A DNA stretch of 64,000 nt from positions 4,886 through 68,885 of the forward strand of contig JBAQLR010000108.1 in NCBI GenBank assembly GCA_049302035.1, read 5' to 3'. Within the stretch, counting starts at the first letter, position 1. Every line of letters starts with the position of its first letter. The notes beneath the pieces are model-generated. The model ran no database searches. It was not told the origin of the DNA and saw only the letters and a list, made by a program, of their open reading frames with translations. A program made the position numbers and the translations under genes. This document shows, piece after piece, positions 1-64,000 of this stretch. Source of the stretch: Syntrophales bacterium (GTDB lineage: Bacteria; Desulfobacterota; Syntrophia; Syntrophales; JACQWR01).

Positions 1-149
1 TCCACACGTGCACGCCTTTACTATACAGAAAACCATACCGTGGATGCAACTGTCCCCAGATTTGTTGAGATATTTTTAGATGCTTTCCACGAAGGAACTT
101 CCCGTATTCAGGCCCGCCCCACGTGATTGTTTAAAGCTTGGAGATATAA

Positions 150-1340
150 ATGCCCCGTCACCTCTTCCCCCCTCCGCATAAGGTCGTAATAGTCATCGAC
201 AACCTCGAATACGGAGGCGCCCAGCGGCAGGTCGTCGAATTGGCCAACCACATCGATCCTTCCCACTTCGACGTCCACATCTGCTCGCTTTCAGGATATG
301 TTCCCTTAGCCGAGCGATTGATCGATTGCGAGCGCCGTTTGCACGTAATCGCCAAGAAATGGAAGTACGATGTGACGGTCGTGCCGCGTTTGACAAAGCT
401 GCTGCGTCGGCTTGAGGCCGATATTGTCCACGGTTATCTGTTTGCTGCCGAAATAGCCGCTCGCCTGGCCGGCAGGCTAGCCCGCACACCGCTGGTCTTC
501 GGGTCGGAACGAAACACCGATTACTGTCTAAATTGGCGGCAGTTGACAGCCTATCGCCTGACACGGGGTTGCATGGACCTGCTTGTGTCCAACTCGAACG
601 CCGGGGCACAATTTGATTGTCGCTTGCTCGGCTACGATGCCTCGCAGTGCCGGGTATGCCATAATGGCGTGGATACGCAGAGATTCCGGCCTCATGACGA
701 GCAATCGCTGCGGCGTGAACTCGGCATCGGCGACCAAGAGTTAGTGGTGGGTATGTTTGCGAGTTTTAAAGAACAGAAAAATCACCAGCTCTTGTTCCGT
801 GCGACCCGGCGCGTGTTGCGGCGCCTGCCGCAGACCAGACTGCTGCTGGTTGGCGATGAACTGCACGGGGGCATGTACGGTTCCGATAATTACAAGCGGG
901 ATATGGACCGGCTGGTGGACGAATTGGCTATACGCGAGCGGTGCCTGTTTCTGGGCAATCGCCGCGATGTGGAGAGGCTTTATTGTGTATGCGACCTGAC
1001 AGTGCTGCCATCGCTTTTCGAAGGGACGCCGAATGTCGCTCTGGAATCTATGGCCTGCGGAGTTCCCGTCATTGCCACGCAAGTTTCGGACAATGCGTTG
1101 ATAATTCCTGATGGGCAGGTGGGGTATGTGATCCCGCAGGGGGATGAGATCGCTCTGGGCGAGAAAATTTGTGAGTTGCTGGAAGACGAAACACGGCGGC
1201 GTCAGATGGGACGGGAAGCACGCATCTGGGTGGAGACGGAATTTTCCCTGACCCGCCTGGTGGAAAAAACCGCATTGGTTTACCAGGATGCCCTCGACAA
1301 TCTGAATACCGCTGCGGGTGGTGAAAATATAAAATCATGA
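150..1340 (+). CDS. glycosyltransferase, GT4 (GT-B) family
   Basis: 396-aa ORF. The C-terminal 'LPSLFEGTPNVALESMACGVPVIAT' is a GT4-type E-x7-E region. It sits in a polysaccharide locus. Confidence 0.8.
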   Translation: MPRHLFPPPHKVVIVIDNLEYGGAQRQVVELANHIDPSHFDVHICSLSGYVPLAERLIDCERRLHVIAKKWKYDVTVVPRLTKLLRRLEADIVHGYLFAAEIAARLAGRLARTPLVFGSERNTDYCLNWRQLTAYRLTRGCMDLLVSNSNAGAQFDCRLLGYDASQCRVCHNGVDTQRFRPHDEQSLRRELGIGDQELVVGMFASFKEQKNHQLLFRATRRVLRRLPQTRLLLVGDELHGGMYGSDNYKRDMDRLVDELAIRERCLFLGNRRDVERLYCVCDLTVLPSLFEGTPNVALESMACGVPVIATQVSDNALIIPDGQVGYVIPQGDEIALGEKICELLEDETRRRQMGREARIWVETEFSLTRLVEKTALVYQDALDNLNTAAGGENIKS

Positions 1341-1343
1341 GGT

Positions 1344-2066
1344 TTGGTGTTGATGGTACTGTTGGAAAAGAAAGCTTCTTGGGGTCTGGTAAAGCATCGG
1401 TTTTGCCTGGTACCTACATGGCGTGGTTGGCTGATGCTGATTTTTATCCTGTCGGGCTTGTCAGTGGTCATAGTGCGGGAACTTCATCCTTTCTTGGCAG
1501 TGACCGAGCCTGTTACGAGCGGAATGCTTGTGGTCGAGGGCTGGGTTTCAGACGTTACGATGGGGGCAACAATCGCCGAATTTAGGAAGCATCACTATGA
1601 GAAAGTTTGTGTGACAGGTGGTCCAATCGAGCACAGCGCTTGGGTGAACTATTACAAAACTTACGCTGAGGAGGGCGCTGCCACGCTTCTCAGATTTGGG
1701 CTTAATATGAATGAGGTTCAAGCTGTACCCTCATCACGGGTCCGTACGGACCGGACGTATGCGTCGGCGGCAGCGTTTAGTAAATGGGCGAGAGGCAGTG
1801 GTATAACGTTTACGACCGTTCACCTGATCACCGAAGGTTCCCATGCCCGACGTTCACGACTGTTGTTTCAACGGGCACTCGGTGGCGGCGTGACAGTAGG
1901 GGTGACGTCTGTTCCAGGCAGCGAATACGACCCAGAGCACTGGTGGCAGTCAAGTGCGGGAGTAAGGGAGGTTCTTGGAGAAGCGATTGCGTACTCGTAT
2001 GCACGCCTTTTTTCTGGCCTGCAAAGGAATCGTGAAATATGTTTTATCTCCCGCCCCGTCCAATGA
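1344..2066 (+). CDS. DUF218 (YdcF/ElyC/SanA-like) membrane-anchored protein
   Basis: N-terminal TM helix, then 'VTGGPIE...' and 'LITEGSHARRSRLLF', which resembles the DUF218 '..Ts.yH..R' signature. Confidence 0.55.
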   Translation: MVLMVLLEKKASWGLVKHRFCLVPTWRGWLMLIFILSGLSVVIVRELHPFLAVTEPVTSGMLVVEGWVSDVTMGATIAEFRKHHYEKVCVTGGPIEHSAWVNYYKTYAEEGAATLLRFGLNMNEVQAVPSSRVRTDRTYASAAAFSKWARGSGITFTTVHLITEGSHARRSRLLFQRALGGGVTVGVTSVPGSEYDPEHWWQSSAGVREVLGEAIAYSYARLFSGLQRNREICFISRPVQ

Positions 2067-3192
2067 GGAGATGTTTAAACGTTTTCAAAGCATTCTCGAT
2101 TCTGAATTTCAGGAGAGGTTTTTGCAACCGAATCCATATCAACCGGTTATGATGGGTAGCCAGGCTCATTTTATAGCGACTGCCCCCGCCCAGAAAATCA
2201 TATGTTCTATGGCCCGTGTTTGCATTGTGCCTGATGGCTTCAACGTGAACGACTAATCCTGGTTTCAACCGTTTATCGGAATTAAAGTTAATGCCACTCT
2301 GATAGAAATACACCTTGTTCTTATAAACAAAATTGTATAGGCACCCCAGCGTATGATTCGCGCATTTTATTCGGAGTAATTGTATCTCATTATGTGCAAA
2401 TCGACTTTCGATCAGTTGCTTGTGAAACTGAAACAGGTAGTCGGAAGAAAACGCTCCTTCCCGGTTTCTTTTTCTCCAGGCGTCTTCGTGCAAGCCGACC
2501 AACTCCCGATAGGTATCCATGGCGCTCCGGGTATCATGGGCAATCTCAAGTCGCACTGGCGCAATTTTTTCGTACAGCCGATAGGATCTATTAACCTGCG
2601 ATCTGGTATTGGCCGACAAGAGCGACAGATAATCTCCCGCCTGGGCGCGCACCACAGCCAAATCAACGAAAGGCGATAAAACTATGCCGTCATCCTTGAT
2701 GATGGTCTTGAATGGAGGTATGTTATTCAGCGCCTCCGCTCCCGGCGAAGATCGTATATCGAGACCCGGTAAATACAATTCGTCCCAGGAATCAGGCAGG
2801 AGCTGCAGTATCTCAAGCAATCGCAACGGTTCATCCTTGTTATAGAGAAAACCATTGTACTCTACCTCGACACGATCGTAGGCAGGTATGCCGGTTGCGT
2901 TGAGGAACAACCCCCGGCTCTTGAATAGATGCTTTTGACCGTACAATTCAGCCTGCGGTGTTTTCCTGGCCAAAGTCGCTTTTCCGAGAAAAAATGCCAA
3001 ACGTGGGTTTTTACCTTCCATGATTAGCGCCAGTTCAGGCTTGGTGTGGTCAGGGAGGCTGTTTAACCAGTTTTCGATCCATCCCCAGGAGAGGAAGTAG
3101 GAAGCATCAGTGTTTTCCTCCAGATTTTCCCATATCTCTTTTATTCGCTTTAAGTTACCGGGTACAGGAATCAAATCCAGTCTCATGTGCAA
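2044..3192 (-). CDS. FemAB/CelD-like GNAT acyltransferase (BioF2-like acetyltransferase domain)
   Basis: 382-aa ORF with the C-terminal pattern 'YFYQSGINF...GLVVHVEAIRHNANTGHRTYDFLGG', typical of CelD/FemAB-related EPS proteins. It is a paralogue of the next gene. Confidence 0.65.
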   Translation of the reverse strand: MHMRLDLIPVPGNLKRIKEIWENLEENTDASYFLSWGWIENWLNSLPDHTKPELALIMEGKNPRLAFFLGKATLARKTPQAELYGQKHLFKSRGLFLNATGIPAYDRVEVEYNGFLYNKDEPLRLLEILQLLPDSWDELYLPGLDIRSSPGAEALNNIPPFKTIIKDDGIVLSPFVDLAVVRAQAGDYLSLLSANTRSQVNRSYRLYEKIAPVRLEIAHDTRSAMDTYRELVGLHEDAWRKRNREGAFSSDYLFQFHKQLIESRFAHNEIQLLRIKCANHTLGCLYNFVYKNKVYFYQSGINFNSDKRLKPGLVVHVEAIRHNANTGHRTYDFLGGGSRYKMSLATHHNRLIWIRLQKPLLKFRIENALKTFKHLLIGRGGR

Positions 3193-3202
3193 ACCTTCCG
3201 CC

Positions 3203-4360
3203 TTATTTCTGTATCCGCCTTGACAGATGGTGTTTAATGTGGGTCTGATAATATTCTTTGAGGGTTGGATAATATTTCATAATTATAAATCCGACGCGGC
3301 CCGCCGGCGTGGCATTAAAAACGTAAAGTTTGGATTTATTATAAGTTTTTGGTCTCCAATCCGCATGCCATTCTGCGTCCGTAATTAAGTTTATGTTCTT
3401 GATTGCGCCCTCCTCCATGCTCTGCTTGAGTAAGAGATCCACCAGAAAATTTCCAGGAGCGTAGCGTTTGTAACCCTCGTCGTAACCTATTTTCAGGACA
3501 TAAGCTGTGTCATCCAGCAGGATACAGAACTGCGCTGCGATGCACTTTCCATCGGTGGTTAGAGTATTGATGGACACCCTCCCGGAAGCAGAGAGTGTAC
3601 GGACAAGCGTGCTGTAAAAGCATCGGAGGCTTGGGTGCAATTTGATGGCGGTCCCAATTCCCAAAGCGCCTTTCCAACCAGAGGCCTCCACGTCCATAAA
3701 TGCCTCGAGCTTCTCCTCCAATTCCGGACCGTTTCGCGTGAAGGTAAACTGGATTCCGTGTAATTCGTCGAGGTATTGCTTGGCCCGTTTCAGACTTCTT
3801 CTAAAATTCTTAGAGAGACACGATAAAAAAGACTCATATGTCCCCGTGGTATCCATGGAGTCACAGCGGCCTTCATGCTTCAGCAAGAACCTGGGGGGGG
3901 GCTGGTTATTAACAATTTGAAGGGCGCATGCGCCTTCCAACAAGTGGGGAAGCTGGATCATGTCCCATAACTTCCCCTGCTTGCTGAGGTGTTGGCTGAG
4001 GATTCGAAACAAGGGCAGATCTAGCGCGTCCCTGTGACATACAAGATCACAAAGCTGCATGTGGTCGTGGGAGGGAAACGCCAAAGCCTTAAGTTTCAGG
4101 CCTCCTAAAGAAACTTTGGTAAATTGCAGCGGAAAGATGGCAACAGGAAGCGTCCCTTTCGTAAACAGGAAGAACACAAGCGACCGGGGATCGGCCTCCA
4201 GGCATTTGAGGTGACTGTAATGCCATTCCCACAAGTGGAAATAATGTCTTCTGTTCATTCCGGAAACGATTTCATTCCAGACATTTCGGAGGGATTCAAG
4301 CCCTGCCATGCCCTGAAAAAAGGTTATATTGATGTCCTCGTCCCCTGACAAATGCCGCAT
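3203..4360 (-). CDS. FemAB/CelD-like GNAT acyltransferase, second copy
   Basis: 385-aa ORF. 'AAQFCILLDDTAYVLKIGYDEGYKRYAPGNFLVDLLLK' is the same domain type as 2044-3192. Confidence 0.65.
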   Translation of the reverse strand: MRHLSGDEDINITFFQGMAGLESLRNVWNEIVSGMNRRHYFHLWEWHYSHLKCLEADPRSLVFFLFTKGTLPVAIFPLQFTKVSLGGLKLKALAFPSHDHMQLCDLVCHRDALDLPLFRILSQHLSKQGKLWDMIQLPHLLEGACALQIVNNQPPPRFLLKHEGRCDSMDTTGTYESFLSCLSKNFRRSLKRAKQYLDELHGIQFTFTRNGPELEEKLEAFMDVEASGWKGALGIGTAIKLHPSLRCFYSTLVRTLSASGRVSINTLTTDGKCIAAQFCILLDDTAYVLKIGYDEGYKRYAPGNFLVDLLLKQSMEEGAIKNINLITDAEWHADWRPKTYNKSKLYVFNATPAGRVGFIIMKYYPTLKEYYQTHIKHHLSRRIQK

Positions 4361-4402
4361 CAGGAATTCCTCCTGCTATAAGTTTGTTCGTTAAGGGCGC
4401 CT

Positions 4403-5479
4403 TCAATCAAAGACGATTTGTTTGAATCTATTCTTAATAAACCCTTTCATCGCTATCAGATATTTTACCATGTCAAAAGGAAACAACAAAGTCAGCAGGT
4501 AGAAAAAATAAGTTCTGTCTTCGGTTGGTCCATTTAGCCTCCTTATAAGGCCATATGTTTTACGAGCCTCCACCCGCATGCCGTCTTTGAGATATTTTTT
4601 GAAGAGAAGAATATTTAATAGCTTACAAGTCTTATCAATCTCTTTGTCAGATGGCCGGTGGATGCTTTTAGATGGTCGATATATTTTATTGCAAATATCA
4701 ATGTGCGTTTTGAATATTTCAATATAACCGGTTTCTGTCAAGCGTGGCCCATGATGAGCTCTGTTTTCCGCTGTAGCAATATCCATAAAAATTACATCGC
4801 ACCTCTCAGTAAGTCGGCATAAGAACCAATAATCCTCATTGAGCCTATAGTTTTCCGCAAAACGTACTTCTTTACACAGACAATCCCTGCGGACTAACAG
4901 TGTCCAATTACTGACGCAATTTGCTTTCAATTGGACAGCGAAAATGTTGCCGACATAAATGGGGAACGAACCACTTCCACCATAAATATTGTAATCCGCC
5001 GCTTCGTATCTGTAGGAATAGATTTTATCCCAAACGATCTTTTCCAATGTTGAAGGATCGCTTAGCCAGTATTGCAATCCCTTGTTCGTCAGGATTCCTG
5101 CAGCATCAAAAATTAGAAATTCCGAGTGTATGGCGCTGTAGCCGGGGAAGGCATCCATAACCTTGAATTGCAAAGTTAGTTTTTCCGGCAACCACCTGTC
5201 GTCTGAGTCCAAAAAGGCCAGCCATTCCCCCGTCGCTTCCTGGATGCCTCGATTTCTGGCCGAACCGGCGCCGCGATTATCCTGGTATATATATCGGACA
5301 CTGTTGCCGAACTTTTCGAGAACCTCTTTAGTATCGTCTGTGGACCCATCATCAACAACAATGATTTCGATTTGACAGCCCTGGATATCCTGATTCAGAA
5401 TACTGGCTATCGCCTCGCCCAGATAAGGGGCTCTGTTATAGGTGGGTACGATTACGCTAACGGTTCGCGAACACGTCAT
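4403..5479 (-). CDS. glycosyltransferase family 2
   Basis: 'VSVIVPTYNRAPYLGEAIASILNQ...IEIIVVDDGSTDDT...LDSDD' is a GT2 DxD signature. The start is placed at the internal Met (MTCSRT...) so the gene does not overlap the upstream one. Confidence 0.8.
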   Translation of the reverse strand: MTCSRTVSVIVPTYNRAPYLGEAIASILNQDIQGCQIEIIVVDDGSTDDTKEVLEKFGNSVRYIYQDNRGAGSARNRGIQEATGEWLAFLDSDDRWLPEKLTLQFKVMDAFPGYSAIHSEFLIFDAAGILTNKGLQYWLSDPSTLEKIVWDKIYSYRYEAADYNIYGGSGSFPIYVGNIFAVQLKANCVSNWTLLVRRDCLCKEVRFAENYRLNEDYWFLCRLTERCDVIFMDIATAENRAHHGPRLTETGYIEIFKTHIDICNKIYRPSKSIHRPSDKEIDKTCKLLNILLFKKYLKDGMRVEARKTYGLIRRLNGPTEDRTYFFYLLTLLFPFDMVKYLIAMKGFIKNRFKQIVFD

Positions 5480-5490
5480 GTCACACCTCG

Positions 5491-7014
5491 TCAAATCTTC
5501 AATCCATCCGCTTTTTTGCTCATCACCGTGGCACGCAACATCCGAACTAATGCTTCCCAACAGACGCTTAAATCCTTTGTCTTAAACATCCAGACAACCC
5601 CCAAATAGGTTATGCATACGAGCGTTATGGTAATCGGGAGTGATATCCATTTTGCAGTAGTCACCATCTGAAACAGTCTCAAAGACATAAATCCCATTCC
5701 CAGCATACAGGCGGCAGCGAGGATTATCCTGTAAAAGCTGGAAAATATTTCCGAGAGGTTGGATATATCCAGGCGACGTTTCAATAAATAGACAAAATAC
5801 ATTGAGATGATGAACATGGTAAAGCTGGTGGAAAGGGCAATTCCCTTAACGCCCATTAACTGCATGAAGAGGAAATTGAAAGACACATTTATAAAAATTG
5901 AGGCGATTCCCATATAAAGAAGGGCTTTGGTATTCTGCAGAGCGGCAAAAAAGCTGCCATTGATAAAAGTGTAACCATAAAAAAACAGCCCCAGGCTATA
6001 GCAGACCAGAGTTTCGGCGGTTTGTCTCGCCGCTGCCATATCGAAAGCCCCTCGTTTCAGCAACAGGATGACCATATCCTCGGAAAAGAGCACCACCAGG
6101 CAGGTGATGGGGATAGTTAAAAATCCTAAAAAAATGAGAGCGTATTTGAAAATGCCCTTGAGATTTTCCTTGTTTCCGGCTGCCGCTTCTTCACTTATAA
6201 ACGGAAAAATCGCCATGGAAACCGCTGTAATAATCACCTGGATGGGAAAGTCATTGATCCGAAAGGCATAACGCAGGGTTGAAATAGAGCCCGTCGGCAA
6301 TTGAGTGGCCATTATCTGGTCTATCATAACGTTTGAGTTGGCGATCAGTGCGTTCCCCAGCATGGGAATGGCCAACAACCATAATGCCTTCATTTTTTGA
6401 CGGTCAAACGGCAGGGGAGTGCCATATTGGAATCCTTCACGATAAAGCGCGATACCCATATAAGTGGTTTTCATCAGCGTTCCAATAAGAAACCCACACA
6501 CCAGTACGTAGATATCCAACCCCATATCAAAGAACAGCAGAAAAATAATTGTGACATTCACAAATAGGGGCGCAATATACAGATGTAAGAAAAGCTTTCT
6601 AGCGTGCAAAATTCCCCGGAAGAGAATACCCGCCCCGTCAATTATAATTAGCAGGATCAGCAGGCGCTCCATGGTAACAGCCAACTGCTGTTCCCTTGGG
6701 TGAAATCCATAACCAATCAACTGTATAATCTCTGGAGTGAAGACAAAACAAATCAGGGCCAGCACAGTAAAAAGCAGCGTGGTTGAATAGATCAACCAGG
6801 TAGCTTGAGAGTCTGCTGCCTGAGAAGAACGATAGCGCCATTCCAGATACAGGGGAACAAAGGCTGCACCCAACACACCAGAAAACAGGACAATGGTCCC
6901 TGAAAAGGAATAGGCCAGATTGAAGACATCCAGAGACGGCAAAATGCCAAAACGCTGAGCCGTCAGCATTTCCTTGCCAATGGCCAGGATTTTATCCACC
7001 ATCGACCAGATCAT
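5491..7014 (-). CDS. MurJ/MviN-like MOP-family polysaccharide or lipid flippase
   Basis: Polytopic membrane ORF of more than 500 aa with a MurJ-like N-terminus. The start is uncertain because the long ORF (to 7152) would overlap the OmpA-like gene. Confidence 0.7.
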   Translation of the reverse strand: MIWSMVDKILAIGKEMLTAQRFGILPSLDVFNLAYSFSGTIVLFSGVLGAAFVPLYLEWRYRSSQAADSQATWLIYSTTLLFTVLALICFVFTPEIIQLIGYGFHPREQQLAVTMERLLILLIIIDGAGILFRGILHARKLFLHLYIAPLFVNVTIIFLLFFDMGLDIYVLVCGFLIGTLMKTTYMGIALYREGFQYGTPLPFDRQKMKALWLLAIPMLGNALIANSNVMIDQIMATQLPTGSISTLRYAFRINDFPIQVIITAVSMAIFPFISEEAAAGNKENLKGIFKYALIFLGFLTIPITCLVVLFSEDMVILLLKRGAFDMAAARQTAETLVCYSLGLFFYGYTFINGSFFAALQNTKALLYMGIASIFINVSFNFLFMQLMGVKGIALSTSFTMFIISMYFVYLLKRRLDISNLSEIFSSFYRIILAAACMLGMGFMSLRLFQMVTTAKWISLPITITLVCITYLGVVWMFKTKDLSVCWEALVRMLRATVMSKKADGLKI

Positions 7015-7060
7015 GATCACAGCACCGGCTCTGCCAATCTGGCCAGCGAGACTTGGGGGG

Positions 7061-8086
7061 TCACTTTTCAACGGTAACTTCAAATTCTGCCCTGCGGTTG
7101 ATCGCGCGGCCCTCGTCTGTCTTGTTGTCGGCAATGGGTCTTTTTTCGCCATATCCCACCACTCTGATCCGCCCAGGAGCTATCCCCTTTTGAACCAGAT
7201 AGCGACGCACCGCATTGGCTCTTCTTTCCGACAGCTTTTGGTTATAATTATCCGAACCCTTAAAATCAGTATGACCTTCAACGGTGACTGGTGATGAGGG
7301 ATGTTCTGTCAAATAGACCACATGTTCATCAAGATCAGGAATATAAATTTTCTTGATATTGTACTTGTCAAAATCAAAATGAACTATCGGCAGACGGATT
7401 TTTTCCGGAGCAGCCTTTTCTATCGCCGGGGACGACTCTTTGGCCACAACGGATAAATTGACAACGGCATTCTTCATCCGGTCCGTGTACACAACCGTCG
7501 CATAAAGCTGCTGGTTGTGATCCAGCCAGAAGGCAATCCCCTCCTTATCGTCAACGTATTTATATTTTATGACTGCTCCGGCGTTGAAAAACATATAAAG
7601 TTTTTTCTCCCCTGGGTATTGAAGCGGAAATTCTCCCTTTTCTTTACCCGTGGGATCTGTTCTATTCTCGGTTTCAGTTGTGGCTTTGGTCTGAATGATG
7701 CCGGATGGTTGATAATTCAGCTTTTCAATGGAGGCATGAACTCCGAATTCCTTTTCGATATCTGCAAGCAAAATACCCTCAGGTTGCTGTTTATTGCCCA
7801 CATAACCCTTAAAATCTCTGGAAAGATAGATTTGTTCAACCTGATCGTTCTGATTTATGTAAAGACTTAATCCCATGGATTCGTATTGCAGGCACATTCC
7901 GTCGCTCTTGATGACGTCAGGAGTCCCCAGTGTTTCAATGACCTCTTTGCGCGGCATGTCCAAACTAATCAGGCGCAAGGTGTCCCCAAATTGAATGCTC
8001 ATGGTTGTAATACAGCTCCCCTTTATCGGAAATGCCAAAATCAGCGCCCCGCACAATAGGGCGACTATGGCTATGCGGGTTTTCAT
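7061..8086 (-). CDS. OmpA-domain protein (secreted/periplasmic)
   Basis: Signal peptide plus a C-terminal OmpA_C motif 'VEGHTDFKGSDNYNQKLSERRANAVRRYLVQKGI...GYGEKRPIADN...NRRAEFEV'. Confidence 0.75.
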   Translation of the reverse strand: MKTRIAIVALLCGALILAFPIKGSCITTMSIQFGDTLRLISLDMPRKEVIETLGTPDVIKSDGMCLQYESMGLSLYINQNDQVEQIYLSRDFKGYVGNKQQPEGILLADIEKEFGVHASIEKLNYQPSGIIQTKATTETENRTDPTGKEKGEFPLQYPGEKKLYMFFNAGAVIKYKYVDDKEGIAFWLDHNQQLYATVVYTDRMKNAVVNLSVVAKESSPAIEKAAPEKIRLPIVHFDFDKYNIKKIYIPDLDEHVVYLTEHPSSPVTVEGHTDFKGSDNYNQKLSERRANAVRRYLVQKGIAPGRIRVVGYGEKRPIADNKTDEGRAINRRAEFEVTVEK

Positions 8087-9135
8087 TGTTGTCCTCCTTT
8101 TTGTATATTAATTGCGCAACATTCAAGCAGATTGTTGAAGAGAGTCATACGGTAATCGTCAAATTTCAAAGCAGCCTGTCGGGCCTGTTGCCCCATCCGC
8201 TCGGCTGGCTCTCGGTGATTCCACAGATGTTGGATGTGTTCTGACAGTTCCTTATCGTTGCCTGCTCCAAAAAACAGGGCTGTCTGCCGATGCGTCGCGT
8301 ATTCTTTCGTGGCCATATTCTCAGTAATGATCAGTGGTCTGGCCAGGGCCATCACTTCCAGCATGCTGATCTGCCCGGCAGAAATCCGATAGTCTTTCAG
8401 GGAAAGAACCACTATCCGACTGGACGCGATCCACTGTACCATATCCTGGCTGGAAACATACTCTCTCATTATACAAACATTTTCCGGCACCGTAACCTGC
8501 GGTTTATATTTGCGAGAGAGAATATAAGTTTTAATATTCAACGCCGCCACCGAACGAATTAACGTGTCAAAGTCTCTGTCACTTTTCCCATAAGAAAAAA
8601 TATAATCCTTTATTGGGCGGCTCGGCTCCTCAAAGTTTGGCGAAGCTTCCACCAACGGTAAGAAGGCAATCCGGCTGCGGGGGATATTAAACATTTGGCT
8701 GTAAATTGCTTCTTCTTCAGTGGATGTACAGAAAAAATAATCAATCCCAGGAATTGCCAGTTTTAACAGGGCAAGATTAAACCTATAAAACCATCGCGTT
8801 TGTGCCAAATCAACATGGAAATCCTGAATGATATGAACCGGCGGCTTTTGGGAATGAGCAATTCGCTTCAGAATACCGTAGCAAACGCCCATGCGCATTT
8901 GCCAGGAGACAACAACATCATACCGTCTTTTCCTTGCAACAGCCATAAGCGGCACATAAAATTCCGATAAATAATTGGAAAAATAGGTCAAGCGGCGACT
9001 AACCGGGTGTTTGAAAGAAAGAGGCTGAAGAATGTCAACATTTTGAACCTTGAGCTTAAGCTGACGGAGAAAAGACCAATGACCTTCTTCCTTCCAATTG
9101 GCCAATATCACCAGTTTCAATCGAGAAATCGTCAC
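8083..9135 (-). CDS. glycosyltransferase (GT-B fold, GT1/GT4-like)
   Basis: 350-aa ORF with a GT-B C-terminal half ('ISMLEVMALARPLIITEN'). Its start overlaps the neighbouring gene's stop codon. Confidence 0.6.
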   Translation of the reverse strand: MTISRLKLVILANWKEEGHWSFLRQLKLKVQNVDILQPLSFKHPVSRRLTYFSNYLSEFYVPLMAVARKRRYDVVVSWQMRMGVCYGILKRIAHSQKPPVHIIQDFHVDLAQTRWFYRFNLALLKLAIPGIDYFFCTSTEEEAIYSQMFNIPRSRIAFLPLVEASPNFEEPSRPIKDYIFSYGKSDRDFDTLIRSVAALNIKTYILSRKYKPQVTVPENVCIMREYVSSQDMVQWIASSRIVVLSLKDYRISAGQISMLEVMALARPLIITENMATKEYATHRQTALFFGAGNDKELSEHIQHLWNHREPAERMGQQARQAALKFDDYRMTLFNNLLECCAINIQKGGQQ

Positions 9136-10514
9136 GTTTTTTTCCCATTGTAATTGGCAATGACGTTTTCAAAAAGGTGGATCAGGCTGTCCATTTGATC
9201 CTTGATGAGTAACGTTTTTCCGACATAGCCCTGAGCGGCGATTCCCATTTGCAGCAGTTGATCCCTGTCCGAGAGCATCTCGACCATTTTCTGCGCCAAA
9301 TCGTCGCAAGAATCCGGCTCAAACAATCGTCCGGTAACCCCTTCCTGAATCTGTTCGGGAATGCCGCCAATGCGGGATGCCAGCACCGGCGTTCCATTCA
9401 TGAAACTTTCATAGGTGCTGATCGGCGCATTATCATACCAACGGCTGGGCACCACACTGAACAGGGCCTCGGCAATCCATTGCATCAAGGTTTGTCCGGA
9501 TTGGAATCCCAGAAAATGGATGCGGTTTTGCACATGAGGCTCAATAAGCCGCTTCAGGCGCTCCTCCTCCCCGTCGTAACTCCGGCCGATGATATAAAGG
9601 TCTAGCGGCGGATTCAGCTTCTGAAAAGCGCCGATCAGGGTATCTATACCTTTTTCGTAAGATAATCTGCCAAAATAGAGAATATAGTCTTTTTTATGCC
9701 AGGCCTTATCCGGGGGTACGGTTCTTTCAATCGGATACTGCAACACATGAATACGTTCTTGGCTCCTTACCTCTCCTTCCCTCCTGCCCTCCCTTGCTCT
9801 TTCCCCCTGTCTTTTTCTTATCCCCCATCTTCTTTCAACATGATAATGCAATACCTGCAGCTTATGTTCGGAAATGCCGCCTTCGAGCAGTTTGTTTTTC
9901 ATGAACTCACAGGGCACAACAAAGGCATCCACCAGTTCATACAATCCGAGCAAGCGCTGGAGATACATGGCGGCAACCCGAACGGCGGAAGCGGCGAGAT
10001 TGTTCTTCACGCACCGATGTTGGAGCCCATGATAATACTGCCCCCGGACACAGAGCGTACAGGGCCTGCCATCCCGAAGCAATGAGTAGCTGGGGCAAAG
10101 CAGATTGTAGTCGCCGATCTGCATTACCACGGGGATATGATGGTGTTTCAAGGTGTGGATAATGCTTGGCGACATGTAGTTATAGATATTGAGGATATAG
10201 GCAATGTCCGTTCCAGGAAACGCTTTCAACAGCCGGCTCAATTTTATTCTGGCTTCAAAAGAGTAGGTGCTTCTGTCCAGAAATCGCAGGATATTGACAG
10301 GGGAAAACCGGATATTTGCCCAAAGCGCCTGTTCAGGTTCCCCGGGAGGCGCCAGAAAATAATCCTGGTATGGAGAAGGCCATGTCCCGGCATAACGGAC
10401 GCTGAAAGGGATAGCCGTATGCCCCCTTGACGAGAGGTAATTCATAACATCATAGAGATATTTCTCCACACCGCCGTTTAAAAAAAAATACTTATTACAG
10501 AAGACAATCTGCAT
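9132..10514 (-). CDS. glycosyltransferase GT4 with a charged low-complexity insert
   Basis: 'FGRLSYEKGIDTLI...VPSRWYDNAPISTYESFMNGTPVLASRIGGIPE' is a GT4 signature. There is an Arg/Glu-rich insert, 'RKRQGERAREGRREGEVRSQ'. Confidence 0.75.
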   Translation of the reverse strand: MQIVFCNKYFFLNGGVEKYLYDVMNYLSSRGHTAIPFSVRYAGTWPSPYQDYFLAPPGEPEQALWANIRFSPVNILRFLDRSTYSFEARIKLSRLLKAFPGTDIAYILNIYNYMSPSIIHTLKHHHIPVVMQIGDYNLLCPSYSLLRDGRPCTLCVRGQYYHGLQHRCVKNNLAASAVRVAAMYLQRLLGLYELVDAFVVPCEFMKNKLLEGGISEHKLQVLHYHVERRWGIRKRQGERAREGRREGEVRSQERIHVLQYPIERTVPPDKAWHKKDYILYFGRLSYEKGIDTLIGAFQKLNPPLDLYIIGRSYDGEEERLKRLIEPHVQNRIHFLGFQSGQTLMQWIAEALFSVVPSRWYDNAPISTYESFMNGTPVLASRIGGIPEQIQEGVTGRLFEPDSCDDLAQKMVEMLSDRDQLLQMGIAAQGYVGKTLLIKDQMDSLIHLFENVIANYNGKKT

Positions 10515-12566
10515 TTATGGTTTTTCTCCTCGCACTAAGCGAAAAATTCCGGTCCCTATAAACCCGATATATGCTGCGGCTGACTCTCCCGCGGCAGGAG
10601 TAATGACACTCATACTCACCTTGGGAATATCCATGGGAACTTGCCGAAACGTTTTTGCGCTGTCTGTACTCATAAAGAGCCCTTCTGTTGCCCCGCCATC
10701 ATAGCGAAGCGTGCCCGCAAAAACCACTCCCGGAGACTGTGAATGAAAAGCTACGCTATATACGGCCATTTGTGGTGATACGGCCACTGGAAGGTGGGCT
10801 TCCTGCCAGCTTTTCCCTTCGTCCCTTGAGACTAAAAGTGTATTTCCATCACACCCCGCCACAATCCTCAATGGCGTTGAAGTATCTATGGCCATGCCAA
10901 ATATGAATCGCTGGTCGGCTGTCACGCGCTGCCAAGAACTTGCGCCATTGGTGGATTTGTAAATACCTCCTGCCTGCGTTCCGGCAAACAAAATTCCCGG
11001 AATTTGTGGATGAACACGCAATGCTCCTGGCCCCTTAATAAAAGGCGTATCCAGCCCACGATTCATCGGAGACCATGATCTCCCCGAATTAGTGGTCTTA
11101 TACACACCATATCCGTTGGTGCCAACATAAATCGTGTCATCGGAAAAAGGGTCCAGTTCCACATTGGTCGCCAAACCATTCACATATCCCTTTTGGGGAA
11201 GGGTTTCTACGGGAACAGAAAACCCGATATCCTTCCAGCTGTTACCTGCGTTCCGGGATTCATAAACATATATTTTCCCCTGTTTCCCCCGGAGGTTTAT
11301 CAGCAGAATCATCCGGGAAGGATCTTTGGGAGATATTTCAATCTCCTGGGCATGGCCTTCCTTGACAACGCCATTCATCGCTCTTCTCCAGTGCGTTCCT
11401 GAATCTTCGGAGACCATCAGGCCGTCGTCCCAGGCGCAAAGATAGAGGGTTTTCGGGTTGCGAGGATGAATTTTCAAGTCATTGACGCAGATGTTTTGCA
11501 GGCCGTAATGCCTTTGATTCCAGTGTTCCCCATTGTCAGGGGACTGCCAGAGATTCCACCAGTCCGTCAAGAAGATGGATTGGGATGTTCCTGGAACAAA
11601 GGCCATCTCTTCGATACCCGTAAAGGTGTTGTACTGAGTGGCGGGTGCTTCGGGATCGAGCTTAAACGAGAGGATGGATTTCCATGTTAATCCGCCATCC
11701 TGGGTTTTGTAAAGCAGATGCGGCCAGCTCTCAGGGTGCGAGCTGATAAATACCAGTTCCGGATTGTTCGGATGGACGAGCAGGGATTTATAGCCCTTGG
11801 GCTTTGGTTGCAGCGAAAACGGTCGCCCCTCCCAGGCGAGGGAGGTCGGATTCCAGCGGAACAGGCCGTTTTGTTTTTCTACCATGTATAGCGAATTGCC
11901 CGAAGAGGCGATATCCGTAATCTCGTCAAAGCCCGGTAAAAGGCCTCGATGTTGTGGTTTCCAGATTTGCCCCTCCAGCCGAAAAACGCCGCGGGACGTT
12001 CCGGCATACATATACCCCTCATACACCGCAAGTCCATTGACCTTGAAACGCTCCAGTCCCGGAACCGGCTGTGGGGAGGTTTTCAGATTGTTCAACGGAA
12101 TTTTGAAAACGCCTTTTGTGTCGGTTCCAATCCACAACGAGTTTCTGGTAAAGAGCAGCAACCTGCTTCCAAAAAATGTTGAAGCAGGGTAAGAGGTTTC
12201 GCCGGATATTCGAAGCCAGACGTCACCCTGATTGAGACTGTAATAGAGACCATCGCCGGTCAGGGCAACAAGTTGATGGGGGGCGGCCGGATTTATGGCG
12301 ATAGCGGCAACGCCAAAGCTTTCCAGTCCCTTTCCTATCAATTCAAAGTGGTTGCCTCCGTCCCGGCTTCTGAATATTCCGGCAACATCCGATCCGACAT
12401 AGACGGTTTTGGGGTTAAATGGATCTATCGCAATACTTGTAAACCGCCCGCCACCGCCATAGCCTGAAGGATACCAAATCAGACGGTTGTCCCCAGTGCT
12501 CGCGCTTACTGAAATCAACACTGAAACCAGGACTGCTGAGAGGATATGGTTCAAACGGTGCGTCAT
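10515..12566 (-). CDS. BNR/Asp-box repeat beta-propeller protein (Ycf48/sortilin/GH74-like), secreted
   Basis: Signal peptide and about 10 Asp-box motifs (SRDGGNHF, TQDGGLTW, SPDNGEHW, SEDSGTHW, SRNAGNSW, TTNSGRSW, STNGASSW, SRDEGKSW and others). Confidence 0.7.
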   Translation of the reverse strand: MTHRLNHILSAVLVSVLISVSASTGDNRLIWYPSGYGGGGRFTSIAIDPFNPKTVYVGSDVAGIFRSRDGGNHFELIGKGLESFGVAAIAINPAAPHQLVALTGDGLYYSLNQGDVWLRISGETSYPASTFFGSRLLLFTRNSLWIGTDTKGVFKIPLNNLKTSPQPVPGLERFKVNGLAVYEGYMYAGTSRGVFRLEGQIWKPQHRGLLPGFDEITDIASSGNSLYMVEKQNGLFRWNPTSLAWEGRPFSLQPKPKGYKSLLVHPNNPELVFISSHPESWPHLLYKTQDGGLTWKSILSFKLDPEAPATQYNTFTGIEEMAFVPGTSQSIFLTDWWNLWQSPDNGEHWNQRHYGLQNICVNDLKIHPRNPKTLYLCAWDDGLMVSEDSGTHWRRAMNGVVKEGHAQEIEISPKDPSRMILLINLRGKQGKIYVYESRNAGNSWKDIGFSVPVETLPQKGYVNGLATNVELDPFSDDTIYVGTNGYGVYKTTNSGRSWSPMNRGLDTPFIKGPGALRVHPQIPGILFAGTQAGGIYKSTNGASSWQRVTADQRFIFGMAIDTSTPLRIVAGCDGNTLLVSRDEGKSWQEAHLPVAVSPQMAVYSVAFHSQSPGVVFAGTLRYDGGATEGLFMSTDSAKTFRQVPMDIPKVSMSVITPAAGESAAAYIGFIGTGIFRLVRGEKP

Positions 12567-13303
12567 TACTCTTTAACTTTCGTCCCTTTTTTTTGTTCCA
12601 GATTGGGTCTCAGACTATTATACACTCGACTACCGTATAGCTGGGCACTGTACAGGACAAACGCTTTTTCCACCTGATCATAGCCTCTCATCCAAACCGT
12701 CCCTGAAACCGAATTTGAATAGATGCGAAGCTTCAGCTGGCCGGCCATGGCTCTGATGAAGGTTGGAAGGGCTACACTTTCAACTAATTTCCTTCCTTCT
12801 GCTCCTGCTGTAGGGGAAACGTGTCGATACAGCTCGGGACTTAAAGAATAAAAATATATATCGACTGGTTTGATAAACGTTCTTTTTATGTCGCAAGTGA
12901 TTTCGTTTGCAATCGCCCTCATTTCTGAACCGTCGCCGGCCCAGTAAAAGCTGTTGACGGAATTTTGCTTGGGAAAACCTTCAATGATAATAAGGTAGGG
13001 ATTGCCGTATTTGTTGCCGGGGACGGGCGCCGTCAGGGTCAACAATGCCTGGGCGCCTGAGAATGTTTCATTCATGACCGTGCCGGAAAGTTTCACCAGG
13101 TACTGCTTCTTTGATGACATCGCGCCATCCAGAAGCGGAATATCTCCAAAATAACCACCCGCATCTTCTTGGGGCGGATCTTTATAGAACGGATCTTTAA
13201 TAGCTAAATCTTTTGCAAAGGAGTATGCAGAAAAGAAACCTGAAGCGAGAAGCAGCAACAACATTCCAATGAAAAAAAAACGTGAAATGCTCTTCACCGT
13301 CAT
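12566..13303 (-). CDS. hypothetical secreted protein
   Basis: The ORF has a good signal peptide when started at 'MTVKSISRFFFIGMLLLLLASG'. Its ATG overlaps the galE stop (TAATG). I recognise no motif. Confidence 0.45.
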   Translation of the reverse strand: MTVKSISRFFFIGMLLLLLASGFFSAYSFAKDLAIKDPFYKDPPQEDAGGYFGDIPLLDGAMSSKKQYLVKLSGTVMNETFSGAQALLTLTAPVPGNKYGNPYLIIIEGFPKQNSVNSFYWAGDGSEMRAIANEITCDIKRTFIKPVDIYFYSLSPELYRHVSPTAGAEGRKLVESVALPTFIRAMAGQLKLRIYSNSVSGTVWMRGYDQVEKAFVLYSAQLYGSRVYNSLRPNLEQKKGTKVKE

Positions 13304-14295
13304 TATGCTCCCCTCTTTTTCGATTGGGATTGTTGCCAATTCCAGGCTGTTAATATCGTTTTCTGAATGTCGCTGAAATCCGGCTTCCAGCCCAGCAGTG
13401 TATAGGCGCGGTCTGCCTTTGCCACTAAAACCGGCGAATCACCAGGGCGCCTGCCGACAAGTCGATAGGCCACCGGTTTCCCCGTAACCTGCTGGACTGC
13501 CTGTATGACCTCCATCACAGAGTTTCCCTGCCCACTCCCCAAGTTGATACAGATATTTTGATGGGATTCGCCAAGATATCTTAAGGCCAGGACATGGGCG
13601 CCGGCCAAATCTTTTACGTGGACATAGTCCCGAATCGCAGTGCCGTCCGCGGTGTCATAATCAGTCCCATAGACTTCCGTGTAATCACGTTGGCCCTGTA
13701 CCGTTTGCAGAAGAAGAGGGATCAAATGGGTTTCGGGATCATGATCCTCGCCGATTTGCCCCTCCGGATCGGCGCCTGCCGCATTAAAATAACGCAGAAT
13801 GGCATACCGAATACCGTAGGCATTCCCGTAGTCTCGGATGATTTGCTCCATCATGAGCTTGCTGCGACCATAGGGGTTGATAGGGTTTTGTGGATGGCTT
13901 TCGGGAATGGGAATCTGCAGCGGCATACCATAAGTTGCACAACTGCTGGAAAAGATGATGTTCTTGCATCCATGTCGTCTCATGGCCTCCAGAAGTGTAA
14001 GCGACCCTGATACATTATTCTGATAATATTTGGCCGGGTGTTCAACTGACTCCCCGACATACGCATAGGCAGCGAAATGAACAACGGCCTTTGGTTGATA
14101 GTCAGAGAAAATTTGATCCAGAACCAGAGAATCGGTAATATCGCCTTCAATTAAAGGCCCCCACTGGACAGCCCAACTGTGACCGTACACCAGATTGTCG
14201 AGAGAGATTGGTAAATAACCCAGCGCAACCAGAGCCTTGCAGGTTTGGCTGCCGATATAGCCTGCGCCTCCCGTGATCAGAACTGTTTCTGCCAT
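13303..14295 (-). CDS. galE: UDP-glucose 4-epimerase
   Basis: 'MAETVLITGGAGYIGS' Rossmann motif and the 'YGRSKLMMEQ' YxxxK catalytic motif. The start is trimmed to the Met at 14295. Confidence 0.85.
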   Translation of the reverse strand: MAETVLITGGAGYIGSQTCKALVALGYLPISLDNLVYGHSWAVQWGPLIEGDITDSLVLDQIFSDYQPKAVVHFAAYAYVGESVEHPAKYYQNNVSGSLTLLEAMRRHGCKNIIFSSSCATYGMPLQIPIPESHPQNPINPYGRSKLMMEQIIRDYGNAYGIRYAILRYFNAAGADPEGQIGEDHDPETHLIPLLLQTVQGQRDYTEVYGTDYDTADGTAIRDYVHVKDLAGAHVLALRYLGESHQNICINLGSGQGNSVMEVIQAVQQVTGKPVAYRLVGRRPGDSPVLVAKADRAYTLLGWKPDFSDIQKTILTAWNWQQSQSKKRGA

Positions 14296-14422
14296 CCTGA
14301 AATCTTCCTTTAATTCTAAGATGTTGCCGGTGCGTTTAATCGCAACTCGCCCGTCGTTGCGCCATGTATGAATAAAAGGCGATTGCTTGTCAAGAAAAAA
14401 ATGAGCACAACGTAGAAAAAGC

Positions 14423-14452
14423 TTGACAACTTTCTTTTTTTGTACATATATG
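14423..14452 (+). promoter_or_regulatory. candidate sigma70-type promoter for the epimerase/export operon
   Basis: TTGACA (14423-14428), 17-18 nt spacer, ATATAT/TATATG, about 195 nt upstream of the ATG at 14648. Confidence 0.3.
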
Positions 14453-14647
14453 GGGCACACTGGAAGAGTTCGGAATTATACGGATGAGTTCTAATGTGAC
14501 GGGATAGGTTAAGATAGTGATCAGCAGAACGTCGAATCGCAGCAGTGAAGGGGTTTTTACCGCATTTACAGGTACTGCAATCGACGCCGCGGATAATGAC
14601 GGAAGCTGTGTGGGTATCGAATTATCTCTATCGTGTTCTAGGGCTAT

Positions 14648-15685
14648 ATGAATAGAAAAAAAACACTTGTAACTGGTGGGGCGGGATTTATCGGTTTTCA
14701 CCTCTCCCAACGATTGCTTGACCGGGGCGATCAGGTATGCGTGATAGACAATATCTGTGACTTTTATGACGTCGGCCTCAAACAGGATCGCTTAAAATTG
14801 CTTGCGCGACGTTCAAACTTCCTTTTCATAAAGGCTGACATCGCGGATAGGAAACTAGTGTCTGACGTTTTTGCGGGCGAGAAATTTGACGTTGTCGTTA
14901 ATCTGGCTGCGCAGCCGGGCGTTAGATACTCACTGGTGAATCCCTATTCTTATATCGACAGCAATATTGCCGGCTTCCTGAATATTCTTGAAGGATGTCG
15001 CCACAACAATATCGGACATTTGGTTTTTGCATCTTCAAGTTCGGTCTATGGCGCAAACACAAAAATGCCTTATTCGGTGCATCATAATGTTGATCATCCG
15101 ACATCGCTCTATGCAGCTTCAAAAAAAGCTAACGAGCTCATGGCGCACTCCTACGCGAGCCTGTATGGGACCCCTGTGACAGGACTTAGGCTATTCACTG
15201 TCTATGGCCCCTGGGGACGTCCGGACATGGCGTATTTTTTGTTCACAAAGGCCATCCTTGCTGGAACGCCGATCCAGGTTTTCAATTACGGTGAGATGAA
15301 AAGGGATTTCACTTATATCGACGATATAGTTGAAGGCATGGTCCGGGTCATTGACCGGGCTCCTCAGCCAAATCCAGACTGGCGTGAAGAAGATCCCGAT
15401 CCCGCATCGAGTTATGCGCCCTTCAGATTATACAACATAGGAAATCATCAGTCCGTTGAGCTGCTGCAAGTCATTAAGATTTTAGAATATTATCTCGACC
15501 GTCCGGCCACAATAAATCTTATGCCCATGCAAGCAGGCGATGTTTTAGCCACTTGTGCAGATGTTAAAGACCTCATGGACGATGTAGGATTTACGCCTCA
15601 CACTCCAATTGATGAAGGAATAAAGAAATTTATAGAATGGTATCGTAGTTATTACGGGCTAAAATCAAACACCATGGTTTTGTGA
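14648..15685 (+). CDS. NAD-dependent nucleotide-sugar epimerase (UDP-glucuronate 4-epimerase-like)
   Basis: 'TGGAGFIGFHL', 'SSSSVYG' and 'YAASKKANE' are SDR-extended motifs. Confidence 0.8.
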   Translation: MNRKKTLVTGGAGFIGFHLSQRLLDRGDQVCVIDNICDFYDVGLKQDRLKLLARRSNFLFIKADIADRKLVSDVFAGEKFDVVVNLAAQPGVRYSLVNPYSYIDSNIAGFLNILEGCRHNNIGHLVFASSSSVYGANTKMPYSVHHNVDHPTSLYAASKKANELMAHSYASLYGTPVTGLRLFTVYGPWGRPDMAYFLFTKAILAGTPIQVFNYGEMKRDFTYIDDIVEGMVRVIDRAPQPNPDWREEDPDPASSYAPFRLYNIGNHQSVELLQVIKILEYYLDRPATINLMPMQAGDVLATCADVKDLMDDVGFTPHTPIDEGIKKFIEWYRSYYGLKSNTMVL

Positions 15686-15705
15686 GTAATATCTAATCGT
15701 TATGG

Positions 15706-15945
15706 ATGGGATATATGAATGGAAATAGATTGAAGGAGCGGCGCATTGCCGAAGGGCTTACGATAACCGAATTGGCACGCTTGTCCAGAATATGCACCAA
15801 AGTCATTAGCCAAACCGAGCGGTTGTTGAATGATCCAACGGCAGTGACGAAGAGAAAAATATTAAATGGCTTAAACGCCGTAAAGAAGCCTGGGGAAAAG
15901 CCCTATGACTTTGAATATATTTTTCCACGTGCCGACAACGATTAG
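15706..15945 (+). CDS. XRE-family helix-turn-helix protein
   Basis: 'LKERRIAEGLTITELARLSRICTKVISQTE' is an HTH_3-like segment. Confidence 0.6.
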   Translation: MGYMNGNRLKERRIAEGLTITELARLSRICTKVISQTERLLNDPTAVTKRKILNGLNAVKKPGEKPYDFEYIFPRADND

Positions 15946-16014
15946 TTTTTTTCGATGTAGCTAGGGAATATTGGCACTGGATAAAATCTGTGGTTCCATG
16001 TTAGGGGAAAAGCA

Positions 16015-17154
16015 ATGGCGTTGTTTGTCGCGCAACAATTTATTAAGCATTACAAGCCTGTCGTGTTAATCATGATTTCGCTGGTATATTTTACATCCTG
16101 CGTGCATTCTCCGGATCTTCCTTCCCAGTTCGACGCCGACATAAATACTGCCGAGGATGTCAAAAGGCTGAAAACATTGGAGACGCAGTTAACCGTCACT
16201 TCGGAAAAGGCCGCGTTAAATCCCGATTATCAGGTGATTGATAATATCGCCGTCCCGTATGTTCCCGAATACAGAATGGGGCCAGGGGATGTGCTGGAGA
16301 TTGTTTACCACCTCAAGTACGAAAAAACCGAGGATGATTATCGTATCGAAGTCCAAGACAGGGTCAGCATCCACCTCCCCTTTTATCCACAATTTAGCAC
16401 ATCGGTTCTGGTTCGATCGGATGGGAAAATTACGGTGCCGCTTCTTGGTGATCTGGCAGCAGAATCCAAGACCCCCATGGAATTGGCAGCGGAATTGGAT
16501 CGGCAATACCAAAAATATCTTACAAAACCAAATGTTGTCGTTGCATTGGAAGCATTTAATGTTAAAATCGACGAGTTGAAAAAAGCCATCACCACGGCCG
16601 CCAGGGGGCAAAGCAAGATCGCCCCAATTGCTCCGGACGGCCGCATTTCCTTCCCGGTGATCGGCGCCATGCAAGTACAGGGGTTAACAGCGGCCCAGGC
16701 GGAAAAGATAATCAACGAAATGTATGCCAAACAGGTTCGCAACCTCAATTGCACCCTTATTCTCCTGGAAATTCATCATCCCAAACTCTACGTTCTTGGT
16801 GAAGTGGAGAGACCAGGAGCTTACGACATTGCCTCCGTGCCCAATGTTATGAATGCGCTGACGCTTGCCGGTGGCTTCAAAAAAAGTGGAGAGTTGGAAG
16901 AAATCGCCGTTTTCCGCAATGAAGGCCTGGAAAGACCGATTTCCTTCAAAGTAAATATCAAAAAAGCTTTAACAACCGGCCTTTCACTGACCAATATCAA
17001 ATTGAAACCGGGGGACATTATATATGTTCCTAAAACCCGGCTTGATGAGCGAAATGATACCTACGAGAAAATCTTCACCAGAGGTATTTGGGCCGTACTG
17101 CCCTTTACCACCGGCTTGAGTGCAGGTTACGACTTGAATCAGGGACCCAGATAA
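16015..17154 (+). CDS. polysaccharide export protein (Wza/EpsE-like; Poly_export + SLBB)
   Basis: 'YRMGPGDVLEI' Poly_export motif, plus 'GEVERPGAYDI' and 'LKPGDIIYVP' SLBB-like motifs. Confidence 0.8.
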   Translation: MALFVAQQFIKHYKPVVLIMISLVYFTSCVHSPDLPSQFDADINTAEDVKRLKTLETQLTVTSEKAALNPDYQVIDNIAVPYVPEYRMGPGDVLEIVYHLKYEKTEDDYRIEVQDRVSIHLPFYPQFSTSVLVRSDGKITVPLLGDLAAESKTPMELAAELDRQYQKYLTKPNVVVALEAFNVKIDELKKAITTAARGQSKIAPIAPDGRISFPVIGAMQVQGLTAAQAEKIINEMYAKQVRNLNCTLILLEIHHPKLYVLGEVERPGAYDIASVPNVMNALTLAGGFKKSGELEEIAVFRNEGLERPISFKVNIKKALTTGLSLTNIKLKPGDIIYVPKTRLDERNDTYEKIFTRGIWAVLPFTTGLSAGYDLNQGPR

Positions 17155-17165
17155 GGCCATTTTTT

Positions 17166-18554
17166 ATGCAAAATATACTTCGAGAGTTTGTTTTTATCCT
17201 CTTTTATCGCTCTCGGTTAATCGTTGTAGTTTTCCTGACGGTTTTCATTTTGTCGGCTGTCTTTGCCGTGACGCTTCCTTCCATTTACCGTTCAACAGCT
17301 AAATTTTCCCTGGTTATTCCGCAAAGCCTTGATCCCCTGCAGCAGGAAAGTTCCGCTGATTACCGAAACAGGGTACGCCGCTTTCTTCAAGATCAGAAAG
17401 AGCTGATTACATCCAACCGGGTGCTGACCAAGGTTGTTAATGAAATATATCCCGGCACCAACCGGCAGTCGGCAATCAGCGCAAAAATCAATGATCTTCT
17501 GGCGAATTTGGATGTTGTACCTCCAGGGGGAGAGTCTGCTGAAAGCTCCAGTGTGTTTATTGTTGAATTTTCCGATCACAGTCCGGCATTTGCTGCCAAA
17601 GTTGCGCAATCCGTCACTGATAACTATCTGGCCACATACCGGGAAATATCTCAGGGCAAGAGCGATTTCTCGCATACTTTTTTTCAGGAGCAAACTCGGA
17701 AACTACAGAAAGACATGGAGGAAAAAGAAAGCAAAGTCCGCGACTTTGAAACCAAGCAAGCATTAGCTCTGCTGGAAATCCTGAATCTGGGGGAAAATAA
17801 AGGAAACGCGGAAGTTGGCCCCAACGCGCTGTTAACTCAGTTTATTGGCAGTTACCATGCGCTTCAAACCGAGTTGGCAGGTCTTCAGGTTTCCATCGGC
17901 TCTATTGAGGGGGAACTCAAGAAGAAGGGAATTCCGATAGTTATGCCGGAAATGGAAGTAGCCGGTCGTTCGATTTCTGTTTTTAAAAGCAAGGTGGCCC
18001 AGCTACAGATTCAGTTGAACGAAATGAAACCACAGTTTAAGGAAAATTTTGAGCCTATGAAACAGGTCGAGCAAGAGCTGAACCTTAGTGTGGACTCCCT
18101 GAAAAATGAGCTGAAAAGATCCATAACCGCACAAAAAATAACTGCGCAAAGCATTAGAGCCAGAATAGGGCAACTCGAAAAGATTATCCGAGGTTTGCAA
18201 GAGCGGATTCAGACCATAGCTCAGGAGAAGGCAACCTATCAGAACCTGTTGCAGCAATTTAACATCGCCAAAGAAGCTTATACCCGTACGCAAGCTCAGA
18301 TGGAGCAGGCCAGAATGGCACAGTCCCTGACTCAGGACAAACAGTTTCTAACCTTGATAGATAAGCCTGCTGTTCCGGTCAGCCCGTATAAGCCTAACCG
18401 CATTATGCTGGTAGTAGGCGGGCTAATCTCCGGAATTTTTCTGGGAATTGCCACCGCTTTAACGGTTGATCATTTTGATCACCGTTTTAAGACCATTTAT
18501 GAAATAGAAACGCAGTTAAAAGTTCCGGTATTGGGGTCAATGCAGAACTTGTAA
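17166..18554 (+). CDS. polysaccharide chain-length determinant (GumC/EpsF/Wzz-like)
   Basis: N-terminal TM, 'YRSTAKFSL', a long coiled-coil, 'PAVPVSPYKPNR' and a C-terminal TM. The start is trimmed to MQNILREF. Confidence 0.75.
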   Translation: MQNILREFVFILFYRSRLIVVVFLTVFILSAVFAVTLPSIYRSTAKFSLVIPQSLDPLQQESSADYRNRVRRFLQDQKELITSNRVLTKVVNEIYPGTNRQSAISAKINDLLANLDVVPPGGESAESSSVFIVEFSDHSPAFAAKVAQSVTDNYLATYREISQGKSDFSHTFFQEQTRKLQKDMEEKESKVRDFETKQALALLEILNLGENKGNAEVGPNALLTQFIGSYHALQTELAGLQVSIGSIEGELKKKGIPIVMPEMEVAGRSISVFKSKVAQLQIQLNEMKPQFKENFEPMKQVEQELNLSVDSLKNELKRSITAQKITAQSIRARIGQLEKIIRGLQERIQTIAQEKATYQNLLQQFNIAKEAYTRTQAQMEQARMAQSLTQDKQFLTLIDKPAVPVSPYKPNRIMLVVGGLISGIFLGIATALTVDHFDHRFKTIYEIETQLKVPVLGSMQNL

Positions 18555-18578
18555 TGCTGTAATGAAAAGGCGGCCTCC

Positions 18579-20012
18579 GTGTACATTCAAGTTGTACTTG
18601 TAATCATCGCTCTGGTAGCCATACTTCTGTGGTTGGTGGGCGGGTATAAACAAACAGGCAATCTGCCAAGCCTGCCGGCAATCCTTCTGGCAGCATGGAT
18701 CATTGCCAGCGCAGTATTCGGTTCCGCTTATTTTGTTTTTAAGCTCGGTCTTTTCGATCTTACCATCGAACGGCTGCTTTTTTCAATGATGCTTCTCTTC
18801 CTGGCGGCAGGCTTGCTGAAGGGAAATGTTCGTTTCCAAACCAACACCACCATCGAGATCGCCATGCTTTCTTTTTCCCTGGTCTGTGTTTTTTCGATGA
18901 TTCAACACGGCTTTGTCCCTGTTACGCAGCGCTTCATATCCCCCTGGTTTGTATTTATCTCTGCTTATCTTTTTCCTTTTTTCGTGTTTGTTTTTGCTAA
19001 GAATTATATCATCAGCGAAAGGGATGTGACGCTCATCCTTAATACGCTGTTTTATTTTGGTATATACCTGTCGATTACGGCCTTTTTCGAACATACAAAT
19101 CTTCGACAGCTTGTTTTTCCCCGCTATATCAATGACTTTGAAATAGGGATACACATAGACCGCGCCAGGGGGCCTTTTCTTAATGCGGCTTTCGATGGGG
19201 TCGGGATTCTGATCGGATTTATCAGTGGACTGCATCTCCTGCAAAGCAAAACAGGTTTTGCCAAAGTCTTTCATCAGGCGGCGCTGTTGCTTTTTTTCCC
19301 GGCTGTTTTTTTTACTCTGACCCGCTCCGTCTATCTGGGTATGTTAATTACGCTGTTTATTTTCCTGGGATGGTACAAGACACCTTTCTCAAAATGGAAA
19401 CTGATTTCACTGCCCCTTGCTGTCGTTCTGATTTTTGGAATCATCAACTCTCCCCGTTTGTTGTCCAAGGAAAGACGTGAAGGCGGCGTAGCTCAAGTCG
19501 AAGAAGTGGAAATCCGCTTGGCATTGCTTAGAAGATCTTTTTTCATGATTAGAGAAGACCCCCTAATGGGGGTCGGATTGGCACAGTTCACGCCTGCAAC
19601 GATGAGTTCGTATAAGGGGCCGATTACTGGTATTGAGGTAGGCGCAGAAGCGACAATTCAACACAGTCATTTAGTGGGTATGACTGCGGAGCTTGGCATT
19701 GTGGGCGTACTACCCTATCTGACCTTGATTATCCTGATTATACGGCAACTGAAGCAATTGGCCGGAAAACTACCTGCTACAGGAATCATGGGAGACAATC
19801 TGCGGGTTACTATCTTGGCTATCTGGTGTGTTTACCTGAATAATAACCTGTTTGTGGAGCCCTCGTCAAGTATTTTTACCAACGCTGTCCCTTTTTTGTT
19901 TGCAGGTCTGGCTGCAGGCCTGTATACCAGATCCGTGGAATCGGCCTTGCTCTCTCCGTCGCCAACAAGGATTTCCCGGTCACCCTTGAGGATGGTAAAT
20001 AGCCATGTATAA
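18579..20012 (+). CDS. O-antigen ligase/polymerase-like membrane protein (Wzy_C type)
   Basis: Polytopic membrane protein with 10 or more TM helices and 'TLTRSVYLGML', a periplasmic-loop pattern typical of the Wzy_C family. Confidence 0.65.
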   Translation: MYIQVVLVIIALVAILLWLVGGYKQTGNLPSLPAILLAAWIIASAVFGSAYFVFKLGLFDLTIERLLFSMMLLFLAAGLLKGNVRFQTNTTIEIAMLSFSLVCVFSMIQHGFVPVTQRFISPWFVFISAYLFPFFVFVFAKNYIISERDVTLILNTLFYFGIYLSITAFFEHTNLRQLVFPRYINDFEIGIHIDRARGPFLNAAFDGVGILIGFISGLHLLQSKTGFAKVFHQAALLLFFPAVFFTLTRSVYLGMLITLFIFLGWYKTPFSKWKLISLPLAVVLIFGIINSPRLLSKERREGGVAQVEEVEIRLALLRRSFFMIREDPLMGVGLAQFTPATMSSYKGPITGIEVGAEATIQHSHLVGMTAELGIVGVLPYLTLIILIIRQLKQLAGKLPATGIMGDNLRVTILAIWCVYLNNNLFVEPSSSIFTNAVPFLFAGLAAGLYTRSVESALLSPSPTRISRSPLRMVNSHV

Positions 20013-21879
20013 AGATTATTATCATTTGCAATCCGAACCTTTCAGCACCCATCCCAACACCAGTACTTTCTTTATCTCCGATACGCATAAGGATGCCTGG
20101 TATTACCTACTCTTCGGCATCGATACCCATGAACCATTCCTGGTCTTAACCGGGGAATACGGTATGGGGAAAACTCTGCTGTGTCTTAGACTGATGAAGG
20201 TGCTGAAGGAAAAAGGTACGCCTTGGGTTGAATATATCCCGACCACTAATGAAGGATTTGGAGGGATATTGAGGCGCATGGCCTCAAACATGGGAATCAC
20301 TCCGATTCCTGAGGATGAAGAGATTCTTCAGGAGATGATTTATGACCGTTTCAGGGCTGATATCAAACATCGCCGTTTCTATCTGGTCATTGATGATGCC
20401 CATGAACTGGATAAAACTATACTGACCAAGTTGAAGTTTTTATCTACATTCAGCCATAACGAGTTTTTCCCTATTATTATGGTTTTTGTCGGTCACCCAT
20501 CATTTTTGCAGGATATGAGGTCTGCGGCCTTAAGTTCACTCAACCAACGCATCAAAAGACGATATCACTTGGCGGCGTTCAGTTTTGAGGATACCAAAAA
20601 TTACATTTATTTCCGTTTATTGAAAGCGGGCGCAACCGGCATTCCTGCTTTTCCAGATGAAACGATTCAAAAAATATTTCAATACAGCGGGGGTATTCCA
20701 CGCCTGATCAACAACATCTGCGATACCTGTATGCTGATTGGCGCATCAAATCACTTGGCCACAATCACTCCTGCGACTGTGGACAACGCTGAAAACCTGG
20801 TACATGGGACTTTATCGGAAGCTGAATTGGAGATAATTAACAGTGGCGATCCCCCCCCCGAACTTGAAGAACCAGCAGTTGATTGTTCAGAAGAGATCAT
20901 AAACGCAGACCTTAATGAACAAGGATCGGAACATTCGACATCCGCAAATGCTGACGAGTATGAAAAAGCAGTTCCTCCTTCCCCGACGACATTTGCAAAT
21001 GTTGACGAGTATGAAAAAGCAGTTCCTCCTTCCCCGCCAACATTTGCGAATGTTGACGAATATGAAAAAGCAGTTCCCCCTCCCCAAGGAGCGGTTTTAA
21101 TAAAAAAACGTACTTTAATAAATATACTCTGGATGTCTGCGGCCGCTATCCTGCTCATACTCTTCGGTGCCCTTTTGGCTAAGTTTTTTATTAATTATGA
21201 TAAAGGACTAAATATTAGTTCGCCCGGCTCACTGACACTGTCGCCCAAATTTCCGGTACAAACCAATGTAACGGGGTCGGAAATTCCAGCCCTGCGTGAA
21301 GAAATTGCCAACAAATCGGCGCCTGAAAAAACATCTTCATCCCTTCCAACGGATACGAATGCTTCTTGGCCAGTCGAAAGGGAGCCTTCCGCCGCCCCAA
21401 AGGCAGATTTTCCCGTAGAAAACAGTGAGCCCACGGCATTTTTTCCGTTTTCGCTCCGTTCATCAAGCTACCAGCGGGAAGAACTGGCTTTCAAGGAGCT
21501 TGCTGAAATTAGAAAAATCGGCCTCACCCCCTACCTGGTCAAAGTTGACTTAGGGGATATGGGCTCCTTGTGGCGGATCTATATTGGCTTTTATGCAAAT
21601 GAAGAAGAAGCAGTGAAAATAAAGACTAACTACAAGCTTGCCAACGCCGTTGTCCAGAAAACTGAATTTGCCTGTCTGGTTGGCGATTATTCTAACGATT
21701 CCGAGATTCTCGGTGTGTTTGACAAATTAAAAAAATCCGGCTACTTCCCTTATGCTATTCAAAAGGGCAGAAACCGTTTTCAGTTGTATTTAGGCGCTTA
21801 TGAAGGTAAGACCGAGGCAGAGTCTCTTCAGGAGCGACTTCAGAGAAATGGGCTCAAGACCCAGGTTGTAAAAAGATAG
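20005..21879 (+). CDS. ExeA-like AAA ATPase with a repeat linker, TM segment and C-terminal SPOR domain(s)
   Basis: Walker A 'GEYGMGKT' and Walker B 'LVIDDAHEL'. A TM segment 'ILWMSAAAILLILFGALLA' is followed by C-terminal SPOR-like repeats ('WRIYIGFYANEEEA', 'FQLYLGAYEGKTEAE'). Confidence 0.75.
   Translation: MYKDYYHLQSEPFSTHPNTSTFFISDTHKDAWYYLLFGIDTHEPFLVLTGEYGMGKTLLCLRLMKVLKEKGTPWVEYIPTTNEGFGGILRRMASNMGITPIPEDEEILQEMIYDRFRADIKHRRFYLVIDDAHELDKTILTKLKFLSTFSHNEFFPIIMVFVGHPSFLQDMRSAALSSLNQRIKRRYHLAAFSFEDTKNYIYFRLLKAGATGIPAFPDETIQKIFQYSGGIPRLINNICDTCMLIGASNHLATITPATVDNAENLVHGTLSEAELEIINSGDPPPELEEPAVDCSEEIINADLNEQGSEHSTSANADEYEKAVPPSPTTFANVDEYEKAVPPSPPTFANVDEYEKAVPPPQGAVLIKKRTLINILWMSAAAILLILFGALLAKFFINYDKGLNISSPGSLTLSPKFPVQTNVTGSEIPALREEIANKSAPEKTSSSLPTDTNASWPVEREPSAAPKADFPVENSEPTAFFPFSLRSSSYQREELAFKELAEIRKIGLTPYLVKVDLGDMGSLWRIYIGFYANEEEAVKIKTNYKLANAVVQKTEFACLVGDYSNDSEILGVFDKLKKSGYFPYAIQKGRNRFQLYLGAYEGKTEAESLQERLQRNGLKTQVVKR
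20944..21090 (+). repeat. tandem repeat of about 3 x 51 bp inside the ExeA-like gene
   Basis: Units start at 20944, 20995 and 21046 and encode AN(A/V)DEYEKAVPPSP(T/P)TF. Confidence 0.9.
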
Positions 21880-21973
21880 ACAAGCGTTGGTCAGCTGCAA
21901 ACACAGTACCTTTATCGAGGTCATGGTAACCTGCTTTTGTTTTTAACGTGCTGACCAAGCTAAGGAGCATCAT

Positions 21974-23038
21974 ATGAGCATATGGGAAGATGTATACTCT
22001 AAGCATAGCGAACTAAACAAGGAGGTTCCCCTTCCTAAGCATCGGGAACCTCCGATTGAGACTGATTCGGTAAACCACGAACCGCAACCAGCAACCTCTG
22101 TGTCATTTGAAGAAATGTACTATGGGACCGGCAGGCCGCAATCAGCGAATCAGCGCGTCCCTGCTTCTAAGCCTAAACAGGTAAATCCACCCATCAACGC
22201 TTCTAAGCCTAAACCGATATGTCCGCCCATCAACGCTTCTAAGCCTGAAAAGGTAAGTTCACCCATCAACACTTCTCTGCCTAAGCAAGTGAGTCCACCC
22301 ATCCCTGCCCCTTCGACAACAAAGCCACAGGCTCCCCCCTCAGAAACGGTGAGCTCCCGCTTCCTTCCTCGCCAACCGGGTAGGCTCACCACGTCCTACC
22401 CTGCGGTGCTTGCCAAAATGCGTAATCAGCTCTCCGATATGTGGGCAAACATAATGATTGAAACAAAACAAAACGTCAATTCACTGCTCATATGCGGATC
22501 CGCTCACGGTGAAGGAAGTACCTTCATATCCTTTCACCTGGCTATGTATTTGTCTAAAGAATACAACATGAAGGTAATTTATGTAGATACGAATCTCAAC
22601 CATGCAGCTATCCCGATAATGCGAAATCTTCCGGGGCTTTACTCCTTTATCTCAGAAAACAGAAAGCTTTCATCGCTCATTCTTCAAAGCGAGTATCCGG
22701 GGCTCTATCTACTGCCCTCCGGAGCCGGTAAAATTGCGAAAAATATCGGGGGTAACATGCTCACACGTGAACCGGCAGAAATCCTTATTGAATATTGCCG
22801 AAGTAATTTCGATATGACTATTATCGACGGACAGCCCGTAACCGGCAGCGCCGTCATGATTGAACTAGCGAGGCTGGCTGACATGACATTGCTGGTATGT
22901 CGATATGGATATTCACGGCAGGAAGTCTGTAAAATGGCCACGGACAAGCTTCAAAAATTTGGCATAACTTCCATAGGGGCCATTTTGAACGATCGCAGGT
23001 TTCCCGTACCTCAGAAACTTTACAGACTGATGGGGTGA
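21974..23038 (+). CDS. BY-kinase-like (CpsD/CapB/EpsG-type, MinD/ParA fold) protein with a degenerate P-loop
   Basis: The C-terminal half aligns with BY-kinase motifs (A' 'VIYVDTNL', B 'FDMTIIDGQP'). The Walker A position reads 'GSAHGEGSTF', so there is no Lys. The N-terminus is Pro-rich and repetitive. Confidence 0.6.
   Translation: MSIWEDVYSKHSELNKEVPLPKHREPPIETDSVNHEPQPATSVSFEEMYYGTGRPQSANQRVPASKPKQVNPPINASKPKPICPPINASKPEKVSSPINTSLPKQVSPPIPAPSTTKPQAPPSETVSSRFLPRQPGRLTTSYPAVLAKMRNQLSDMWANIMIETKQNVNSLLICGSAHGEGSTFISFHLAMYLSKEYNMKVIYVDTNLNHAAIPIMRNLPGLYSFISENRKLSSLILQSEYPGLYLLPSGAGKIAKNIGGNMLTREPAEILIEYCRSNFDMTIIDGQPVTGSAVMIELARLADMTLLVCRYGYSRQEVCKMATDKLQKFGITSIGAILNDRRFPVPQKLYRLMG
22163..22306 (+). 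repeat. tandem repeat of 4 x 36 bp inside the BY-kinase-like gene
   Basis: Units start at 22163, 22199, 22235 and 22271 and encode ASKPKxxxPPIN-like 12-mers. Confidence 0.85.
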
Positions 23039-23057
23039 TAGAGGTTAGGGTGGTCTG

Positions 23058-24185
23058 TTGCCTTCAATTATAAAAATTGCCGTAACCGGTCTAAGGGGCC
23101 TCCCCGCTACCTGGGGCGGTATTGAACATCATTGTGAAAACCTCTATGCACGCCTTGCGGAAAAGGGATATGACATTACCATTTATGCCCGCAACTACTA
23201 TGTTCCCAAAGGCGTCACCACCTACAAAGGGCTGAAAGTAAAACGCCTGCCAACCCTGAACCTGAAATATACCGACGCGTTGATACACACATTGCTATCT
23301 GTTATTCACATTATTTACACAAATCCTGATATCGTACATATTCATGGGATTGGCCCCTGTTTTTTTGGTTGGCTACCCCGTGTTTTCAGGCCCCGGATGA
23401 AGGTTTTTTTTACCTGCCATGGACTCGATTGGCAACGTAAGAAATGGCCCTGGTGGGCATCAAAACTGATCTACCTGGGAGAGCTTAGCGCCACCTTCTT
23501 TGCCCAGTATCGGATCGTGGTTTCCCGCGAGTTACAGAGATATTTTAGCGCTGAACATGGGATAAAAACGCTCTATATTCCGAATGGAATCACCCCCCTC
23601 CCCCCGCGTGAACCAAACCTGATCAAGCAATGGAACCTTGCGGCCCAACAGTATTTTCTCTGCGTTGGTCGCATCGTGCCGGAAAAACGCGTGGAGGATA
23701 TCATAAAAGCTTATTTGCTGAAACCAAGGCGGTACCCGCTGGTTATTGTGGGAGATAACACCGCTGCCGGACAATATATAAAAGATTTACTGGAATTGGC
23801 ACGGCAAAGTCCTTCCATAATATTTACCGGCTATCAGTTCGGAACTCTTCTGGAAGAACTGTTCTCCAACACCCTCGCTTTTTTTACCGCATCGGAACTG
23901 GAAGGGCTTCCAATCGCCCTTCTGGAAGCATTGTCATATGGAAAAATATGTGCTACAAGCGACATCCCTCCGCACCGGGAACTGACGGAAACACTTCCGG
24001 CGCTGCTGTTTCCGATAGGAGATATAGAGGCAATAGCAAGATGTATGGATGACGTTGAAGCAATGGATGAAAATCAGCTTGACTTTTTTAAGCAAAAAGC
24101 CATAGCGATGGCTCGTCGTCAGTTTAGTTGGAGTGCCGCTTGCGACGAGCATGACCACCTGTATCAAGAGAGCCTGGGCCATTGA
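23058..24185 (+). CDS. glycosyltransferase GT4
   Basis: 'GLRGLPATWGGIEHH' and 'TASELEGLPIALLEALSYGKICATSDIPPHRE'. The start codon is TTG. Confidence 0.8.
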   Translation: MPSIIKIAVTGLRGLPATWGGIEHHCENLYARLAEKGYDITIYARNYYVPKGVTTYKGLKVKRLPTLNLKYTDALIHTLLSVIHIIYTNPDIVHIHGIGPCFFGWLPRVFRPRMKVFFTCHGLDWQRKKWPWWASKLIYLGELSATFFAQYRIVVSRELQRYFSAEHGIKTLYIPNGITPLPPREPNLIKQWNLAAQQYFLCVGRIVPEKRVEDIIKAYLLKPRRYPLVIVGDNTAAGQYIKDLLELARQSPSIIFTGYQFGTLLEELFSNTLAFFTASELEGLPIALLEALSYGKICATSDIPPHRELTETLPALLFPIGDIEAIARCMDDVEAMDENQLDFFKQKAIAMARRQFSWSAACDEHDHLYQESLGH

Positions 24186-24220
24186 AAATCAACCAATGGT
24201 GGGTAAGGACGGATAGATAG

Positions 24221-25642
24221 ATGGTAAAACGAATTGAATTGGCGCTGGACGTTTTCCTCACAGTAATGGTGTTTGTTGCTGTACTCGCCGCTAAACAAAG
24301 TTGGCTGGCAGGTCCTTTTGAAGGGCTGGCCGCTACGCCCAACTATTACCTTTTGCTGCTGATGATCACCATCATCTGGTACATAACCCTGGATCTTTTC
24401 AACACCGACTATCGCTACGGCACGAAAATGACGTTCCCCTTGGTAATGGAGATATTTAAAGGGGTCACCACCAGTATCGTTGTTTTGGTGGTGGGCATGT
24501 ATATCTTTAAAATCACCGATATCAGCCGCCTGCTGATCTTTCTGTTTTATGTTATGGATCTGATCGTTCTTAATCTTGCCCGCTGGCTGACGTATCGGTT
24601 TATTACTTTAAAACACAGCAATGGCTATTTCCACCGCTATATCCTCATCCTGGGAAGCCGGACCGCCGCTCAAGAACTCATCCAATTGGTCAAAAATCAA
24701 GAGGCAAGCACTATTAAAATCGTTGGTTGTATAGAATTGAACCATGAGGATGTCGGAAAAACCGTATCCTGCGGAGTCAAAGTGATTGGAACACTGGATG
24801 ATCTTCGGGATATTTTGTTTAACCAGGTCATCGATGAAGTTTTGATCACCATGCCGTTAAATGAAATTAAGAATTCCGAGTGGTACCTGTCGTTCATCAA
24901 CACTTTTGGAATCACCGTCCGGATTATTCCCTATTGGTATATTCGGAAATTCATGACGATCCATGCCTTTCACTCCGTCAAGGTTGAGCAGTTTTTATCA
25001 GAACCGGCGCTCATCATCAGCAGGATTCAGAAAAATCAGGACGCCATGGCCATCAAATCCATTATGGATTACGTTTTGGCCATTTTCTCACTCATCATCA
25101 CCTCGCCGCTGTTCGTGATTATTCCCTGCCTGATCAAATTATTTTCTCCCGGTCCTATTTTTTATAAACAGATTCGCAGTGGTCAGGACGGCAGAAGATT
25201 CCCACTCTTCAAGTTTCGCTCCATGGCTATAGGCGCCGAAGAACAGCAATACACCCTGATAGAATTGAATGAGGCCGACGGCCCGGCATTCAAAATTAGA
25301 AACGATCCCCGCATTATTCCCTACGTGGGCAAGTTCATAAGAAAATTCGGTTTGGATGAGCTCCCCCAGTTCATCAATGTGATCCGCGGTGAAATGAGCA
25401 TTGTAGGCCCCAGGCCTCCTACCCCTGCTGAGGTGGAAAAATACGAACTATGGCAACGCCGGCGCCTCTCCATGAAACCCGGCATTACCTGTCTCTGGCA
25501 GGTCCAGCCCGGAAGAAACGACATCACCTTCAATCAGTGGATGGATATGGACATGAACTATATTGACCACTGGTCTTTGTGGCTGGATATCAAACTGATC
25601 TTGCGAACCATTCCGGCCATCCTGATCGGGCACGGCAGATAA
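24221..25642 (+). CDS. EPS priming polyprenyl-phosphate sugar-phosphate transferase (WcaJ/EpsB-like)
   Basis: Four or five N-terminal TM helices plus a C-terminal bacterial sugar transferase domain: 'GPIFYKQIRSGQDGRRFPLFKFRSM...DELPQFINVIRGEMSIVGPRP'. Confidence 0.85.
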   Translation: MVKRIELALDVFLTVMVFVAVLAAKQSWLAGPFEGLAATPNYYLLLLMITIIWYITLDLFNTDYRYGTKMTFPLVMEIFKGVTTSIVVLVVGMYIFKITDISRLLIFLFYVMDLIVLNLARWLTYRFITLKHSNGYFHRYILILGSRTAAQELIQLVKNQEASTIKIVGCIELNHEDVGKTVSCGVKVIGTLDDLRDILFNQVIDEVLITMPLNEIKNSEWYLSFINTFGITVRIIPYWYIRKFMTIHAFHSVKVEQFLSEPALIISRIQKNQDAMAIKSIMDYVLAIFSLIITSPLFVIIPCLIKLFSPGPIFYKQIRSGQDGRRFPLFKFRSMAIGAEEQQYTLIELNEADGPAFKIRNDPRIIPYVGKFIRKFGLDELPQFINVIRGEMSIVGPRPPTPAEVEKYELWQRRRLSMKPGITCLWQVQPGRNDITFNQWMDMDMNYIDHWSLWLDIKLILRTIPAILIGHGR

Positions 25643-25645
25643 CCT

Positions 25646-25678
25646 GCGATTGCCGTCGGCAATGTCAAGTTTTTTGTG
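25646..25678 (+). terminator. weak candidate rho-independent terminator
   Basis: ATTGCC/GGCAAT stem followed a few nt later by TTTTTTG, immediately after the sugar-transferase stop. Confidence 0.35.
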
Positions 25679-25728
25679 CGTTTATGATCTGGCCTGGGAT
25701 TCCCAAAGCAACAAAATCAAGGTAGCAT

Positions 25729-26083
25729 TGGTGGAGGCGGCGGGAGTCGAACCCGCGTCCGAAAACATTCCACTGAAGTTTCTACGTACGTAGACTTTGA
25801 TTTGCTTTCGCCCCCGAAAACTCCCAAAGTCAGGATTGATCAGGCGCTATTCCGTTATCTTTTCGCCCCTCCCCCGCCGGACAAAAGGGAGCAGTTATCC
25901 TGCCTGAATGACGCCCCCATCTGAGCCGACAGGCGAGCCCAGGAGAACGTTAGCCGACTAAGCGGCTAAAGCGTAATCGTAATTATCTGCGATTATGTTT
26001 TCCTACCTGTTTAACGAGGCCTGTAGGAACCTCGGTACGCTGCTGCAGCTTCAACTATCCCCGTCGAAACCGTGACGCCCCCA
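25729..26083 (-). ncRNA. ssrA: tmRNA (transfer-messenger RNA)
   Basis: On the minus strand the 5' end reads GGGGGCGTCACGGTTTCGACGGGG and the 3' end reads CGCGGGTTCGACTCCCGCCGCCTCCACCA. The internal tag frame at 25990-25958 is GCA GAT AAT TAC GAT TAC GCT TTA GCC GCT TAG = ADNYDYALAA*. Confidence 0.92.
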
Positions 26084-26171
26084 TAAGGGTAAAACTATCC
26101 TCCTGTAGTTACGGATAAGACTTTCGGCCGGAAAAGTCAAGGATAGAAAAGAGTATCTGCGCCGACAATTC

Positions 26172-26200
26172 TTGACACGCTCAGTCCTAAATGTTAATAA
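26172..26200 (+). promoter_or_regulatory. candidate sigma70-type promoter
   Basis: TTGACA (26172-26177), 17 nt spacer, TAATAA (26195-26200), 23 nt upstream of the ATG at 26224. Confidence 0.35.
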
Positions 26201-26223
26201 CTTCGCGGGACAATTAACACATT

Positions 26224-27747
26224 ATGAAAAATAGAAACAAAAGAATCATTCCTCCGGCGAAGAGGCAAGAGATTCAGCTCGGCGTAGCCTCGGTTTGGGC
26301 CGTAATCCGGGACGCCTGCCTCAATTATACCCGCAACAGCGATGTAAACCAGGCCGCCGCCATCGCCTTCTATGCCATTTTTTCTCTTATCCCGCTTCTT
26401 CTGCTGACGCTTTTGACGGCCGGTTACATCTTTAGCTCCAGTTCTCATATTCAAGATGAGATCGCCACCACCATCAGGACCATTCATCCTTTTTTTTCTG
26501 AAGACTTGCTGAATAATCTGGTGAACTTGAAGGAAAAAAACCGTCTCATCGGCGGCATCGGCAGCATCAGCCTTATCTGGCTTTCCGCCATGATCTTCAG
26601 CGCCCTGGAAAATTCATTGAATATGATCTTCCGCGCCAGAAACCACCGCAACATGATTCAGTCAAAACTCCTGGCTTTCGCCATGATCCCCCTGGGTTGG
26701 CTTGTTGCCATCATCAGCGTCGGGGTAAGCTATGCAGCGGCAATTATTCAGAAGCAGGCCCTGATAACTGACAATATCATCATCTCGCGGAGCTACGCCG
26801 CCGCCAGCCGCTATTTTCTCCCCTATCTCTTGACGATTATCTTCGTGGCCCTTTTATACAAAATTATCCCAAAGATCCGCCTGTCCACCCGCGGCGTTCT
26901 GGGAGGCGCGATAATATTTGCCACCTTGCTGCAGGCAGCCAGATTCGTATTCGCCTGGTACACAATTAACTTCAGTCATTACGATGTTATCTTCGGCACC
27001 ATGGAAGCGGTTGTGATGCTTGTTATCTGGGTATTTTACATGGCAATCATGCTGCTTTTTTGCGCCGAGCTTATCTCTTCTTATGAAAGGCGGGATCTGA
27101 TCCTGCTGGAAGCAACTTTTGTCGCACCCAACAGCAAGGCACTGCAGACCGAAGAACGCCTGTACCGTAAATTTGGCCGCTTATATCCTCCCGGCGATTA
27201 TCTCTTCCGGGAAGGCGAAGAGGGCAATGAAATGTTCTATGTCCTCGATGGTCAAATAAGGGTAGAAAAAAAGGCCGGCAAGGTATCCAAACAACTTGCC
27301 ATGCTCGGCAAAGGCGCATATCTGGGCGAAATGGCCGCCCTTATCGATGCCCCCCGCACCGCTTCGGCCGTCGCCATAACGGATAGCCACGTTGCCGTAA
27401 TCGATGGCCTCATCTTCCGCAACGTATTGCGGGAAAGTGAAGCTGTTTCCCTTTACATGCTAAAGGAATTTTCTCACCGCATCAAACATACCAACGAAGA
27501 CCTGCAACGCGCCACGCGCGCCTGGATAAAACTGATTATCGTACTCTATTTTTTGAAGGAATGGCCGCTTGCGGAGACAAGAAATCCTATCGCCGAATTA
27601 GCAGTGCTTACCACTCAAACCCCAGGCGAAATAGAGGAACTGTTTTCCTTGTTGACTAAAGAAGGCATTTTGGATATTCACGGGGGGCGCATAATCAACT
27701 TTACGAAAGAACGCGCCTGGGAACTTCTTAAAGGTCATGACCAATAA
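26224..27747 (+). CDS. YihY/BrkB-family membrane protein fused to a cyclic-nucleotide-binding domain
   Basis: N-terminal 'AAAIAFYAIFSLIPLLLL...' YihY signature with about 6 TM helices. The C-terminal 'FREGEEGNEMFYVLDGQIRVEK...GEMALIDAPRTASAVA' is a cNMP-binding beta-barrel with the RTA motif. Confidence 0.75.
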   Translation: MKNRNKRIIPPAKRQEIQLGVASVWAVIRDACLNYTRNSDVNQAAAIAFYAIFSLIPLLLLTLLTAGYIFSSSSHIQDEIATTIRTIHPFFSEDLLNNLVNLKEKNRLIGGIGSISLIWLSAMIFSALENSLNMIFRARNHRNMIQSKLLAFAMIPLGWLVAIISVGVSYAAAIIQKQALITDNIIISRSYAAASRYFLPYLLTIIFVALLYKIIPKIRLSTRGVLGGAIIFATLLQAARFVFAWYTINFSHYDVIFGTMEAVVMLVIWVFYMAIMLLFCAELISSYERRDLILLEATFVAPNSKALQTEERLYRKFGRLYPPGDYLFREGEEGNEMFYVLDGQIRVEKKAGKVSKQLAMLGKGAYLGEMAALIDAPRTASAVAITDSHVAVIDGLIFRNVLRESEAVSLYMLKEFSHRIKHTNEDLQRATRAWIKLIIVLYFLKEWPLAETRNPIAELAVLTTQTPGEIEELFSLLTKEGILDIHGGRIINFTKERAWELLKGHDQ

Positions 27748-28726
27748 CCTTAAGCGCAGGATCAACAACCAGACCTCGCGGATACTTGCGGAGACAAAAA
27801 GACTGGTGAGGGAGAAACGCTTGCTTACCGGTCTTCTGGCGTGCATGAATATCGGCATCATGAGTTTTTATACTTTCTGCGACACAGCCTGCCGCTACCT
27901 CAAAGGTGACATTGGGGGTATAGATATCAAATATGTGGGTATATTTTTTATGTCGCTCATCCTGTTTTTTTTATACCTTAATAAGAAAACAACCGTGCTG
28001 GTCCTCCTTTCCCTGGGGATCGGCGCCGAGTCTTTTCTTGCCGGTTTTCAGGTAAAAGCTGGTGTTTATTGCCCCTTTTGTCTCGCCTTCGGATTTATAT
28101 TAGCGATCATGTTCGCGATCAACTTCGAACGTAAGAAAATATATCTTATGGTCACATCGGCCTTCGTCGGACTCGCCTTCTTCTTCCTTGCTTTTAATGG
28201 TTCCACCACCCCTGCTTTCGCCGGGGAAAACGGCATTACTTCTTTTGGCTCCGGACCGATCCAGGTACGCCTTTACACCGATTATTTCTGTGGACCATGT
28301 CGCGCCGCTGAGGCGGAAATGGAGTTACAGCTCATTAATTTGCTGGAAAAAAATACCATCAGGCTCACTTTGATCGATACACCTGTTCACAAGTACACAT
28401 CCCTTTATGCACGCTATTTCCTGTATATCCTAAATGAAAGTCAGCATCTTTTTTCGCAGGCCATGCAGGCGCGCCAGGCGCTCTTCGAGGCCGCCGGGCA
28501 AAATATCAATAAGCCCGGATTACTGGAAGCCTTCCTTGGCAAAAAAAATTACAAGTTCAAACCCTTTGACGTAAAGCCCGTTTTTCGTAGTTTCGATGCC
28601 CGACTCAAGGAAGACAAAATCACCAGCACCCCCAGCTGTGTTATCATCGGACCTAGGGGCAAGGAGACCTTTGTTGGCGGGGTAAATATCGTTAAGGCCC
28701 TTAAATCACTCCAGGAAACATCGTGA
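27737..28726 (+). CDS. membrane-anchored thiol:disulfide oxidoreductase (VKOR-like CxxC membrane domain + DsbA/thioredoxin-like domain)
   Basis: Four or five TM helices with the 'CDTAC' loop cysteines and an intramembrane 'CPFC', followed by a soluble domain with 'YFCGPCR'. Confidence 0.5.
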   Translation: MTNNLKRRINNQTSRILAETKRLVREKRLLTGLLACMNIGIMSFYTFCDTACRYLKGDIGGIDIKYVGIFFMSLILFFLYLNKKTTVLVLLSLGIGAESFLAGFQVKAGVYCPFCLAFGFILAIMFAINFERKKIYLMVTSAFVGLAFFFLAFNGSTTPAFAGENGITSFGSGPIQVRLYTDYFCGPCRAAEAEMELQLINLLEKNTIRLTLIDTPVHKYTSLYARYFLYILNESQHLFSQAMQARQALFEAAGQNINKPGLLEAFLGKKNYKFKPFDVKPVFRSFDARLKEDKITSTPSCVIIGPRGKETFVGGVNIVKALKSLQETS

Positions 28727-30060
28727 GAGAAGTTGACACGATCATCACGGGGGGCGTCATCCTTACCCTGGACAGGCATAATCTCCGCATTGAAGACGGG
28801 GCGCTGGCTGTTGACGGTGACAGTATCGTAAAAACCGGATCTGCCGCTGATATCGATAAGCAATTCGTCGCCCGTCAAATCATCGAGGCCAATGATTGCC
28901 TGGTGATGCCCGGCTTGATAAATGGCCATACCCATGCCGCAATGTCCTGTTTTCGCGGCATGGCCGACGATCTGGAGCTTATGGACTGGCTCGGCGACTA
29001 CATCTTTCCCGCCGAGTCAAGAAATGTTGATCCGGAACTCGTATATTGGGGAAGCCTGCTGGCCAACGCGGAGATGATTAAATCCGGCACAACGACCTTC
29101 TGCGACATGTATCTCTTCGAGGAAGAAACAGCTCAAGCGGCCAAGCAAGCCGGCGTGCGCTGTCTGTTAGGAGAAGGATTATTCGATTTCCCTTCCCCGA
29201 ATGCTCAGACCCCGGCTGAGGCGCTGGCCTATGCGCGTAAGTTACTCGATAAATGGGATGGTGATCCGCTCATAAATTTTTTCATCGCACCGCACTCCCT
29301 CTATACCTGTTCACCAAATGTGCTTGCCGCAGCGAAGCAATTGGCCGACGAGTACCAAATCATTTATGGCCTCCACCTTTTGGAAAACGAGGCGGAACGC
29401 AGCCAATTGCAGCACAAATATGGCAAAAAAGCGTTGCATTTCCTGAAAGATACTGGGTATCTGACAGAGCGCTTTCTCTCCTTCCACTGTGTCTGCGTGG
29501 ACGATGAAGATATGCGGCTGCTCGCGGACCACGGCTGCCGGGTGGTGCATAATCCGGAAAGCAACATGAAACTGGCCTCCGGCATCGCGCCCGTAACTGC
29601 CATGATGAGGACCGGTGTTGCTGTGGGGCTCGGCACCGATGGTTGCGCAAGCAACAACAATCTCGATATGTTTCAGGAAATGGATACCGCCGCCAAACTC
29701 CAGAAAGTAAGCAGCCTTGATCCCACCGTCATGGATGCCCGGACGGTAGTCCGTATGGCCGCCTGCGATGGCGCCCAGGTTCTGGGGCTGGGTAACATAA
29801 CCGGTTCACTTGAAGCCGACAAAAAAGCTGATATCATCATCATTGATTTGAACAAGCCCCATCTCACCCCCCTTTATAACGAATACTCGCATATCGTCTA
29901 TGCCGTTGGCGGCGCCGATGTGGATACAGTGCTCATAAACGGCAAAGTGGTGATGCGAAAGAGAGAGCTGCTGACTATCGATGAGGGCGCCGTTATCGCC
30001 AAAGTGAAAGACATCGCCAGACGCATTAAATTCAGTTTACAGGCAAATGGAACGAAATAA
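28723..30060 (+). CDS. amidohydrolase, MTA/SAH (aminofutalosine)-deaminase family
   Basis: 'PGLINGHTHAAM', 'HLLENEAE' and 'GLGTDGCASNNNLDMF' are motifs of the MtaD/guanine-deaminase-like subgroup. Confidence 0.8.
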   Translation: MREVDTIITGGVILTLDRHNLRIEDGALAVDGDSIVKTGSAADIDKQFVARQIIEANDCLVMPGLINGHTHAAMSCFRGMADDLELMDWLGDYIFPAESRNVDPELVYWGSLLANAEMIKSGTTTFCDMYLFEEETAQAAKQAGVRCLLGEGLFDFPSPNAQTPAEALAYARKLLDKWDGDPLINFFIAPHSLYTCSPNVLAAAKQLADEYQIIYGLHLLENEAERSQLQHKYGKKALHFLKDTGYLTERFLSFHCVCVDDEDMRLLADHGCRVVHNPESNMKLASGIAPVTAMMRTGVAVGLGTDGCASNNNLDMFQEMDTAAKLQKVSSLDPTVMDARTVVRMAACDGAQVLGLGNITGSLEADKKADIIIIDLNKPHLTPLYNEYSHIVYAVGGADVDTVLINGKVVMRKRELLTIDEGAVIAKVKDIARRIKFSLQANGTK

Positions 30061-31520
30061 TGTATAGATCACTCTCCATTGGCATTCTATTGCTGTCTTT
30101 TGCTGCTGCGCCCCTGGGGGCCGCGCCGCAGGAAATTACCTTGTACCGACAAGCCGCCCGCGTTACAGAATTGACGAAAGTACGCTTCCAGCCAGCGGGA
30201 AAACAACTTCAACATTGCCTTATCATCATTTCCGGGCAGGCTGATCCGGCTTCCTTCCAGGCCATCCCCCTGGGTAATGATCTTGTGAAAATTGAAGATA
30301 TCGCCTGGCGCCGGTTGCCCAAAGAGGACGACGCTGACCTCAAGGCCCGCCGCCGCACGACCAATCAACTTAAAGAAACCAAAAATGGCCTTTTAGCGGA
30401 ACTTGAAGGAATTGAAAGCCAGTTGCAGTTCTGGCAGCAGCAAACAAAAGCCAAGGCGAAGACGCCTGCCGAGGCAGCGCTGATAGCCACCAACATCGGC
30501 CGCAACACGAAGAAGGCCTTTCTGCAAAAGCTGAGTATATCTGAGGAAATAACCATTTTAAACAGGAGAATCAAACAGCTTGAGGAAGAAGTAAACGCCT
30601 CCGACAGCGCCGCCCAAGCTCTCTGGGAAGGAACAATAACCGTTTCCGGAACCGCGGCGCCGCTGGAAGTTCTGCTTTCTTACAGCTATACTTTATCCGG
30701 CTGCGGCTGGCGCCCCGTCTATCGGCTTGACGCCGTCATCCCGGAAAATAAAATCAAGTTTAACTGGGAAGCGGAAGTGTGGCAAAACTCGGGCGTTATA
30801 TGGCAGGATGTTGACCTGCGGCTGACCGCGACACCCCTACCTTCCGTTTCTCCTTCTATGTCCCTTACCCCGCCCTCCCCGTTCGTTGATCCCGATACCG
30901 CCACACACCCGAAAAGAAGCAAATCCCCAGGAAAGAAAAAGCCGCTGCCGTCTTTGGCAACTGGAAAAAGCAATGACGCAGGGGCGCCTTCGCCGTCGGC
31001 TTTATCCGGAGGTTTTCCCCTGCAGCAAGTGGTAAAAACGACCCTCCCTTCGGGGTTACGAAAAAAAATCATCTTGCAGGAAGAAAACTGGCCAGCCGCT
31101 TTCGACTACCTGGCACGTCCCGATAATGATTCCCCAGTCTATCTGCAAGCCCAAGTCCGTTTATCTGTGACCAGGGAAATTCCGCGCGGAGAGGCCGTCT
31201 TTTTCCGTAATGGCAGTTTTTTGCACAGGGGGGAGTTTGTCTTCTCGGGGCAGCAGGAAAGTATCATTATCGGTCAAGATCCCCTGGTGTCCCTTGTCCG
31301 CTCTTCATCCCCCGAAAAAAACGAAAGGCTGTGGCGCTGGGAGGCGCAAAATAATCAACCCTTCCCTATTAAAATGCGCATCGAAACATCGATTTACGCG
31401 GCTGCCGGTAACGTGTCCCAACCGGCGCCTGCGCCTGTTGAGGAAAAACCTGGTTTGTGGGTCTGGACACTTGGTTTGCAAGCCGGAGAGAAGAAGATCA
31501 TACTGGACCATTATCACTAA
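30060..31520 (+). CDS. DUF4139 (MuiA-like) secreted protein
   Basis: Signal peptide, central coiled-coil and a 'LSYSYTLSGCGWRPVYRLDA' pattern typical of DUF4139. There is a Pro/Ser-rich linker. Confidence 0.5.
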   Translation: MYRSLSIGILLLSFAAAPLGAAPQEITLYRQAARVTELTKVRFQPAGKQLQHCLIIISGQADPASFQAIPLGNDLVKIEDIAWRRLPKEDDADLKARRRTTNQLKETKNGLLAELEGIESQLQFWQQQTKAKAKTPAEAALIATNIGRNTKKAFLQKLSISEEITILNRRIKQLEEEVNASDSAAQALWEGTITVSGTAAPLEVLLSYSYTLSGCGWRPVYRLDAVIPENKIKFNWEAEVWQNSGVIWQDVDLRLTATPLPSVSPSMSLTPPSPFVDPDTATHPKRSKSPGKKKPLPSLATGKSNDAGAPSPSALSGGFPLQQVVKTTLPSGLRKKIILQEENWPAAFDYLARPDNDSPVYLQAQVRLSVTREIPRGEAVFFRNGSFLHRGEFVFSGQQESIIIGQDPLVSLVRSSSPEKNERLWRWEAQNNQPFPIKMRIETSIYAAAGNVSQPAPAPVEEKPGLWVWTLGLQAGEKKIILDHYH

Positions 31521-31653
31521 ACCTGTCGAAAAATAGATTGATATTCTGCCGAATCTTTTTTAGATTATCCGATCCCCCTGGGAAATTTCCTCTGCTGCCC
31601 CGGTCGGCGGCAATACGAAAGGAGAAGGATAAAATCCTCCTTACCTTCAAATC

Positions 31654-33486
31654 ATGACGATAAATTACGAAAATCTAACGGAATTTGTCCAGGCCCTGGA
31701 GGCGGAAAATGAGCTGATCCGCATTCATGCCCCCGTTTCCTCTCATCTGGAAATTACCGAGATTACGGACCGGGTTTCCAAAAGCAGGGGTGGGGGCAAA
31801 GCCCTGCTGTTCGAGAAAGTCGAAGGATCGCCCTTCCCCCTTTTGATAAATGCCTTTGGCAGCCCCCGACGCATCGCGCTTGCCTTGGGAACGCCTGATC
31901 TGGAAGATTTGAGGAAGCGGCTGCAAGACATTCTGACGCCCAACGTACCGAAAAATCTCCGGGACAAACTGGCTCTTTTGCGGCGGGCTTTCAGCATAGC
32001 CCGTTTTTTTCCCAAAGTCGTCTTTATGAACCCTGCCCCCTGCCAGGAGGTCATCCGGCGCGGTGATGATATTGACCTGGGGGAATTTCCCATTCTTAAA
32101 TGCTGGCCTGATGACGGCGGCCCCTTCATTACCTTGCCGGTGGTCTTCACCAAAAGCCTGGTTTCCGGTAAAAGAAACGCCGGGATGTATCGCATGCAGG
32201 TATTCGATCGGAACACGACGGGCATGCACTGGCATGTGCATAAGGATGGCGCACACTTTTTCCGGGAATACGAACGTGCCGGCAAAAGGATGGAAGTGGC
32301 CGTGGCCATCGGCACCGACCCGGCGATTACATACGCTGCCACGGCGCCTCTGCCGCCGGGCATAGATGAACTCCTCCTGGCCGGTTTCATCCGCCAAAAG
32401 CCCGTCAAATTGACAAGGGCGATAACGGTAGATATGGAAATCCCCGCCGAGGCGGAAATCATCCTTGAAGGTTATGTGGATCCGGCGGAAAGGCGCCTCG
32501 AGGGACCTTTCGGCGATCATACCGGTTATTACTCGCTTGCCGACGATTATCCCGTCTTTCATGTAACTGCGATCACTCATCGTAAGCGACCCCTCTACAG
32601 CGCCTCCATCGTCGGACGGCCGCCGATGGAGGACTGCTATCTGGCCTTGGCCACGGAACGCATCTTTCTGCCGCTCATCCGCACCATCCAACCGGAGATT
32701 GCCGACTACTGGCTCCCCTGGGAGGGAGTTTTTCATAATATTGTGGTGGTGTCCATAAAGAAGGAATACCCCGGACAGGCCCGCAAAGTAATGCAGGGGC
32801 TCTGGGGATCCGGCCAGATGAGCTTCTGCAAGACGATTGTGGTTGTCGATGCAGACAGCCCGCTTGGCCAGGGCGCAGCGCTCATTAAGTCAATCCTTTC
32901 TCAGATAGATTTGACCAGTGATATTTTCCTCACTGATGGCATTTTAGATGCTTTGGACCATGCGGCGCCTGGCGCCTTTTTTGGCGGTAAACTGGGCATT
33001 GACGCCACTGCACGCCTCGGCGGCGAACCTCCCCGTCGCCAGTCTGTCCCATCATTAAGTGGGAACAATCCAACGCTACCAGTAAATATAGTTAAAGCAC
33101 TGGATAGCAACATTGCAGATTGCCGTGTGCTGTTCGATGATACCCCCCTGCCCTTGCTTATGGTGAAGGTGAGTAAGACTGAACAAAAGCGCGGTATTTA
33201 TTTTCGCGACCTTTTGCTTGACGCCGAAGCGCTCTCTTTGGGAATTATCTTTTTTTATGACGCTGAAATTGATCTGGAGGATTTATCCCTCCTTGCCTGG
33301 AAGGCCTTCAACAACGTCGATCCGCAGCGTGATATCACCATCAGAAAAAATGTTGCCCTGGTGGATGCAACAAAAAAAACGGAGCTCGACGGTCACTTCC
33401 GTCCCTGGCCGGACGATCTGGTTAATACTCACGAGATTGTAGAACGCGTCAACGCCCGCTGGCAAGAATACGGCATCCCCCTTTAA
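31654..33486 (+). CDS. UbiD-family (prenyl-FMN-dependent) decarboxylase, menaquinone-biosynthesis type
   Basis: 'NAGMYRMQV', 'HWHVHKDGA' and 'GPFGDHTGYY' are UbiD signatures. At 610 aa it carries a C-terminal extension. Confidence 0.85.
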   Translation: MTINYENLTEFVQALEAENELIRIHAPVSSHLEITEITDRVSKSRGGGKALLFEKVEGSPFPLLINAFGSPRRIALALGTPDLEDLRKRLQDILTPNVPKNLRDKLALLRRAFSIARFFPKVVFMNPAPCQEVIRRGDDIDLGEFPILKCWPDDGGPFITLPVVFTKSLVSGKRNAGMYRMQVFDRNTTGMHWHVHKDGAHFFREYERAGKRMEVAVAIGTDPAITYAATAPLPPGIDELLLAGFIRQKPVKLTRAITVDMEIPAEAEIILEGYVDPAERRLEGPFGDHTGYYSLADDYPVFHVTAITHRKRPLYSASIVGRPPMEDCYLALATERIFLPLIRTIQPEIADYWLPWEGVFHNIVVVSIKKEYPGQARKVMQGLWGSGQMSFCKTIVVVDADSPLGQGAALIKSILSQIDLTSDIFLTDGILDALDHAAPGAFFGGKLGIDATARLGGEPPRRQSVPSLSGNNPTLPVNIVKALDSNIADCRVLFDDTPLPLLMVKVSKTEQKRGIYFRDLLLDAEALSLGIIFFYDAEIDLEDLSLLAWKAFNNVDPQRDITIRKNVALVDATKKTELDGHFRPWPDDLVNTHEIVERVNARWQEYGIPL

Positions 33487-33496
33487 AGACTGGCAT

Positions 33497-34888
33497 ATGG
33501 AAATTTTCGCACAGCAGAATAATTTGTCGCCCTACCGCCCCCTCGCCGACCGTATGAGACCGGAAACTTTGGCTGATTATGTGGGGCAGAGGCATCTTTT
33601 GGAACCGGGCTGCCTGCTGCATGGCTTAATTGCCGAAGGCAGCCTTATTTCCCTGATTTTCTGGGGGCCGCCCGGTTCCGGGAAAACTACCTTAGCCGCT
33701 CTGCTCGCCAAGGAAATGAAGGCGCATTTCACCAGTTTTTCCGCCGTTCTTTCCGGTGTCAAGGAAATCCGGGCGGTTGTGGAAGAAGCAAAAATTCTTC
33801 GGCAACAGCGCCAAAAAAATACTATTCTCTTCGTAGATGAAATCCATCGCTTCAGTAAATCCCAGCAGGACGCCTTTCTTCCCCATGTGGAAAGCGGCCT
33901 GATCACGTTGATCGGCGCCACCACGGAAAACCCCTCCTTTGAGGTCATCGCCCCCCTCTTGTCCCGAATGCGCGTCGTCTTGCTGAAACCTTTTTCCACA
34001 GCGGAAACAGCCACCATCATCCAAAATGCCTTGACGGATAAGGACCGGGGACTGGGTATGATGGCGCTTTCCCTGGAAGATGCGGCCCTCAGCCATCTCA
34101 TTTGGGCCGCAGGCGGAGATGCCCGCACCGCCCTCAACAGTCTGGAGGCGGCCGCATCGCTCCTTGGCTCGCAAGACAAGGCAAAGCGAATAATTACCCT
34201 GGCGGTCGTGGAGGAGGCAATTCAAAAAAAGGCACTGCTCTATGACAAAACGGGCGAAGAGCACTATAACATCATCTCCGCTTTTCATAAAAGCATGCGG
34301 GGCAGTGACCCGGATGCTTCTCTCTACTGGCTGGAACGCATGCTGATGGCCGGCGAAGATCCTCTGTACATCATCCGCCGCATGGTCAGATTTGCCTCGG
34401 AAGATGTGGGGAACGCCGATCCCCGGGCACTATCCATCGCCCTTGCGGCCCTGCAGGCTTTTCAATTTCTCGGCAGCCCGGAGGGCGAGTTGGCAATAGT
34501 CCAAGCGGCGCTTTATCTCGCCACGGCGCCCAAAAGCAACGCCCTCTATGCCGCGGAAGGCCGGATCAAAGAAACCATTCGGAAAACCGGCGCCCTGCCG
34601 GTCCCGTTGCACATCAGGAATGCTCCCACCCGCTTAATGCGCGAGCTCGACTATGGACGTGGCTATCAATACGCCCACGACTTTGCCGACGCCTACGTAC
34701 CGCAGGAATATCTGCCTGACGACTTAACCAGGAATAAATATTATCATCCCACCGAGCGAGGATATGAAAAAACTATCAAAGAACGAATGCTGTATTGGGA
34801 AAAGATAAGGACCACAAATAAAGGTAAGATTAAAAAGGAGGAGCCGGAAGGCCATGGTGGCCTCCCGGCTCGAGGAAGAGAAGAGTGA
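33497..34888 (+). CDS. rarA: replication-associated recombination protein A (AAA+)
   Basis: 'LADRMRPETLADYVGQ', 'GPPGSGKTT', 'LFVDEIHRF' and 'YDKTGEEHYNIISAFHKSMRGSDPDA'. Confidence 0.9.
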   Translation: MEIFAQQNNLSPYRPLADRMRPETLADYVGQRHLLEPGCLLHGLIAEGSLISLIFWGPPGSGKTTLAALLAKEMKAHFTSFSAVLSGVKEIRAVVEEAKILRQQRQKNTILFVDEIHRFSKSQQDAFLPHVESGLITLIGATTENPSFEVIAPLLSRMRVVLLKPFSTAETATIIQNALTDKDRGLGMMALSLEDAALSHLIWAAGGDARTALNSLEAAASLLGSQDKAKRIITLAVVEEAIQKKALLYDKTGEEHYNIISAFHKSMRGSDPDASLYWLERMLMAGEDPLYIIRRMVRFASEDVGNADPRALSIALAALQAFQFLGSPEGELAIVQAALYLATAPKSNALYAAEGRIKETIRKTGALPVPLHIRNAPTRLMRELDYGRGYQYAHDFADAYVPQEYLPDDLTRNKYYHPTERGYEKTIKERMLYWEKIRTTNKGKIKKEEPEGHGGLPARGREE

Positions 34889-35294
34889 AGGGTTGCACCC
34901 TCTCGTTTGGGCGTTGGCTATTGTCTAGCCGGAGGAAAACTGTTTACCGCCTTGTCCATTGTTCTGCATATTATATGCCAAGCTTCCAATAATAAGCGGA
35001 CAAGACCCCACTTTACCTCTTTTCTTCATCGGCGCACGGCCAAATTTGAGGCTGTTTTATCATTCCCACAGAGGCGGAAATCCAATGATTACCAATTGCT
35101 CTGGACTCAGACTTCCGCGAAAGTGACAGGGGGCAGATAGCCATTCTGAGGTTGTCACGATTTTAGTTTCTAACATTTACAAGATCCCCCAGGGAACCGA
35201 TCTACGGCAAGAAATGTCGCCCGGCGCAGGAAATATTGCAAATTTAACCATATATTTTAAGTACATTAGTTTTTAATCACAAATTACGCTTAGA

Positions 35295-35310
35295 TCGACA
35301 ATATTGTCGA
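35295..35310. promoter_or_regulatory. perfect 16-bp palindrome upstream of the sensor kinase
   Basis: TCGACAATATTGTCGA, ending 15 nt before the ATG at 35326. Confidence 0.3.
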
Positions 35311-35325
35311 AATCAGGTTTGCAAG

Positions 35326-37140
35326 ATGAAAGCTAAAACAACCCTTTGGCGCAGCCAAATCGCCTACGACAAGCGACTCGACCTGCCACCCCTGGCCATT
35401 GGAGCAGCCTGTGCCCTATTCATCAGTATGTTCATTATCATGGGACTACTCTATCTCCAGAGGATAGAACGAAGTCTCGTTACTTTACTGGAAAACCAGG
35501 GCCGGGCAATCACTGAGGTACTCCAGAGACTCAGTCAGGAAAACCTTAACTTGCTCGTTCAGGCAGGGCAGCAGCAGCCGGAAAGACCCTACTCACTGCC
35601 GCAGGAACAGCCCCTGTACCCCAAATCATGGCTAACCAGTGCGCTGGCGGAGTTGGGACAGGAAGTTGACAAAAAGTGGTTGGTAGCTAATCTGAATGAG
35701 GAGGCCATCAAGAAATTTGCCCAAGATAAAGGGCTGTGGCTGGTGGCTTTGATGGACAAGCATGGCAAGGTAGTTTTTCAGAATCGCCGCCTGCCAGCCG
35801 CTTACCTCTTCGCAGGGGAAAATGAGAGCCAATCGCCGCTTACCATTGAGCGGCTCTTACGGTTGGCGCAATTAAAAAAGATCGGCTATATTGCCCTCCA
35901 GCGCAAGGACGGCAGCGGCACGGTGATCATCGCTTTGGACAGAGGGGGCCTATTGTACTGGGGCCTTAAAGTCTCCGTAGAAAAGGCAATCGAAAAACTG
36001 GGGGAAGGTCAAAGACAAGGCCTTGTTTACATAACTATTACCAACGTGCAAGGCATGCCCCTGGGTTATTCCGGTTATGTGCCCGAACGTTGGCACGTGA
36101 CAGAGATGCCCTTTATCGAGTTGTTGCGGGGTTCCGTGAAGCTGGCCAGCCGCTCGGTACGCTATCTCAACAGGAATGTCATAGATATGGCCATCCCCTT
36201 TTATATCAACGGAAAAATCGTCGGCATTGTCCGTATCGGTATGGATAAAGAAAGCACCGACCGCATATTGAGGGATAATAAGCGGCAGCTCCTGTCTTTT
36301 CTGATCTTTGTCATGCTCATCACCATTTTTTCCATGTGGACGTTATATCACAATCACAATCGACATATGGCTCGGATTGTAGAGATTGAGAGAAGTTTGG
36401 AAAAGGCGGAAAGATTATCCTCTTTAGGCCAACTGGCGGCAGGTGTCGCCCATGAAATCAGGAATCCGTTAAACGCCATCAGCATGGCCAGCCAACGGCT
36501 TAAACGCGACTTTTCCCCCGCAGCTGAAGAATACAACCGCGAATTTCAGATGCTCTGCGGTGTTATTCGCGATGAGATACGGCGCCTCAACGGCATCGTT
36601 GAGGAGTTTCTCTCCTTTTCGAAAAGCAGACGCCGCCTGGAACTGCATAATTATCCAGTAACGGAAGTACTGCAAAAGATCGTCAATCTCACCCAGGAAG
36701 AGGCCCGTTCAAAAGAAATTTCAATAAGAACCAGGGGTTTTGCCAACCAGCAAACTCTCCCTATGGATATGGACAAGCTCCAGCAGGCTCTGCTCAATTT
36801 TGTCAAGAATGCCATGGAATCCATCAAGGGAGCCGGCGAGATCGAGATTACCATGCACCAGCGGGATAGGGACTTTATCTCGATTACCGTCTCGGACACC
36901 GGCTGCGGCATGACGGCAGCGGAAATAGAGCGGATATTCAACCCCGAGTACACAACCAAGGAGAAGGGAGTGGGGCTTGGTTTAGCCCTGGCGCATGAGA
37001 TTATCCGGGGACATGGCGGGGAAATACGCATATCCAGCACTCCCAACGTCGGGAGTGATTTTGAGATAAGGCTGCCAATTAAGAAGAGATCGGCAGAGGG
37101 CGCCGTCCGTAGCGTTGCCAAAACCGGGGAGGTTTCCTGA
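35326..37140 (+). CDS. sensor histidine kinase (periplasmic sensor + HisKA + HATPase_c)
   Basis: Two TM helices. H-box 'AAGVAHEIRNPLN', N-box 'LLNFVKNAME', G-boxes 'DTGCGM' and 'GVGLGLA'. Confidence 0.85.
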   Translation: MKAKTTLWRSQIAYDKRLDLPPLAIGAACALFISMFIIMGLLYLQRIERSLVTLLENQGRAITEVLQRLSQENLNLLVQAGQQQPERPYSLPQEQPLYPKSWLTSALAELGQEVDKKWLVANLNEEAIKKFAQDKGLWLVALMDKHGKVVFQNRRLPAAYLFAGENESQSPLTIERLLRLAQLKKIGYIALQRKDGSGTVIIALDRGGLLYWGLKVSVEKAIEKLGEGQRQGLVYITITNVQGMPLGYSGYVPERWHVTEMPFIELLRGSVKLASRSVRYLNRNVIDMAIPFYINGKIVGIVRIGMDKESTDRILRDNKRQLLSFLIFVMLITIFSMWTLYHNHNRHMARIVEIERSLEKAERLSSLGQLAAGVAHEIRNPLNAISMASQRLKRDFSPAAEEYNREFQMLCGVIRDEIRRLNGIVEEFLSFSKSRRRLELHNYPVTEVLQKIVNLTQEEARSKEISIRTRGFANQQTLPMDMDKLQQALLNFVKNAMESIKGAGEIEITMHQRDRDFISITVSDTGCGMTAAEIERIFNPEYTTKEKGVGLGLALAHEIIRGHGGEIRISSTPNVGSDFEIRLPIKKRSAEGAVRSVAKTGEVS

Positions 37141-38504
37141 TGAAGAAATTACAGATCCTGGTAATTGAAGATGGTCAGTCCCAGCGAGAGATGTTGAAGG
37201 ATTTTCTTGCAAGGGAAGGGCACAATTGTCAGGAAGCGGAAAGTGGCGAACTTGGCATCGCAGCAGTGCAGGCCGGACATTTTGATTTGATTCTGCTGGA
37301 TTACAAAATGCCGGGCATGGACGGCATGGCGGTGCTAAAAAGCATTAAAGCCATCAACCCGGAAATTGATGTCGTTATTATCACAGCCTACGGCACCATC
37401 GAAACTGCCGTGGAAGCCATGAAAGCCGGAGCTATCGATTACATCACCAAGCCCATCGAATTTGACGAATTGCTGCTGCTGATTGAGCACGTTGCCGAGC
37501 GCCGCACCTTGATCCGGGAAAATGAACTCATGCGTCGAGAATTGCAGGGAAAAGGCATCACTTCCGATAAAATCATTTATCGCAGCGCCTCTATGAGAGA
37601 GCTCATCAACATGGCCGGGAGGGTTGCCAGCAGTCGCGCCACCGTGCTTCTCCAGGGTGAAAGCGGCACCGGCAAGGAGCTCCTGGCGCGCCTGATCCAT
37701 CAGTCGGGCGGGCGATCGCAAAAGCCTTTTGTGGCGATCAATTGTGGAGCGCTGCCGGAAACACTGCTGGAGAGTGAACTTTTTGGCCATGAAAAAGGGG
37801 CCTTTACCGGTGCGGCGCTGCGGCGTATCGGCAGATTTGAAGAGGCCGACGGAGGCACCCTTTTTCTCGATGAGATCGGCGAAGTCACGCAGGCCGTGCA
37901 GATCAAGCTCCTCCGTTTCCTTCAGGAACGCGAGTTCCAGCGTCTGGGAGGCAATCTCAGCATCACCGCCGATGTGAGAATCATCAGCGCCACAAATCGC
38001 GATCTGGCGACACGGGTAAAGGAGGGGTTTTTTCGCGAAGACCTCTTCTACCGGTTGAACGTGGTGGTCATGTCCCTGCCGCCGCTCCGGAAAAGAAAAG
38101 AAGATATCCCGCTGTTGATTGAGCATTTCCTGCGGAAATATGCTCAGGCGAACAACAAGCGGATGGAAGGACTGACGAGCGAAGCCCAGGATATGCTGTT
38201 GAAATACGATTATCCGGGAAATGTCCGGGAGCTGGAAAACATCCTGGAGAGGGCCGTGGTTATCGCCCGCGATGATTTAATCGCTCTGGAAGACCTTCCC
38301 TTTCGCGATACGGATCTAAGTGAGTATGCGGCCATGAAAACGGAAGGCGGCGTCCTGCGGCAAGCCCTTGATGACCTGGAACGCAAAATGATCACCTCCG
38401 CCATGGCCAAGGCGGACAACCATCAAACCAAAGCTGCCGAAATTCTCGGCCTGAGCGAACGCATGTTAAGATACAAGCTTAAAAAATATGCACTGAAAGA
38501 ATGA
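37140..38504 (+). CDS. sigma-54-dependent response regulator (NtrC/ZraR/AtoC family)
   Basis: Receiver domain '[14 protein letters not shown]', AAA+ 'GESGTGKE', the 'GAFTGA' sigma-54 contact motif and a C-terminal Fis-type HTH. Confidence 0.9.
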
Positions 38505-38513
38505 CAGTTCGAC

Positions 38514-39305
38514 TTAAATCGCCTGCTTGATCTCCCTGGCGAAGTCCGCAACCCTGCTCACCAAGTCATCCCGTCCACTGTTCTCTTCAATCATTTGAAC
38601 AAAGGCGCTGCCCACGACAACGGCGTCGGCAAGGGGAGCAAGCTCTGCTGCCTGTGCCGGGGTTGAGATGCCGAAACCGACCGCTACCGGCAGCGTACTG
38701 AAGCGCCTGATTCTTGCCATGTCCCCTTTGACACTACTCACTTCCGGTTTTTTCGTACCCGTGATCCCCATTACGGAAATATAATAGAGGAAGCCCGTGG
38801 CCCGGGAAGCGATTGCACCGATTCTTGCGTTATCCGTCGTCGGCGCAATCAGCGTAATAAAATCGAGGCCGCGGGGATCGGTGAATTTTCGCAGTTCCGG
38901 CGCCTCTTCCGGCGGCAAATCTACCACCAGCAGCCCGTCCAGACCGACCTCCTTCGCCCGGCGGGCAAAAATGGCCGGCACGTAGCTGAAAATGGGATTG
39001 TAATAGCCGAAAAGTACAATGGGTACCGGCGATTTCCTTCTTATCCTCTCGATGAGATCAAGCACTTTATCCAGTGTCACGCCCTCTTGCAGGGCTCGCC
39101 GGGCGGCGGCCTGGATCACCGGTCCGTCGGCGGTGGGATCGGAAAAAGGCACGCCGATCTCCAGGATATCGACACCGGCTGCGGCCAGGGCCAGGCATAT
39201 TTCCCCGGTTTTCTCTAAAGTTGGATCACCGGCAGTAATGTAGGCAATGAGCGCCTTCTCGCCTTTTGCCTTTAACGCGGCGAATTTATCTCCAATGCGG
39301 CTCAT
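38514..39305 (-). CDS. trpA: tryptophan synthase alpha chain
   Basis: '[18 protein letters not shown]' and 'GFGIS' motifs. It is the last gene of the trp operon. Confidence 0.9.
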
Positions 39306-40495
39306 GGCTGCTTCATCCTCCCGATAATGGTTTCCGCATCCTTGTCCCCCCGCCCGGAAAGATTGACCACGATGATCTTCCCTCTCCCCAGGCGCGGAGC
39401 AAGCTGCATGGCATAGGCGACGGCGTGGGCGCTCTCCAGCGCCGGGATGATGCCTTCCAGTTTGGAAAGGGAGAGAAAAGCGGAAACCGCTTCGTCGTCG
39501 CCAATTGTCACATACTTGGCCCGACCGGTGGCATGAAAATAGCTGTGCTCCGGGCCAATGCCGGGATAATCGAGGCCCGCCGCCAAGGAATAGGCATCCC
39601 TGACCTGACCGGCGCTATCCTGGAGAAGGTAGGTTTTATTGCCGTGCAGCACCCCTACCCGGCCCGCCGTAATGCTTGCCGCGTGCAGCCCGGTCGCAAT
39701 ACCCTCGCCGGATGCTTCGACGCCGAACATGGATACCTCAGCCAGGCTGCGGAAAGGATAAAATAGCCCCATGGCGTTGCTGCCGCCGCCGACACAGGCG
39801 ACCAGCGCATCGGGATAGCGGCCCGCGCTTTTGATGATCTGTCTTTTTGTTTCCCGGCCGATGACGCTCTGAAAATCTCGCACCATCCGCGGATAGGGAT
39901 GGGGACCAGCCGTGGAACCGATCACATAATAGGTGTCCCGCACCTGGGAGACCCACTGGCGCATTGCCTCATTCATGGCATCCTTCAGGGTAGCCGTGCC
40001 GGAATCGACGGGAATGACTTCCGCCCCCAGTATTTTCATGCGAAAGACATTCGGCGCTTGGCGTCGAATATCTTCCTCGCCCATGAATATTTGGCAGGAC
40101 ATGCCGAAGAGGGCCGCGACGGTGGCCGTGGCGACCCCGTGCTGACCGGCGCCCGTCTCGGCAATAATTTTTCTCTTACCCATCCGGCGGGCCAAAAGCG
40201 CCTGCCCTAGGGTATTGTTAATTTTGTGGGAACCGGTATGGTTTAAATCCTCCCGCTTCAAGTAGATGGTGGCGCCGTTCAGATGTTCCGTCAGTCGCTG
40301 CGCCAGGTACAGCGGTGTTTCACGTCCCGCGTAATCGTGCAGATAAGCGCGCCACTCGCTCAGGAAGGCTTTATCTTTCCGTGCAGTTTCGTAGGCTTTT
40401 TCCAGCTCGAGCAAAGCCGGCATAAGCGTCTCGGCGGCATAACGCCCCCCAAAAATGCCAAAATGTCCCTTTTTATCGGGTAAAGAATTTCTCAT
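39302..40495 (-). CDS. trpB: tryptophan synthase beta chain
   Basis: '[16 protein letters not shown]' PLP-lysine motif and 'GGGSNAMG'. Confidence 0.95.
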
Positions 40496-40556
40496 ATATC
40501 GTCTCGTTTCAAATGTACGACTTCACTCTCCGTTGCTCTTCTCCCCCGCTTTTACT

Positions 40557-40595
40557 CCCCTCAATCCCCTCCCTCGACGGGAGGGGATTGAGGGG
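40557..40595. repeat. perfect 17-bp-stem hairpin in the trpF-trpB spacer; member of a GC-rich repeat family
   Basis: CCCCTCAATCCCCTCCC-tcgac-GGGAGGGGATTGAGGGG. One arm recurs at 43848-43870. Confidence 0.85.
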
Positions 40596-40662
40596 AGGGT
40601 GCCCCCCGCCCTGACCCTCCCCTTTAGGCCTTTTGGGTCCGTCGAGGGGGAGGAAATATTGG

Positions 40663-41328
40663 CTATCGTTCAGTTTGAGGGCGAGGAATAAATAGTTTCC
40701 TCACCCCTTTTCTATCGTCCTTGCCCCTGATAATATCCACCATGCGGCGCACCTTATCGTGATCCTTCCGGCCCGGCGCTATTTCCACGCCGCTGTTGAT
40801 GTCCACGGCATCTGGAGAAACCTCCGCCAAGGCCGCGACAATATTTTCTTCCCTCAACCCCCCGGAGAGGATCAGCGTCCGGTTTTCCTTAACCCGGCGC
40901 GCCAATTTCCAGTTGGCCTGCCGTCCCGTGCCGCCGTAGCAACCGGCAGTGCGGGAATCAACGAGCAGCGCCTGCACTTGATACGCAGCCAGCGCAGAAA
41001 GTTCGCTTGCCGTGAGAGAAACCGCCTTGATCAAGAGCGAAGGGGGAAACTGGCGGCAATAGGCAGGTGTCTCGTCACCGTGGAGCTGGATGTAATCAAG
41101 CCCGCAATCTTCAAAGATCCGCTGCACTTCATCCGGCTTCTGGTTGACAAACACGCCTACCCTGGCCACCTCAGGCGGCAGAGCCGCGATGATCCGCTTC
41201 GCGTCGGACGGGGCAATATATCTGGGGCTGCGATCATAAAATATAAATCCCAGCGCCTCCACCCTGCAGGCTGCGGCAAAGAGGGCATCCTCCAGATCGG
41301 TGATGCCGCAAATCTTGATCTCCGTCAC
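40663..41328 (-). CDS. trpF: phosphoribosylanthranilate isomerase
   Basis: 'IKICGIT', 'GFIF...SPR', 'IQLHGDE' and 'LILSGGL'. The C-terminal tail may run into the repeat region. Confidence 0.85.
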   Translation of the reverse strand: MTEIKICGITDLEDALFAAACRVEALGFIFYDRSPRYIAPSDAKRIIAALPPEVARVGVFVNQKPDEVQRIFEDCGLDYIQLHGDETPAYCRQFPPSLLIKAVSLTASELSALAAYQVQALLVDSRTAGCYGGTGRQANWKLARRVKENRTLILSGGLREENIVAALAEVSPDAVDINSGVEIAPGRKDHDKVRRMVDIIRGKDDRKGVRKLFIPRPQTER

Positions 41329-42116
41329 GGCGTTACCCGCCTGCCGGACAGCTCCCGGAGCTGCTGCCCCGGTTCCGCCGCACGCATCAATGTTTCACCG
41401 ATGAGAAAAGCATGAATACCCGCCTCCATGAGCATCTCAATGTCGATCCGGTTCCTGATGCCGCTTTCGCTCACCAGGATTTTCCCGGCCGGCACATGGG
41501 CGGCCAGAACCAGAGAATTACTGATATCCGTAATAAATGTCTGGAGATTACGGTTGTTGACCCCGATAATCTCAGCGCCGGCCGCCAAAGCTACCTCCAG
41601 ATCGTTGATCGCATGAACCTCCACCAATGGCCAGATTCCCAGTGAACGGGCGATGGCGATGAATTCCCGCAATCGCGTCTCCGGCAAGACGCCGGCGATC
41701 AGCAGCATCGCATCGGCGCCTATAAGGCGGGATTCATAAATCTGGTAGGCGTCGATAATGAAATCTTTGCGCAACACCGGAATACCCACCCGCTGCTTGA
41801 TCGCCACAAGATCAGCCGACGCCCCATGAAAGAATTCCCGTTCCGTCAGCACGGAAATGGCCGCCGCGCCATTTTGTTCGTAAACGGCAGCCGCCTCGCC
41901 GGGATCTATTTCCTCCCGCAGGGCGCCGCAAGATGGCGAATGCCTTTTAATCTCGGCAATAATGGCACAGCTACCCCCCAGCGCCACACGGAAATCCGGC
42001 CCCGTGGCCACGGGCACGTCCTTCACCCGCGCCTGCAACTCCGGCAAAGGCATGCTTTTTTTCAGAAGCGCTACTTCTCTTTTCTTCGCCGTAATTATTT
42101 TATCCAAGATAGTCAT
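41325..42116 (-). CDS. trpC: indole-3-glycerol-phosphate synthase
   Basis: 'IIAEIKRHSPS', 'AISVLTE' and 'IGVNNRNL'. Confidence 0.9.
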   Translation of the reverse strand: MTILDKIITAKKREVALLKKSMPLPELQARVKDVPVATGPDFRVALGGSCAIIAEIKRHSPSCGALREEIDPGEAAAVYEQNGAAAISVLTEREFFHGASADLVAIKQRVGIPVLRKDFIIDAYQIYESRLIGADAMLLIAGVLPETRLREFIAIARSLGIWPLVEVHAINDLEVALAAGAEIIGVNNRNLQTFITDISNSLVLAAHVPAGKILVSESGIRNRIDIEMLMEAGIHAFLIGETLMRAAEPGQQLRELSGRRVTP

Positions 42117-42167
42117 GTATTTCGTCCACCCCCACCCTAACCCTCCCCTTTAGGCCCTTTGGGTCCG

Positions 42168-43178
42168 TCAACTGTTCGTACGTTGAATCAAGGTTTCAAG
42201 TTTGGCCGACGCAGCGCCGCTGTCAATGCAGGCAGCGGCTATGCCGATTCCTTCGCGCACATTGCCCGCCTTGTTGCCGGCCACGAGCGCCAGGGCGGCA
42301 TTCAGCAGCACGACCTTACGGCGGGGGCTGTCTTCTCCAGCCAGAATCTGGCGCGTGATCACGGCGTTTTCTGCCGGTGTCCCCCCCTTTAGATCCTTGA
42401 GGGCGCATGTCTCCCCGAAGAAATCCCGGGGATCGATGTTGTAAGTGCTAACCAGCCCGTCCTTCAACTCGGACACCCGGGTTTCGCCTGTCACCGTTGC
42501 CTCATCAAGCCCGTCGGCGCCGTGGACGATAAAGGCGCGTTTCGTCCCGAGATTTTTCAGGACACCGGCAAACATTTCCGTTAATTTGGCGTCGTAAACG
42601 CCAATAAGCTGGCAGTTCGCGCCGGCAGGATTCGTAAGTGGTCCCAGCATATTGAAAATGGTGCGGATACCGATCTCGCGACGCGGCCCGATGGCGTGTT
42701 TCATCGCTCCATGGAGCAGGGGAGCAAAAAGAAAGCCGATGCCGATCTGCCCGAGACACTCCTCCACGATCTCCGGCCCCACATTGATGTTCACACCCAG
42801 GGCCTCCAGCACATCGGCGCTGCCGCTACCGCTGGAGACGGCGCGATTACCGTGTTTGGCTACCGCCAAACCGGCGGCAGCCACGACAAAAGCCGTCGTC
42901 GTCGAGATATTGAAGGTATTGATCCCATCCCCGCCCGTGCCGCAGGTATCCACGATTACCGGGGCGCAGGCATCGATGCGGGTGGCCATCTGGCGCATAA
43001 TCCGGGCAGCGCCGGTGACTTCCGCCACCGTTTCTCCTTTCATCCGCAGGGCCGTGATGAAGGCGGCGATCTGGGGCGCTGTCGCAACACCGGTCATCAC
43101 CTCGGACATAACCTCCATCATGACCTTCTCCGACAAATCCTCGCCCTTCACAACGGTTGCGATTGCTTCTTTAATCAT
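42168..43178 (-). CDS. trpD: anthranilate phosphoribosyltransferase
   Basis: '[16 protein letters not shown]' and '[14 protein letters not shown]'. Confidence 0.9.
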
Positions 43179-43765
43179 TTAATTGCTCCTGGACAGTCCG
43201 CCACCAGGTCCAAAAAGTTCTTGATCAATCTTTTGCCCTGGGGGGTGAGGATAGATTCCGGATGAAACTGGATACCCTCCAGCAGATATTTCCGGTGCCT
43301 GATCCCCATGATTTCACCTTCTTGCGTGGAAGCGCTGATTTCAAACTCTGCCGGCAAGGTCTGCCGGTCGATGATCAGCGAGTGATAACGACCCGCCTTG
43401 AAGGGATTAGGCAAACCTTGAAAAATCGTCCGGCCGTCGTTGATAATTTCCGACGTTTTGCCGTGCATCACACGGTCCGCCCGAATCACTGCGGCCCCAA
43501 AGGCATACCCGATGGCCTGATGCCCCAGACATACCCCCAGGATCGGCAAGCGGCCGGAAAAATGTTTGATTGCCGCTACAGTAACGCCAGCCTCGCGGGG
43601 CGTGCAGGGACCAGGCGAAAGAAAAATGGCTGTCGGCTTTAACGCCTCGATCTCCGACAGATCAATCTTGTCATTGCGGCGCACCAGCACCTCCGCGCCC
43701 AACTGCCCCAGATATTGCACCAGGTTGTAGGTAAAAGAATCATAATTGTCTATCATTAAAATCAT
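43175..43765 (-). CDS. trpG: anthranilate synthase component II (glutamine amidotransferase)
   Basis: '[19 protein letters not shown]', 'GVCLGHQ' and 'QFHPES'. The start is trimmed to the Met at 43765. Confidence 0.9.
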
Positions 43766-43899
43766 CTTGACACCTTTTTGATCTGTAATTTTATTACTCC
43801 CCCTCTGACGGAGCCAACGGGCCTCAAGGGGAAGGCCAGGGAGGTTCACCCTCCCCTCAATCCCCTCCCGTCAAGGGCTGGAAGAAAGGCCGATACGTT

Positions 43900-45414
43900 T
43901 CATCCTGTAATCTCGAATCCCTTTTTTGCCAGCAGGATCGCCTGTTTCATCCCCTCCGCCTTGTTCATCGTTTCCTGGTACTCCCGCCCCGGGTCGGAAT
44001 CCGCGACAATCCCGGCGCCCGCCTGGATATAAAGCTGGTCACCCTTCATCATAATCGTCCTAATGGTAATGCAGAAATCCATATTGCCGCCAAAACTGAA
44101 ATAGCCCACCGCCCCGCCGTAAGGTCCCCGCCGCGTCGGCTCCAGTTCATCGATGATTTCCATGGCCCGGATCTTCGGCGCCCCGCTTAACGTCCCGGCG
44201 GGAAAAGTGGCCCGCAACACATCGAAGGCATCGTTGCCTGCCGCCAACTGCGCCTGAATGTTGGAAACCAGATGCATCACATGGGAGTACCTTTCCACCG
44301 TCATGAGCTGTGTCACCTGCACGCTCCCGACCACGGCAATCCGGCCCAGATCGTTCCGGCCCAGATCAACGAGCATGACGTGCTCCGCCCTTTCCTTGGG
44401 ATCTTCCAGCAGATCATCGGCAAGCCGCCGGTCTTCCTGCTCGCTTGCGCCCCTTTTTCTCGTGCCGGCGATCGGCCGCAACTCCACCGTTTTTTCTTCC
44501 AGGCGCACCATGACCTCCGGTGAAGAACCGATCAGGGTCAGCTCCGGCAACTTCAGGAAAAACAGGTAGGGAGAAGGATTCACATAACGCAGCGCCCGGT
44601 AGAGATTGACGGGGCTCAAGCGATTCGCCATCTGGAAGCGCTGGGAAAGCACGACCTGGATGATGTCCCCGCTCATGATATACTCTTTCGCTTTTTCCAC
44701 TATCCCTTCGAAGTAAGCACGGGACATGTTGCTCTCAAAAACCGCTTCCTCACCGGCCACAGGCGCCGCCGCTTCTTCCTCGATGTCCGGGGCAGCAAGG
44801 AGGGCCAGCATTTCGTCTATTTTACGGGCGCAATTATGGTAAACCTCTGTGAGCGTTTCCTTTCCTTCCGTAAAACCGCAGGCAACCACTTTGATCGTAT
44901 GGCGGACGCTGTCAAAGACAATCAGCGTGTCCGTGATGAGAAAGACGGCGTCGTCCGTCGGCAGGTCATTTTTTGCCCGGGCCGGCAAGCTTTCAAAATA
45001 GCGCACCATGTCATAGCCGAAAAATCCCACCGCGCCGCCGTAAAAGCGGGGACAACCGGCAACGGCAACCGGCCGGTAAGGACTGATCATTTCCTTGAGA
45101 AAGCGCAGCGGCTCGCCCTGATGGGGCTCACGACGGCTTTGGCCGTTCTGTTCGATGATGACCTCCGCACCCCGCACCCGCAAGACCGCCTGCGGATCAG
45201 CGCCCAGAAAGGTGTAACGACCCCACTTCTCGCCGCCTTCCATGCTTTCCAGCAAAAAGGCCGAAGGCCGGTCGCTCAGCTTCTTCAGTACCGAGACCGG
45301 CGTCTCCGTATCCGCCAGAATTTCGCGGTAAAGGGGAATCAAATTCCCCTCCCTGGCTAATTTTTCAAAATCTGCAAAAGCCGGGTAATACATAAAATCC
45401 CCTTTTAATTCCAT
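43900..45414 (-). CDS. trpE: anthranilate synthase component I
   Basis: 'LLESMEGGEKWGRY' and 'GAVGYFSFGGNMDFCITIRT'. An alternative start lies at 45393. Confidence 0.9.
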   Translation of the reverse strand: MELKGDFMYYPAFADFEKLAREGNLIPLYREILADTETPVSVLKKLSDRPSAFLLESMEGGEKWGRYTFLGADPQAVLRVRGAEVIIEQNGQSRREPHQGEPLRFLKEMISPYRPVAVAGCPRFYGGAVGFFGYDMVRYFESLPARAKNDLPTDDAVFLITDTLIVFDSVRHTIKVVACGFTEGKETLTEVYHNCARKIDEMLALLAAPDIEEEAAAPVAGEEAVFESNMSRAYFEGIVEKAKEYIMSGDIIQVVLSQRFQMANRLSPVNLYRALRYVNPSPYLFFLKLPELTLIGSSPEVMVRLEEKTVELRPIAGTRKRGASEQEDRRLADDLLEDPKERAEHVMLVDLGRNDLGRIAVVGSVQVTQLMTVERYSHVMHLVSNIQAQLAAGNDAFDVLRATFPAGTLSGAPKIRAMEIIDELEPTRRGPYGGAVGYFSFGGNMDFCITIRTIMMKGDQLYIQAGAGIVADSDPGREYQETMNKAEGMKQAILLAKKGFEITG

Positions 45415-45431
45415 AATTTTTCACTAGCAAC

Positions 45432-45464
45432 AAAAAAGGCCGTGATTTCTCGCGGCCTTTTTGT
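45432..45464 (-). terminator. rho-independent terminator after the YjbH-like gene
   Basis: The minus strand has a GGCCGCGA/TCACGGCC stem (8 bp including one G-U, loop GAAA) followed by TTTTTTG. It lies just upstream of trpE. Confidence 0.6.
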
Positions 45465-45474
45465 CAAACATTTT

Positions 45475-47619
45475 TTACCGGTACGTCAGATAGGCATCCC
45501 GCAAGCGCAACAGGTGTTTCCTGATGTAATCCTCCGTTAAGCGATCGCGATTGTAGAAGATCCGCTCCAGATTGTACCGCGGCTGCGGATTAACGCCAAT
45601 GGAAGTCGCCAGATAATTCGCCTCCCCCGGCGAGACAATCTTCGTTTCCTGCGAATAGCTCCACTCGTCGCTACCCTTAACCTGGACGATATAAGGCTTC
45701 ATATCCCGACGGAAAGTCAGGGGGATGGAAAACTGCACGCCGGCCATCTGCACATGTTCCTCGGCTGCCGTTTGGGAATCCTTAAAGTATATCGTTAGCG
45801 CCGTATCACCGAAGAATCTCTTTAACTCCAGCCGGTAACCGCGATCCTGATCCAGAAATTTACCGGCAGTCCCTATCAGGTAGAGATCGAGCGGGCTGGA
45901 ATAGTAGCGGTAGGAGCCTAGGTAAACGCTTTTTTTCTCATCAGGAACGCTACTTTCCGTATTGTCGAGATAGGCATGCTTCAGCATAAAACGGTGATTG
46001 CCGCTCCCCGGCGTCCACATCAGTTCATTAAGGGTCCCGTAGGTATCCCTAAGGATGTAGCCCGCTCCGAGGTTGAGCATCACGGAAGGCGTGGCCTTGA
46101 TAGCCTGAAAAAGCATAAGCCGTTCGAACTGGCTGCCCTTGCGGCTATTCCCATAGACCTGCCCGTCGTCGTAAACGTCGCTCCAATCAAGGGGAATGTC
46201 CCAGCGCGCATTCAAGACGGCGCCCGGCCAGAGATTAACGTATAAATCCGGTTTCAGCGACAGCATGTAATCGAAGTTTCCGTAATCGGAGGCAACCAGC
46301 GTGGACAGGGCCGGCGCAAGGAATAACTCCGATTTCAGGAAGGAAGGATTGGCTTTTTCGTCAATGAAACGCACAGAATCATCTACCGCCACTTCGGTAG
46401 TTATCCCCAGCGTGCCATCCAATTGATATTCGTTGTCCGGATTCTGTAAAAAACTGCGAAAATCCGCGAGGGGCGCCGTAAGCTGGAGCATCCTGATACC
46501 CTGTACTTTGATAATAAGCTGCAGAATCTCGAAATCGGGAGAAACGTTATCCACAACAGTGCCGATGACGACTCCGAGGCCATCCAACTGATTATAGTTA
46601 TAACGGCGGTTCTCATATTCGATGACCAGCAGCGCCCCCTCCGGATCCGTACCCACCCGGACATTCTGGAAGCCGTCGGCCGCCAGTTTTTCCTGTAAGG
46701 TTTGCAGAGCGGGTTTGCCGTCTCCCACCTTGTCCTGTGCACTTGCTGCGGTCACCCCTCCTGTCGTCATGGCGAGGCGCCCGGGTGGCGCGGCAATCTC
46801 TTGGACGCTCGCCGGTTCATGGAATTGCTTCGTTTTACTCGCAATGACCGGCGAATCGTTTCGCGACGTGCCTGCCACGGTTGCTGCCGCTTTGTCGGGC
46901 ACAGGCTGCCGGTTGTGGCGGTCCATGCCTAAAACAAACTGGAGACCGATGCCGAACTCCAGGTCCCGTGACCGGTGATCGAGGGATGATTTAGCGGTAG
47001 CCTGAAGGCTTATGGGCCAGCCGCCTAACTCCGGCGTGACCAACCTGAGCCCCACATTCGCCTCTTCCGTGTCTCTTTCGCCAAGGAGATAAAGCCAGTC
47101 AAAGGCCTTAAGCTCCAGGCCGCCAAAGGCGCCGTCCAGCCGGTCCGGACCAAAGCCGTACCCCATGGTGAAGCGCAACCGCCACCATTCCTTCGAGGCC
47201 ACCAGATATTTCGTCTGGAAATTCTTCGCGCCCCCCCCCACGTCCTGCATGCCGAAAGCGAGATCGGGAAGATAACTATCCTCCGGGATAAAGGGCATTT
47301 TGATCTTAAAATTGGCCGACAGATCGCGTATCTCCCCCGGGGCGGCATCAGTTATGCGTCCACCTATTTCAAAACAAGGCAACAGGCCAAGGGAGAAGAT
47401 ATAGCTGTCCTCACGGGTAAGCCAATCGCGCTTGCTGCTTTCCTCCTGATCGGAATAGAATAAAACAACTTTCCCCTGATCCGTCACGGCGGCGTTCGGA
47501 ATATTGAGCAGCCCCGTATATCCCTGAAGCGACATGGCATTCTGAAATCCTGCCGCAGCGCAAACCGGCGCCGTCAAAAGAAGTACGATAATACCCAGGT
47601 ACAGAGCGACAGTTTTCAT
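45475..47619 (-). CDS. YjbH-family outer-membrane/EPS-associated protein
   Basis: Signal peptide, then 'LQGYTGLLNIPNAAV', which resembles the YjbH 'GGVGLLQTPTA' N-terminus. Its length of 714 aa is typical, and it ends in an aromatic residue as beta-barrel proteins do. Confidence 0.55.
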   Translation of the reverse strand: MKTVALYLGIIVLLLTAPVCAAAGFQNAMSLQGYTGLLNIPNAAVTDQGKVVLFYSDQEESSKRDWLTREDSYIFSLGLLPCFEIGGRITDAAPGEIRDLSANFKIKMPFIPEDSYLPDLAFGMQDVGGGAKNFQTKYLVASKEWWRLRFTMGYGFGPDRLDGAFGGLELKAFDWLYLLGERDTEEANVGLRLVTPELGGWPISLQATAKSSLDHRSRDLEFGIGLQFVLGMDRHNRQPVPDKAAATVAGTSRNDSPVIASKTKQFHEPASVQEIAAPPGRLAMTTGGVTAASAQDKVGDGKPALQTLQEKLAADGFQNVRVGTDPEGALLVIEYENRRYNYNQLDGLGVVIGTVVDNVSPDFEILQLIIKVQGIRMLQLTAPLADFRSFLQNPDNEYQLDGTLGITTEVAVDDSVRFIDEKANPSFLKSELFLAPALSTLVASDYGNFDYMLSLKPDLYVNLWPGAVLNARWDIPLDWSDVYDDGQVYGNSRKGSQFERLMLFQAIKATPSVMLNLGAGYILRDTYGTLNELMWTPGSGNHRFMLKHAYLDNTESSVPDEKKSVYLGSYRYYSSPLDLYLIGTAGKFLDQDRGYRLELKRFFGDTALTIYFKDSQTAAEEHVQMAGVQFSIPLTFRRDMKPYIVQVKGSDEWSYSQETKIVSPGEANYLATSIGVNPQPRYNLERIFYNRDRLTEDYIRKHLLRLRDAYLTYR

Positions 47620-47670
47620 ACACTTGCTTTCATGGTGGGAAAATTAGGAGAAACGAGAGCGCAGGGGCAT

Positions 47671-47715
47671 CAAAAAGTGTTACAGGGGGGAGACTTACCG
47701 CCTCCCCCCTGTAAC
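47671..47715 (-). terminator. rho-independent terminator after the He_PIG-domain gene
   Basis: Perfect 14-bp stem GTTACAGGGGGGAG/CTCCCCCCTGTAAC (47679-47692 and 47702-47715), followed on the minus strand by ACTTTTTG. Confidence 0.65.
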
Positions 47716-47775
47716 TTTCAAACTTCTCTTAAATTTTTAGCAGAGATCAACTCACACTTCCGGCCATAGCAACGA

Positions 47776-49086
47776 TCAGAAGCCGCTCCCGGTGCCGCCC
47801 GTGCCACCGGTACCACCAGTGCCGCCAGTGCTGCCCGTTGCCCCAGCGGTTACGGTGATTGTGAAGGCCGGCAGAGACACAAGAGCGTTACCCGGACCAT
47901 CTGAAACGGAAATCACTATGCCGGCGTGCGTTCCGGCCTGGGTGGGCGTGCCACTTAACTGGCCCGTGGCGGTATTGAAAGTAGTCCCGCTCGGTTTATT
48001 TACGATGCTGAAGAGCAACGTATCGCCATCCGGGTCGTACGCAGTGGGTGTGAATGAATACAACGCACCAACGGTACCCTGCGTGCCGGGTTGACCAGAA
48101 ATGGTCGGCGGCCTGTTAACCGACGCTTGAACCGTTACTGTTGTGGTCGCATCTGCTGCCGCCGTATCTGCAGCCGAGTTCAACGCCGAGACACCGGCCT
48201 GTGATACCAGAGATGCCTCCTCTACAGTACCGGTTGTGCTAGTGGAGCCGATTACCGTCGCCACGTTTTGGATAAGCGAATCGGGAACTATCAGCGCAGC
48301 GGTGTTTGCGGCGGCGGCAAAGGTGATCCTGCTATGCAAAGTGGCATCGTCCAGGGTTTGCTGGACTGCAACCCGCAGCGCTGCTGCTAAGGTACTCACC
48401 GTGGTTAAACCCGCGGCTGTCGTCGTGTCTTTAAGCTGGTTGGCGATATTGGCCATGGCAGTTGATTGCAGAGCGACAATCTGCCGATTAGTTAAAGTAC
48501 CACCAGCGCTGGTGTTCATGGTTTTTGTCAAGCTGTTGATCGTCGCCTGAATGCTATGCACAAAAAACGCGGCGGCCGACGTAGTCCCCCGTGTAATGTC
48601 TGCATCGTAATCCACCCCCAGCCGGGAAATAACTGCCGCCATCGACGGTTCTGCAACCACCAAAGTCGTAAGGGGAGAAACTCTCAGGGAACCGGACGGG
48701 GCCATCATGGTTATAGCCGTATTGCCGGTCAAAGAATCTACTCCGGCGATGGAAACAAGGATATAAGGATAAGAAGGTGTAACGGGAAGCGTGAAGGTTC
48801 CTTCCCTTCCAGATATCGCCGAAGATGTCGTTTGCGTAGCTGCTTCGCTGGCATTGACGGTACCGTCCGCTTCGACGCCTGTCGCATGATCGGCATAAAC
48901 AAATGCCCCCATAACATCACCGAGGACAACCTTACCTGACACGGGTGGTGGCAACGGATCATCGTCACCCCGGCAATTAATCAGCAAAGCCGAAGTAAAT
49001 AATATCGCCAAAATCCCCACAACGCTTGAAAACTTTTTGACTGTAACCTTCATTGTCATCCTCCTCATTACTGTACTAGTTAACAA
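47776..49086 (-). CDS. secreted protein with a cadherin-like 'putative Ig' (He_PIG) domain and a Gly/Thr-rich tail
   Basis: Signal/anchor segment, then '[62 protein letters not shown]'. It ends with '[22 protein letters not shown]'. Confidence 0.6.
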
Positions 49087-49257
49087 ACCATTTACCCGTA
49101 TAATTATGGCCGATTACTTTCGTGCCAGTTTTATGTAATCCACACTCCCAATCCATATTCCCATCTAAAGGAAATGATGAATCAGACAGCACACAACTGA
49201 TAACTACAGCCCGCTCGGAGAAAGTATCATAAAAAAAACAAATGTCAACAACATTTT

Positions 49258-49291
49258 CGACAACGCTAAAATTGATGACCTCGTAAAAAGT
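49258..49291 (-). repeat. degenerate relic of the cassette-junction repeat (CJR)
   Basis: cgacaACGCTAAAattgatGACCTcgtAAAAAGT versus the consensus gcaaaACGCTAAAtttcaaGACCTgacccccAAAAGT. It lies downstream of galE2. Confidence 0.4.
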
Positions 49292-49357
49292 AAATTCCCC
49301 CCTCACCCATTACGACACAGTCTCCCACGGGGAGGGAATTTGGGACTTTTTACGAGG
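49279..49357 (-). terminator. long imperfect hairpin (about 26-bp stem) downstream of galE2
   Basis: Arms are at 49279-49304 and 49329-49357. The outer 13 bp are perfect (CCTCGTAAAAAGT / ACTTTTTACGAGG). It overlaps the CJR relic. Confidence 0.45.
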
Positions 49358-49366
49358 CCATCAAAG

Positions 49367-50353
49367 TTAGAGGCCTGAACCATTATGCAACCGCTGCTCC
49401 CACCGCCAGGCATCGGCAACGATCGTCGGGAGATCGTCAAAGCGCGGTTGCCAGCCGAGCTGTTCCCGGATGCGTTCCGCTTTAGCCACCAGACTGGCTG
49501 GATCTCCCGGGCGGCGCGGCGCTTCCAGGACGGCAAAATCAACCCCCGTGACCTCTTTCATCACCTTGATCACCTCCCGGACACTGCTGCCCTGGCCGTA
49601 ACCAACATTAAACGTCGTTGACTCGCCGCCCCCCTCCAGGTACTTGAGCGCCGCCAGATGGGCGCTTGCCAGATCCTCGATGTGGATATAATCACGAATC
49701 CCCGTGCCGTCAGGGGTCGGATAGTCCGTGCCAAAAATGGCGACAGCTTCCCGCATCCCCAGCGCCGCCTGGCAGCAAACCTTGATCAGGTGCGTGGCAT
49801 CGGGCGTCCGCTGCCCCATCCGCGCCTGCGGATCGGCGCCCGCCACATTGAAATAGCGGAGCGCGACATACTTAATGCCGTGTGCCAGGGCCGTATCCCG
49901 CAGCATCCATTCACTCATCAGTTTGGAAGCGCCATAGGGATTGATGGGAACGGTGGGACTTTCCTCCGCAGCCACGCCGGTTTTCGGCAAACCATAAACC
50001 GCCGCCGTACTGGAAAAGATAAACCGCCGCACCCCGAAACGAACACAAGCGGTAAGCAGATTCAGGGTGTTGCGGGTGTTGTTGTTGTAAAACTTGAGCG
50101 GCTCCGTGACCGACTCCGGCGCCACGATGGAAGCGGCAAAATGCAGCACCGTGTGGACAGGATGCTCCTCAAAAAGCGTTTGTAACGCCGCCGTATCGCC
50201 AAGCTCTCCCACAACCAGCTCTTCGCCATGGAGCAATGCAGCGGGCGAACCAGTCGAGAGATTGTCAAAAACAACCACCCGCTGCCCCGTCTCCGCAAGC
50301 TGCCGCACCACATGGCTCCCGATATAACCCGCCCCTCCCGTAACCAGAATCAT
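49367..50353 (-). CDS. galE: UDP-glucose 4-epimerase (second copy)
   Basis: 'MILVTGGAGYIGSH' and 'YGASKLMSE'. The start is trimmed to the Met at 50353. Confidence 0.85.
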   Translation of the reverse strand: MILVTGGAGYIGSHVVRQLAETGQRVVVFDNLSTGSPAALLHGEELVVGELGDTAALQTLFEEHPVHTVLHFAASIVAPESVTEPLKFYNNNTRNTLNLLTACVRFGVRRFIFSSTAAVYGLPKTGVAAEESPTVPINPYGASKLMSEWMLRDTALAHGIKYVALRYFNVAGADPQARMGQRTPDATHLIKVCCQAALGMREAVAIFGTDYPTPDGTGIRDYIHIEDLASAHLAALKYLEGGGESTTFNVGYGQGSSVREVIKVMKEVTGVDFAVLEAPRRPGDPASLVAKAERIREQLGWQPRFDDLPTIVADAWRWEQRLHNGSGL

Positions 50354-50442
50354 AATTGTCCGCCCCTCATATAATTGCTCCCCTTGCTGCCATCCAGCCC
50401 CTCTTCTTACTCCCCGCAAAAGCGGGAATTCAGGATCATCCT

Positions 50443-52296
50443 TCACTGCGGCATGTATTCCGGCACGATCTCTTTCAGTTTGCTTTTTATGGCCTCGGCA
50501 TCAAACCTATCCGCGATGACGACTAATTCATCAACCGCCGCCGAAATTTCTGCGTAGGAAAAATGATGATTTCCCCGCAGCACCATGATCTTTTCGTGAT
50601 GCGTCGGAATAATCCCCTCGCCTTCCGTAATCAGTTCTTCGTAGAGTTTTTCTCCCGGCCGCATGCCTGTCGTCACAATTTCGATATCTTTGCCTGGTTC
50701 TAAACCGCTTAGTTTGATCATGGAATGGGCCAAATCGATGATGCGCATGGGCTCGCCCATTTTCAGGATGAAGATTTCCCCACCCTTGCCCATCGCGCCG
50801 GCCTGCAAAATAAGCTGGGCGGCCTCGGGAATGCTCATGAAATAGCGGGTGACATCGGGATGGGTAATCGTTATCGGGCCGCCGGCGGCTATCTGTTGGC
50901 GGAAAAGGGGAATAACCGAGCCGGAACTGCCCAGCACATTGCCGAACCGCACGGCAAGAAATACCGTTTTAACACTGCCATTGAAGCTGGAAGAAAGAAT
51001 TTCGCAAATACGTTTTGTCGTCCCCATGACATTGGTGGGTCGCACGGCCTTGTCCGAGGAAACAAGGATAAATTTTTCGGCGTTGCAGGCGATGGCGGAA
51101 AGCGCCGTGTTCCTCGTTCCCAGCAGATTATTATGGACCGCTTCCCAGGGATTTACTTCCTGCATCGGCACATGTTTATAAGCGGCAGCATGGAAAACAA
51201 CCTGTGGTTTAAATTCCTGAAAGACACGTTCTGTCGCGCCGGGGTTCCGCAAATCGACAAGATAGGCGCAAACATCTTTATAGGCTAATATTTCCCGACA
51301 TTCCATCTCCACCTTATAAAGATTTAATTCGCTGAAATCCAGCAGGGCCAGAGCTTGCGGCCGAAATCGTGCAATCTGCCGCACGAGCTCCTCACCAATG
51401 GAGCCGCCGGCGCCGGTAATCAAAACGCGCTTCCCCAGGAGGTAGCTTTCTATCTCCTTATTGTCCAAGCGGACTTCCTCCCTGCCGATCAAGTCGGCGA
51501 TGGTGACTTCTCGCACCATCTTCAGGGAAACAAGTCCATCAATTAACTCGGCAATAGCCGGCATGGTCTTAAAAGGCTTGCCGGTACTTTTACACGCGAC
51601 GACAATACGTCGCATCTGAGTGCTGTTGGCCGAAGGCGACGTTATAAGAATCTCATCAAAAAAATCGCGATACGATTTTATCTGATCAATATTCCCCAGC
51701 ACGCAAATGCCATGGATAGATCTCCCTATTTTTTCATGGTCATCGTCGAGCAAACCGATGGGGACAAGCTTCACGCCGGGGTTTATCAGCATTTCGCGGA
51801 TAACGCGCTCCGCTGTTGTGCCGGCGCCAATGAGCAGCAACCTTTTGCCATCATGATGTTTTTCGTTCAGAAATAAAGACGGCCGCGTCTGCTCATTAGC
51901 CAAAGCAATGCGGATTGCCAGACGCGACCCGGCTATAAAGAATAACGTCAGTATGTAATCCATGATCACAATGGAATGTGAAAACCCCGCCAATCCGAAG
52001 AGAAATGTTTTGACCAGCACAAGCAGGACGGAGGCAGACGAAGTAGCCTTCAGAATATTCAGGAAATCCACCAGGCTGGTGTACCGCCACATCCCCCGGT
52101 AGAGATTAAAGACTATAAAACAAACCATCTTCAACGGCACGGCAACAAAGATGGTCTGCCTGAAAGTAACAAAGTAATCTTCCGGGATTCGCCCTTCAAA
52201 GCGCAACGCGTAAGCAAGGAAATACGCCAACCCGCTGAGAACTGCATCAACGGCAAACATCACCCAAAAGCTCTTATTCCTAACCAGTTGCTTCAT
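50443..52296 (-). CDS. membrane-bound nucleotide-sugar 4,6-dehydratase (CapD/PglF/WbpM-like)
   Basis: Four N-terminal TM helices, two Rossmann regions ('LLIGAGTTAE' and 'VLITGAGGSIGEEL') and 'MGTTKRICE'. Confidence 0.85.
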   Translation of the reverse strand: MKQLVRNKSFWVMFAVDAVLSGLAYFLAYALRFEGRIPEDYFVTFRQTIFVAVPLKMVCFIVFNLYRGMWRYTSLVDFLNILKATSSASVLLVLVKTFLFGLAGFSHSIVIMDYILTLFFIAGSRLAIRIALANEQTRPSLFLNEKHHDGKRLLLIGAGTTAERVIREMLINPGVKLVPIGLLDDDHEKIGRSIHGICVLGNIDQIKSYRDFFDEILITSPSANSTQMRRIVVACKSTGKPFKTMPAIAELIDGLVSLKMVREVTIADLIGREEVRLDNKEIESYLLGKRVLITGAGGSIGEELVRQIARFRPQALALLDFSELNLYKVEMECREILAYKDVCAYLVDLRNPGATERVFQEFKPQVVFHAAAYKHVPMQEVNPWEAVHNNLLGTRNTALSAIACNAEKFILVSSDKAVRPTNVMGTTKRICEILSSSFNGSVKTVFLAVRFGNVLGSSGSVIPLFRQQIAAGGPITITHPDVTRYFMSIPEAAQLILQAGAMGKGGEIFILKMGEPMRIIDLAHSMIKLSGLEPGKDIEIVTTGMRPGEKLYEELITEGEGIIPTHHEKIMVLRGNHHFSYAEISAAVDELVVIADRFDAEAIKSKLKEIVPEYMPQ

Positions 52297-52342
52297 AAGC
52301 TATCGCCTTCCTTCGGCTGCTACCGCCCCTGCTATGAGCGCT

Positions 52343-52379
52343 GCCATAAAATTTTAAAGACCTGCCCCCCAAAGTTGCA
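52343..52379 (-). repeat. CJR copy 0 (diverged)
   Basis: gccataaaattttAAAGACCTGcCCCCCAAAGTTGCA. It contains the stop codon of ATPase 1. Confidence 0.55.
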
Positions 52380-53667
52380 TGTTGTTCGGGGTTTGAAAAT
52401 CAATTTGGTTGTTGTCGATCGTCCGGGCGGTTTCCAGGGAACGATTCAGGATCACGAATTTTTCCGGGTGGTAGGCGTCGATGAAGCTGCGGCCGGAGCG
52501 ACTGAGCCCGGGCCGATCCAGATCGGCGAATTTGACTTCCATGGCCATGATTTTCCCCGCCTGTTCGACCACGAAGTCCACCTCCCCACCGCCCTTGCTT
52601 CTCCAGAAATGGATGTCTGAAGTCAGCGGTATACGTTTGTAAAGCTCCGAGAACGCCCAGTTCTCCATCAGGGCGCCTTTGTCGGTTCTCAACAAAATGT
52701 CGTCCGAAAAGGCATTGAGCAACTGATTCCGTATCCCGTTATCGATAAAAAATATTTTAGGCGCCGTGGTAAGTTCCCGGCGCTTCCCGCCGGCAAAGGG
52801 CCGGACAACTTTGACGATATGGCTCTCCTCAAGAATTTCCACGTAGGCATGGATCGTGCCCGCGTCCACACGGCACACCGAAGCCAGTTCCGAAAAATTC
52901 ACAAGATTTCCGGTTTGTCCTGCCAGCAACGTGAGGAGTTTCCGGAAAACATCCACCCGTTTGATGCGGAAGAGATCCGATGCGTCTCGCAGTATCAAGG
53001 CTTCGGTCAGGTCGGAGAGCAGGCGAACCCGATCCTGGTCCGCGGGCGCAAGATAAACGGCCGGGTAACTGCCGTGGATCATCTGCCGGTGGAAAATTCT
53101 CTCGCATAAACTCCTCATGGCGACAGGATTCTCCGGGGTTTCCTGTCGCATCAATTCCTTGAGACTGAACGGCAGCAGCCGCAGCCGGTCCGCCCTGCCC
53201 GCGAGGGATTCCCTTGTCTTGCTCATCAAGTGGAAGGATGAAGAACCGGTCACCAGAACGGGGATGCCCAATCTGGCGTCTACCAACCCCTTCACGAAGA
53301 TGCCGGCGTCGGTCAGGTGTTGGGCTTCGTCAAGAAAGAGGGCACGGATGAAGGAATAGCGTTCCCGGAGCAGCGAAACAAGCTCTACAGCAACGCCGAG
53401 GACCGAGCGCAGGAGCGGGTCTTCCAGATTGAGGTAAAGAATATTGGGCGCAAGAGATTGGAGAAGGCGCCAGGCAAGGGTGGACTTCCCGGATTGACGG
53501 GGGCCGACGATGAGGAGGGCGCGATCTTTCCGGAGCGAAACCGGTTCAGGCTCGCGCAGAACATAGGTTCCGGGAAGATAGCGACGAATCAATCCGTCGG
53601 CCTGGCCAGGCTGCGTCAGCCAGGGATTGTATTGAAGTATCCGGTTTTGGACTTCGCCACTCAACAT
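52354..53667 (-). CDS. DUF4143-type AAA+ ATPase with a C-terminal PD-(D/E)xK-like motif (COG1373-like), paralogue 1
   Basis: Walker A 'GPRQSGKST' and Walker B 'LFLDEAQH'. The C-terminal motif is 'FWRSKGGGEVDFVVE...AMEVKF'. An alternative GTG start lies at 53673. Confidence 0.8.
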   Translation of the reverse strand: MLSGEVQNRILQYNPWLTQPGQADGLIRRYLPGTYVLREPEPVSLRKDRALLIVGPRQSGKSTLAWRLLQSLAPNILYLNLEDPLLRSVLGVAVELVSLLRERYSFIRALFLDEAQHLTDAGIFVKGLVDARLGIPVLVTGSSSFHLMSKTRESLAGRADRLRLLPFSLKELMRQETPENPVAMRSLCERIFHRQMIHGSYPAVYLAPADQDRVRLLSDLTEALILRDASDLFRIKRVDVFRKLLTLLAGQTGNLVNFSELASVCRVDAGTIHAYVEILEESHIVKVVRPFAGGKRRELTTAPKIFFIDNGIRNQLLNAFSDDILLRTDKGALMENWAFSELYKRIPLTSDIHFWRSKGGGEVDFVVEQAGKIMAMEVKFADLDRPGLSRSGRSFIDAYHPEKFVILNRSLETARTIDNNQIDFQTPNNMQLWGAGL

Positions 53668-53673
53668 GGCCAC

Positions 53674-53702
53674 TGTCTATCCTGTCTAATAATGATTGTC
53701 AA
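53674..53702 (-). promoter_or_regulatory. candidate promoter abutting the ATPase-1 start (leaderless layout)
   Basis: On the minus strand: TTGACA (53702-53697), 17 nt, TAGACA (53679-53674), 6 nt, ATG (53667). Confidence 0.45.
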
Positions 53703-53969
53703 CCATAATCAGCCATCATAATCGGGGATGTCTGCAAAAATAGGAATGGATAGGCGCTGTCTGTCCCCGGAAAAGCTTACAAGCTGTTTCAATACGTGTT
53801 TTCTTACACTGCCGTAGAGGGCTTTGTATATCAATCGAGGTAATTCGTCAAACCCTGTATTCCATTTTCTTCACTCGCACTATAGAAGTAAGCCCTTTAT
53901 CGAAGGGAACCATAGCGCTTTACATATCCCCCCTTTTGTGTTGGCAAAAGCGGTGAAGGTTTCTATTGC

Positions 53970-54090
53970 GAGACCTTTGAATTTTGTCATTTCGAGGAGC
54001 ATTAGCGACGAGAAATCTTAATGCTCGTGTATAGTTAAAGATTTCTCCCTTCGGTCGAAATGACAATATTGGCAGTTATTCAAAGGTCTC
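53970..54090 (+). mobile_element. 121-bp MITE, copy A
   Basis: Terminal inverted repeats GAGACCTTTGAAT...ATTCAAAGGTCTC. It is about 97-99% identical to the copies at 60830, 62414 and 62926. Confidence 0.85.
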
Positions 54091-54111
54091 AATGACGCCC
54101 TAATTAACCGT

Positions 54112-54152
54112 CCCCCCGGCAAAACGCTAAAAAGCAAGACCTGACCCCCAAG
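54112..54152 (-). repeat. CJR copy 1
   Basis: CCCCCCGGCAAAACGCTAAAAAGCAAGACCTGACCCCCAAG, 6 nt downstream of the sugar-transferase stop. Confidence 0.85.
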
Positions 54153-54158
54153 TACTCC

Positions 54159-54734
54159 TTAATGGTGAACATTCTCCGCCCGCGTAACCTTAAAAAACGT
54201 CAAAACCAGTATCTTCAAATCAAACCAAAACGAGCAGTGATGCAAATAATACTCATCAAACTCCACCTTTTGGGGAATCGGAATATCATCCCGGCCGTTA
54301 ATCTGCGCCCAGCCCGTGATCCCCGGAATTAATCGATGAACACCGCGTTCCGTCCGCAAGGCAATCAGATCATCCTGATTGAACAACGCCGGCCGGGGCC
54401 CCACAAAACTCATATCGCCCTTCAAAACACTCCACAATTGCGGTAATTCATCCAGACTTGATCTTCGCAGAAAGGGACCAATTGGCGTCAGAAACTGATC
54501 GGGATCCGATAACAAGTGCGTCGCAACCGCAGGCGTATCAATACGCATCGTCCTGAATTTCGGCATACGGAAAATACTGTTGTCCTTACCAACCCGATCA
54601 GACCAATATAAAAAAGGCCCTTTTGATGTCGTTTTCACCAAAAGGGCAACAATAATCATCGGAACGATTAAGACTAAAAGAAGAATTATCGTAGCAGTTA
54701 AATCAAATAATCGCTTAACGACCTTATAAACCAC
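54159..54734 (-). CDS. small polyprenyl-phosphate sugar-phosphate transferase (PglC/WbaP-C-terminal type)
   Basis: One TM helix, then '[25 protein letters not shown]...[21 protein letters not shown]'. The start codon is GTG. Confidence 0.85.
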
Positions 54735-54790
54735 CTGATTCCCGCATTCCCTACCTTGCTCTGTGGCTGGTTCAATCTTACAGATTGGAC

Positions 54791-54850
54791 CAAAACACTA
54801 AGCAACTATGAACTAAGAACTAATAACTAAAAAGACCTGACCCCCAAAAC
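54791..54850 (-). repeat. CJR copy 2, with a central 4 x 7-bp expansion
   Basis: CAAAACACTAAGC-[AACTATG AACTAAG AACTAAT AACTAAA; 54804-54831]-AAGACCTGACCCCCAAAAC. Confidence 0.8.
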
Positions 54851-54854
54851 TTGC

Positions 54855-55253
54855 TCACCACAAAACGTGCAACCCGTTTTTACGGTACGCTGAAAAGGCC
54901 TTGTCCTGAGATATGAGCGTTAGTTTGTGAGTAATGGCCTGCCAAATAATCAAACGGTCAAAGGGATCTTTGTGTTCCTTGCGCGGCAGGTTGTGAAAGG
55001 TGGCCGCATCTGTATCGGCAAGCGGCAGGATGTCAAAACCCGATTGGAGAACAAGTGCGGGGAAGTTCTCAGGCGTTACATTGCCCAGGTCAAGCCTGCC
55101 AATAGAATACTTGAGGGATATCTCCCAAAAGCTGACCACACTGACCAACACGGCCATGTCGGGGTTCCGGATACTAATCGCAGCTTTTTTCCCAAGCCGT
55201 TCGGGATCAAAAAGCGACCAGAGCAACGTATGTGTATCAAGAAGGAAACTCAT
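54855..55253 (-). CDS. vapC: PIN-domain toxin
   Basis: 'MSFLLDTHTLLW' and 'HKDPFDRLIIWQA' are VapC signatures. Confidence 0.85.
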   Translation of the reverse strand: MSFLLDTHTLLWSLFDPERLGKKAAISIRNPDMAVLVSVVSFWEISLKYSIGRLDLGNVTPENFPALVLQSGFDILPLADTDAATFHNLPRKEHKDPFDRLIIWQAITHKLTLISQDKAFSAYRKNGLHVLW

Positions 55254-55495
55254 AGAGACAGAAACTCATTCTCACTGATCTTGAAGTCATCCTTTAGGGA
55301 AAACGATGCCTTCCCGGCCAAGAGCCCTAACTTACGTTCCGGTTTGCGTTCGTAGTGCGAAAAGGGAACCAGCACGGCTATCTTCTCCTTCTTTTTGCCG
55401 AAGCTGATGACGATGTCCTCACCCTGTTGCACTAATTCAAGCGCCTTTGAAAAATGCGCTTTCACGTTACCAACTGTCATGGTATGCATAGCCAC
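55250..55495 (-). CDS. Phd/YefM-type antitoxin
   Basis: 81 aa. 'VKAHFSKALELVQQGEDIVI'. Its stop overlaps the vapC start. Confidence 0.7.
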   Translation of the reverse strand: MAMHTMTVGNVKAHFSKALELVQQGEDIVISFGKKKEKIAVLVPFSHYERKPERKLGLLAGKASFSLKDDFKISENEFLSL

Positions 55496-55514
55496 TTACC
55501 TCATTTTTTATTTC

Positions 55515-55543
55515 AGTATATGCTTTTCGTGACATGTTGTCAA
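55515..55543 (-). promoter_or_regulatory. candidate promoter of the phd-vapC cassette
   Basis: On the minus strand: TTGACA (55543-55538), 17 nt, TATACT (55520-55515). A GAGGT Shine-Dalgarno sequence precedes the ATG at 55495. Confidence 0.55.
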
Positions 55544-55584
55544 GAAAATGAAGGCAGTGCTATAGTACACTCAGCACTATCTTT

Positions 55585-55624
55585 CCCCGGCAAAACGCTA
55601 AAATGCAAGACCTGACCCCCAAAA
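55585..55624 (-). repeat. CJR copy 3
   Basis: CCCCGGCAAAACGCTAAAATGCAAGACCTGACCCCCAAAA. Confidence 0.85.
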
Positions 55625-55631
55625 TCATTGC

Positions 55632-55925
55632 TTAAAGGGTGGCCGAATTGAGCCAGTCTTCCAGGTTGACGTTCAAGGCCATGTTCCTCTTTTTCAGCAG
55701 CAGGAGAAAGTCCCAGGTGTCCAAATCCAGCAGGCGGCAGGCTTCTTCAACGGAAAGATCGCCGGTCTGATACTTCGCCAAAAGCCTCTCCTGCCTGTCT
55801 TCTGCAAACCCTTTTTGCAGGATTTCCCGCAGATACGCCGACTTATCGAGGCGCATATCTTTGACAAACGAGGTTAGCTCCTTCAAAAACTCTTCAGGTA
55901 TCCTCACGGTTGCCGGTTTCAACAT
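55632..55925 (-). CDS. UPF0175-family antitoxin-like protein
   Basis: 'VRIPEEFLKEL...LAKYQTGDLSVEEACRLLDLDTWDFLLLLKK' fits the UPF0175/COG2886 pattern. Confidence 0.55.
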   Translation of the reverse strand: MLKPATVRIPEEFLKELTSFVKDMRLDKSAYLREILQKGFAEDRQERLLAKYQTGDLSVEEACRLLDLDTWDFLLLLKKRNMALNVNLEDWLNSATL

Positions 55926-56475
55926 TTCCCATCTCCTTCAGTATCAATAAAGCTTCAGCAATGATATCCGGTGCATACTGTCCCTCAATGCGCATCTTTT
56001 CAATGGCTGCTTTTGCCAAAGGTTTTTCGATGCATCCATGCCGGTACAGCTCCGTGGCGATCTTCGGGGATATGATAAAGGGCAGATTCAGAAATCTGCA
56101 TGTTTTAATGGCCTTCCCGTCGTCCGTGGCCAGGATCGCGCCTTCGCCCATCTCCTGTGCGAGCCTGATTGCCGCCCATTCCCCCTTGCCAAGCGTAAGG
56201 GGAGGCTTGCGATCCGGTAATTCTTTGGAGAATATTTCAATGTTTCCCTGTGAAGTCATGACGGATATACTTTTCGCATCGGGAAACTTCTCGATCGTAT
56301 CCTGATTGACCACTTCTTCGAATACCGCCGCCGGGATGATTGAGTCAAGACGAAAAACCAGAAACTGTAGAAACGCTAAAATGTGTATTGTTAAAAGGGT
56401 GCGGGCTGATTCGGAGAGCTTTTCCGGCTGGCCGGCAGCCCACAGGACAATGTGGGTATCGAGCAGCAGCTTCAC
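55894..56475 (-). pseudogene. chimeric ORF: VapC N-terminal fragment fused through a CJR half-site to an N-terminally truncated COG2405/DUF3368-like PIN protein
   Basis: Residues 1-29, 'MKLLLDTHIVLWAAGQPEKLSESARTLLT', are a VapC N-terminus. The linker 'IHILAFLQF' is encoded by the half-repeat at 56369-56384. The remainder, 'IPAAVFEEV...LGKGEWAAIRLAQE...ILATDDGKA', is DUF3368-like and lacks its first Asp segment. Confidence 0.55.
56369..56384 (-). repeat. CJR half-site (distal half only)
   Basis: AGAAACGCTAAAATGT matches the repeat up to its centre, after which the similarity stops. Confidence 0.6.
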
Positions 56476-56732
56476 GAAGGCGTTCCTTCAAAAAGTTCGA
56501 CCAGCGACCTTGCCGCCAGAGAATCAAAATCGTCGGGTACCGCAATCTCACCGGCCATAAACCCCAGCTTTTCAGCCCCTTGCAACTCCCCTTCCGATAG
56601 CGGCGAAACCTTAACCATCGGCTTGCCTGCCTTGGCAATGATAAAAACATTCCCTTTGGCGGCCTCATCGACCAGGCGTGAAAGGTGCGTCTTCGCTTCG
56701 TGGATATTGACGGTTTGCATGGAACACCTCAT
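56472..56732 (-). CDS. Phd/YefM-type antitoxin
   Basis: 86 aa. 'VNIHEAKTHLSRLVDEAAKGNVFIIAKAGKPMVKV'. Its stop overlaps the truncated vapC start (ATGA). Confidence 0.7.
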   Translation of the reverse strand: MRCSMQTVNIHEAKTHLSRLVDEAAKGNVFIIAKAGKPMVKVSPLSEGELQGAEKLGFMAGEIAVPDDFDSLAARSLVELFEGTPS

Positions 56733-56799
56733 AGGACTTAGTTTAGTGGGCTAAGCCTAATCTTCTCATATTCAGCCTTTGTCAAGTTTTCCTCTTGCT

Positions 56800-56839
56800 C
56801 CCCGGAAAAACGCTAAATGTTCAAGACCTGACCCCCAAA
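56800..56839 (-). repeat. CJR copy 4
   Basis: CCCCGGAAAAACGCTAAATGTTCAAGACCTGACCCCCAAA. It contains the mazF-like stop codon. Confidence 0.85.
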
Positions 56840-57186
56840 TAGAGGCTGTTCTTGAGCGCCATGTCCACCTTTTCCATGAGCTCATCTGAGAGAGTCGCAA
56901 GTTTCGACCCGGTCAACCGCCCCTTATCGAGGGTGCGGATCTGTGAGAGATTGACGATGGAATCCTTTTTCAGGCCGGAATCTTTGCCGATGACTACGCA
57001 GATTGGGTAAGTAGCTTTTTTCTCGGAATATTCGGTGATGACGGCGACGATGGTCGTGGGTGAATACCGATTGCCGACATCGTTCTGAACAATCAGCACC
57101 GGCCGGGTTTTTCCGGTTTCGCTTCCCACCACTGGGTCGAGCGCTGCGTAATAGATTTCTCTTCTTTTGACCTGCAGAGGAGTCAT
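56821..57186 (-). CDS. MazF/PemK-family toxin
   Basis: 'REIYYAALDPVVGSETGKTRPVLIVQNDVGN'. Confidence 0.85.
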   Translation of the reverse strand: MTPLQVKRREIYYAALDPVVGSETGKTRPVLIVQNDVGNRYSPTTIVAVITEYSEKKATYPICVVIGKDSGLKKDSIVNLSQIRTLDKGRLTGSKLATLSDELMEKVDMALKNSLYLGVRS

Positions 57187-57461
57187 GGAGCAACCTCGGG
57201 GAGATTTTCGGCGTCAGAGAATTTGAAATCCTCACAGATACGGATGTTTTCCTCGGCGAGATCCTGATAGGCTGCTTTCATTCGTGCCTCGAGATCCTGC
57301 CTGTCGAGCTGCATTAATTTTTCCTCGATGGATTCCCGCACGAGTGTGGAAACATTTTTCCCTTCCCGGGTAGAGGCTTGGGAAAGCCTGTTCTTGATCT
57401 CTGCAGAGAGTTGAATATTGAGCCGCGTTTTTTCCTGCTGTGCCGTTGAGAGCATTTTCAC
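57183..57461 (-). CDS. ribbon-helix-helix (CopG-like) antitoxin
   Basis: 'RLNIQLSAEIKNRLSQASTREGKNVSTLVRESIEEKL'. It overlaps the toxin start. Confidence 0.65.
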   Translation of the reverse strand: MKMLSTAQQEKTRLNIQLSAEIKNRLSQASTREGKNVSTLVRESIEEKLMQLDRQDLEARMKAAYQDLAEENIRICEDFKFSDAENLPEVAP

Positions 57462-57542
57462 ACCTCTATTTTATGTATAAATGATGTGTAATATCTTGTA
57501 GCAAAAAACGACAGGGAGAGCAATGGAAAATCTTCCCCACCT

Positions 57543-57589
57543 CCCCGGCAAAACGCTAAATTTCAAGACCTGACCCCCAAAAAGTTGCA
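57543..57589 (-). repeat. CJR copy 5 (closest to consensus)
   Basis: CCCCGGCAAAACGCTAAATTTCAAGACCTGACCCCCAAAAAGTTGCA. It encodes the last 10 codons of ATPase 2. Confidence 0.9.
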
Positions 57590-58734
57590 ATATTTTGCCA
57601 GGGGACTATCGAAATGTTTTTGTTGGTCAGGGCTTTATCTCCGCCATAAATTAGCCGGGCCGGCGCTTCCGGCTGCCCGGCCAGCTTCAGCCAACGCTTT
57701 AGTGACGTGAAGGAATCCGGAGCGATTGTCTGCCCCGATTTAATTTCGATTGCCTCGAGTTCCTCGCCCTCTTCCCGGATCAGATCGATTTCCAGACCTT
57801 TACTATCTCTCCAATAAAAGAGATTTGCCGGCAGCCCCTCGTTGAAGCGGCCTTTTAAAAATTCGGTCACCACAAACGTCTCAAATAGCGCTCCCCGCTG
57901 GGCATGAAAGCGAACCTGTTCCGGGGTGTTAATTCCCAGCAACCAGGCCGCCAAACCGACATCGCAGAAATACAACTTGGGTGCCTTGATCAAGCGTTTA
58001 TTGAAGTTCCGGTGATGGGGGCGCAGCAGATAGATCAGATAACTCGCCTCCAGGACGGATATCCACGCTGCCGCGGTATTATGCGTAATGCCGCAATCGG
58101 AGGCCAGTGATGACAAGTTCAGAATTTGACCGGTGCGGGCGGCGCACATCTTGACGAAGCGCTGGAATGCCGAGAGATCGCGGACGTTGATCAACTGTCG
58201 CGCATCCCGTTCCACATAGGTGGCGATGTAGCCGGAAAACCAGTCGCCGGAAAAAATGTCACGGTCGTACAGCGGGGGGTACAATCCCCGCACCAGCAGC
58301 TCTTCAAGAGAATCAGGCAGCTGCCGAACAGCGGCAAGCTCTTCGGCGGCAAAGGTCAGCAGGTGTATCATCCCGACACGCCCCGCTAATGATTGAGTAA
58401 TGCCCGACAGCAGCCCAAATTGCTGAGAACCGGTCAATACAAACATACCGGGGATGATTTTCTCATCCACTTTTGTCTGGAGATAGGAGAAAAGGTGCGG
58501 CGCACGCTGAGCTTCATCCAGGATCGCGCCGTCACGAAAAGCGGCCAAAAGACCTCGGGGGTCGCTTTCCGCCGTGGCTCTGACATCGGGATCTTCCAGC
58601 GACAGATAGGGTTTTTGGGGGAAGGTCAGTTTTGCCAGCGTGGTCTTGCCGGATTGACGCGGCCCCGTAATGGCAACGATGGGAAAGCCTTTTGCCAGAC
58701 GGAGCAGGGCTTTTTGTGCTGTTCTCGGTATCAT
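57556..58734 (-). CDS. DUF4143-type AAA+ ATPase/nuclease-like, paralogue 2
   Basis: Walker A 'GPRQSGKTT' and Walker B 'AILDEAQR'. The C-terminal motif is 'YWRDSKGLEIDLIRE...AIEIKSG'. Confidence 0.8.
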   Translation of the reverse strand: MIPRTAQKALLRLAKGFPIVAITGPRQSGKTTLAKLTFPQKPYLSLEDPDVRATAESDPRGLLAAFRDGAILDEAQRAPHLFSYLQTKVDEKIIPGMFVLTGSQQFGLLSGITQSLAGRVGMIHLLTFAAEELAAVRQLPDSLEELLVRGLYPPLYDRDIFSGDWFSGYIATYVERDARQLINVRDLSAFQRFVKMCAARTGQILNLSSLASDCGITHNTAAAWISVLEASYLIYLLRPHHRNFNKRLIKAPKLYFCDVGLAAWLLGINTPEQVRFHAQRGALFETFVVTEFLKGRFNEGLPANLFYWRDSKGLEIDLIREEGEELEAIEIKSGQTIAPDSFTSLKRWLKLAGQPEAPARLIYGGDKALTNKNISIVPWQNIATFWGSGLEI

Positions 58735-58740
58735 GGGTGC

Positions 58741-58791
58741 ATATTATGCGGAGTTGCACATATTGTCAATACAATTTACAATATGTGCAAC
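58741..58791 (-). promoter_or_regulatory. candidate leaderless promoter plus a perfect 14-bp inverted repeat
   Basis: On the minus strand: TTGACA (58769-58764), 17 nt, TAATAT (58746-58741), 6 nt, ATG (58734). The inverted repeat GTTGCACATATTGT (58753-58766) / ACAATATGTGCAAC (58778-58791) overlaps the -35 element. Confidence 0.5.
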
Positions 58792-58792
58792 T

Positions 58793-58824
58793 CAAAACGC
58801 TAAATTTCAAGACCTGACCCCCAA
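58793..58824 (-). repeat. CJR copy 6
   Basis: CAAAACGCTAAATTTCAAGACCTGACCCCCAA, directly after the PIN-gene stop (58825-58827). Confidence 0.9.
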
Positions 58825-59223
58825 TTACTTGCTAATTGCAGACCAGAATCCTCTTGGGGTCACGATTTTCGTGTCCTTATAGGCAAGCAGACATAATAAA
58901 TCCTGGTCTCCCGTGATTATGTATTCTGCCAATGAACGGTGAGCGAGGCCCAACACATGAATATCGTTCTTATCTCTGCACAATGACTCATCTAAATCAT
59001 CGGTCCCGGAAACAAGACAATTTTCTCTCAAATACGACACGATCAACCGGCATTGCGGTAAGGGGAGCTTGATTTTTCGCTCTAAATTTGTTGATACTTC
59101 CGCTAAAATCGCTTCACTCACGATGACATCAAACCGGTCAAGGCAGAGCTCGAAAACTGCGCTGCAGAGCCCACGACTGGCAAAGGCAGCAATGATCACA
59201 TTGGTATCAAGAATGACCTTCAT
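58825..59223 (-). CDS. PIN-domain toxin
   Basis: 'MKVILDTNVIIAAF' and 'YIITGDQDLL'. Confidence 0.8.
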   Translation of the reverse strand: MKVILDTNVIIAAFASRGLCSAVFELCLDRFDVIVSEAILAEVSTNLERKIKLPLPQCRLIVSYLRENCLVSGTDDLDESLCRDKNDIHVLGLAHRSLAEYIITGDQDLLCLLAYKDTKIVTPRGFWSAISK

Positions 59224-59438
59224 GAAATCATGTTGAATATATCTTCATCAGACAATATGCCCTGCGCCTCTGCAAATGGCAGTACCATATTTTTTAACCT
59301 GCGAAAGCGGTAAATAGCCAAATACCGTTTTAAGGATTCGCGCACGATATCACTCACCGGTTTATTCTCGTTTCTGCTTAATTCCTGCAACCCTTCTCTC
59401 ATGTCATCGGGCAGCCGGATAGTAAGAGTTTGATTCAT
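59220..59438 (-). CDS. ribbon-helix-helix antitoxin
   Basis: 'LTIRLPDDMREGLQELSRNENKPVSDIVRESLKRYL'. Confidence 0.65.
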   Translation of the reverse strand: MNQTLTIRLPDDMREGLQELSRNENKPVSDIVRESLKRYLAIYRFRRLKNMVLPFAEAQGILSDEDIFNMIS

Positions 59439-59453
59439 AGAGCACCTCCATTC

Positions 59454-59489
59454 GTGTTACAACGTAACACGCCCTGGTATTGCTGTCAA
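59454..59489 (-). promoter_or_regulatory. candidate promoter and operator of the RHH-PIN cassette
   Basis: On the minus strand: TTGACA (59489-59484), 17 nt, TACGTT. The palindrome GTGTTAC-aac-GTAACAC (59454-59470) overlaps the -10. A GGAGG Shine-Dalgarno sequence precedes the ATG. Confidence 0.45.
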
Positions 59490-59519
59490 CAAAAAACCGC
59501 GCAATAACATCGGGACAGA

Positions 59520-59559
59520 CAAAACGCTAAATTTCAAGACCTGACCTCCAAAAATTGCA
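59520..59559 (-). repeat. CJR copy 7
   Basis: CAAAACGCTAAATTTCAAGACCTGACCTCCAAAAATTGCA. It contains the ATPase-3 stop codon. Confidence 0.9.
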
Positions 59560-60679
59560 TTTCTGACAACCAGTTTTGAGCGGTGCGGATTTCCAGGCCG
59601 TCGGGATAGGTTTTTTCCCTTTTGAGTTCCTTGACAATCTGGATTTTTTTTGCGCCGGGCAGATATTTCTCGAATAAAGAAAATTTCGCACGACCCTCCG
59701 CATCGCTCCATTTAACTTCGAGCATCAGTGCCGGCTTATCTTCCCTGGTGAGAAAAAAATCAATCTCCCTGCCGTCCTTGTTTCTGAGGTAATAAACGTT
59801 CCATTTTTCGCCGAGGCAATCCTCGCGGAAATGCATTTCTTTCAGCAAGGCACAGGCAACAAGATTTTCCAGCTTCATTCCCGGATCATCCGGCGCCTGC
59901 CCGGTATCGTAAAAATAGTATTTGGGCGCCTTGAGAATGGACCGGGAAATGTTGCGATGAAAAGGGGGTACCTTGAAAACGACATAGAGTGTTTCCAGAA
60001 TAGTCAGCCATCTCTTGACGGTCTTGTCCGAACACTGAAGATCCTCGGCCAGCGAGCTGTATGATATGGGACTGCCAATCTTTCTCCTCAGAAGCTGGAT
60101 GAGTGTTTCAAACGAAGTTATCTGCTGCACATTTTCCAGATCGATCAAGTCCTGCTTCAGAATGATGTCCAGATGGCTTCTCTTCCAGCGATTGTAATAG
60201 GACGCATCGCTTTCCAGAAAGGGCTCAGGAAATCCGCCGATCGCCAAAAGCCTGTCAAGTTTTTCCTCCAGTTTATCTGGCCCCAGCACACTTTTAATTT
60301 CCTTCAGATCAAGGGGGTGGAGCCGAAACTCAAAAAACCTTCCCGCCAGGGAATCGCCTGCCTTTTTAAAGACATCCAGCTTTGCGCTTCCGGTCACCAC
60401 CAGGGAAGGCGGGATGCTTTCGGCATCGTAGATGCCCTTCAGCCATGATTTCCAGTTCTTGAGTTTGTGAAGCTCGTCAAAAATCACCAGATCTTTGGAG
60501 CGATCCCATGACTTATCCAGCAGACTCAGGCGGTGTTCGGCATAATCATAATTGAAATAATCGAAATTATGACTGAGCATCTTTGCCAGGGTCGTCTTGC
60601 CGACCTGTCTCGGGCCGGTGATCAGGACGATTTTTCTTTTAAGATCTTTCTGAATGTATTCTTCGAGGTATCTCTTCAT
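59534..60679 (-). CDS. DUF4143-type AAA+ ATPase/nuclease-like, paralogue 3
   Basis: Walker A 'GPRQVGKTT' and Walker B 'VIFDELHK'. The C-terminal motif is 'YYLRNKDGREIDFFL...MLEVKWS'. Confidence 0.8.
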   Translation of the reverse strand: MKRYLEEYIQKDLKRKIVLITGPRQVGKTTLAKMLSHNFDYFNYDYAEHRLSLLDKSWDRSKDLVIFDELHKLKNWKSWLKGIYDAESIPPSLVVTGSAKLDVFKKAGDSLAGRFFEFRLHPLDLKEIKSVLGPDKLEEKLDRLLAIGGFPEPFLESDASYYNRWKRSHLDIILKQDLIDLENVQQITSFETLIQLLRRKIGSPISYSSLAEDLQCSDKTVKRWLTILETLYVVFKVPPFHRNISRSILKAPKYYFYDTGQAPDDPGMKLENLVACALLKEMHFREDCLGEKWNVYYLRNKDGREIDFFLTREDKPALMLEVKWSDAEGRAKFSLFEKYLPGAKKIQIVKELKREKTYPDGLEIRTAQNWLSEMQFLEVRS

Positions 60680-60685
60680 GCGGCT

Positions 60686-60728
60686 ATTCTATCCTGCATT
60701 CCGAAAAAGTCAAGACTTTTTCGGAATG
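60686..60728 (-). promoter_or_regulatory. candidate leaderless promoter plus a 15-bp inverted repeat
   Basis: On the minus strand: TTGACT (60713-60708), 16 nt, TAGAAT (60691-60686), 6 nt, ATG (60679). The inverted repeat CATTCCGAAAAAGTC (60697-60711) / GACTTTTTCGGAATG (60714-60728) is centred on the -35 element. Confidence 0.5.
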
Positions 60729-60741
60729 GCTGCCTGTTCCT

Positions 60742-61113
60742 ATGGACATTATAGCCATGCAGCATTCAGGTTTAAGTGTGAGACAAATTGCCCGTAAACT
60801 GGGCATTCACAGAAATACGGTGAAGAAGCGAGACCTTTGAATTTTGTCATTTCGGGGAGCATTAGCGACGAGAAATCTTAATGCTCGTGCATAGTTAAAG
60901 ATTTCTCCCTTCGGTCGAAATGACAATATTGGCAGTTATTCAAAGGTCTCGCAGCATATTGAGAACAAAGCGTTTCCTCATTACCATCAGTCTAAACGAG
61001 GCGTAAGCATTCTGGAACCATATAAGCAAATCATCAACGATTACCTTGACCAGGATGACTACCAGGCAACCTGGGTTTTCGATAGAATCAAAAGGACCGG
61101 ATATCCCGGTTTC
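60742..61113 (+). pseudogene. IS21-family istA 5' remnant, split by a MITE and truncated at a CJR
   Basis: It reads 'MDIIAMQHSGLSVRQIARKLGIHRNTVKK', then the MITE, then 'HIENKAFPHYHQSKRGVSILEPYKQIINDYLDQDDYQATWVFDRIKRTGYPG'. This is an IstA-type HTH N-terminus and nothing follows it. Confidence 0.6.
60830..60950 (+). mobile_element. 121-bp MITE, copy B
   Basis: Same element and orientation as copy A. The flanks GAAGC / GCAGC look like an imperfect 5-bp duplication. Confidence 0.85.
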
Positions 61114-61153
61114 CAAAACGCTAAATTTCAAGACCTGACCCCCAAAAGTTGCA
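61114..61153 (-). repeat. CJR copy 8
   Basis: CAAAACGCTAAATTTCAAGACCTGACCCCCAAAAGTTGCA. It contains the ATPase-4 stop codon. Confidence 0.9.
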
Positions 61154-62282
61154 GTTTTTCTATTAAGGTGGGGAGGCTCACAAATGTTACTTCTATCCCT
61201 TTGTAATTTCTGCTAAACGGTTTTTCGACATCCGTGGCCGCCACCAGGGAATCTCCTTCGGGATAACGTTCACGAAACAGTTTCAGATTACCCGGATCGA
61301 AATCGGTCGCCGACCATTTGCATTCAATCGCCACCGGCGGCTTTCCTCTTGCGGCGATCACAAAATCAATTTCATGACCGCGCTTATCACGCCAGTACAT
61401 CACATTCCTCATCTGGAGACGTCCCTGAATCTCGTTCAGGACATAATGCTCCCAGAGCAGCCCCCGGTCTTCCCGCCGGAGTTCACGCCATCCCCGGTAA
61501 TAACAGACAAATCCCGTATCAAAGCCATACACTTTGGGAGCGGAAATGATCTCCGCCGCCTTGTTGCTGCTGAAGGGCCGGACAATGTGCGCCACGTAGG
61601 TCGCCTCGAGAACGGCAAGGTAATTGGCAATGGTCGGCCGGCTGACCTCGCAGGGTCCGGTAAAGCGTGATGCCTCAAAAATGCCGCCGCTCTGCGCCAT
61701 CAGCAGCTCGAAAAACCGCTGGAAGGCGTGTCGACGGCCCAGATGAAAGAGCTCTTGAATATCTTTCGCCCAATAACCGTCCACCCAATCCTGGAAATTC
61801 CGCTCCGGCACGGTCTCGGATAAATAGAACGGCGGCATTCCCCCAAAAAGCAGCCGCTTCGCCAGATCGGCATCCCCGAAATCGGCAAGATCCTGCACCA
61901 GCATGGGGGTGAGCCAGAGGGACTCCTTGCGGCCCGTCAGCGTATCCTTGAATTTGGCGGATGCGCCCAGGGTGGAAGAACCGGTGGCAAGAATCCGCAC
62001 ATCCGGATAGTGATCTGCAGCGATCTTGAGAAGCTCCGAGGGATTTTGCAGACGATGGATTTCGTCGAGGATGATCGTGCGCCCCCGGAGGGGTCGAAGA
62101 AACCCTTCGGCATCTTCCAGCATCGCCCGAACACGGGGCAGCTCGCAATCGAAGTATTCAGCATCCGTAAGACTCTGGCTCAGAAAGGTCTTCCCCACGC
62201 GCCTGACCCCGGAGAGCCAGATCACCGATCGCCTTTCCCAAGCCTTGCCTATCTGTTCCAACCAGAATGATCTTTTCTTCAT
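61128..62282 (-). CDS. DUF4143-type AAA+ ATPase/nuclease-like, paralogue 4
   Basis: Walker A 'GVRRVGKTF' and Walker B 'IILDEIHR'. The C-terminal motif is 'MYWRDKRGHEIDFVI...AIECKWS'. Confidence 0.8.
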   Translation of the reverse strand: MKKRSFWLEQIGKAWERRSVIWLSGVRRVGKTFLSQSLTDAEYFDCELPRVRAMLEDAEGFLRPLRGRTIILDEIHRLQNPSELLKIAADHYPDVRILATGSSTLGASAKFKDTLTGRKESLWLTPMLVQDLADFGDADLAKRLLFGGMPPFYLSETVPERNFQDWVDGYWAKDIQELFHLGRRHAFQRFFELLMAQSGGIFEASRFTGPCEVSRPTIANYLAVLEATYVAHIVRPFSSNKAAEIISAPKVYGFDTGFVCYYRGWRELRREDRGLLWEHYVLNEIQGRLQMRNVMYWRDKRGHEIDFVIAARGKPPVAIECKWSATDFDPGNLKLFRERYPEGDSLVAATDVEKPFSRNYKGIEVTFVSLPTLIEKLQLLGVRS

Positions 62283-62288
62283 GCAACC

Positions 62289-62317
62289 ATAATTTCACAT
62301 AGTGACACTAATTGCAA
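62289..62317 (-). promoter_or_regulatory. candidate leaderless promoter of ATPase 4
   Basis: On the minus strand: TTGCAA (62317-62312), 17 nt, AATTAT (62294-62289), 6 nt, ATG (62282). Confidence 0.4.
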
Positions 62318-62335
62318 GTAAAACATCATTTAGTA

Positions 62336-62348
62336 CAAAACGCTAAAT
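62336..62348 (-). repeat. CJR half-site (distal half only)
   Basis: CAAAACGCTAAAT, after which similarity to the consensus ends. Confidence 0.6.
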
Positions 62349-62413
62349 CACCGCGAAGCAGGCCCGATAGTTTTGGTTGAGGCAAACCCATACGGCGCCC
62401 GGCTTCCTCTTGT

Positions 62414-62534
62414 GAGACCTTTGAATAACTGCCAATATTGTCATTTCGACCGAAGGGAGAAATCTTTAACTATGCACGAGCATTAAGATTTCTCGTCGCT
62501 AATGCTCCTCGAAATGACAAAATTCAAAGGTCTC
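62414..62534 (-). mobile_element. 121-bp MITE, copy C
   Basis: Reverse orientation relative to A and B, flanked by a direct CTTGT duplication. Confidence 0.9.
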
Positions 62535-62770
62535 CTTGTGACAAGCCAAGATTGCGCACAGCCTTAGTGATTTCAATCACGAGCCCAGACTTGATTTTGA
62601 GTTTATCGGCCTCAGGCAAGTCAAGATCGGTTTGCGGTTCACGGACGTTTTCCAGCGGTCTAAGAAATCAGTAACGGTGCGTTTCATGGATGACTAAATA
62701 CACTATGTGTGTATTTTCTGCAAGGACTATTTACCTTAGACAGGTGTTACTTCTCAGTGCGTAGCTCCCA

Positions 62771-62806
62771 CCCCGGCAAAACGATAAATTTAAAGACCCC
62801 CAAAAC
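62771..62806 (-). repeat. CJR copy 10 (variant with a 5-nt internal deletion)
   Basis: CCCCGGCAAAACGATAAATTTAAAGAC-----CCCCAAAAC. Confidence 0.75.
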
Positions 62807-62846
62807 TAAGCTTGACAATCTGTATTTTATAAAATACGATACCGGC

Positions 62847-63267
62847 ATGTACGAGATTATGCAGAGTGCCACATTCTCCCAATGGTTGAGTGGCTTGAAA
62901 GACCAACAGGCACGAATGCGCATACGAGACCTTTGAATAACCGCCAATATTGTCATTTCGACCGAAGGGAGAAATCTTTAACTATGCACGAGCATTAAGA
63001 TTTCTCGTCGCTAATGCTCCTCGAAATGACAAAATTCAAAGGTCTCGCATACATGTGCGACTTGACCGTGTTAGGTTGGGCAATTTTGGTGATGCAGAGC
63101 CCACTGGGGAAGGACTTTCCGAATTGCGTATTCACTACGGCCCAGGTTATCGGCTATATTACATTCGGCGCGCGCTACGGGTCGTGATGTTGTGCGGTGG
63201 CGATAAGTCCTCTCAGCCCCACGATATTGAAAAAGCGAAAATAATCGCTAAGGAATGGAGGGATTAG
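62847..63267 (+). pseudogene. higB: HigB/RelE-type 'addiction module killer' toxin gene interrupted by a MITE
   Basis: It reads 'MYEIMQSATFSQWLSGLKDQQARMRI', then the MITE, then 'HVRLDRVRLGNFGDAEPTGEGLSELRIHYGPGYRLYYIRR...CGGDKSSQ'. Removing the MITE and one GCATAC copy restores the frame. Confidence 0.75.
62926..63046 (-). mobile_element. 121-bp MITE, copy D
   Basis: Same orientation as C, flanked by a direct GCATAC duplication. Confidence 0.9.
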
Positions 63268-63270
63268 ATT

Positions 63271-63561
63271 ATGTCCGAGAAATTTACCCGATACGATACG
63301 GCCGAATACCTGAAAACCGATGCGGATATGGCGGCTTACCTTGATGCCTGTCTGGAAGAAGCAGGGGACGACCCTGCCTTTATCGCCAATGCGTTGGGTG
63401 TGATTGCACGCGCGCGCGGAATGACGCAGCTTGCTCGCGACACTGGATTGGCGCGGGAAAATTTATACAAAGCGCTTTCCGCCGATGGAAATCCTGAATT
63501 TGGCACGATTCTGAAAGTTATTAAAGCTCTCGGACTAAAGCTCCACGCGCAATCTGCATGA
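63271..63561 (+). CDS. higA: HigA-family 'addiction module antidote' HTH antitoxin
   Basis: 'FTRYDTAEYLKTDADMAAYLDACLEE...IARARGMTQLARDTGLARENLYKALSADGNPEFGTILKVIKALGLKL'. Confidence 0.75.
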   Translation: MSEKFTRYDTAEYLKTDADMAAYLDACLEEAGDDPAFIANALGVIARARGMTQLARDTGLARENLYKALSADGNPEFGTILKVIKALGLKLHAQSA

Positions 63562-63633
63562 TGAGAGCTTTGCATAACTACGATTTCACCCCCCCGGCCC
63601 ATTTATCGACAACGACAACCTCCGCAGGCTATT

Positions 63634-63999
63634 TTAGACGCAGCTACCGTCCCAATACTGTTCGGCCCCTAATTTGCTTATCATTTCGAAGGTTCTTTTT
63701 GTAGGTTTGCGTCCTGTCCAGAGGGTAATGAGCATGCCTGAGATCAGGGCGCAATAGATTTGTATGGTTAGCCCGTTTTTAGATAGGGCGACGAGGTGAT
63801 TGCACCCGAGGACGCATTTGAACCACCGGAAGAAGAGTTCGATCTGCCAACGGCGCGTAAAGAGAAGAGCAATGGTTTCTGCCGGCAGGTCCAGGAGGTT
63901 CGTTGCCAGTAGTAAGTTGTAATCGACATCCTTGGTGCGAAAGGTTTTCTTGCTGGAAACCCTTGAGGGTCTATGATCGTTTTCATCCCCTTTGTGGAA
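63634..63999 (-). mobile_element. IS4-family DDE transposase, C-terminal 121 codons (the gene continues beyond the window)
   Basis: The minus-strand frame from 63999 reads '...ETIALLFTRRWQIELFFRWFKCVL...', a Y(F)-x2-R-x3-E-x6-K-type motif. The stop codon is at 63636-63634. Confidence 0.7.
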
Positions 64000-64000
64000 A

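Follow-up and report, generated by a model that had tools for sequence, protein, structure and literature searches.

The repeat found at gene junctions in the 64-kb stretch of DNA analysed here (the window) is a solo copy of the terminal inverted repeat (TIR), about 26-30 nt long, of TIRYT elements, also known as "TIRtrons". We read the region as a TIRYT solo-TIR array in decay by microhomology deletion and slippage, with a probability of roughly 0.6, and the four rearrangements that a preliminary description had assigned to the centre of the repeat would be products of that decay. They do not trace a single exact point of crossover; the centre is better seen as a place where a repeat of known type is fragile and prone to slippage, with a TIRYT nick as a possible trigger. 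The new part is the arrangement of such TIRs into cassette-bounding arrays.

TIRYTs, the TIR-associated tyrosine transposases of Di Nocera et al. (2013, PMC3733652), correspond to subclass 2.1 of TnpA-Y1 (Quentin et al. 2018, PMC6006769) and to the group 1 RAYTs of Bertels (PMC5581495), and are present in about 15% of sampled strains (PMC6006769). Their elements are small, and the family has received little study. Subclass 2.1 is recognised by the signatures NHVH or NH[YF]H, W[EQ] or FQ, and Y[IV]xLNP, and lacks REP hairpins (PMC6006769). The TIR consists of two modules: an outer box, (C/A)AAGACCTGACCCC, common to the whole TIRYT clade, and a subfamily-specific inner module, which in the window is GCAAAACGCTAAA with a 3-nt variable centre. 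What had been called the centre of the repeat is the A/T-rich seam joining the two modules. The outer end is GGGGTCAG both in the window copies and in those flanking TIRYT genes, and fits GGGGWSAS, the published outer motif of TIRYT TIRs (PMC3733652).

The link to the transposase was seen in 80 metagenome loci (308 kb) chosen solely by homology to the TIRYT protein: they contain 126 copies of the right arm, AAGACCTGACCCC, where about 0.4 would be expected. An inverted copy lies upstream of the TIRYT gene in 66 of 78 loci and downstream in 42 of 55, with both present in 39 of 53; the units so delimited have a median inverted-repeat length of 26 nt and a median outer-to-outer size of 927 nt (~0.93 kb). 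The protein is a RAYT-like Y1/HUH tyrosine transposase, matching Pfam Y1_Tnp and the NCBIfam model for REP-associated tyrosine transposases (NF047646, at 72-91 bits against a cut-off of 80), and its aligned motifs (NH[YV]H, [FW]Q, Y[IV]xxNP) fit subclass 2.1. TIRs of the AAAACGCTAA subfamily, hosted by uncultured Syntrophales, Chlorobiaceae and Elusimicrobia, flank TIRYT genes in L105, L067 and L046, and metagenome-assembled genomes combining the window's TIR subfamily with Y1 genes are represented by L005, L035, L046, L047, L067 and L087.

These features agree with the described TIRtrons, in which a Y1/HUH gene of about 150-290 aa lies between 20-35-nt inverted repeats with the outer motif GGGGWSAS; the HuH, W/F-Q and Y-x-x-x-NP motifs match, TIR copies are dispersed as singles, dimers and clusters, and the elements are prevalent in delta-proteobacteria and patchy across phyla. 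The window differs in holding solo TIRs only, and tblastn found no Y1/TIRYT transposase gene in its 64 kb. Long co-oriented solo-TIR runs bounding toxin-antitoxin (TA) or PDC-S01 cassettes, and the shuffling of such cassettes between genomes, are not described for TIRtrons (PMC3733652, PMC6006769, PMC5581495), and the AAAACGCTAA subfamily comes from the uncultured hosts named above.

Single copies form no hairpin, folding no better than shuffled sequences (z -1.8 to +1.7), and have no GT[AG]G foot, the REP criterion being an imperfect palindrome with 5' GT[AG]G. Hairpins of 26 bp arise only from head-to-head TIR dimers, often with GCGAAGC-type loops, and no target-site duplications surround these dimers. 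REP/REPIN-RAYT systems of E. coli and Pseudomonas similarly place a domesticated IS200-like Y1 transposase between inverted copies of a short dispersed extragenic repeat, with head-to-head doublets forming hairpins directly downstream of convergent genes; by contrast, the single repeat here is not palindromic and lacks the foot, the same 23-nt core is found across phyla, and singlets predominate, sharing one orientation within arrays. The 30 conserved nt form one uninterrupted, asymmetric block without dyad symmetry and showed neither the inverted R''/L''-L'/R' boxes and hairpin of an attC site nor the two inverted 11-bp arms and 6-bp spacer of a 28-bp Xer/dif-like (pdif) site.

Within the window there are ten co-oriented solo TIRs and two remnants, all on the plus strand, and the right arm has 10 matches against 0.6 expected:

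52340-52372, plus strand: degenerate TIR, recognised by its right arm (1 mismatch) and by flank alignment; overlaps the 3' end of the DUF4143 gene at 52354-53673 (the orthologue in L078 is likewise degenerate)
54119-54148, plus strand: solo TIR, centre AAG
54791-54845, plus strand: solo TIR with a 7-nt x4.7 tandem expansion (54797-54830) between left arm and outer box
55590-55619, plus strand: solo TIR, centre ATG
56370-56383, plus strand: half-site 1, a left-arm remnant joined to vapC codon ~29 through 3-5 nt of filler
56805-56835, plus strand: solo TIR with one extra nucleotide in the centre (TGTT) and A at position 2
57548-57577, plus strand: solo TIR, centre TTT
58793-58821, plus strand: solo TIR, centre TTT
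59520-59548, plus strand: solo TIR, centre TTT, outer box with 1 mismatch
61114-61142, plus strand: solo TIR, centre TTT; left edge adjoins a truncated HTH (transposase-like) ORF
62336-62348, plus strand: half-site 2, a left-arm remnant produced by a 166-nt deletion (AAAT...AAAT)
62776-62801, plus strand: solo TIR with a 5-nt outer-box deletion, GAC[CTGAC]CCC, and C>A at 62784

These TIRs bound TA cassettes and cassettes of DUF4143 genes (PADLOC PDC-S01, a defence candidate), listed here with a fused gene remnant as the last entry:

52354-53673, minus strand: AAA_14-DUF4143 ATPase, inserted between a sugar transferase and a CapD-like gene
54855-55495, minus strand: PIN (VapC) and Phd/YefM
55632-56732, minus strand: decayed cassettes, comprising UPF0175, a fused ORF (VapC codons 1-29, the remnant and an unknown ORF) and Phd/YefM
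56821-57461, minus strand: PemK/MazF toxin and RHH antitoxin; the toxin ORF ends within the outer box
57556-58734, minus strand: AAA_14-DUF4143 ATPase (PADLOC PDC-S01)
58825-59438, minus strand: PIN_3 and RHH
59534-60679, minus strand: AAA_14-DUF4143 ATPase
61128-62282, minus strand: AAA_14-DUF4143 ATPase (DUF4143_d)
62629-62775, minus strand: DUF4143 upstream region and first 17 codons (of a 444-aa gene), fused at ~62632 to XRE codon ~21; 92% identity to L186

The ends of homology blocks fall at TIRs in 87 of 237 cases, against 4% expected, and several blocks are TIR-bounded at both ends in two genomes. Adjacent TIRs point the same way in 87 cases and opposite ways in 43, and their spacing has a median of 776 nt. 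The cassettes recur in related genomes but are arranged differently there, and the TIRs are therefore sites of gene-order reshuffling.

The repeats, both half-sites and the 7-nt expansion of the preliminary description are present where it had placed them. At half-site 1, GAAACGCTAAAATG (56370-56383) adjoins vapC at codon ~29, the lost part being evident from intact Phd-VapC cassettes in L020 and L186; the junction carries its short filler in place of clean microhomology. Half-site 2, CAAAACGCTAAAT (62336-62348), adjoins the interior of an XRE/HTH_37 antitoxin gene (profile positions 4-54 of 80), and an intact repeat is seen at this locus in L054 and L186. Relative to the near-identical L186 and L187, the 166-nt deletion lies between two AAAT tetranucleotides and took TIR positions 15-30 together with the last 36 codons of the antitoxin. 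The deletion junction at 62632 in the same array has GG microhomology and lies outside any TIR. The expansion, which Tandem Repeats Finder resolves as period 7 with 4.7 copies at 54797-54830, is a product of inner-module slippage and has counterparts in L055, L091 and L121, the last belonging to another subfamily. The fourth event, a 5-nt loss, is real and had been misplaced: it belongs to the right arm, at a distance of 6-10 nt from the centre, is flanked by GACC/TGACC direct repeats, and arose independently in L074 and L087 as well. Of the substitutions reported beside it, TTTA-AAGACC is a common family allele, leaving C>A at 62784 as the only private change. Two, arguably three, of the four events thus sit at the centre.

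According to the decay reading, deletions would be joined at short microhomologies (AAAT; GACC), the inner module with its 7-8-nt periodicity would undergo tandem slippage, and the A/T run would acquire small indels; we infer that slippage or microhomology-mediated joining suffices for the events. The preliminary description had offered a site-specific enzyme or replication slippage, and the evidence favours the latter. It had named, as grounds for rejecting a cut at the centre, a larger set of copies in which breakpoints were spread evenly or either half was kept equally often, and the wider set comes close to this: in about 300 copies the breakpoints range over positions 8 to 27 with only a mild central excess, and the left-arm-retaining breaks fall at consensus positions 8, 8, 13, 14, 16, 16, 18, 22 (three times), 25, 26 and 27. 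Both half-sites keep the same half in the window; in the wider set either half can survive, although right-only copies are confounded because the right arm is common to all element subfamilies. This spread, and the microhomology at deletions, argue against the centre as a defined point of cutting and rejoining.

Some enrichment nevertheless exists. Of the eight endpoints of gene-truncating junctions in the window array, three lie in TIRs (about 3% of the sequence) and two in centre stretches (about 0.7% of the array; estimated p ~1e-3), so the enrichment at the centre in the window is real; a property of the TIR, possibly nicking by an enzyme, makes it fragile. Tandem duplications, found in 13 of 210 copies, share a constant left edge, GAC|CTGACC, several without microhomology, a pattern that resembles a fixed nick more than slippage at random. 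The allele at the centre travels with the left flank in 7 of 11 cases and with the right flank in 4 of 12, a hint that exchange may favour a point on the right of the centre.

Such observations bear on a possible but rather unlikely alternative, that TIRYT nicks the single-stranded TIR where the outer box meets the inner module (~16|17 on the top strand, or ...GGTCTTG|NNN on the bottom one), making the centre the cut point after all. Cuts at two co-oriented TIRs would then excise or insert cassettes, as with IS608 ends or relaxases at duplicated oriT, and half-sites would reflect aberrant joining of a nicked end. The repeat's identity as the TIR of a family of HUH enzymes speaks for this, as do the co-orientation of the array TIRs, needed for single-strand cleave-and-join chemistry, their coincidence with cassette boundaries, the five of 13 left-arm remnants that end at positions 13-18, and the linkage of the centre allele to the left flank; the dimer hairpins suggest a single-stranded DNA substrate, and dimers without target-site duplications are expected of HUH transposition. 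IS200/IS605 elements (IS608, ISDra2), which move by peel-and-paste, belong to the same enzyme superfamily and also make no target duplication, and two-site cleavage on one strand would fit co-oriented repeats; IS608, however, has subterminal hairpins and a tetranucleotide target, whereas here there are plain inverted repeats. Against a nick at the centre stand the classic microhomology signatures at half-site 2 and the 5-nt deletion, the other breakpoints at 8|9 (L020, L186) and 22-27, and the absence from a single TIR of a hairpin or partner for enzyme recognition; a 4.3-kb block difference between the window and L186 does not support exchange at the centre, and the literature holds no biochemistry for any TIRYT, with substrate, cleavage site and role undemonstrated (PMC3733652, PMC6006769).

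Two further enzymes are very improbable. Integron-like or Xer-like sites, with strand exchange in the central spacer by a tyrosine or serine recombinase whose gene lies elsewhere, are suggested by a variable centre between two conserved arms and by a likeness to chromosomal integrons: co-oriented repeats bound single promoter-bearing TA and defence cassettes of 0.5-1.3 kb, ORFs extend into the repeat, and close relatives differ in cassette content. Unlike attC, however, the repeat is 30 nt long and unstructured, with no R/L boxes, dyad symmetry or attC-type hairpin, its orientation relative to the genes is not fixed, and it is the TIR of TIRYT genes; there is no attI, the window ORFs include no IntI tyrosine recombinase or other recombinase, and a motif scan (rather than an HMM search) of the ORFs of 100 repeat loci (640 kb) revealed neither tyrosine nor serine recombinase motifs, so that this explanation is close to refuted. 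The preliminary description had named the array's DUF4143 proteins (AAA_14 with a PD-(D/E)XK-like domain) as candidates to bind or cut the repeat. Each of the four window genes has its end in or at a repeat, no other cargo is as frequent (17 DUF4143 genes, distributed over 14 of 100 loci), and the family was included in a PD-(D/E)XK survey (PMC3424549). The proposal is not supported by the 80 TIRYT loci (308 kb), whose 126 right arms occur without any DUF4143 homologue; moreover, in L054 the 3' end of the DUF4143_d orthologue lacks a repeat, TA cassettes devoid of DUF4143 have the same kind of boundary, and PADLOC classes the proteins as the defence candidate PDC-S01.

The window and its relatives supply a well-defined two-module TIR with natural variants (dimers, solo arrays, remnants and nested insertions) and two candidate nick positions, the centre and GAC|CTGACC. 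It is conceivable, though we consider it improbable, that the co-oriented solo TIRs are working sites of an HUH-driven, integron-like cassette system on which TIRYT acts in trans. By its action, two neighbouring TIRs would be cut on one and the same strand, at the centre or at the GAC|CTGACC edge, and a TA or defence cassette would come free as a circle of single-stranded DNA; re-insertion at another TIR would build and reshuffle defence and TA islands across phyla. In uncultured anaerobes, the reshuffling of TA genes and defence candidates (PDC-S01) takes place at boundaries marked by the TIRs. If TIRYT drives this shuffling, it would constitute a second route, besides integrons, to cassette arrays; if it does not, the arrays would be decaying islands strewn with transposon ends.

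The ~30-nt repeat is present in the window as 10 copies, all on the + strand between 52.3 and 62.8 kb, and no further copies were found elsewhere in the 64 kb. Its consensus is numbered G1-CAAAACGCTAAA13, T14-T15-T16, C17, AAGACC23, TGACCCC30, the left and right arms meeting at an A/T-rich centre; in the window the right arm contains the 3' ends of several ORFs. Every gene lying between two copies reads on the minus strand, and the other 48 kb consists of polysaccharide, tryptophan and housekeeping genes, with no recombinase among them.

Features of the repeat array and its surroundings
56370-56383, left-arm remnant (half-site 1)
62336-62348, left-arm remnant (half-site 2)
between copies, minus strand, toxin-antitoxin (TA) pairs PIN/Phd, PemK/RHH and PIN_3/RHH
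between copies, minus strand, UPF0175 gene
between copies, minus strand, four AAA_14-DUF4143 ATPases (PADLOC: defence candidate PDC-S01)
53968-54090, MITE-like element copy
60828-60950, MITE-like element copy
62414-62534, MITE-like element copy
62926-63046, MITE-like element copy

When GTDB species genomes were scanned for the 23-nt core, 100 blocks were found; Syntrophales MAGs supplied most of them, and long contigs from Chlorobiaceae, Elusimicrobia and Aminivibrio supplied others. Among ~210 copies the arms are near-invariant and variation is confined to the 3-nt centre; the repeat occurs as single copies, as co-oriented runs and as head-to-head dimers, the last folding into perfect hairpins of 26 bp just past the 3' ends of convergent genes, and its orientation relative to neighbouring genes is not fixed. 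Recurring among the encoded proteins are DUF4143 ATPases, components of TA systems and a Y1/HUH protein of ~150-290 aa, which matches Pfam Y1_Tnp and the NCBIfam model for REP-associated tyrosine transposases.

This protein identifies the repeat. A metagenome scan with its alignment (A3) alone yielded 80 loci (308 kb in total), in which the right arm AAGACCTGACCCC occurs 126 times with at most one mismatch, against ~0.4 expected, and inverted copies with outer ends GGGGTCAGGTCTTG... flank the transposase gene: a copy lies upstream in 66/78 loci, downstream in 42/55, and on both sides in 39/53. The inverted repeats have a median length of 26 nt and the elements a median outer-to-outer size of 927 nt; the right arm, or outer box, is the same throughout the clade, and the inner module, left arm and centre, varies by subfamily, the AAAACGCTAA type being found only in L105 and L167 (L-numbers denote related loci or contigs fetched for comparison). 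The arrangement of repeat and Y1 gene is that published for TIRtron/TIRYT elements, whose terminal inverted repeats (TIRs) have GGGGWSAS in common and make up moderately abundant families, as singles, dimers and clusters (PMC3733652). It corresponds to TnpA-Y1 subclass 2.1 (PMC6006769), whose HuH, W/F-Q and Y-x-x-x-NP motifs match alignment A3. The window itself contains no Y1 gene.

Other identities were considered and rejected. Single copies, folded on both strands, form no secondary structure, which speaks against an attC-like site; a tRNA/tmRNA 3'-end attachment site bears no resemblance to the repeat; similarities to dif/Xer, sigma-54 and promoter sequences were dismissed by eye; and a Tn3-type inverted repeat was rejected because its ACGCTAA motif would have to lie on the opposite strand and the 5-bp duplication is absent. 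Rfam, at gathering and E-value thresholds, gave nothing relevant, only tmRNA and spurious miRNA-like matches on dimers; the dimer had no match by BLAST to PLSDB plasmids and INPHARED phages or in a pattern scan of IMG/VR, and a literature search with the literal sequence found nothing. The tmRNA gene of the window (25729-26082, minus strand; tag ADNYDYALAA) has no relation to the repeat. The DUF4143 proteins, named in the preliminary description among candidate recombinases or nucleases, have no homologue in any of the 80 TIRYT loci and are therefore cargo rather than partner enzyme. Across the 100 repeat loci, every ORF of 100 aa or more was scanned for motifs of tyrosine and serine recombinases, and none was present.

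Where different loci share homology blocks, 87 of the 237 block ends lie no more than 60 nt from a TIR (4% expected), and several blocks have a TIR on each side in two genomes, with different neighbours in the two. Adjacent TIRs, at a median spacing of 776 nt, point the same way in 87 cases and in opposite directions in 43 (24 of them dimers), and the longest co-oriented run seen is the window's run of nine. The window array is read as a decaying set of cassettes with solo transposon ends as borders.

The island is nested in a polysaccharide locus (50443-54734), where a DUF4143 cassette and TIR copies split a sugar transferase (54159-54734) from a CapD-like gene (50443-52296); homologues of one or the other adjoin TA genes, DUF4143 and TIRs in further MAGs (L025, L063, L073, L078). 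In-frame tandem repeats (20936-21088, 51 nt x3; 22150-22293, 36 nt x4) sit in two ORFs of the polysaccharide/chain-length region. At the window's edge a DDE_Tnp_1 transposase gene starts (63603-64000, minus strand), just past the HigB/HigA-like pair that ends the array. The four MITE-like copies (121-123 nt, 98-99% alike, ends GAGACCTTTGAAT...ATTCAAAGGTCTC) are flanked in two cases by direct repeats (CTTGT; GCATAC), and three of them break ORFs: an HTH/transposase-like ORF, an XRE antitoxin fragment and a Gp49/HigB-like toxin. The first of these, an HTH_23-type ORF resembling a transposase N-terminus (60743-61113, + strand), is cut short after 82 residues, its end coinciding exactly with the left edge of the 61114 TIR. 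TIRs in L006, L016 and L028 adjoin fragments of the same MITE-like element.

Dimer hairpins lie 4-12 nt past the stop codons of the convergent genes (L001, L013, L017, L031, L048, L058, L068, L079, L085, L095-L097, L100); centre alleles agree between both arms in nearly all dimers, and the loops are often TTGCTTCGCAA or TTGCGAAGCAA, the latter with a stable GCGAAGC mini-hairpin. Target-site duplications are absent around dimers, save for one in L058 (1110-1260), where a 28-nt direct duplication of the upstream gene's 3' end, stop codon included, flanks the dimer; the related locus, L068 (5019-5143), has one copy and no dimer. Small palindromes of other kinds (GGGGACAGATTTCAAATCTGTCCCC; AATAGGGnnnnnnCCCTATT; GCGCACCTTTCGGTGCGC) also interrupt or adjoin TIRs (L186 2562-2640, L020 1950-2012, L032 1040-1075; also L030, L065, L084), two of them exactly behind TIR position 8 (AAAACG|).

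The preliminary description had mapped four rearrangements to the centre of the repeat and proposed that DNA is cut and rejoined there, by an enzyme or by slippage. Both half-sites and the heptamer expansion (TRF period 7, 4.7 copies, 54797-54830) are as described. In the fourth event, the loss of 5 nt is real, but it lies in the right arm, at GAC[CTGAC]CCC, 6-10 nt off centre, and the accompanying substitutions are mostly a common family allele. Two contigs, L186 and L187, are 95-97% identical to the window, with an identical Phd protein, and are ordered XRE (intact, 111 aa), TIR, DUF4143_d, TIR, Phd, VapC (intact), disrupted TIR, DUF4143 (444 aa). Compared with them, half-site 2 is a 166-nt deletion from ...CTAAAT| to ...GAAAAAT| with 4-nt microhomology, at the cost of TIR positions 15-30 and the final 36 XRE codons. 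The 5' end of the XRE fragment is missing as well: at ~62632, outside any TIR and with GG microhomology, the fragment is fused to the upstream region and initial 17 codons of the DUF4143 gene (444 aa). In half-site 1 the centre is joined to vapC codon ~29 via 3-5 nt of filler. A 193-aa ORF here (55894-56475, minus strand) joins, in frame, VapC codons 1-29, the TIR remnant and an ORF without Pfam match; this last ORF, adjoined by the UPF0175 gene, lacks its own start codon close to the junction. L186 also lacks 4.3 kb of the window (56836-61113; three and a half cassettes), its single TIR combining the left flank of the 56805 copy with the entire 61114 copy; at 3-5% divergence, nothing in this difference points to exchange at the centre. 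Three of the four events are of slippage or microhomology type, in keeping with the slippage alternative.

Copies retaining only the right arm, which might seem to indicate a central break, were set aside because every TIRYT subfamily has the outer box, so that the apparent break at the seam is where subfamilies differ. Breaks that retain the left arm map to positions 8 (L020), 8 (L186/L187), 13, 14, 16, 16 and 18, with further truncations at 25, 26 and 27 and a recurrent 5-nt deletion from 22|23 (window, L074, L087). Mapped in related genomes, as the preliminary description had called for, the breaks spread over positions 8-27, are slightly more frequent at the A/T-rich centre and show no single crossover position. 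The centre is further altered by gains or losses of 1-2 nt, by nested inserts of 26-33 nt (L035, L059, L094) and by heptamer expansions (window, L055, L091, and L121 of another subfamily). A second hotspot is GAC|CTGACC, where CTGACCCC together with 5-9 nt of flanking sequence is tandemly duplicated in 13/210 copies. These duplications have a period of 9-18, lie directly after the TIR with a constant left edge, and often lack microhomology (L024, L029, L034, L052, L055, L059, L071, L076, L087, L100; also L105, L106, L110, L114, L117, L121). Deletion endpoints fall in TIRs in 3/8 cases (two in the centre), although TIRs make up ~3% of the sequence; the TIR is therefore fragile, but the evidence falls short of establishing its centre as a specific point of cutting or strand exchange.

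An HUH nick made in trans by a TIRYT, a transposase so far without biochemical study (PMC3733652, PMC6006769), could be the initiating lesion, and might even carry cassettes from one co-oriented TIR to another. The constant edge of the tandem duplications is possibly the footprint of a fixed nick; co-orientation of the TIRs, a centre allele that follows the left flank in 7/11 cases and the right flank in only 4/12, the lack of target duplications and the GCGAAGC-type dimer loops are further hints, though none of the five is proof.

The repeat belongs to a known but obscure kind. New are this TIR subfamily with its two-module anatomy, its spread across phyla, and the long co-oriented arrays of solo TIRs that delimit TA and PDC-S01 cassettes and mark where these are reshuffled.
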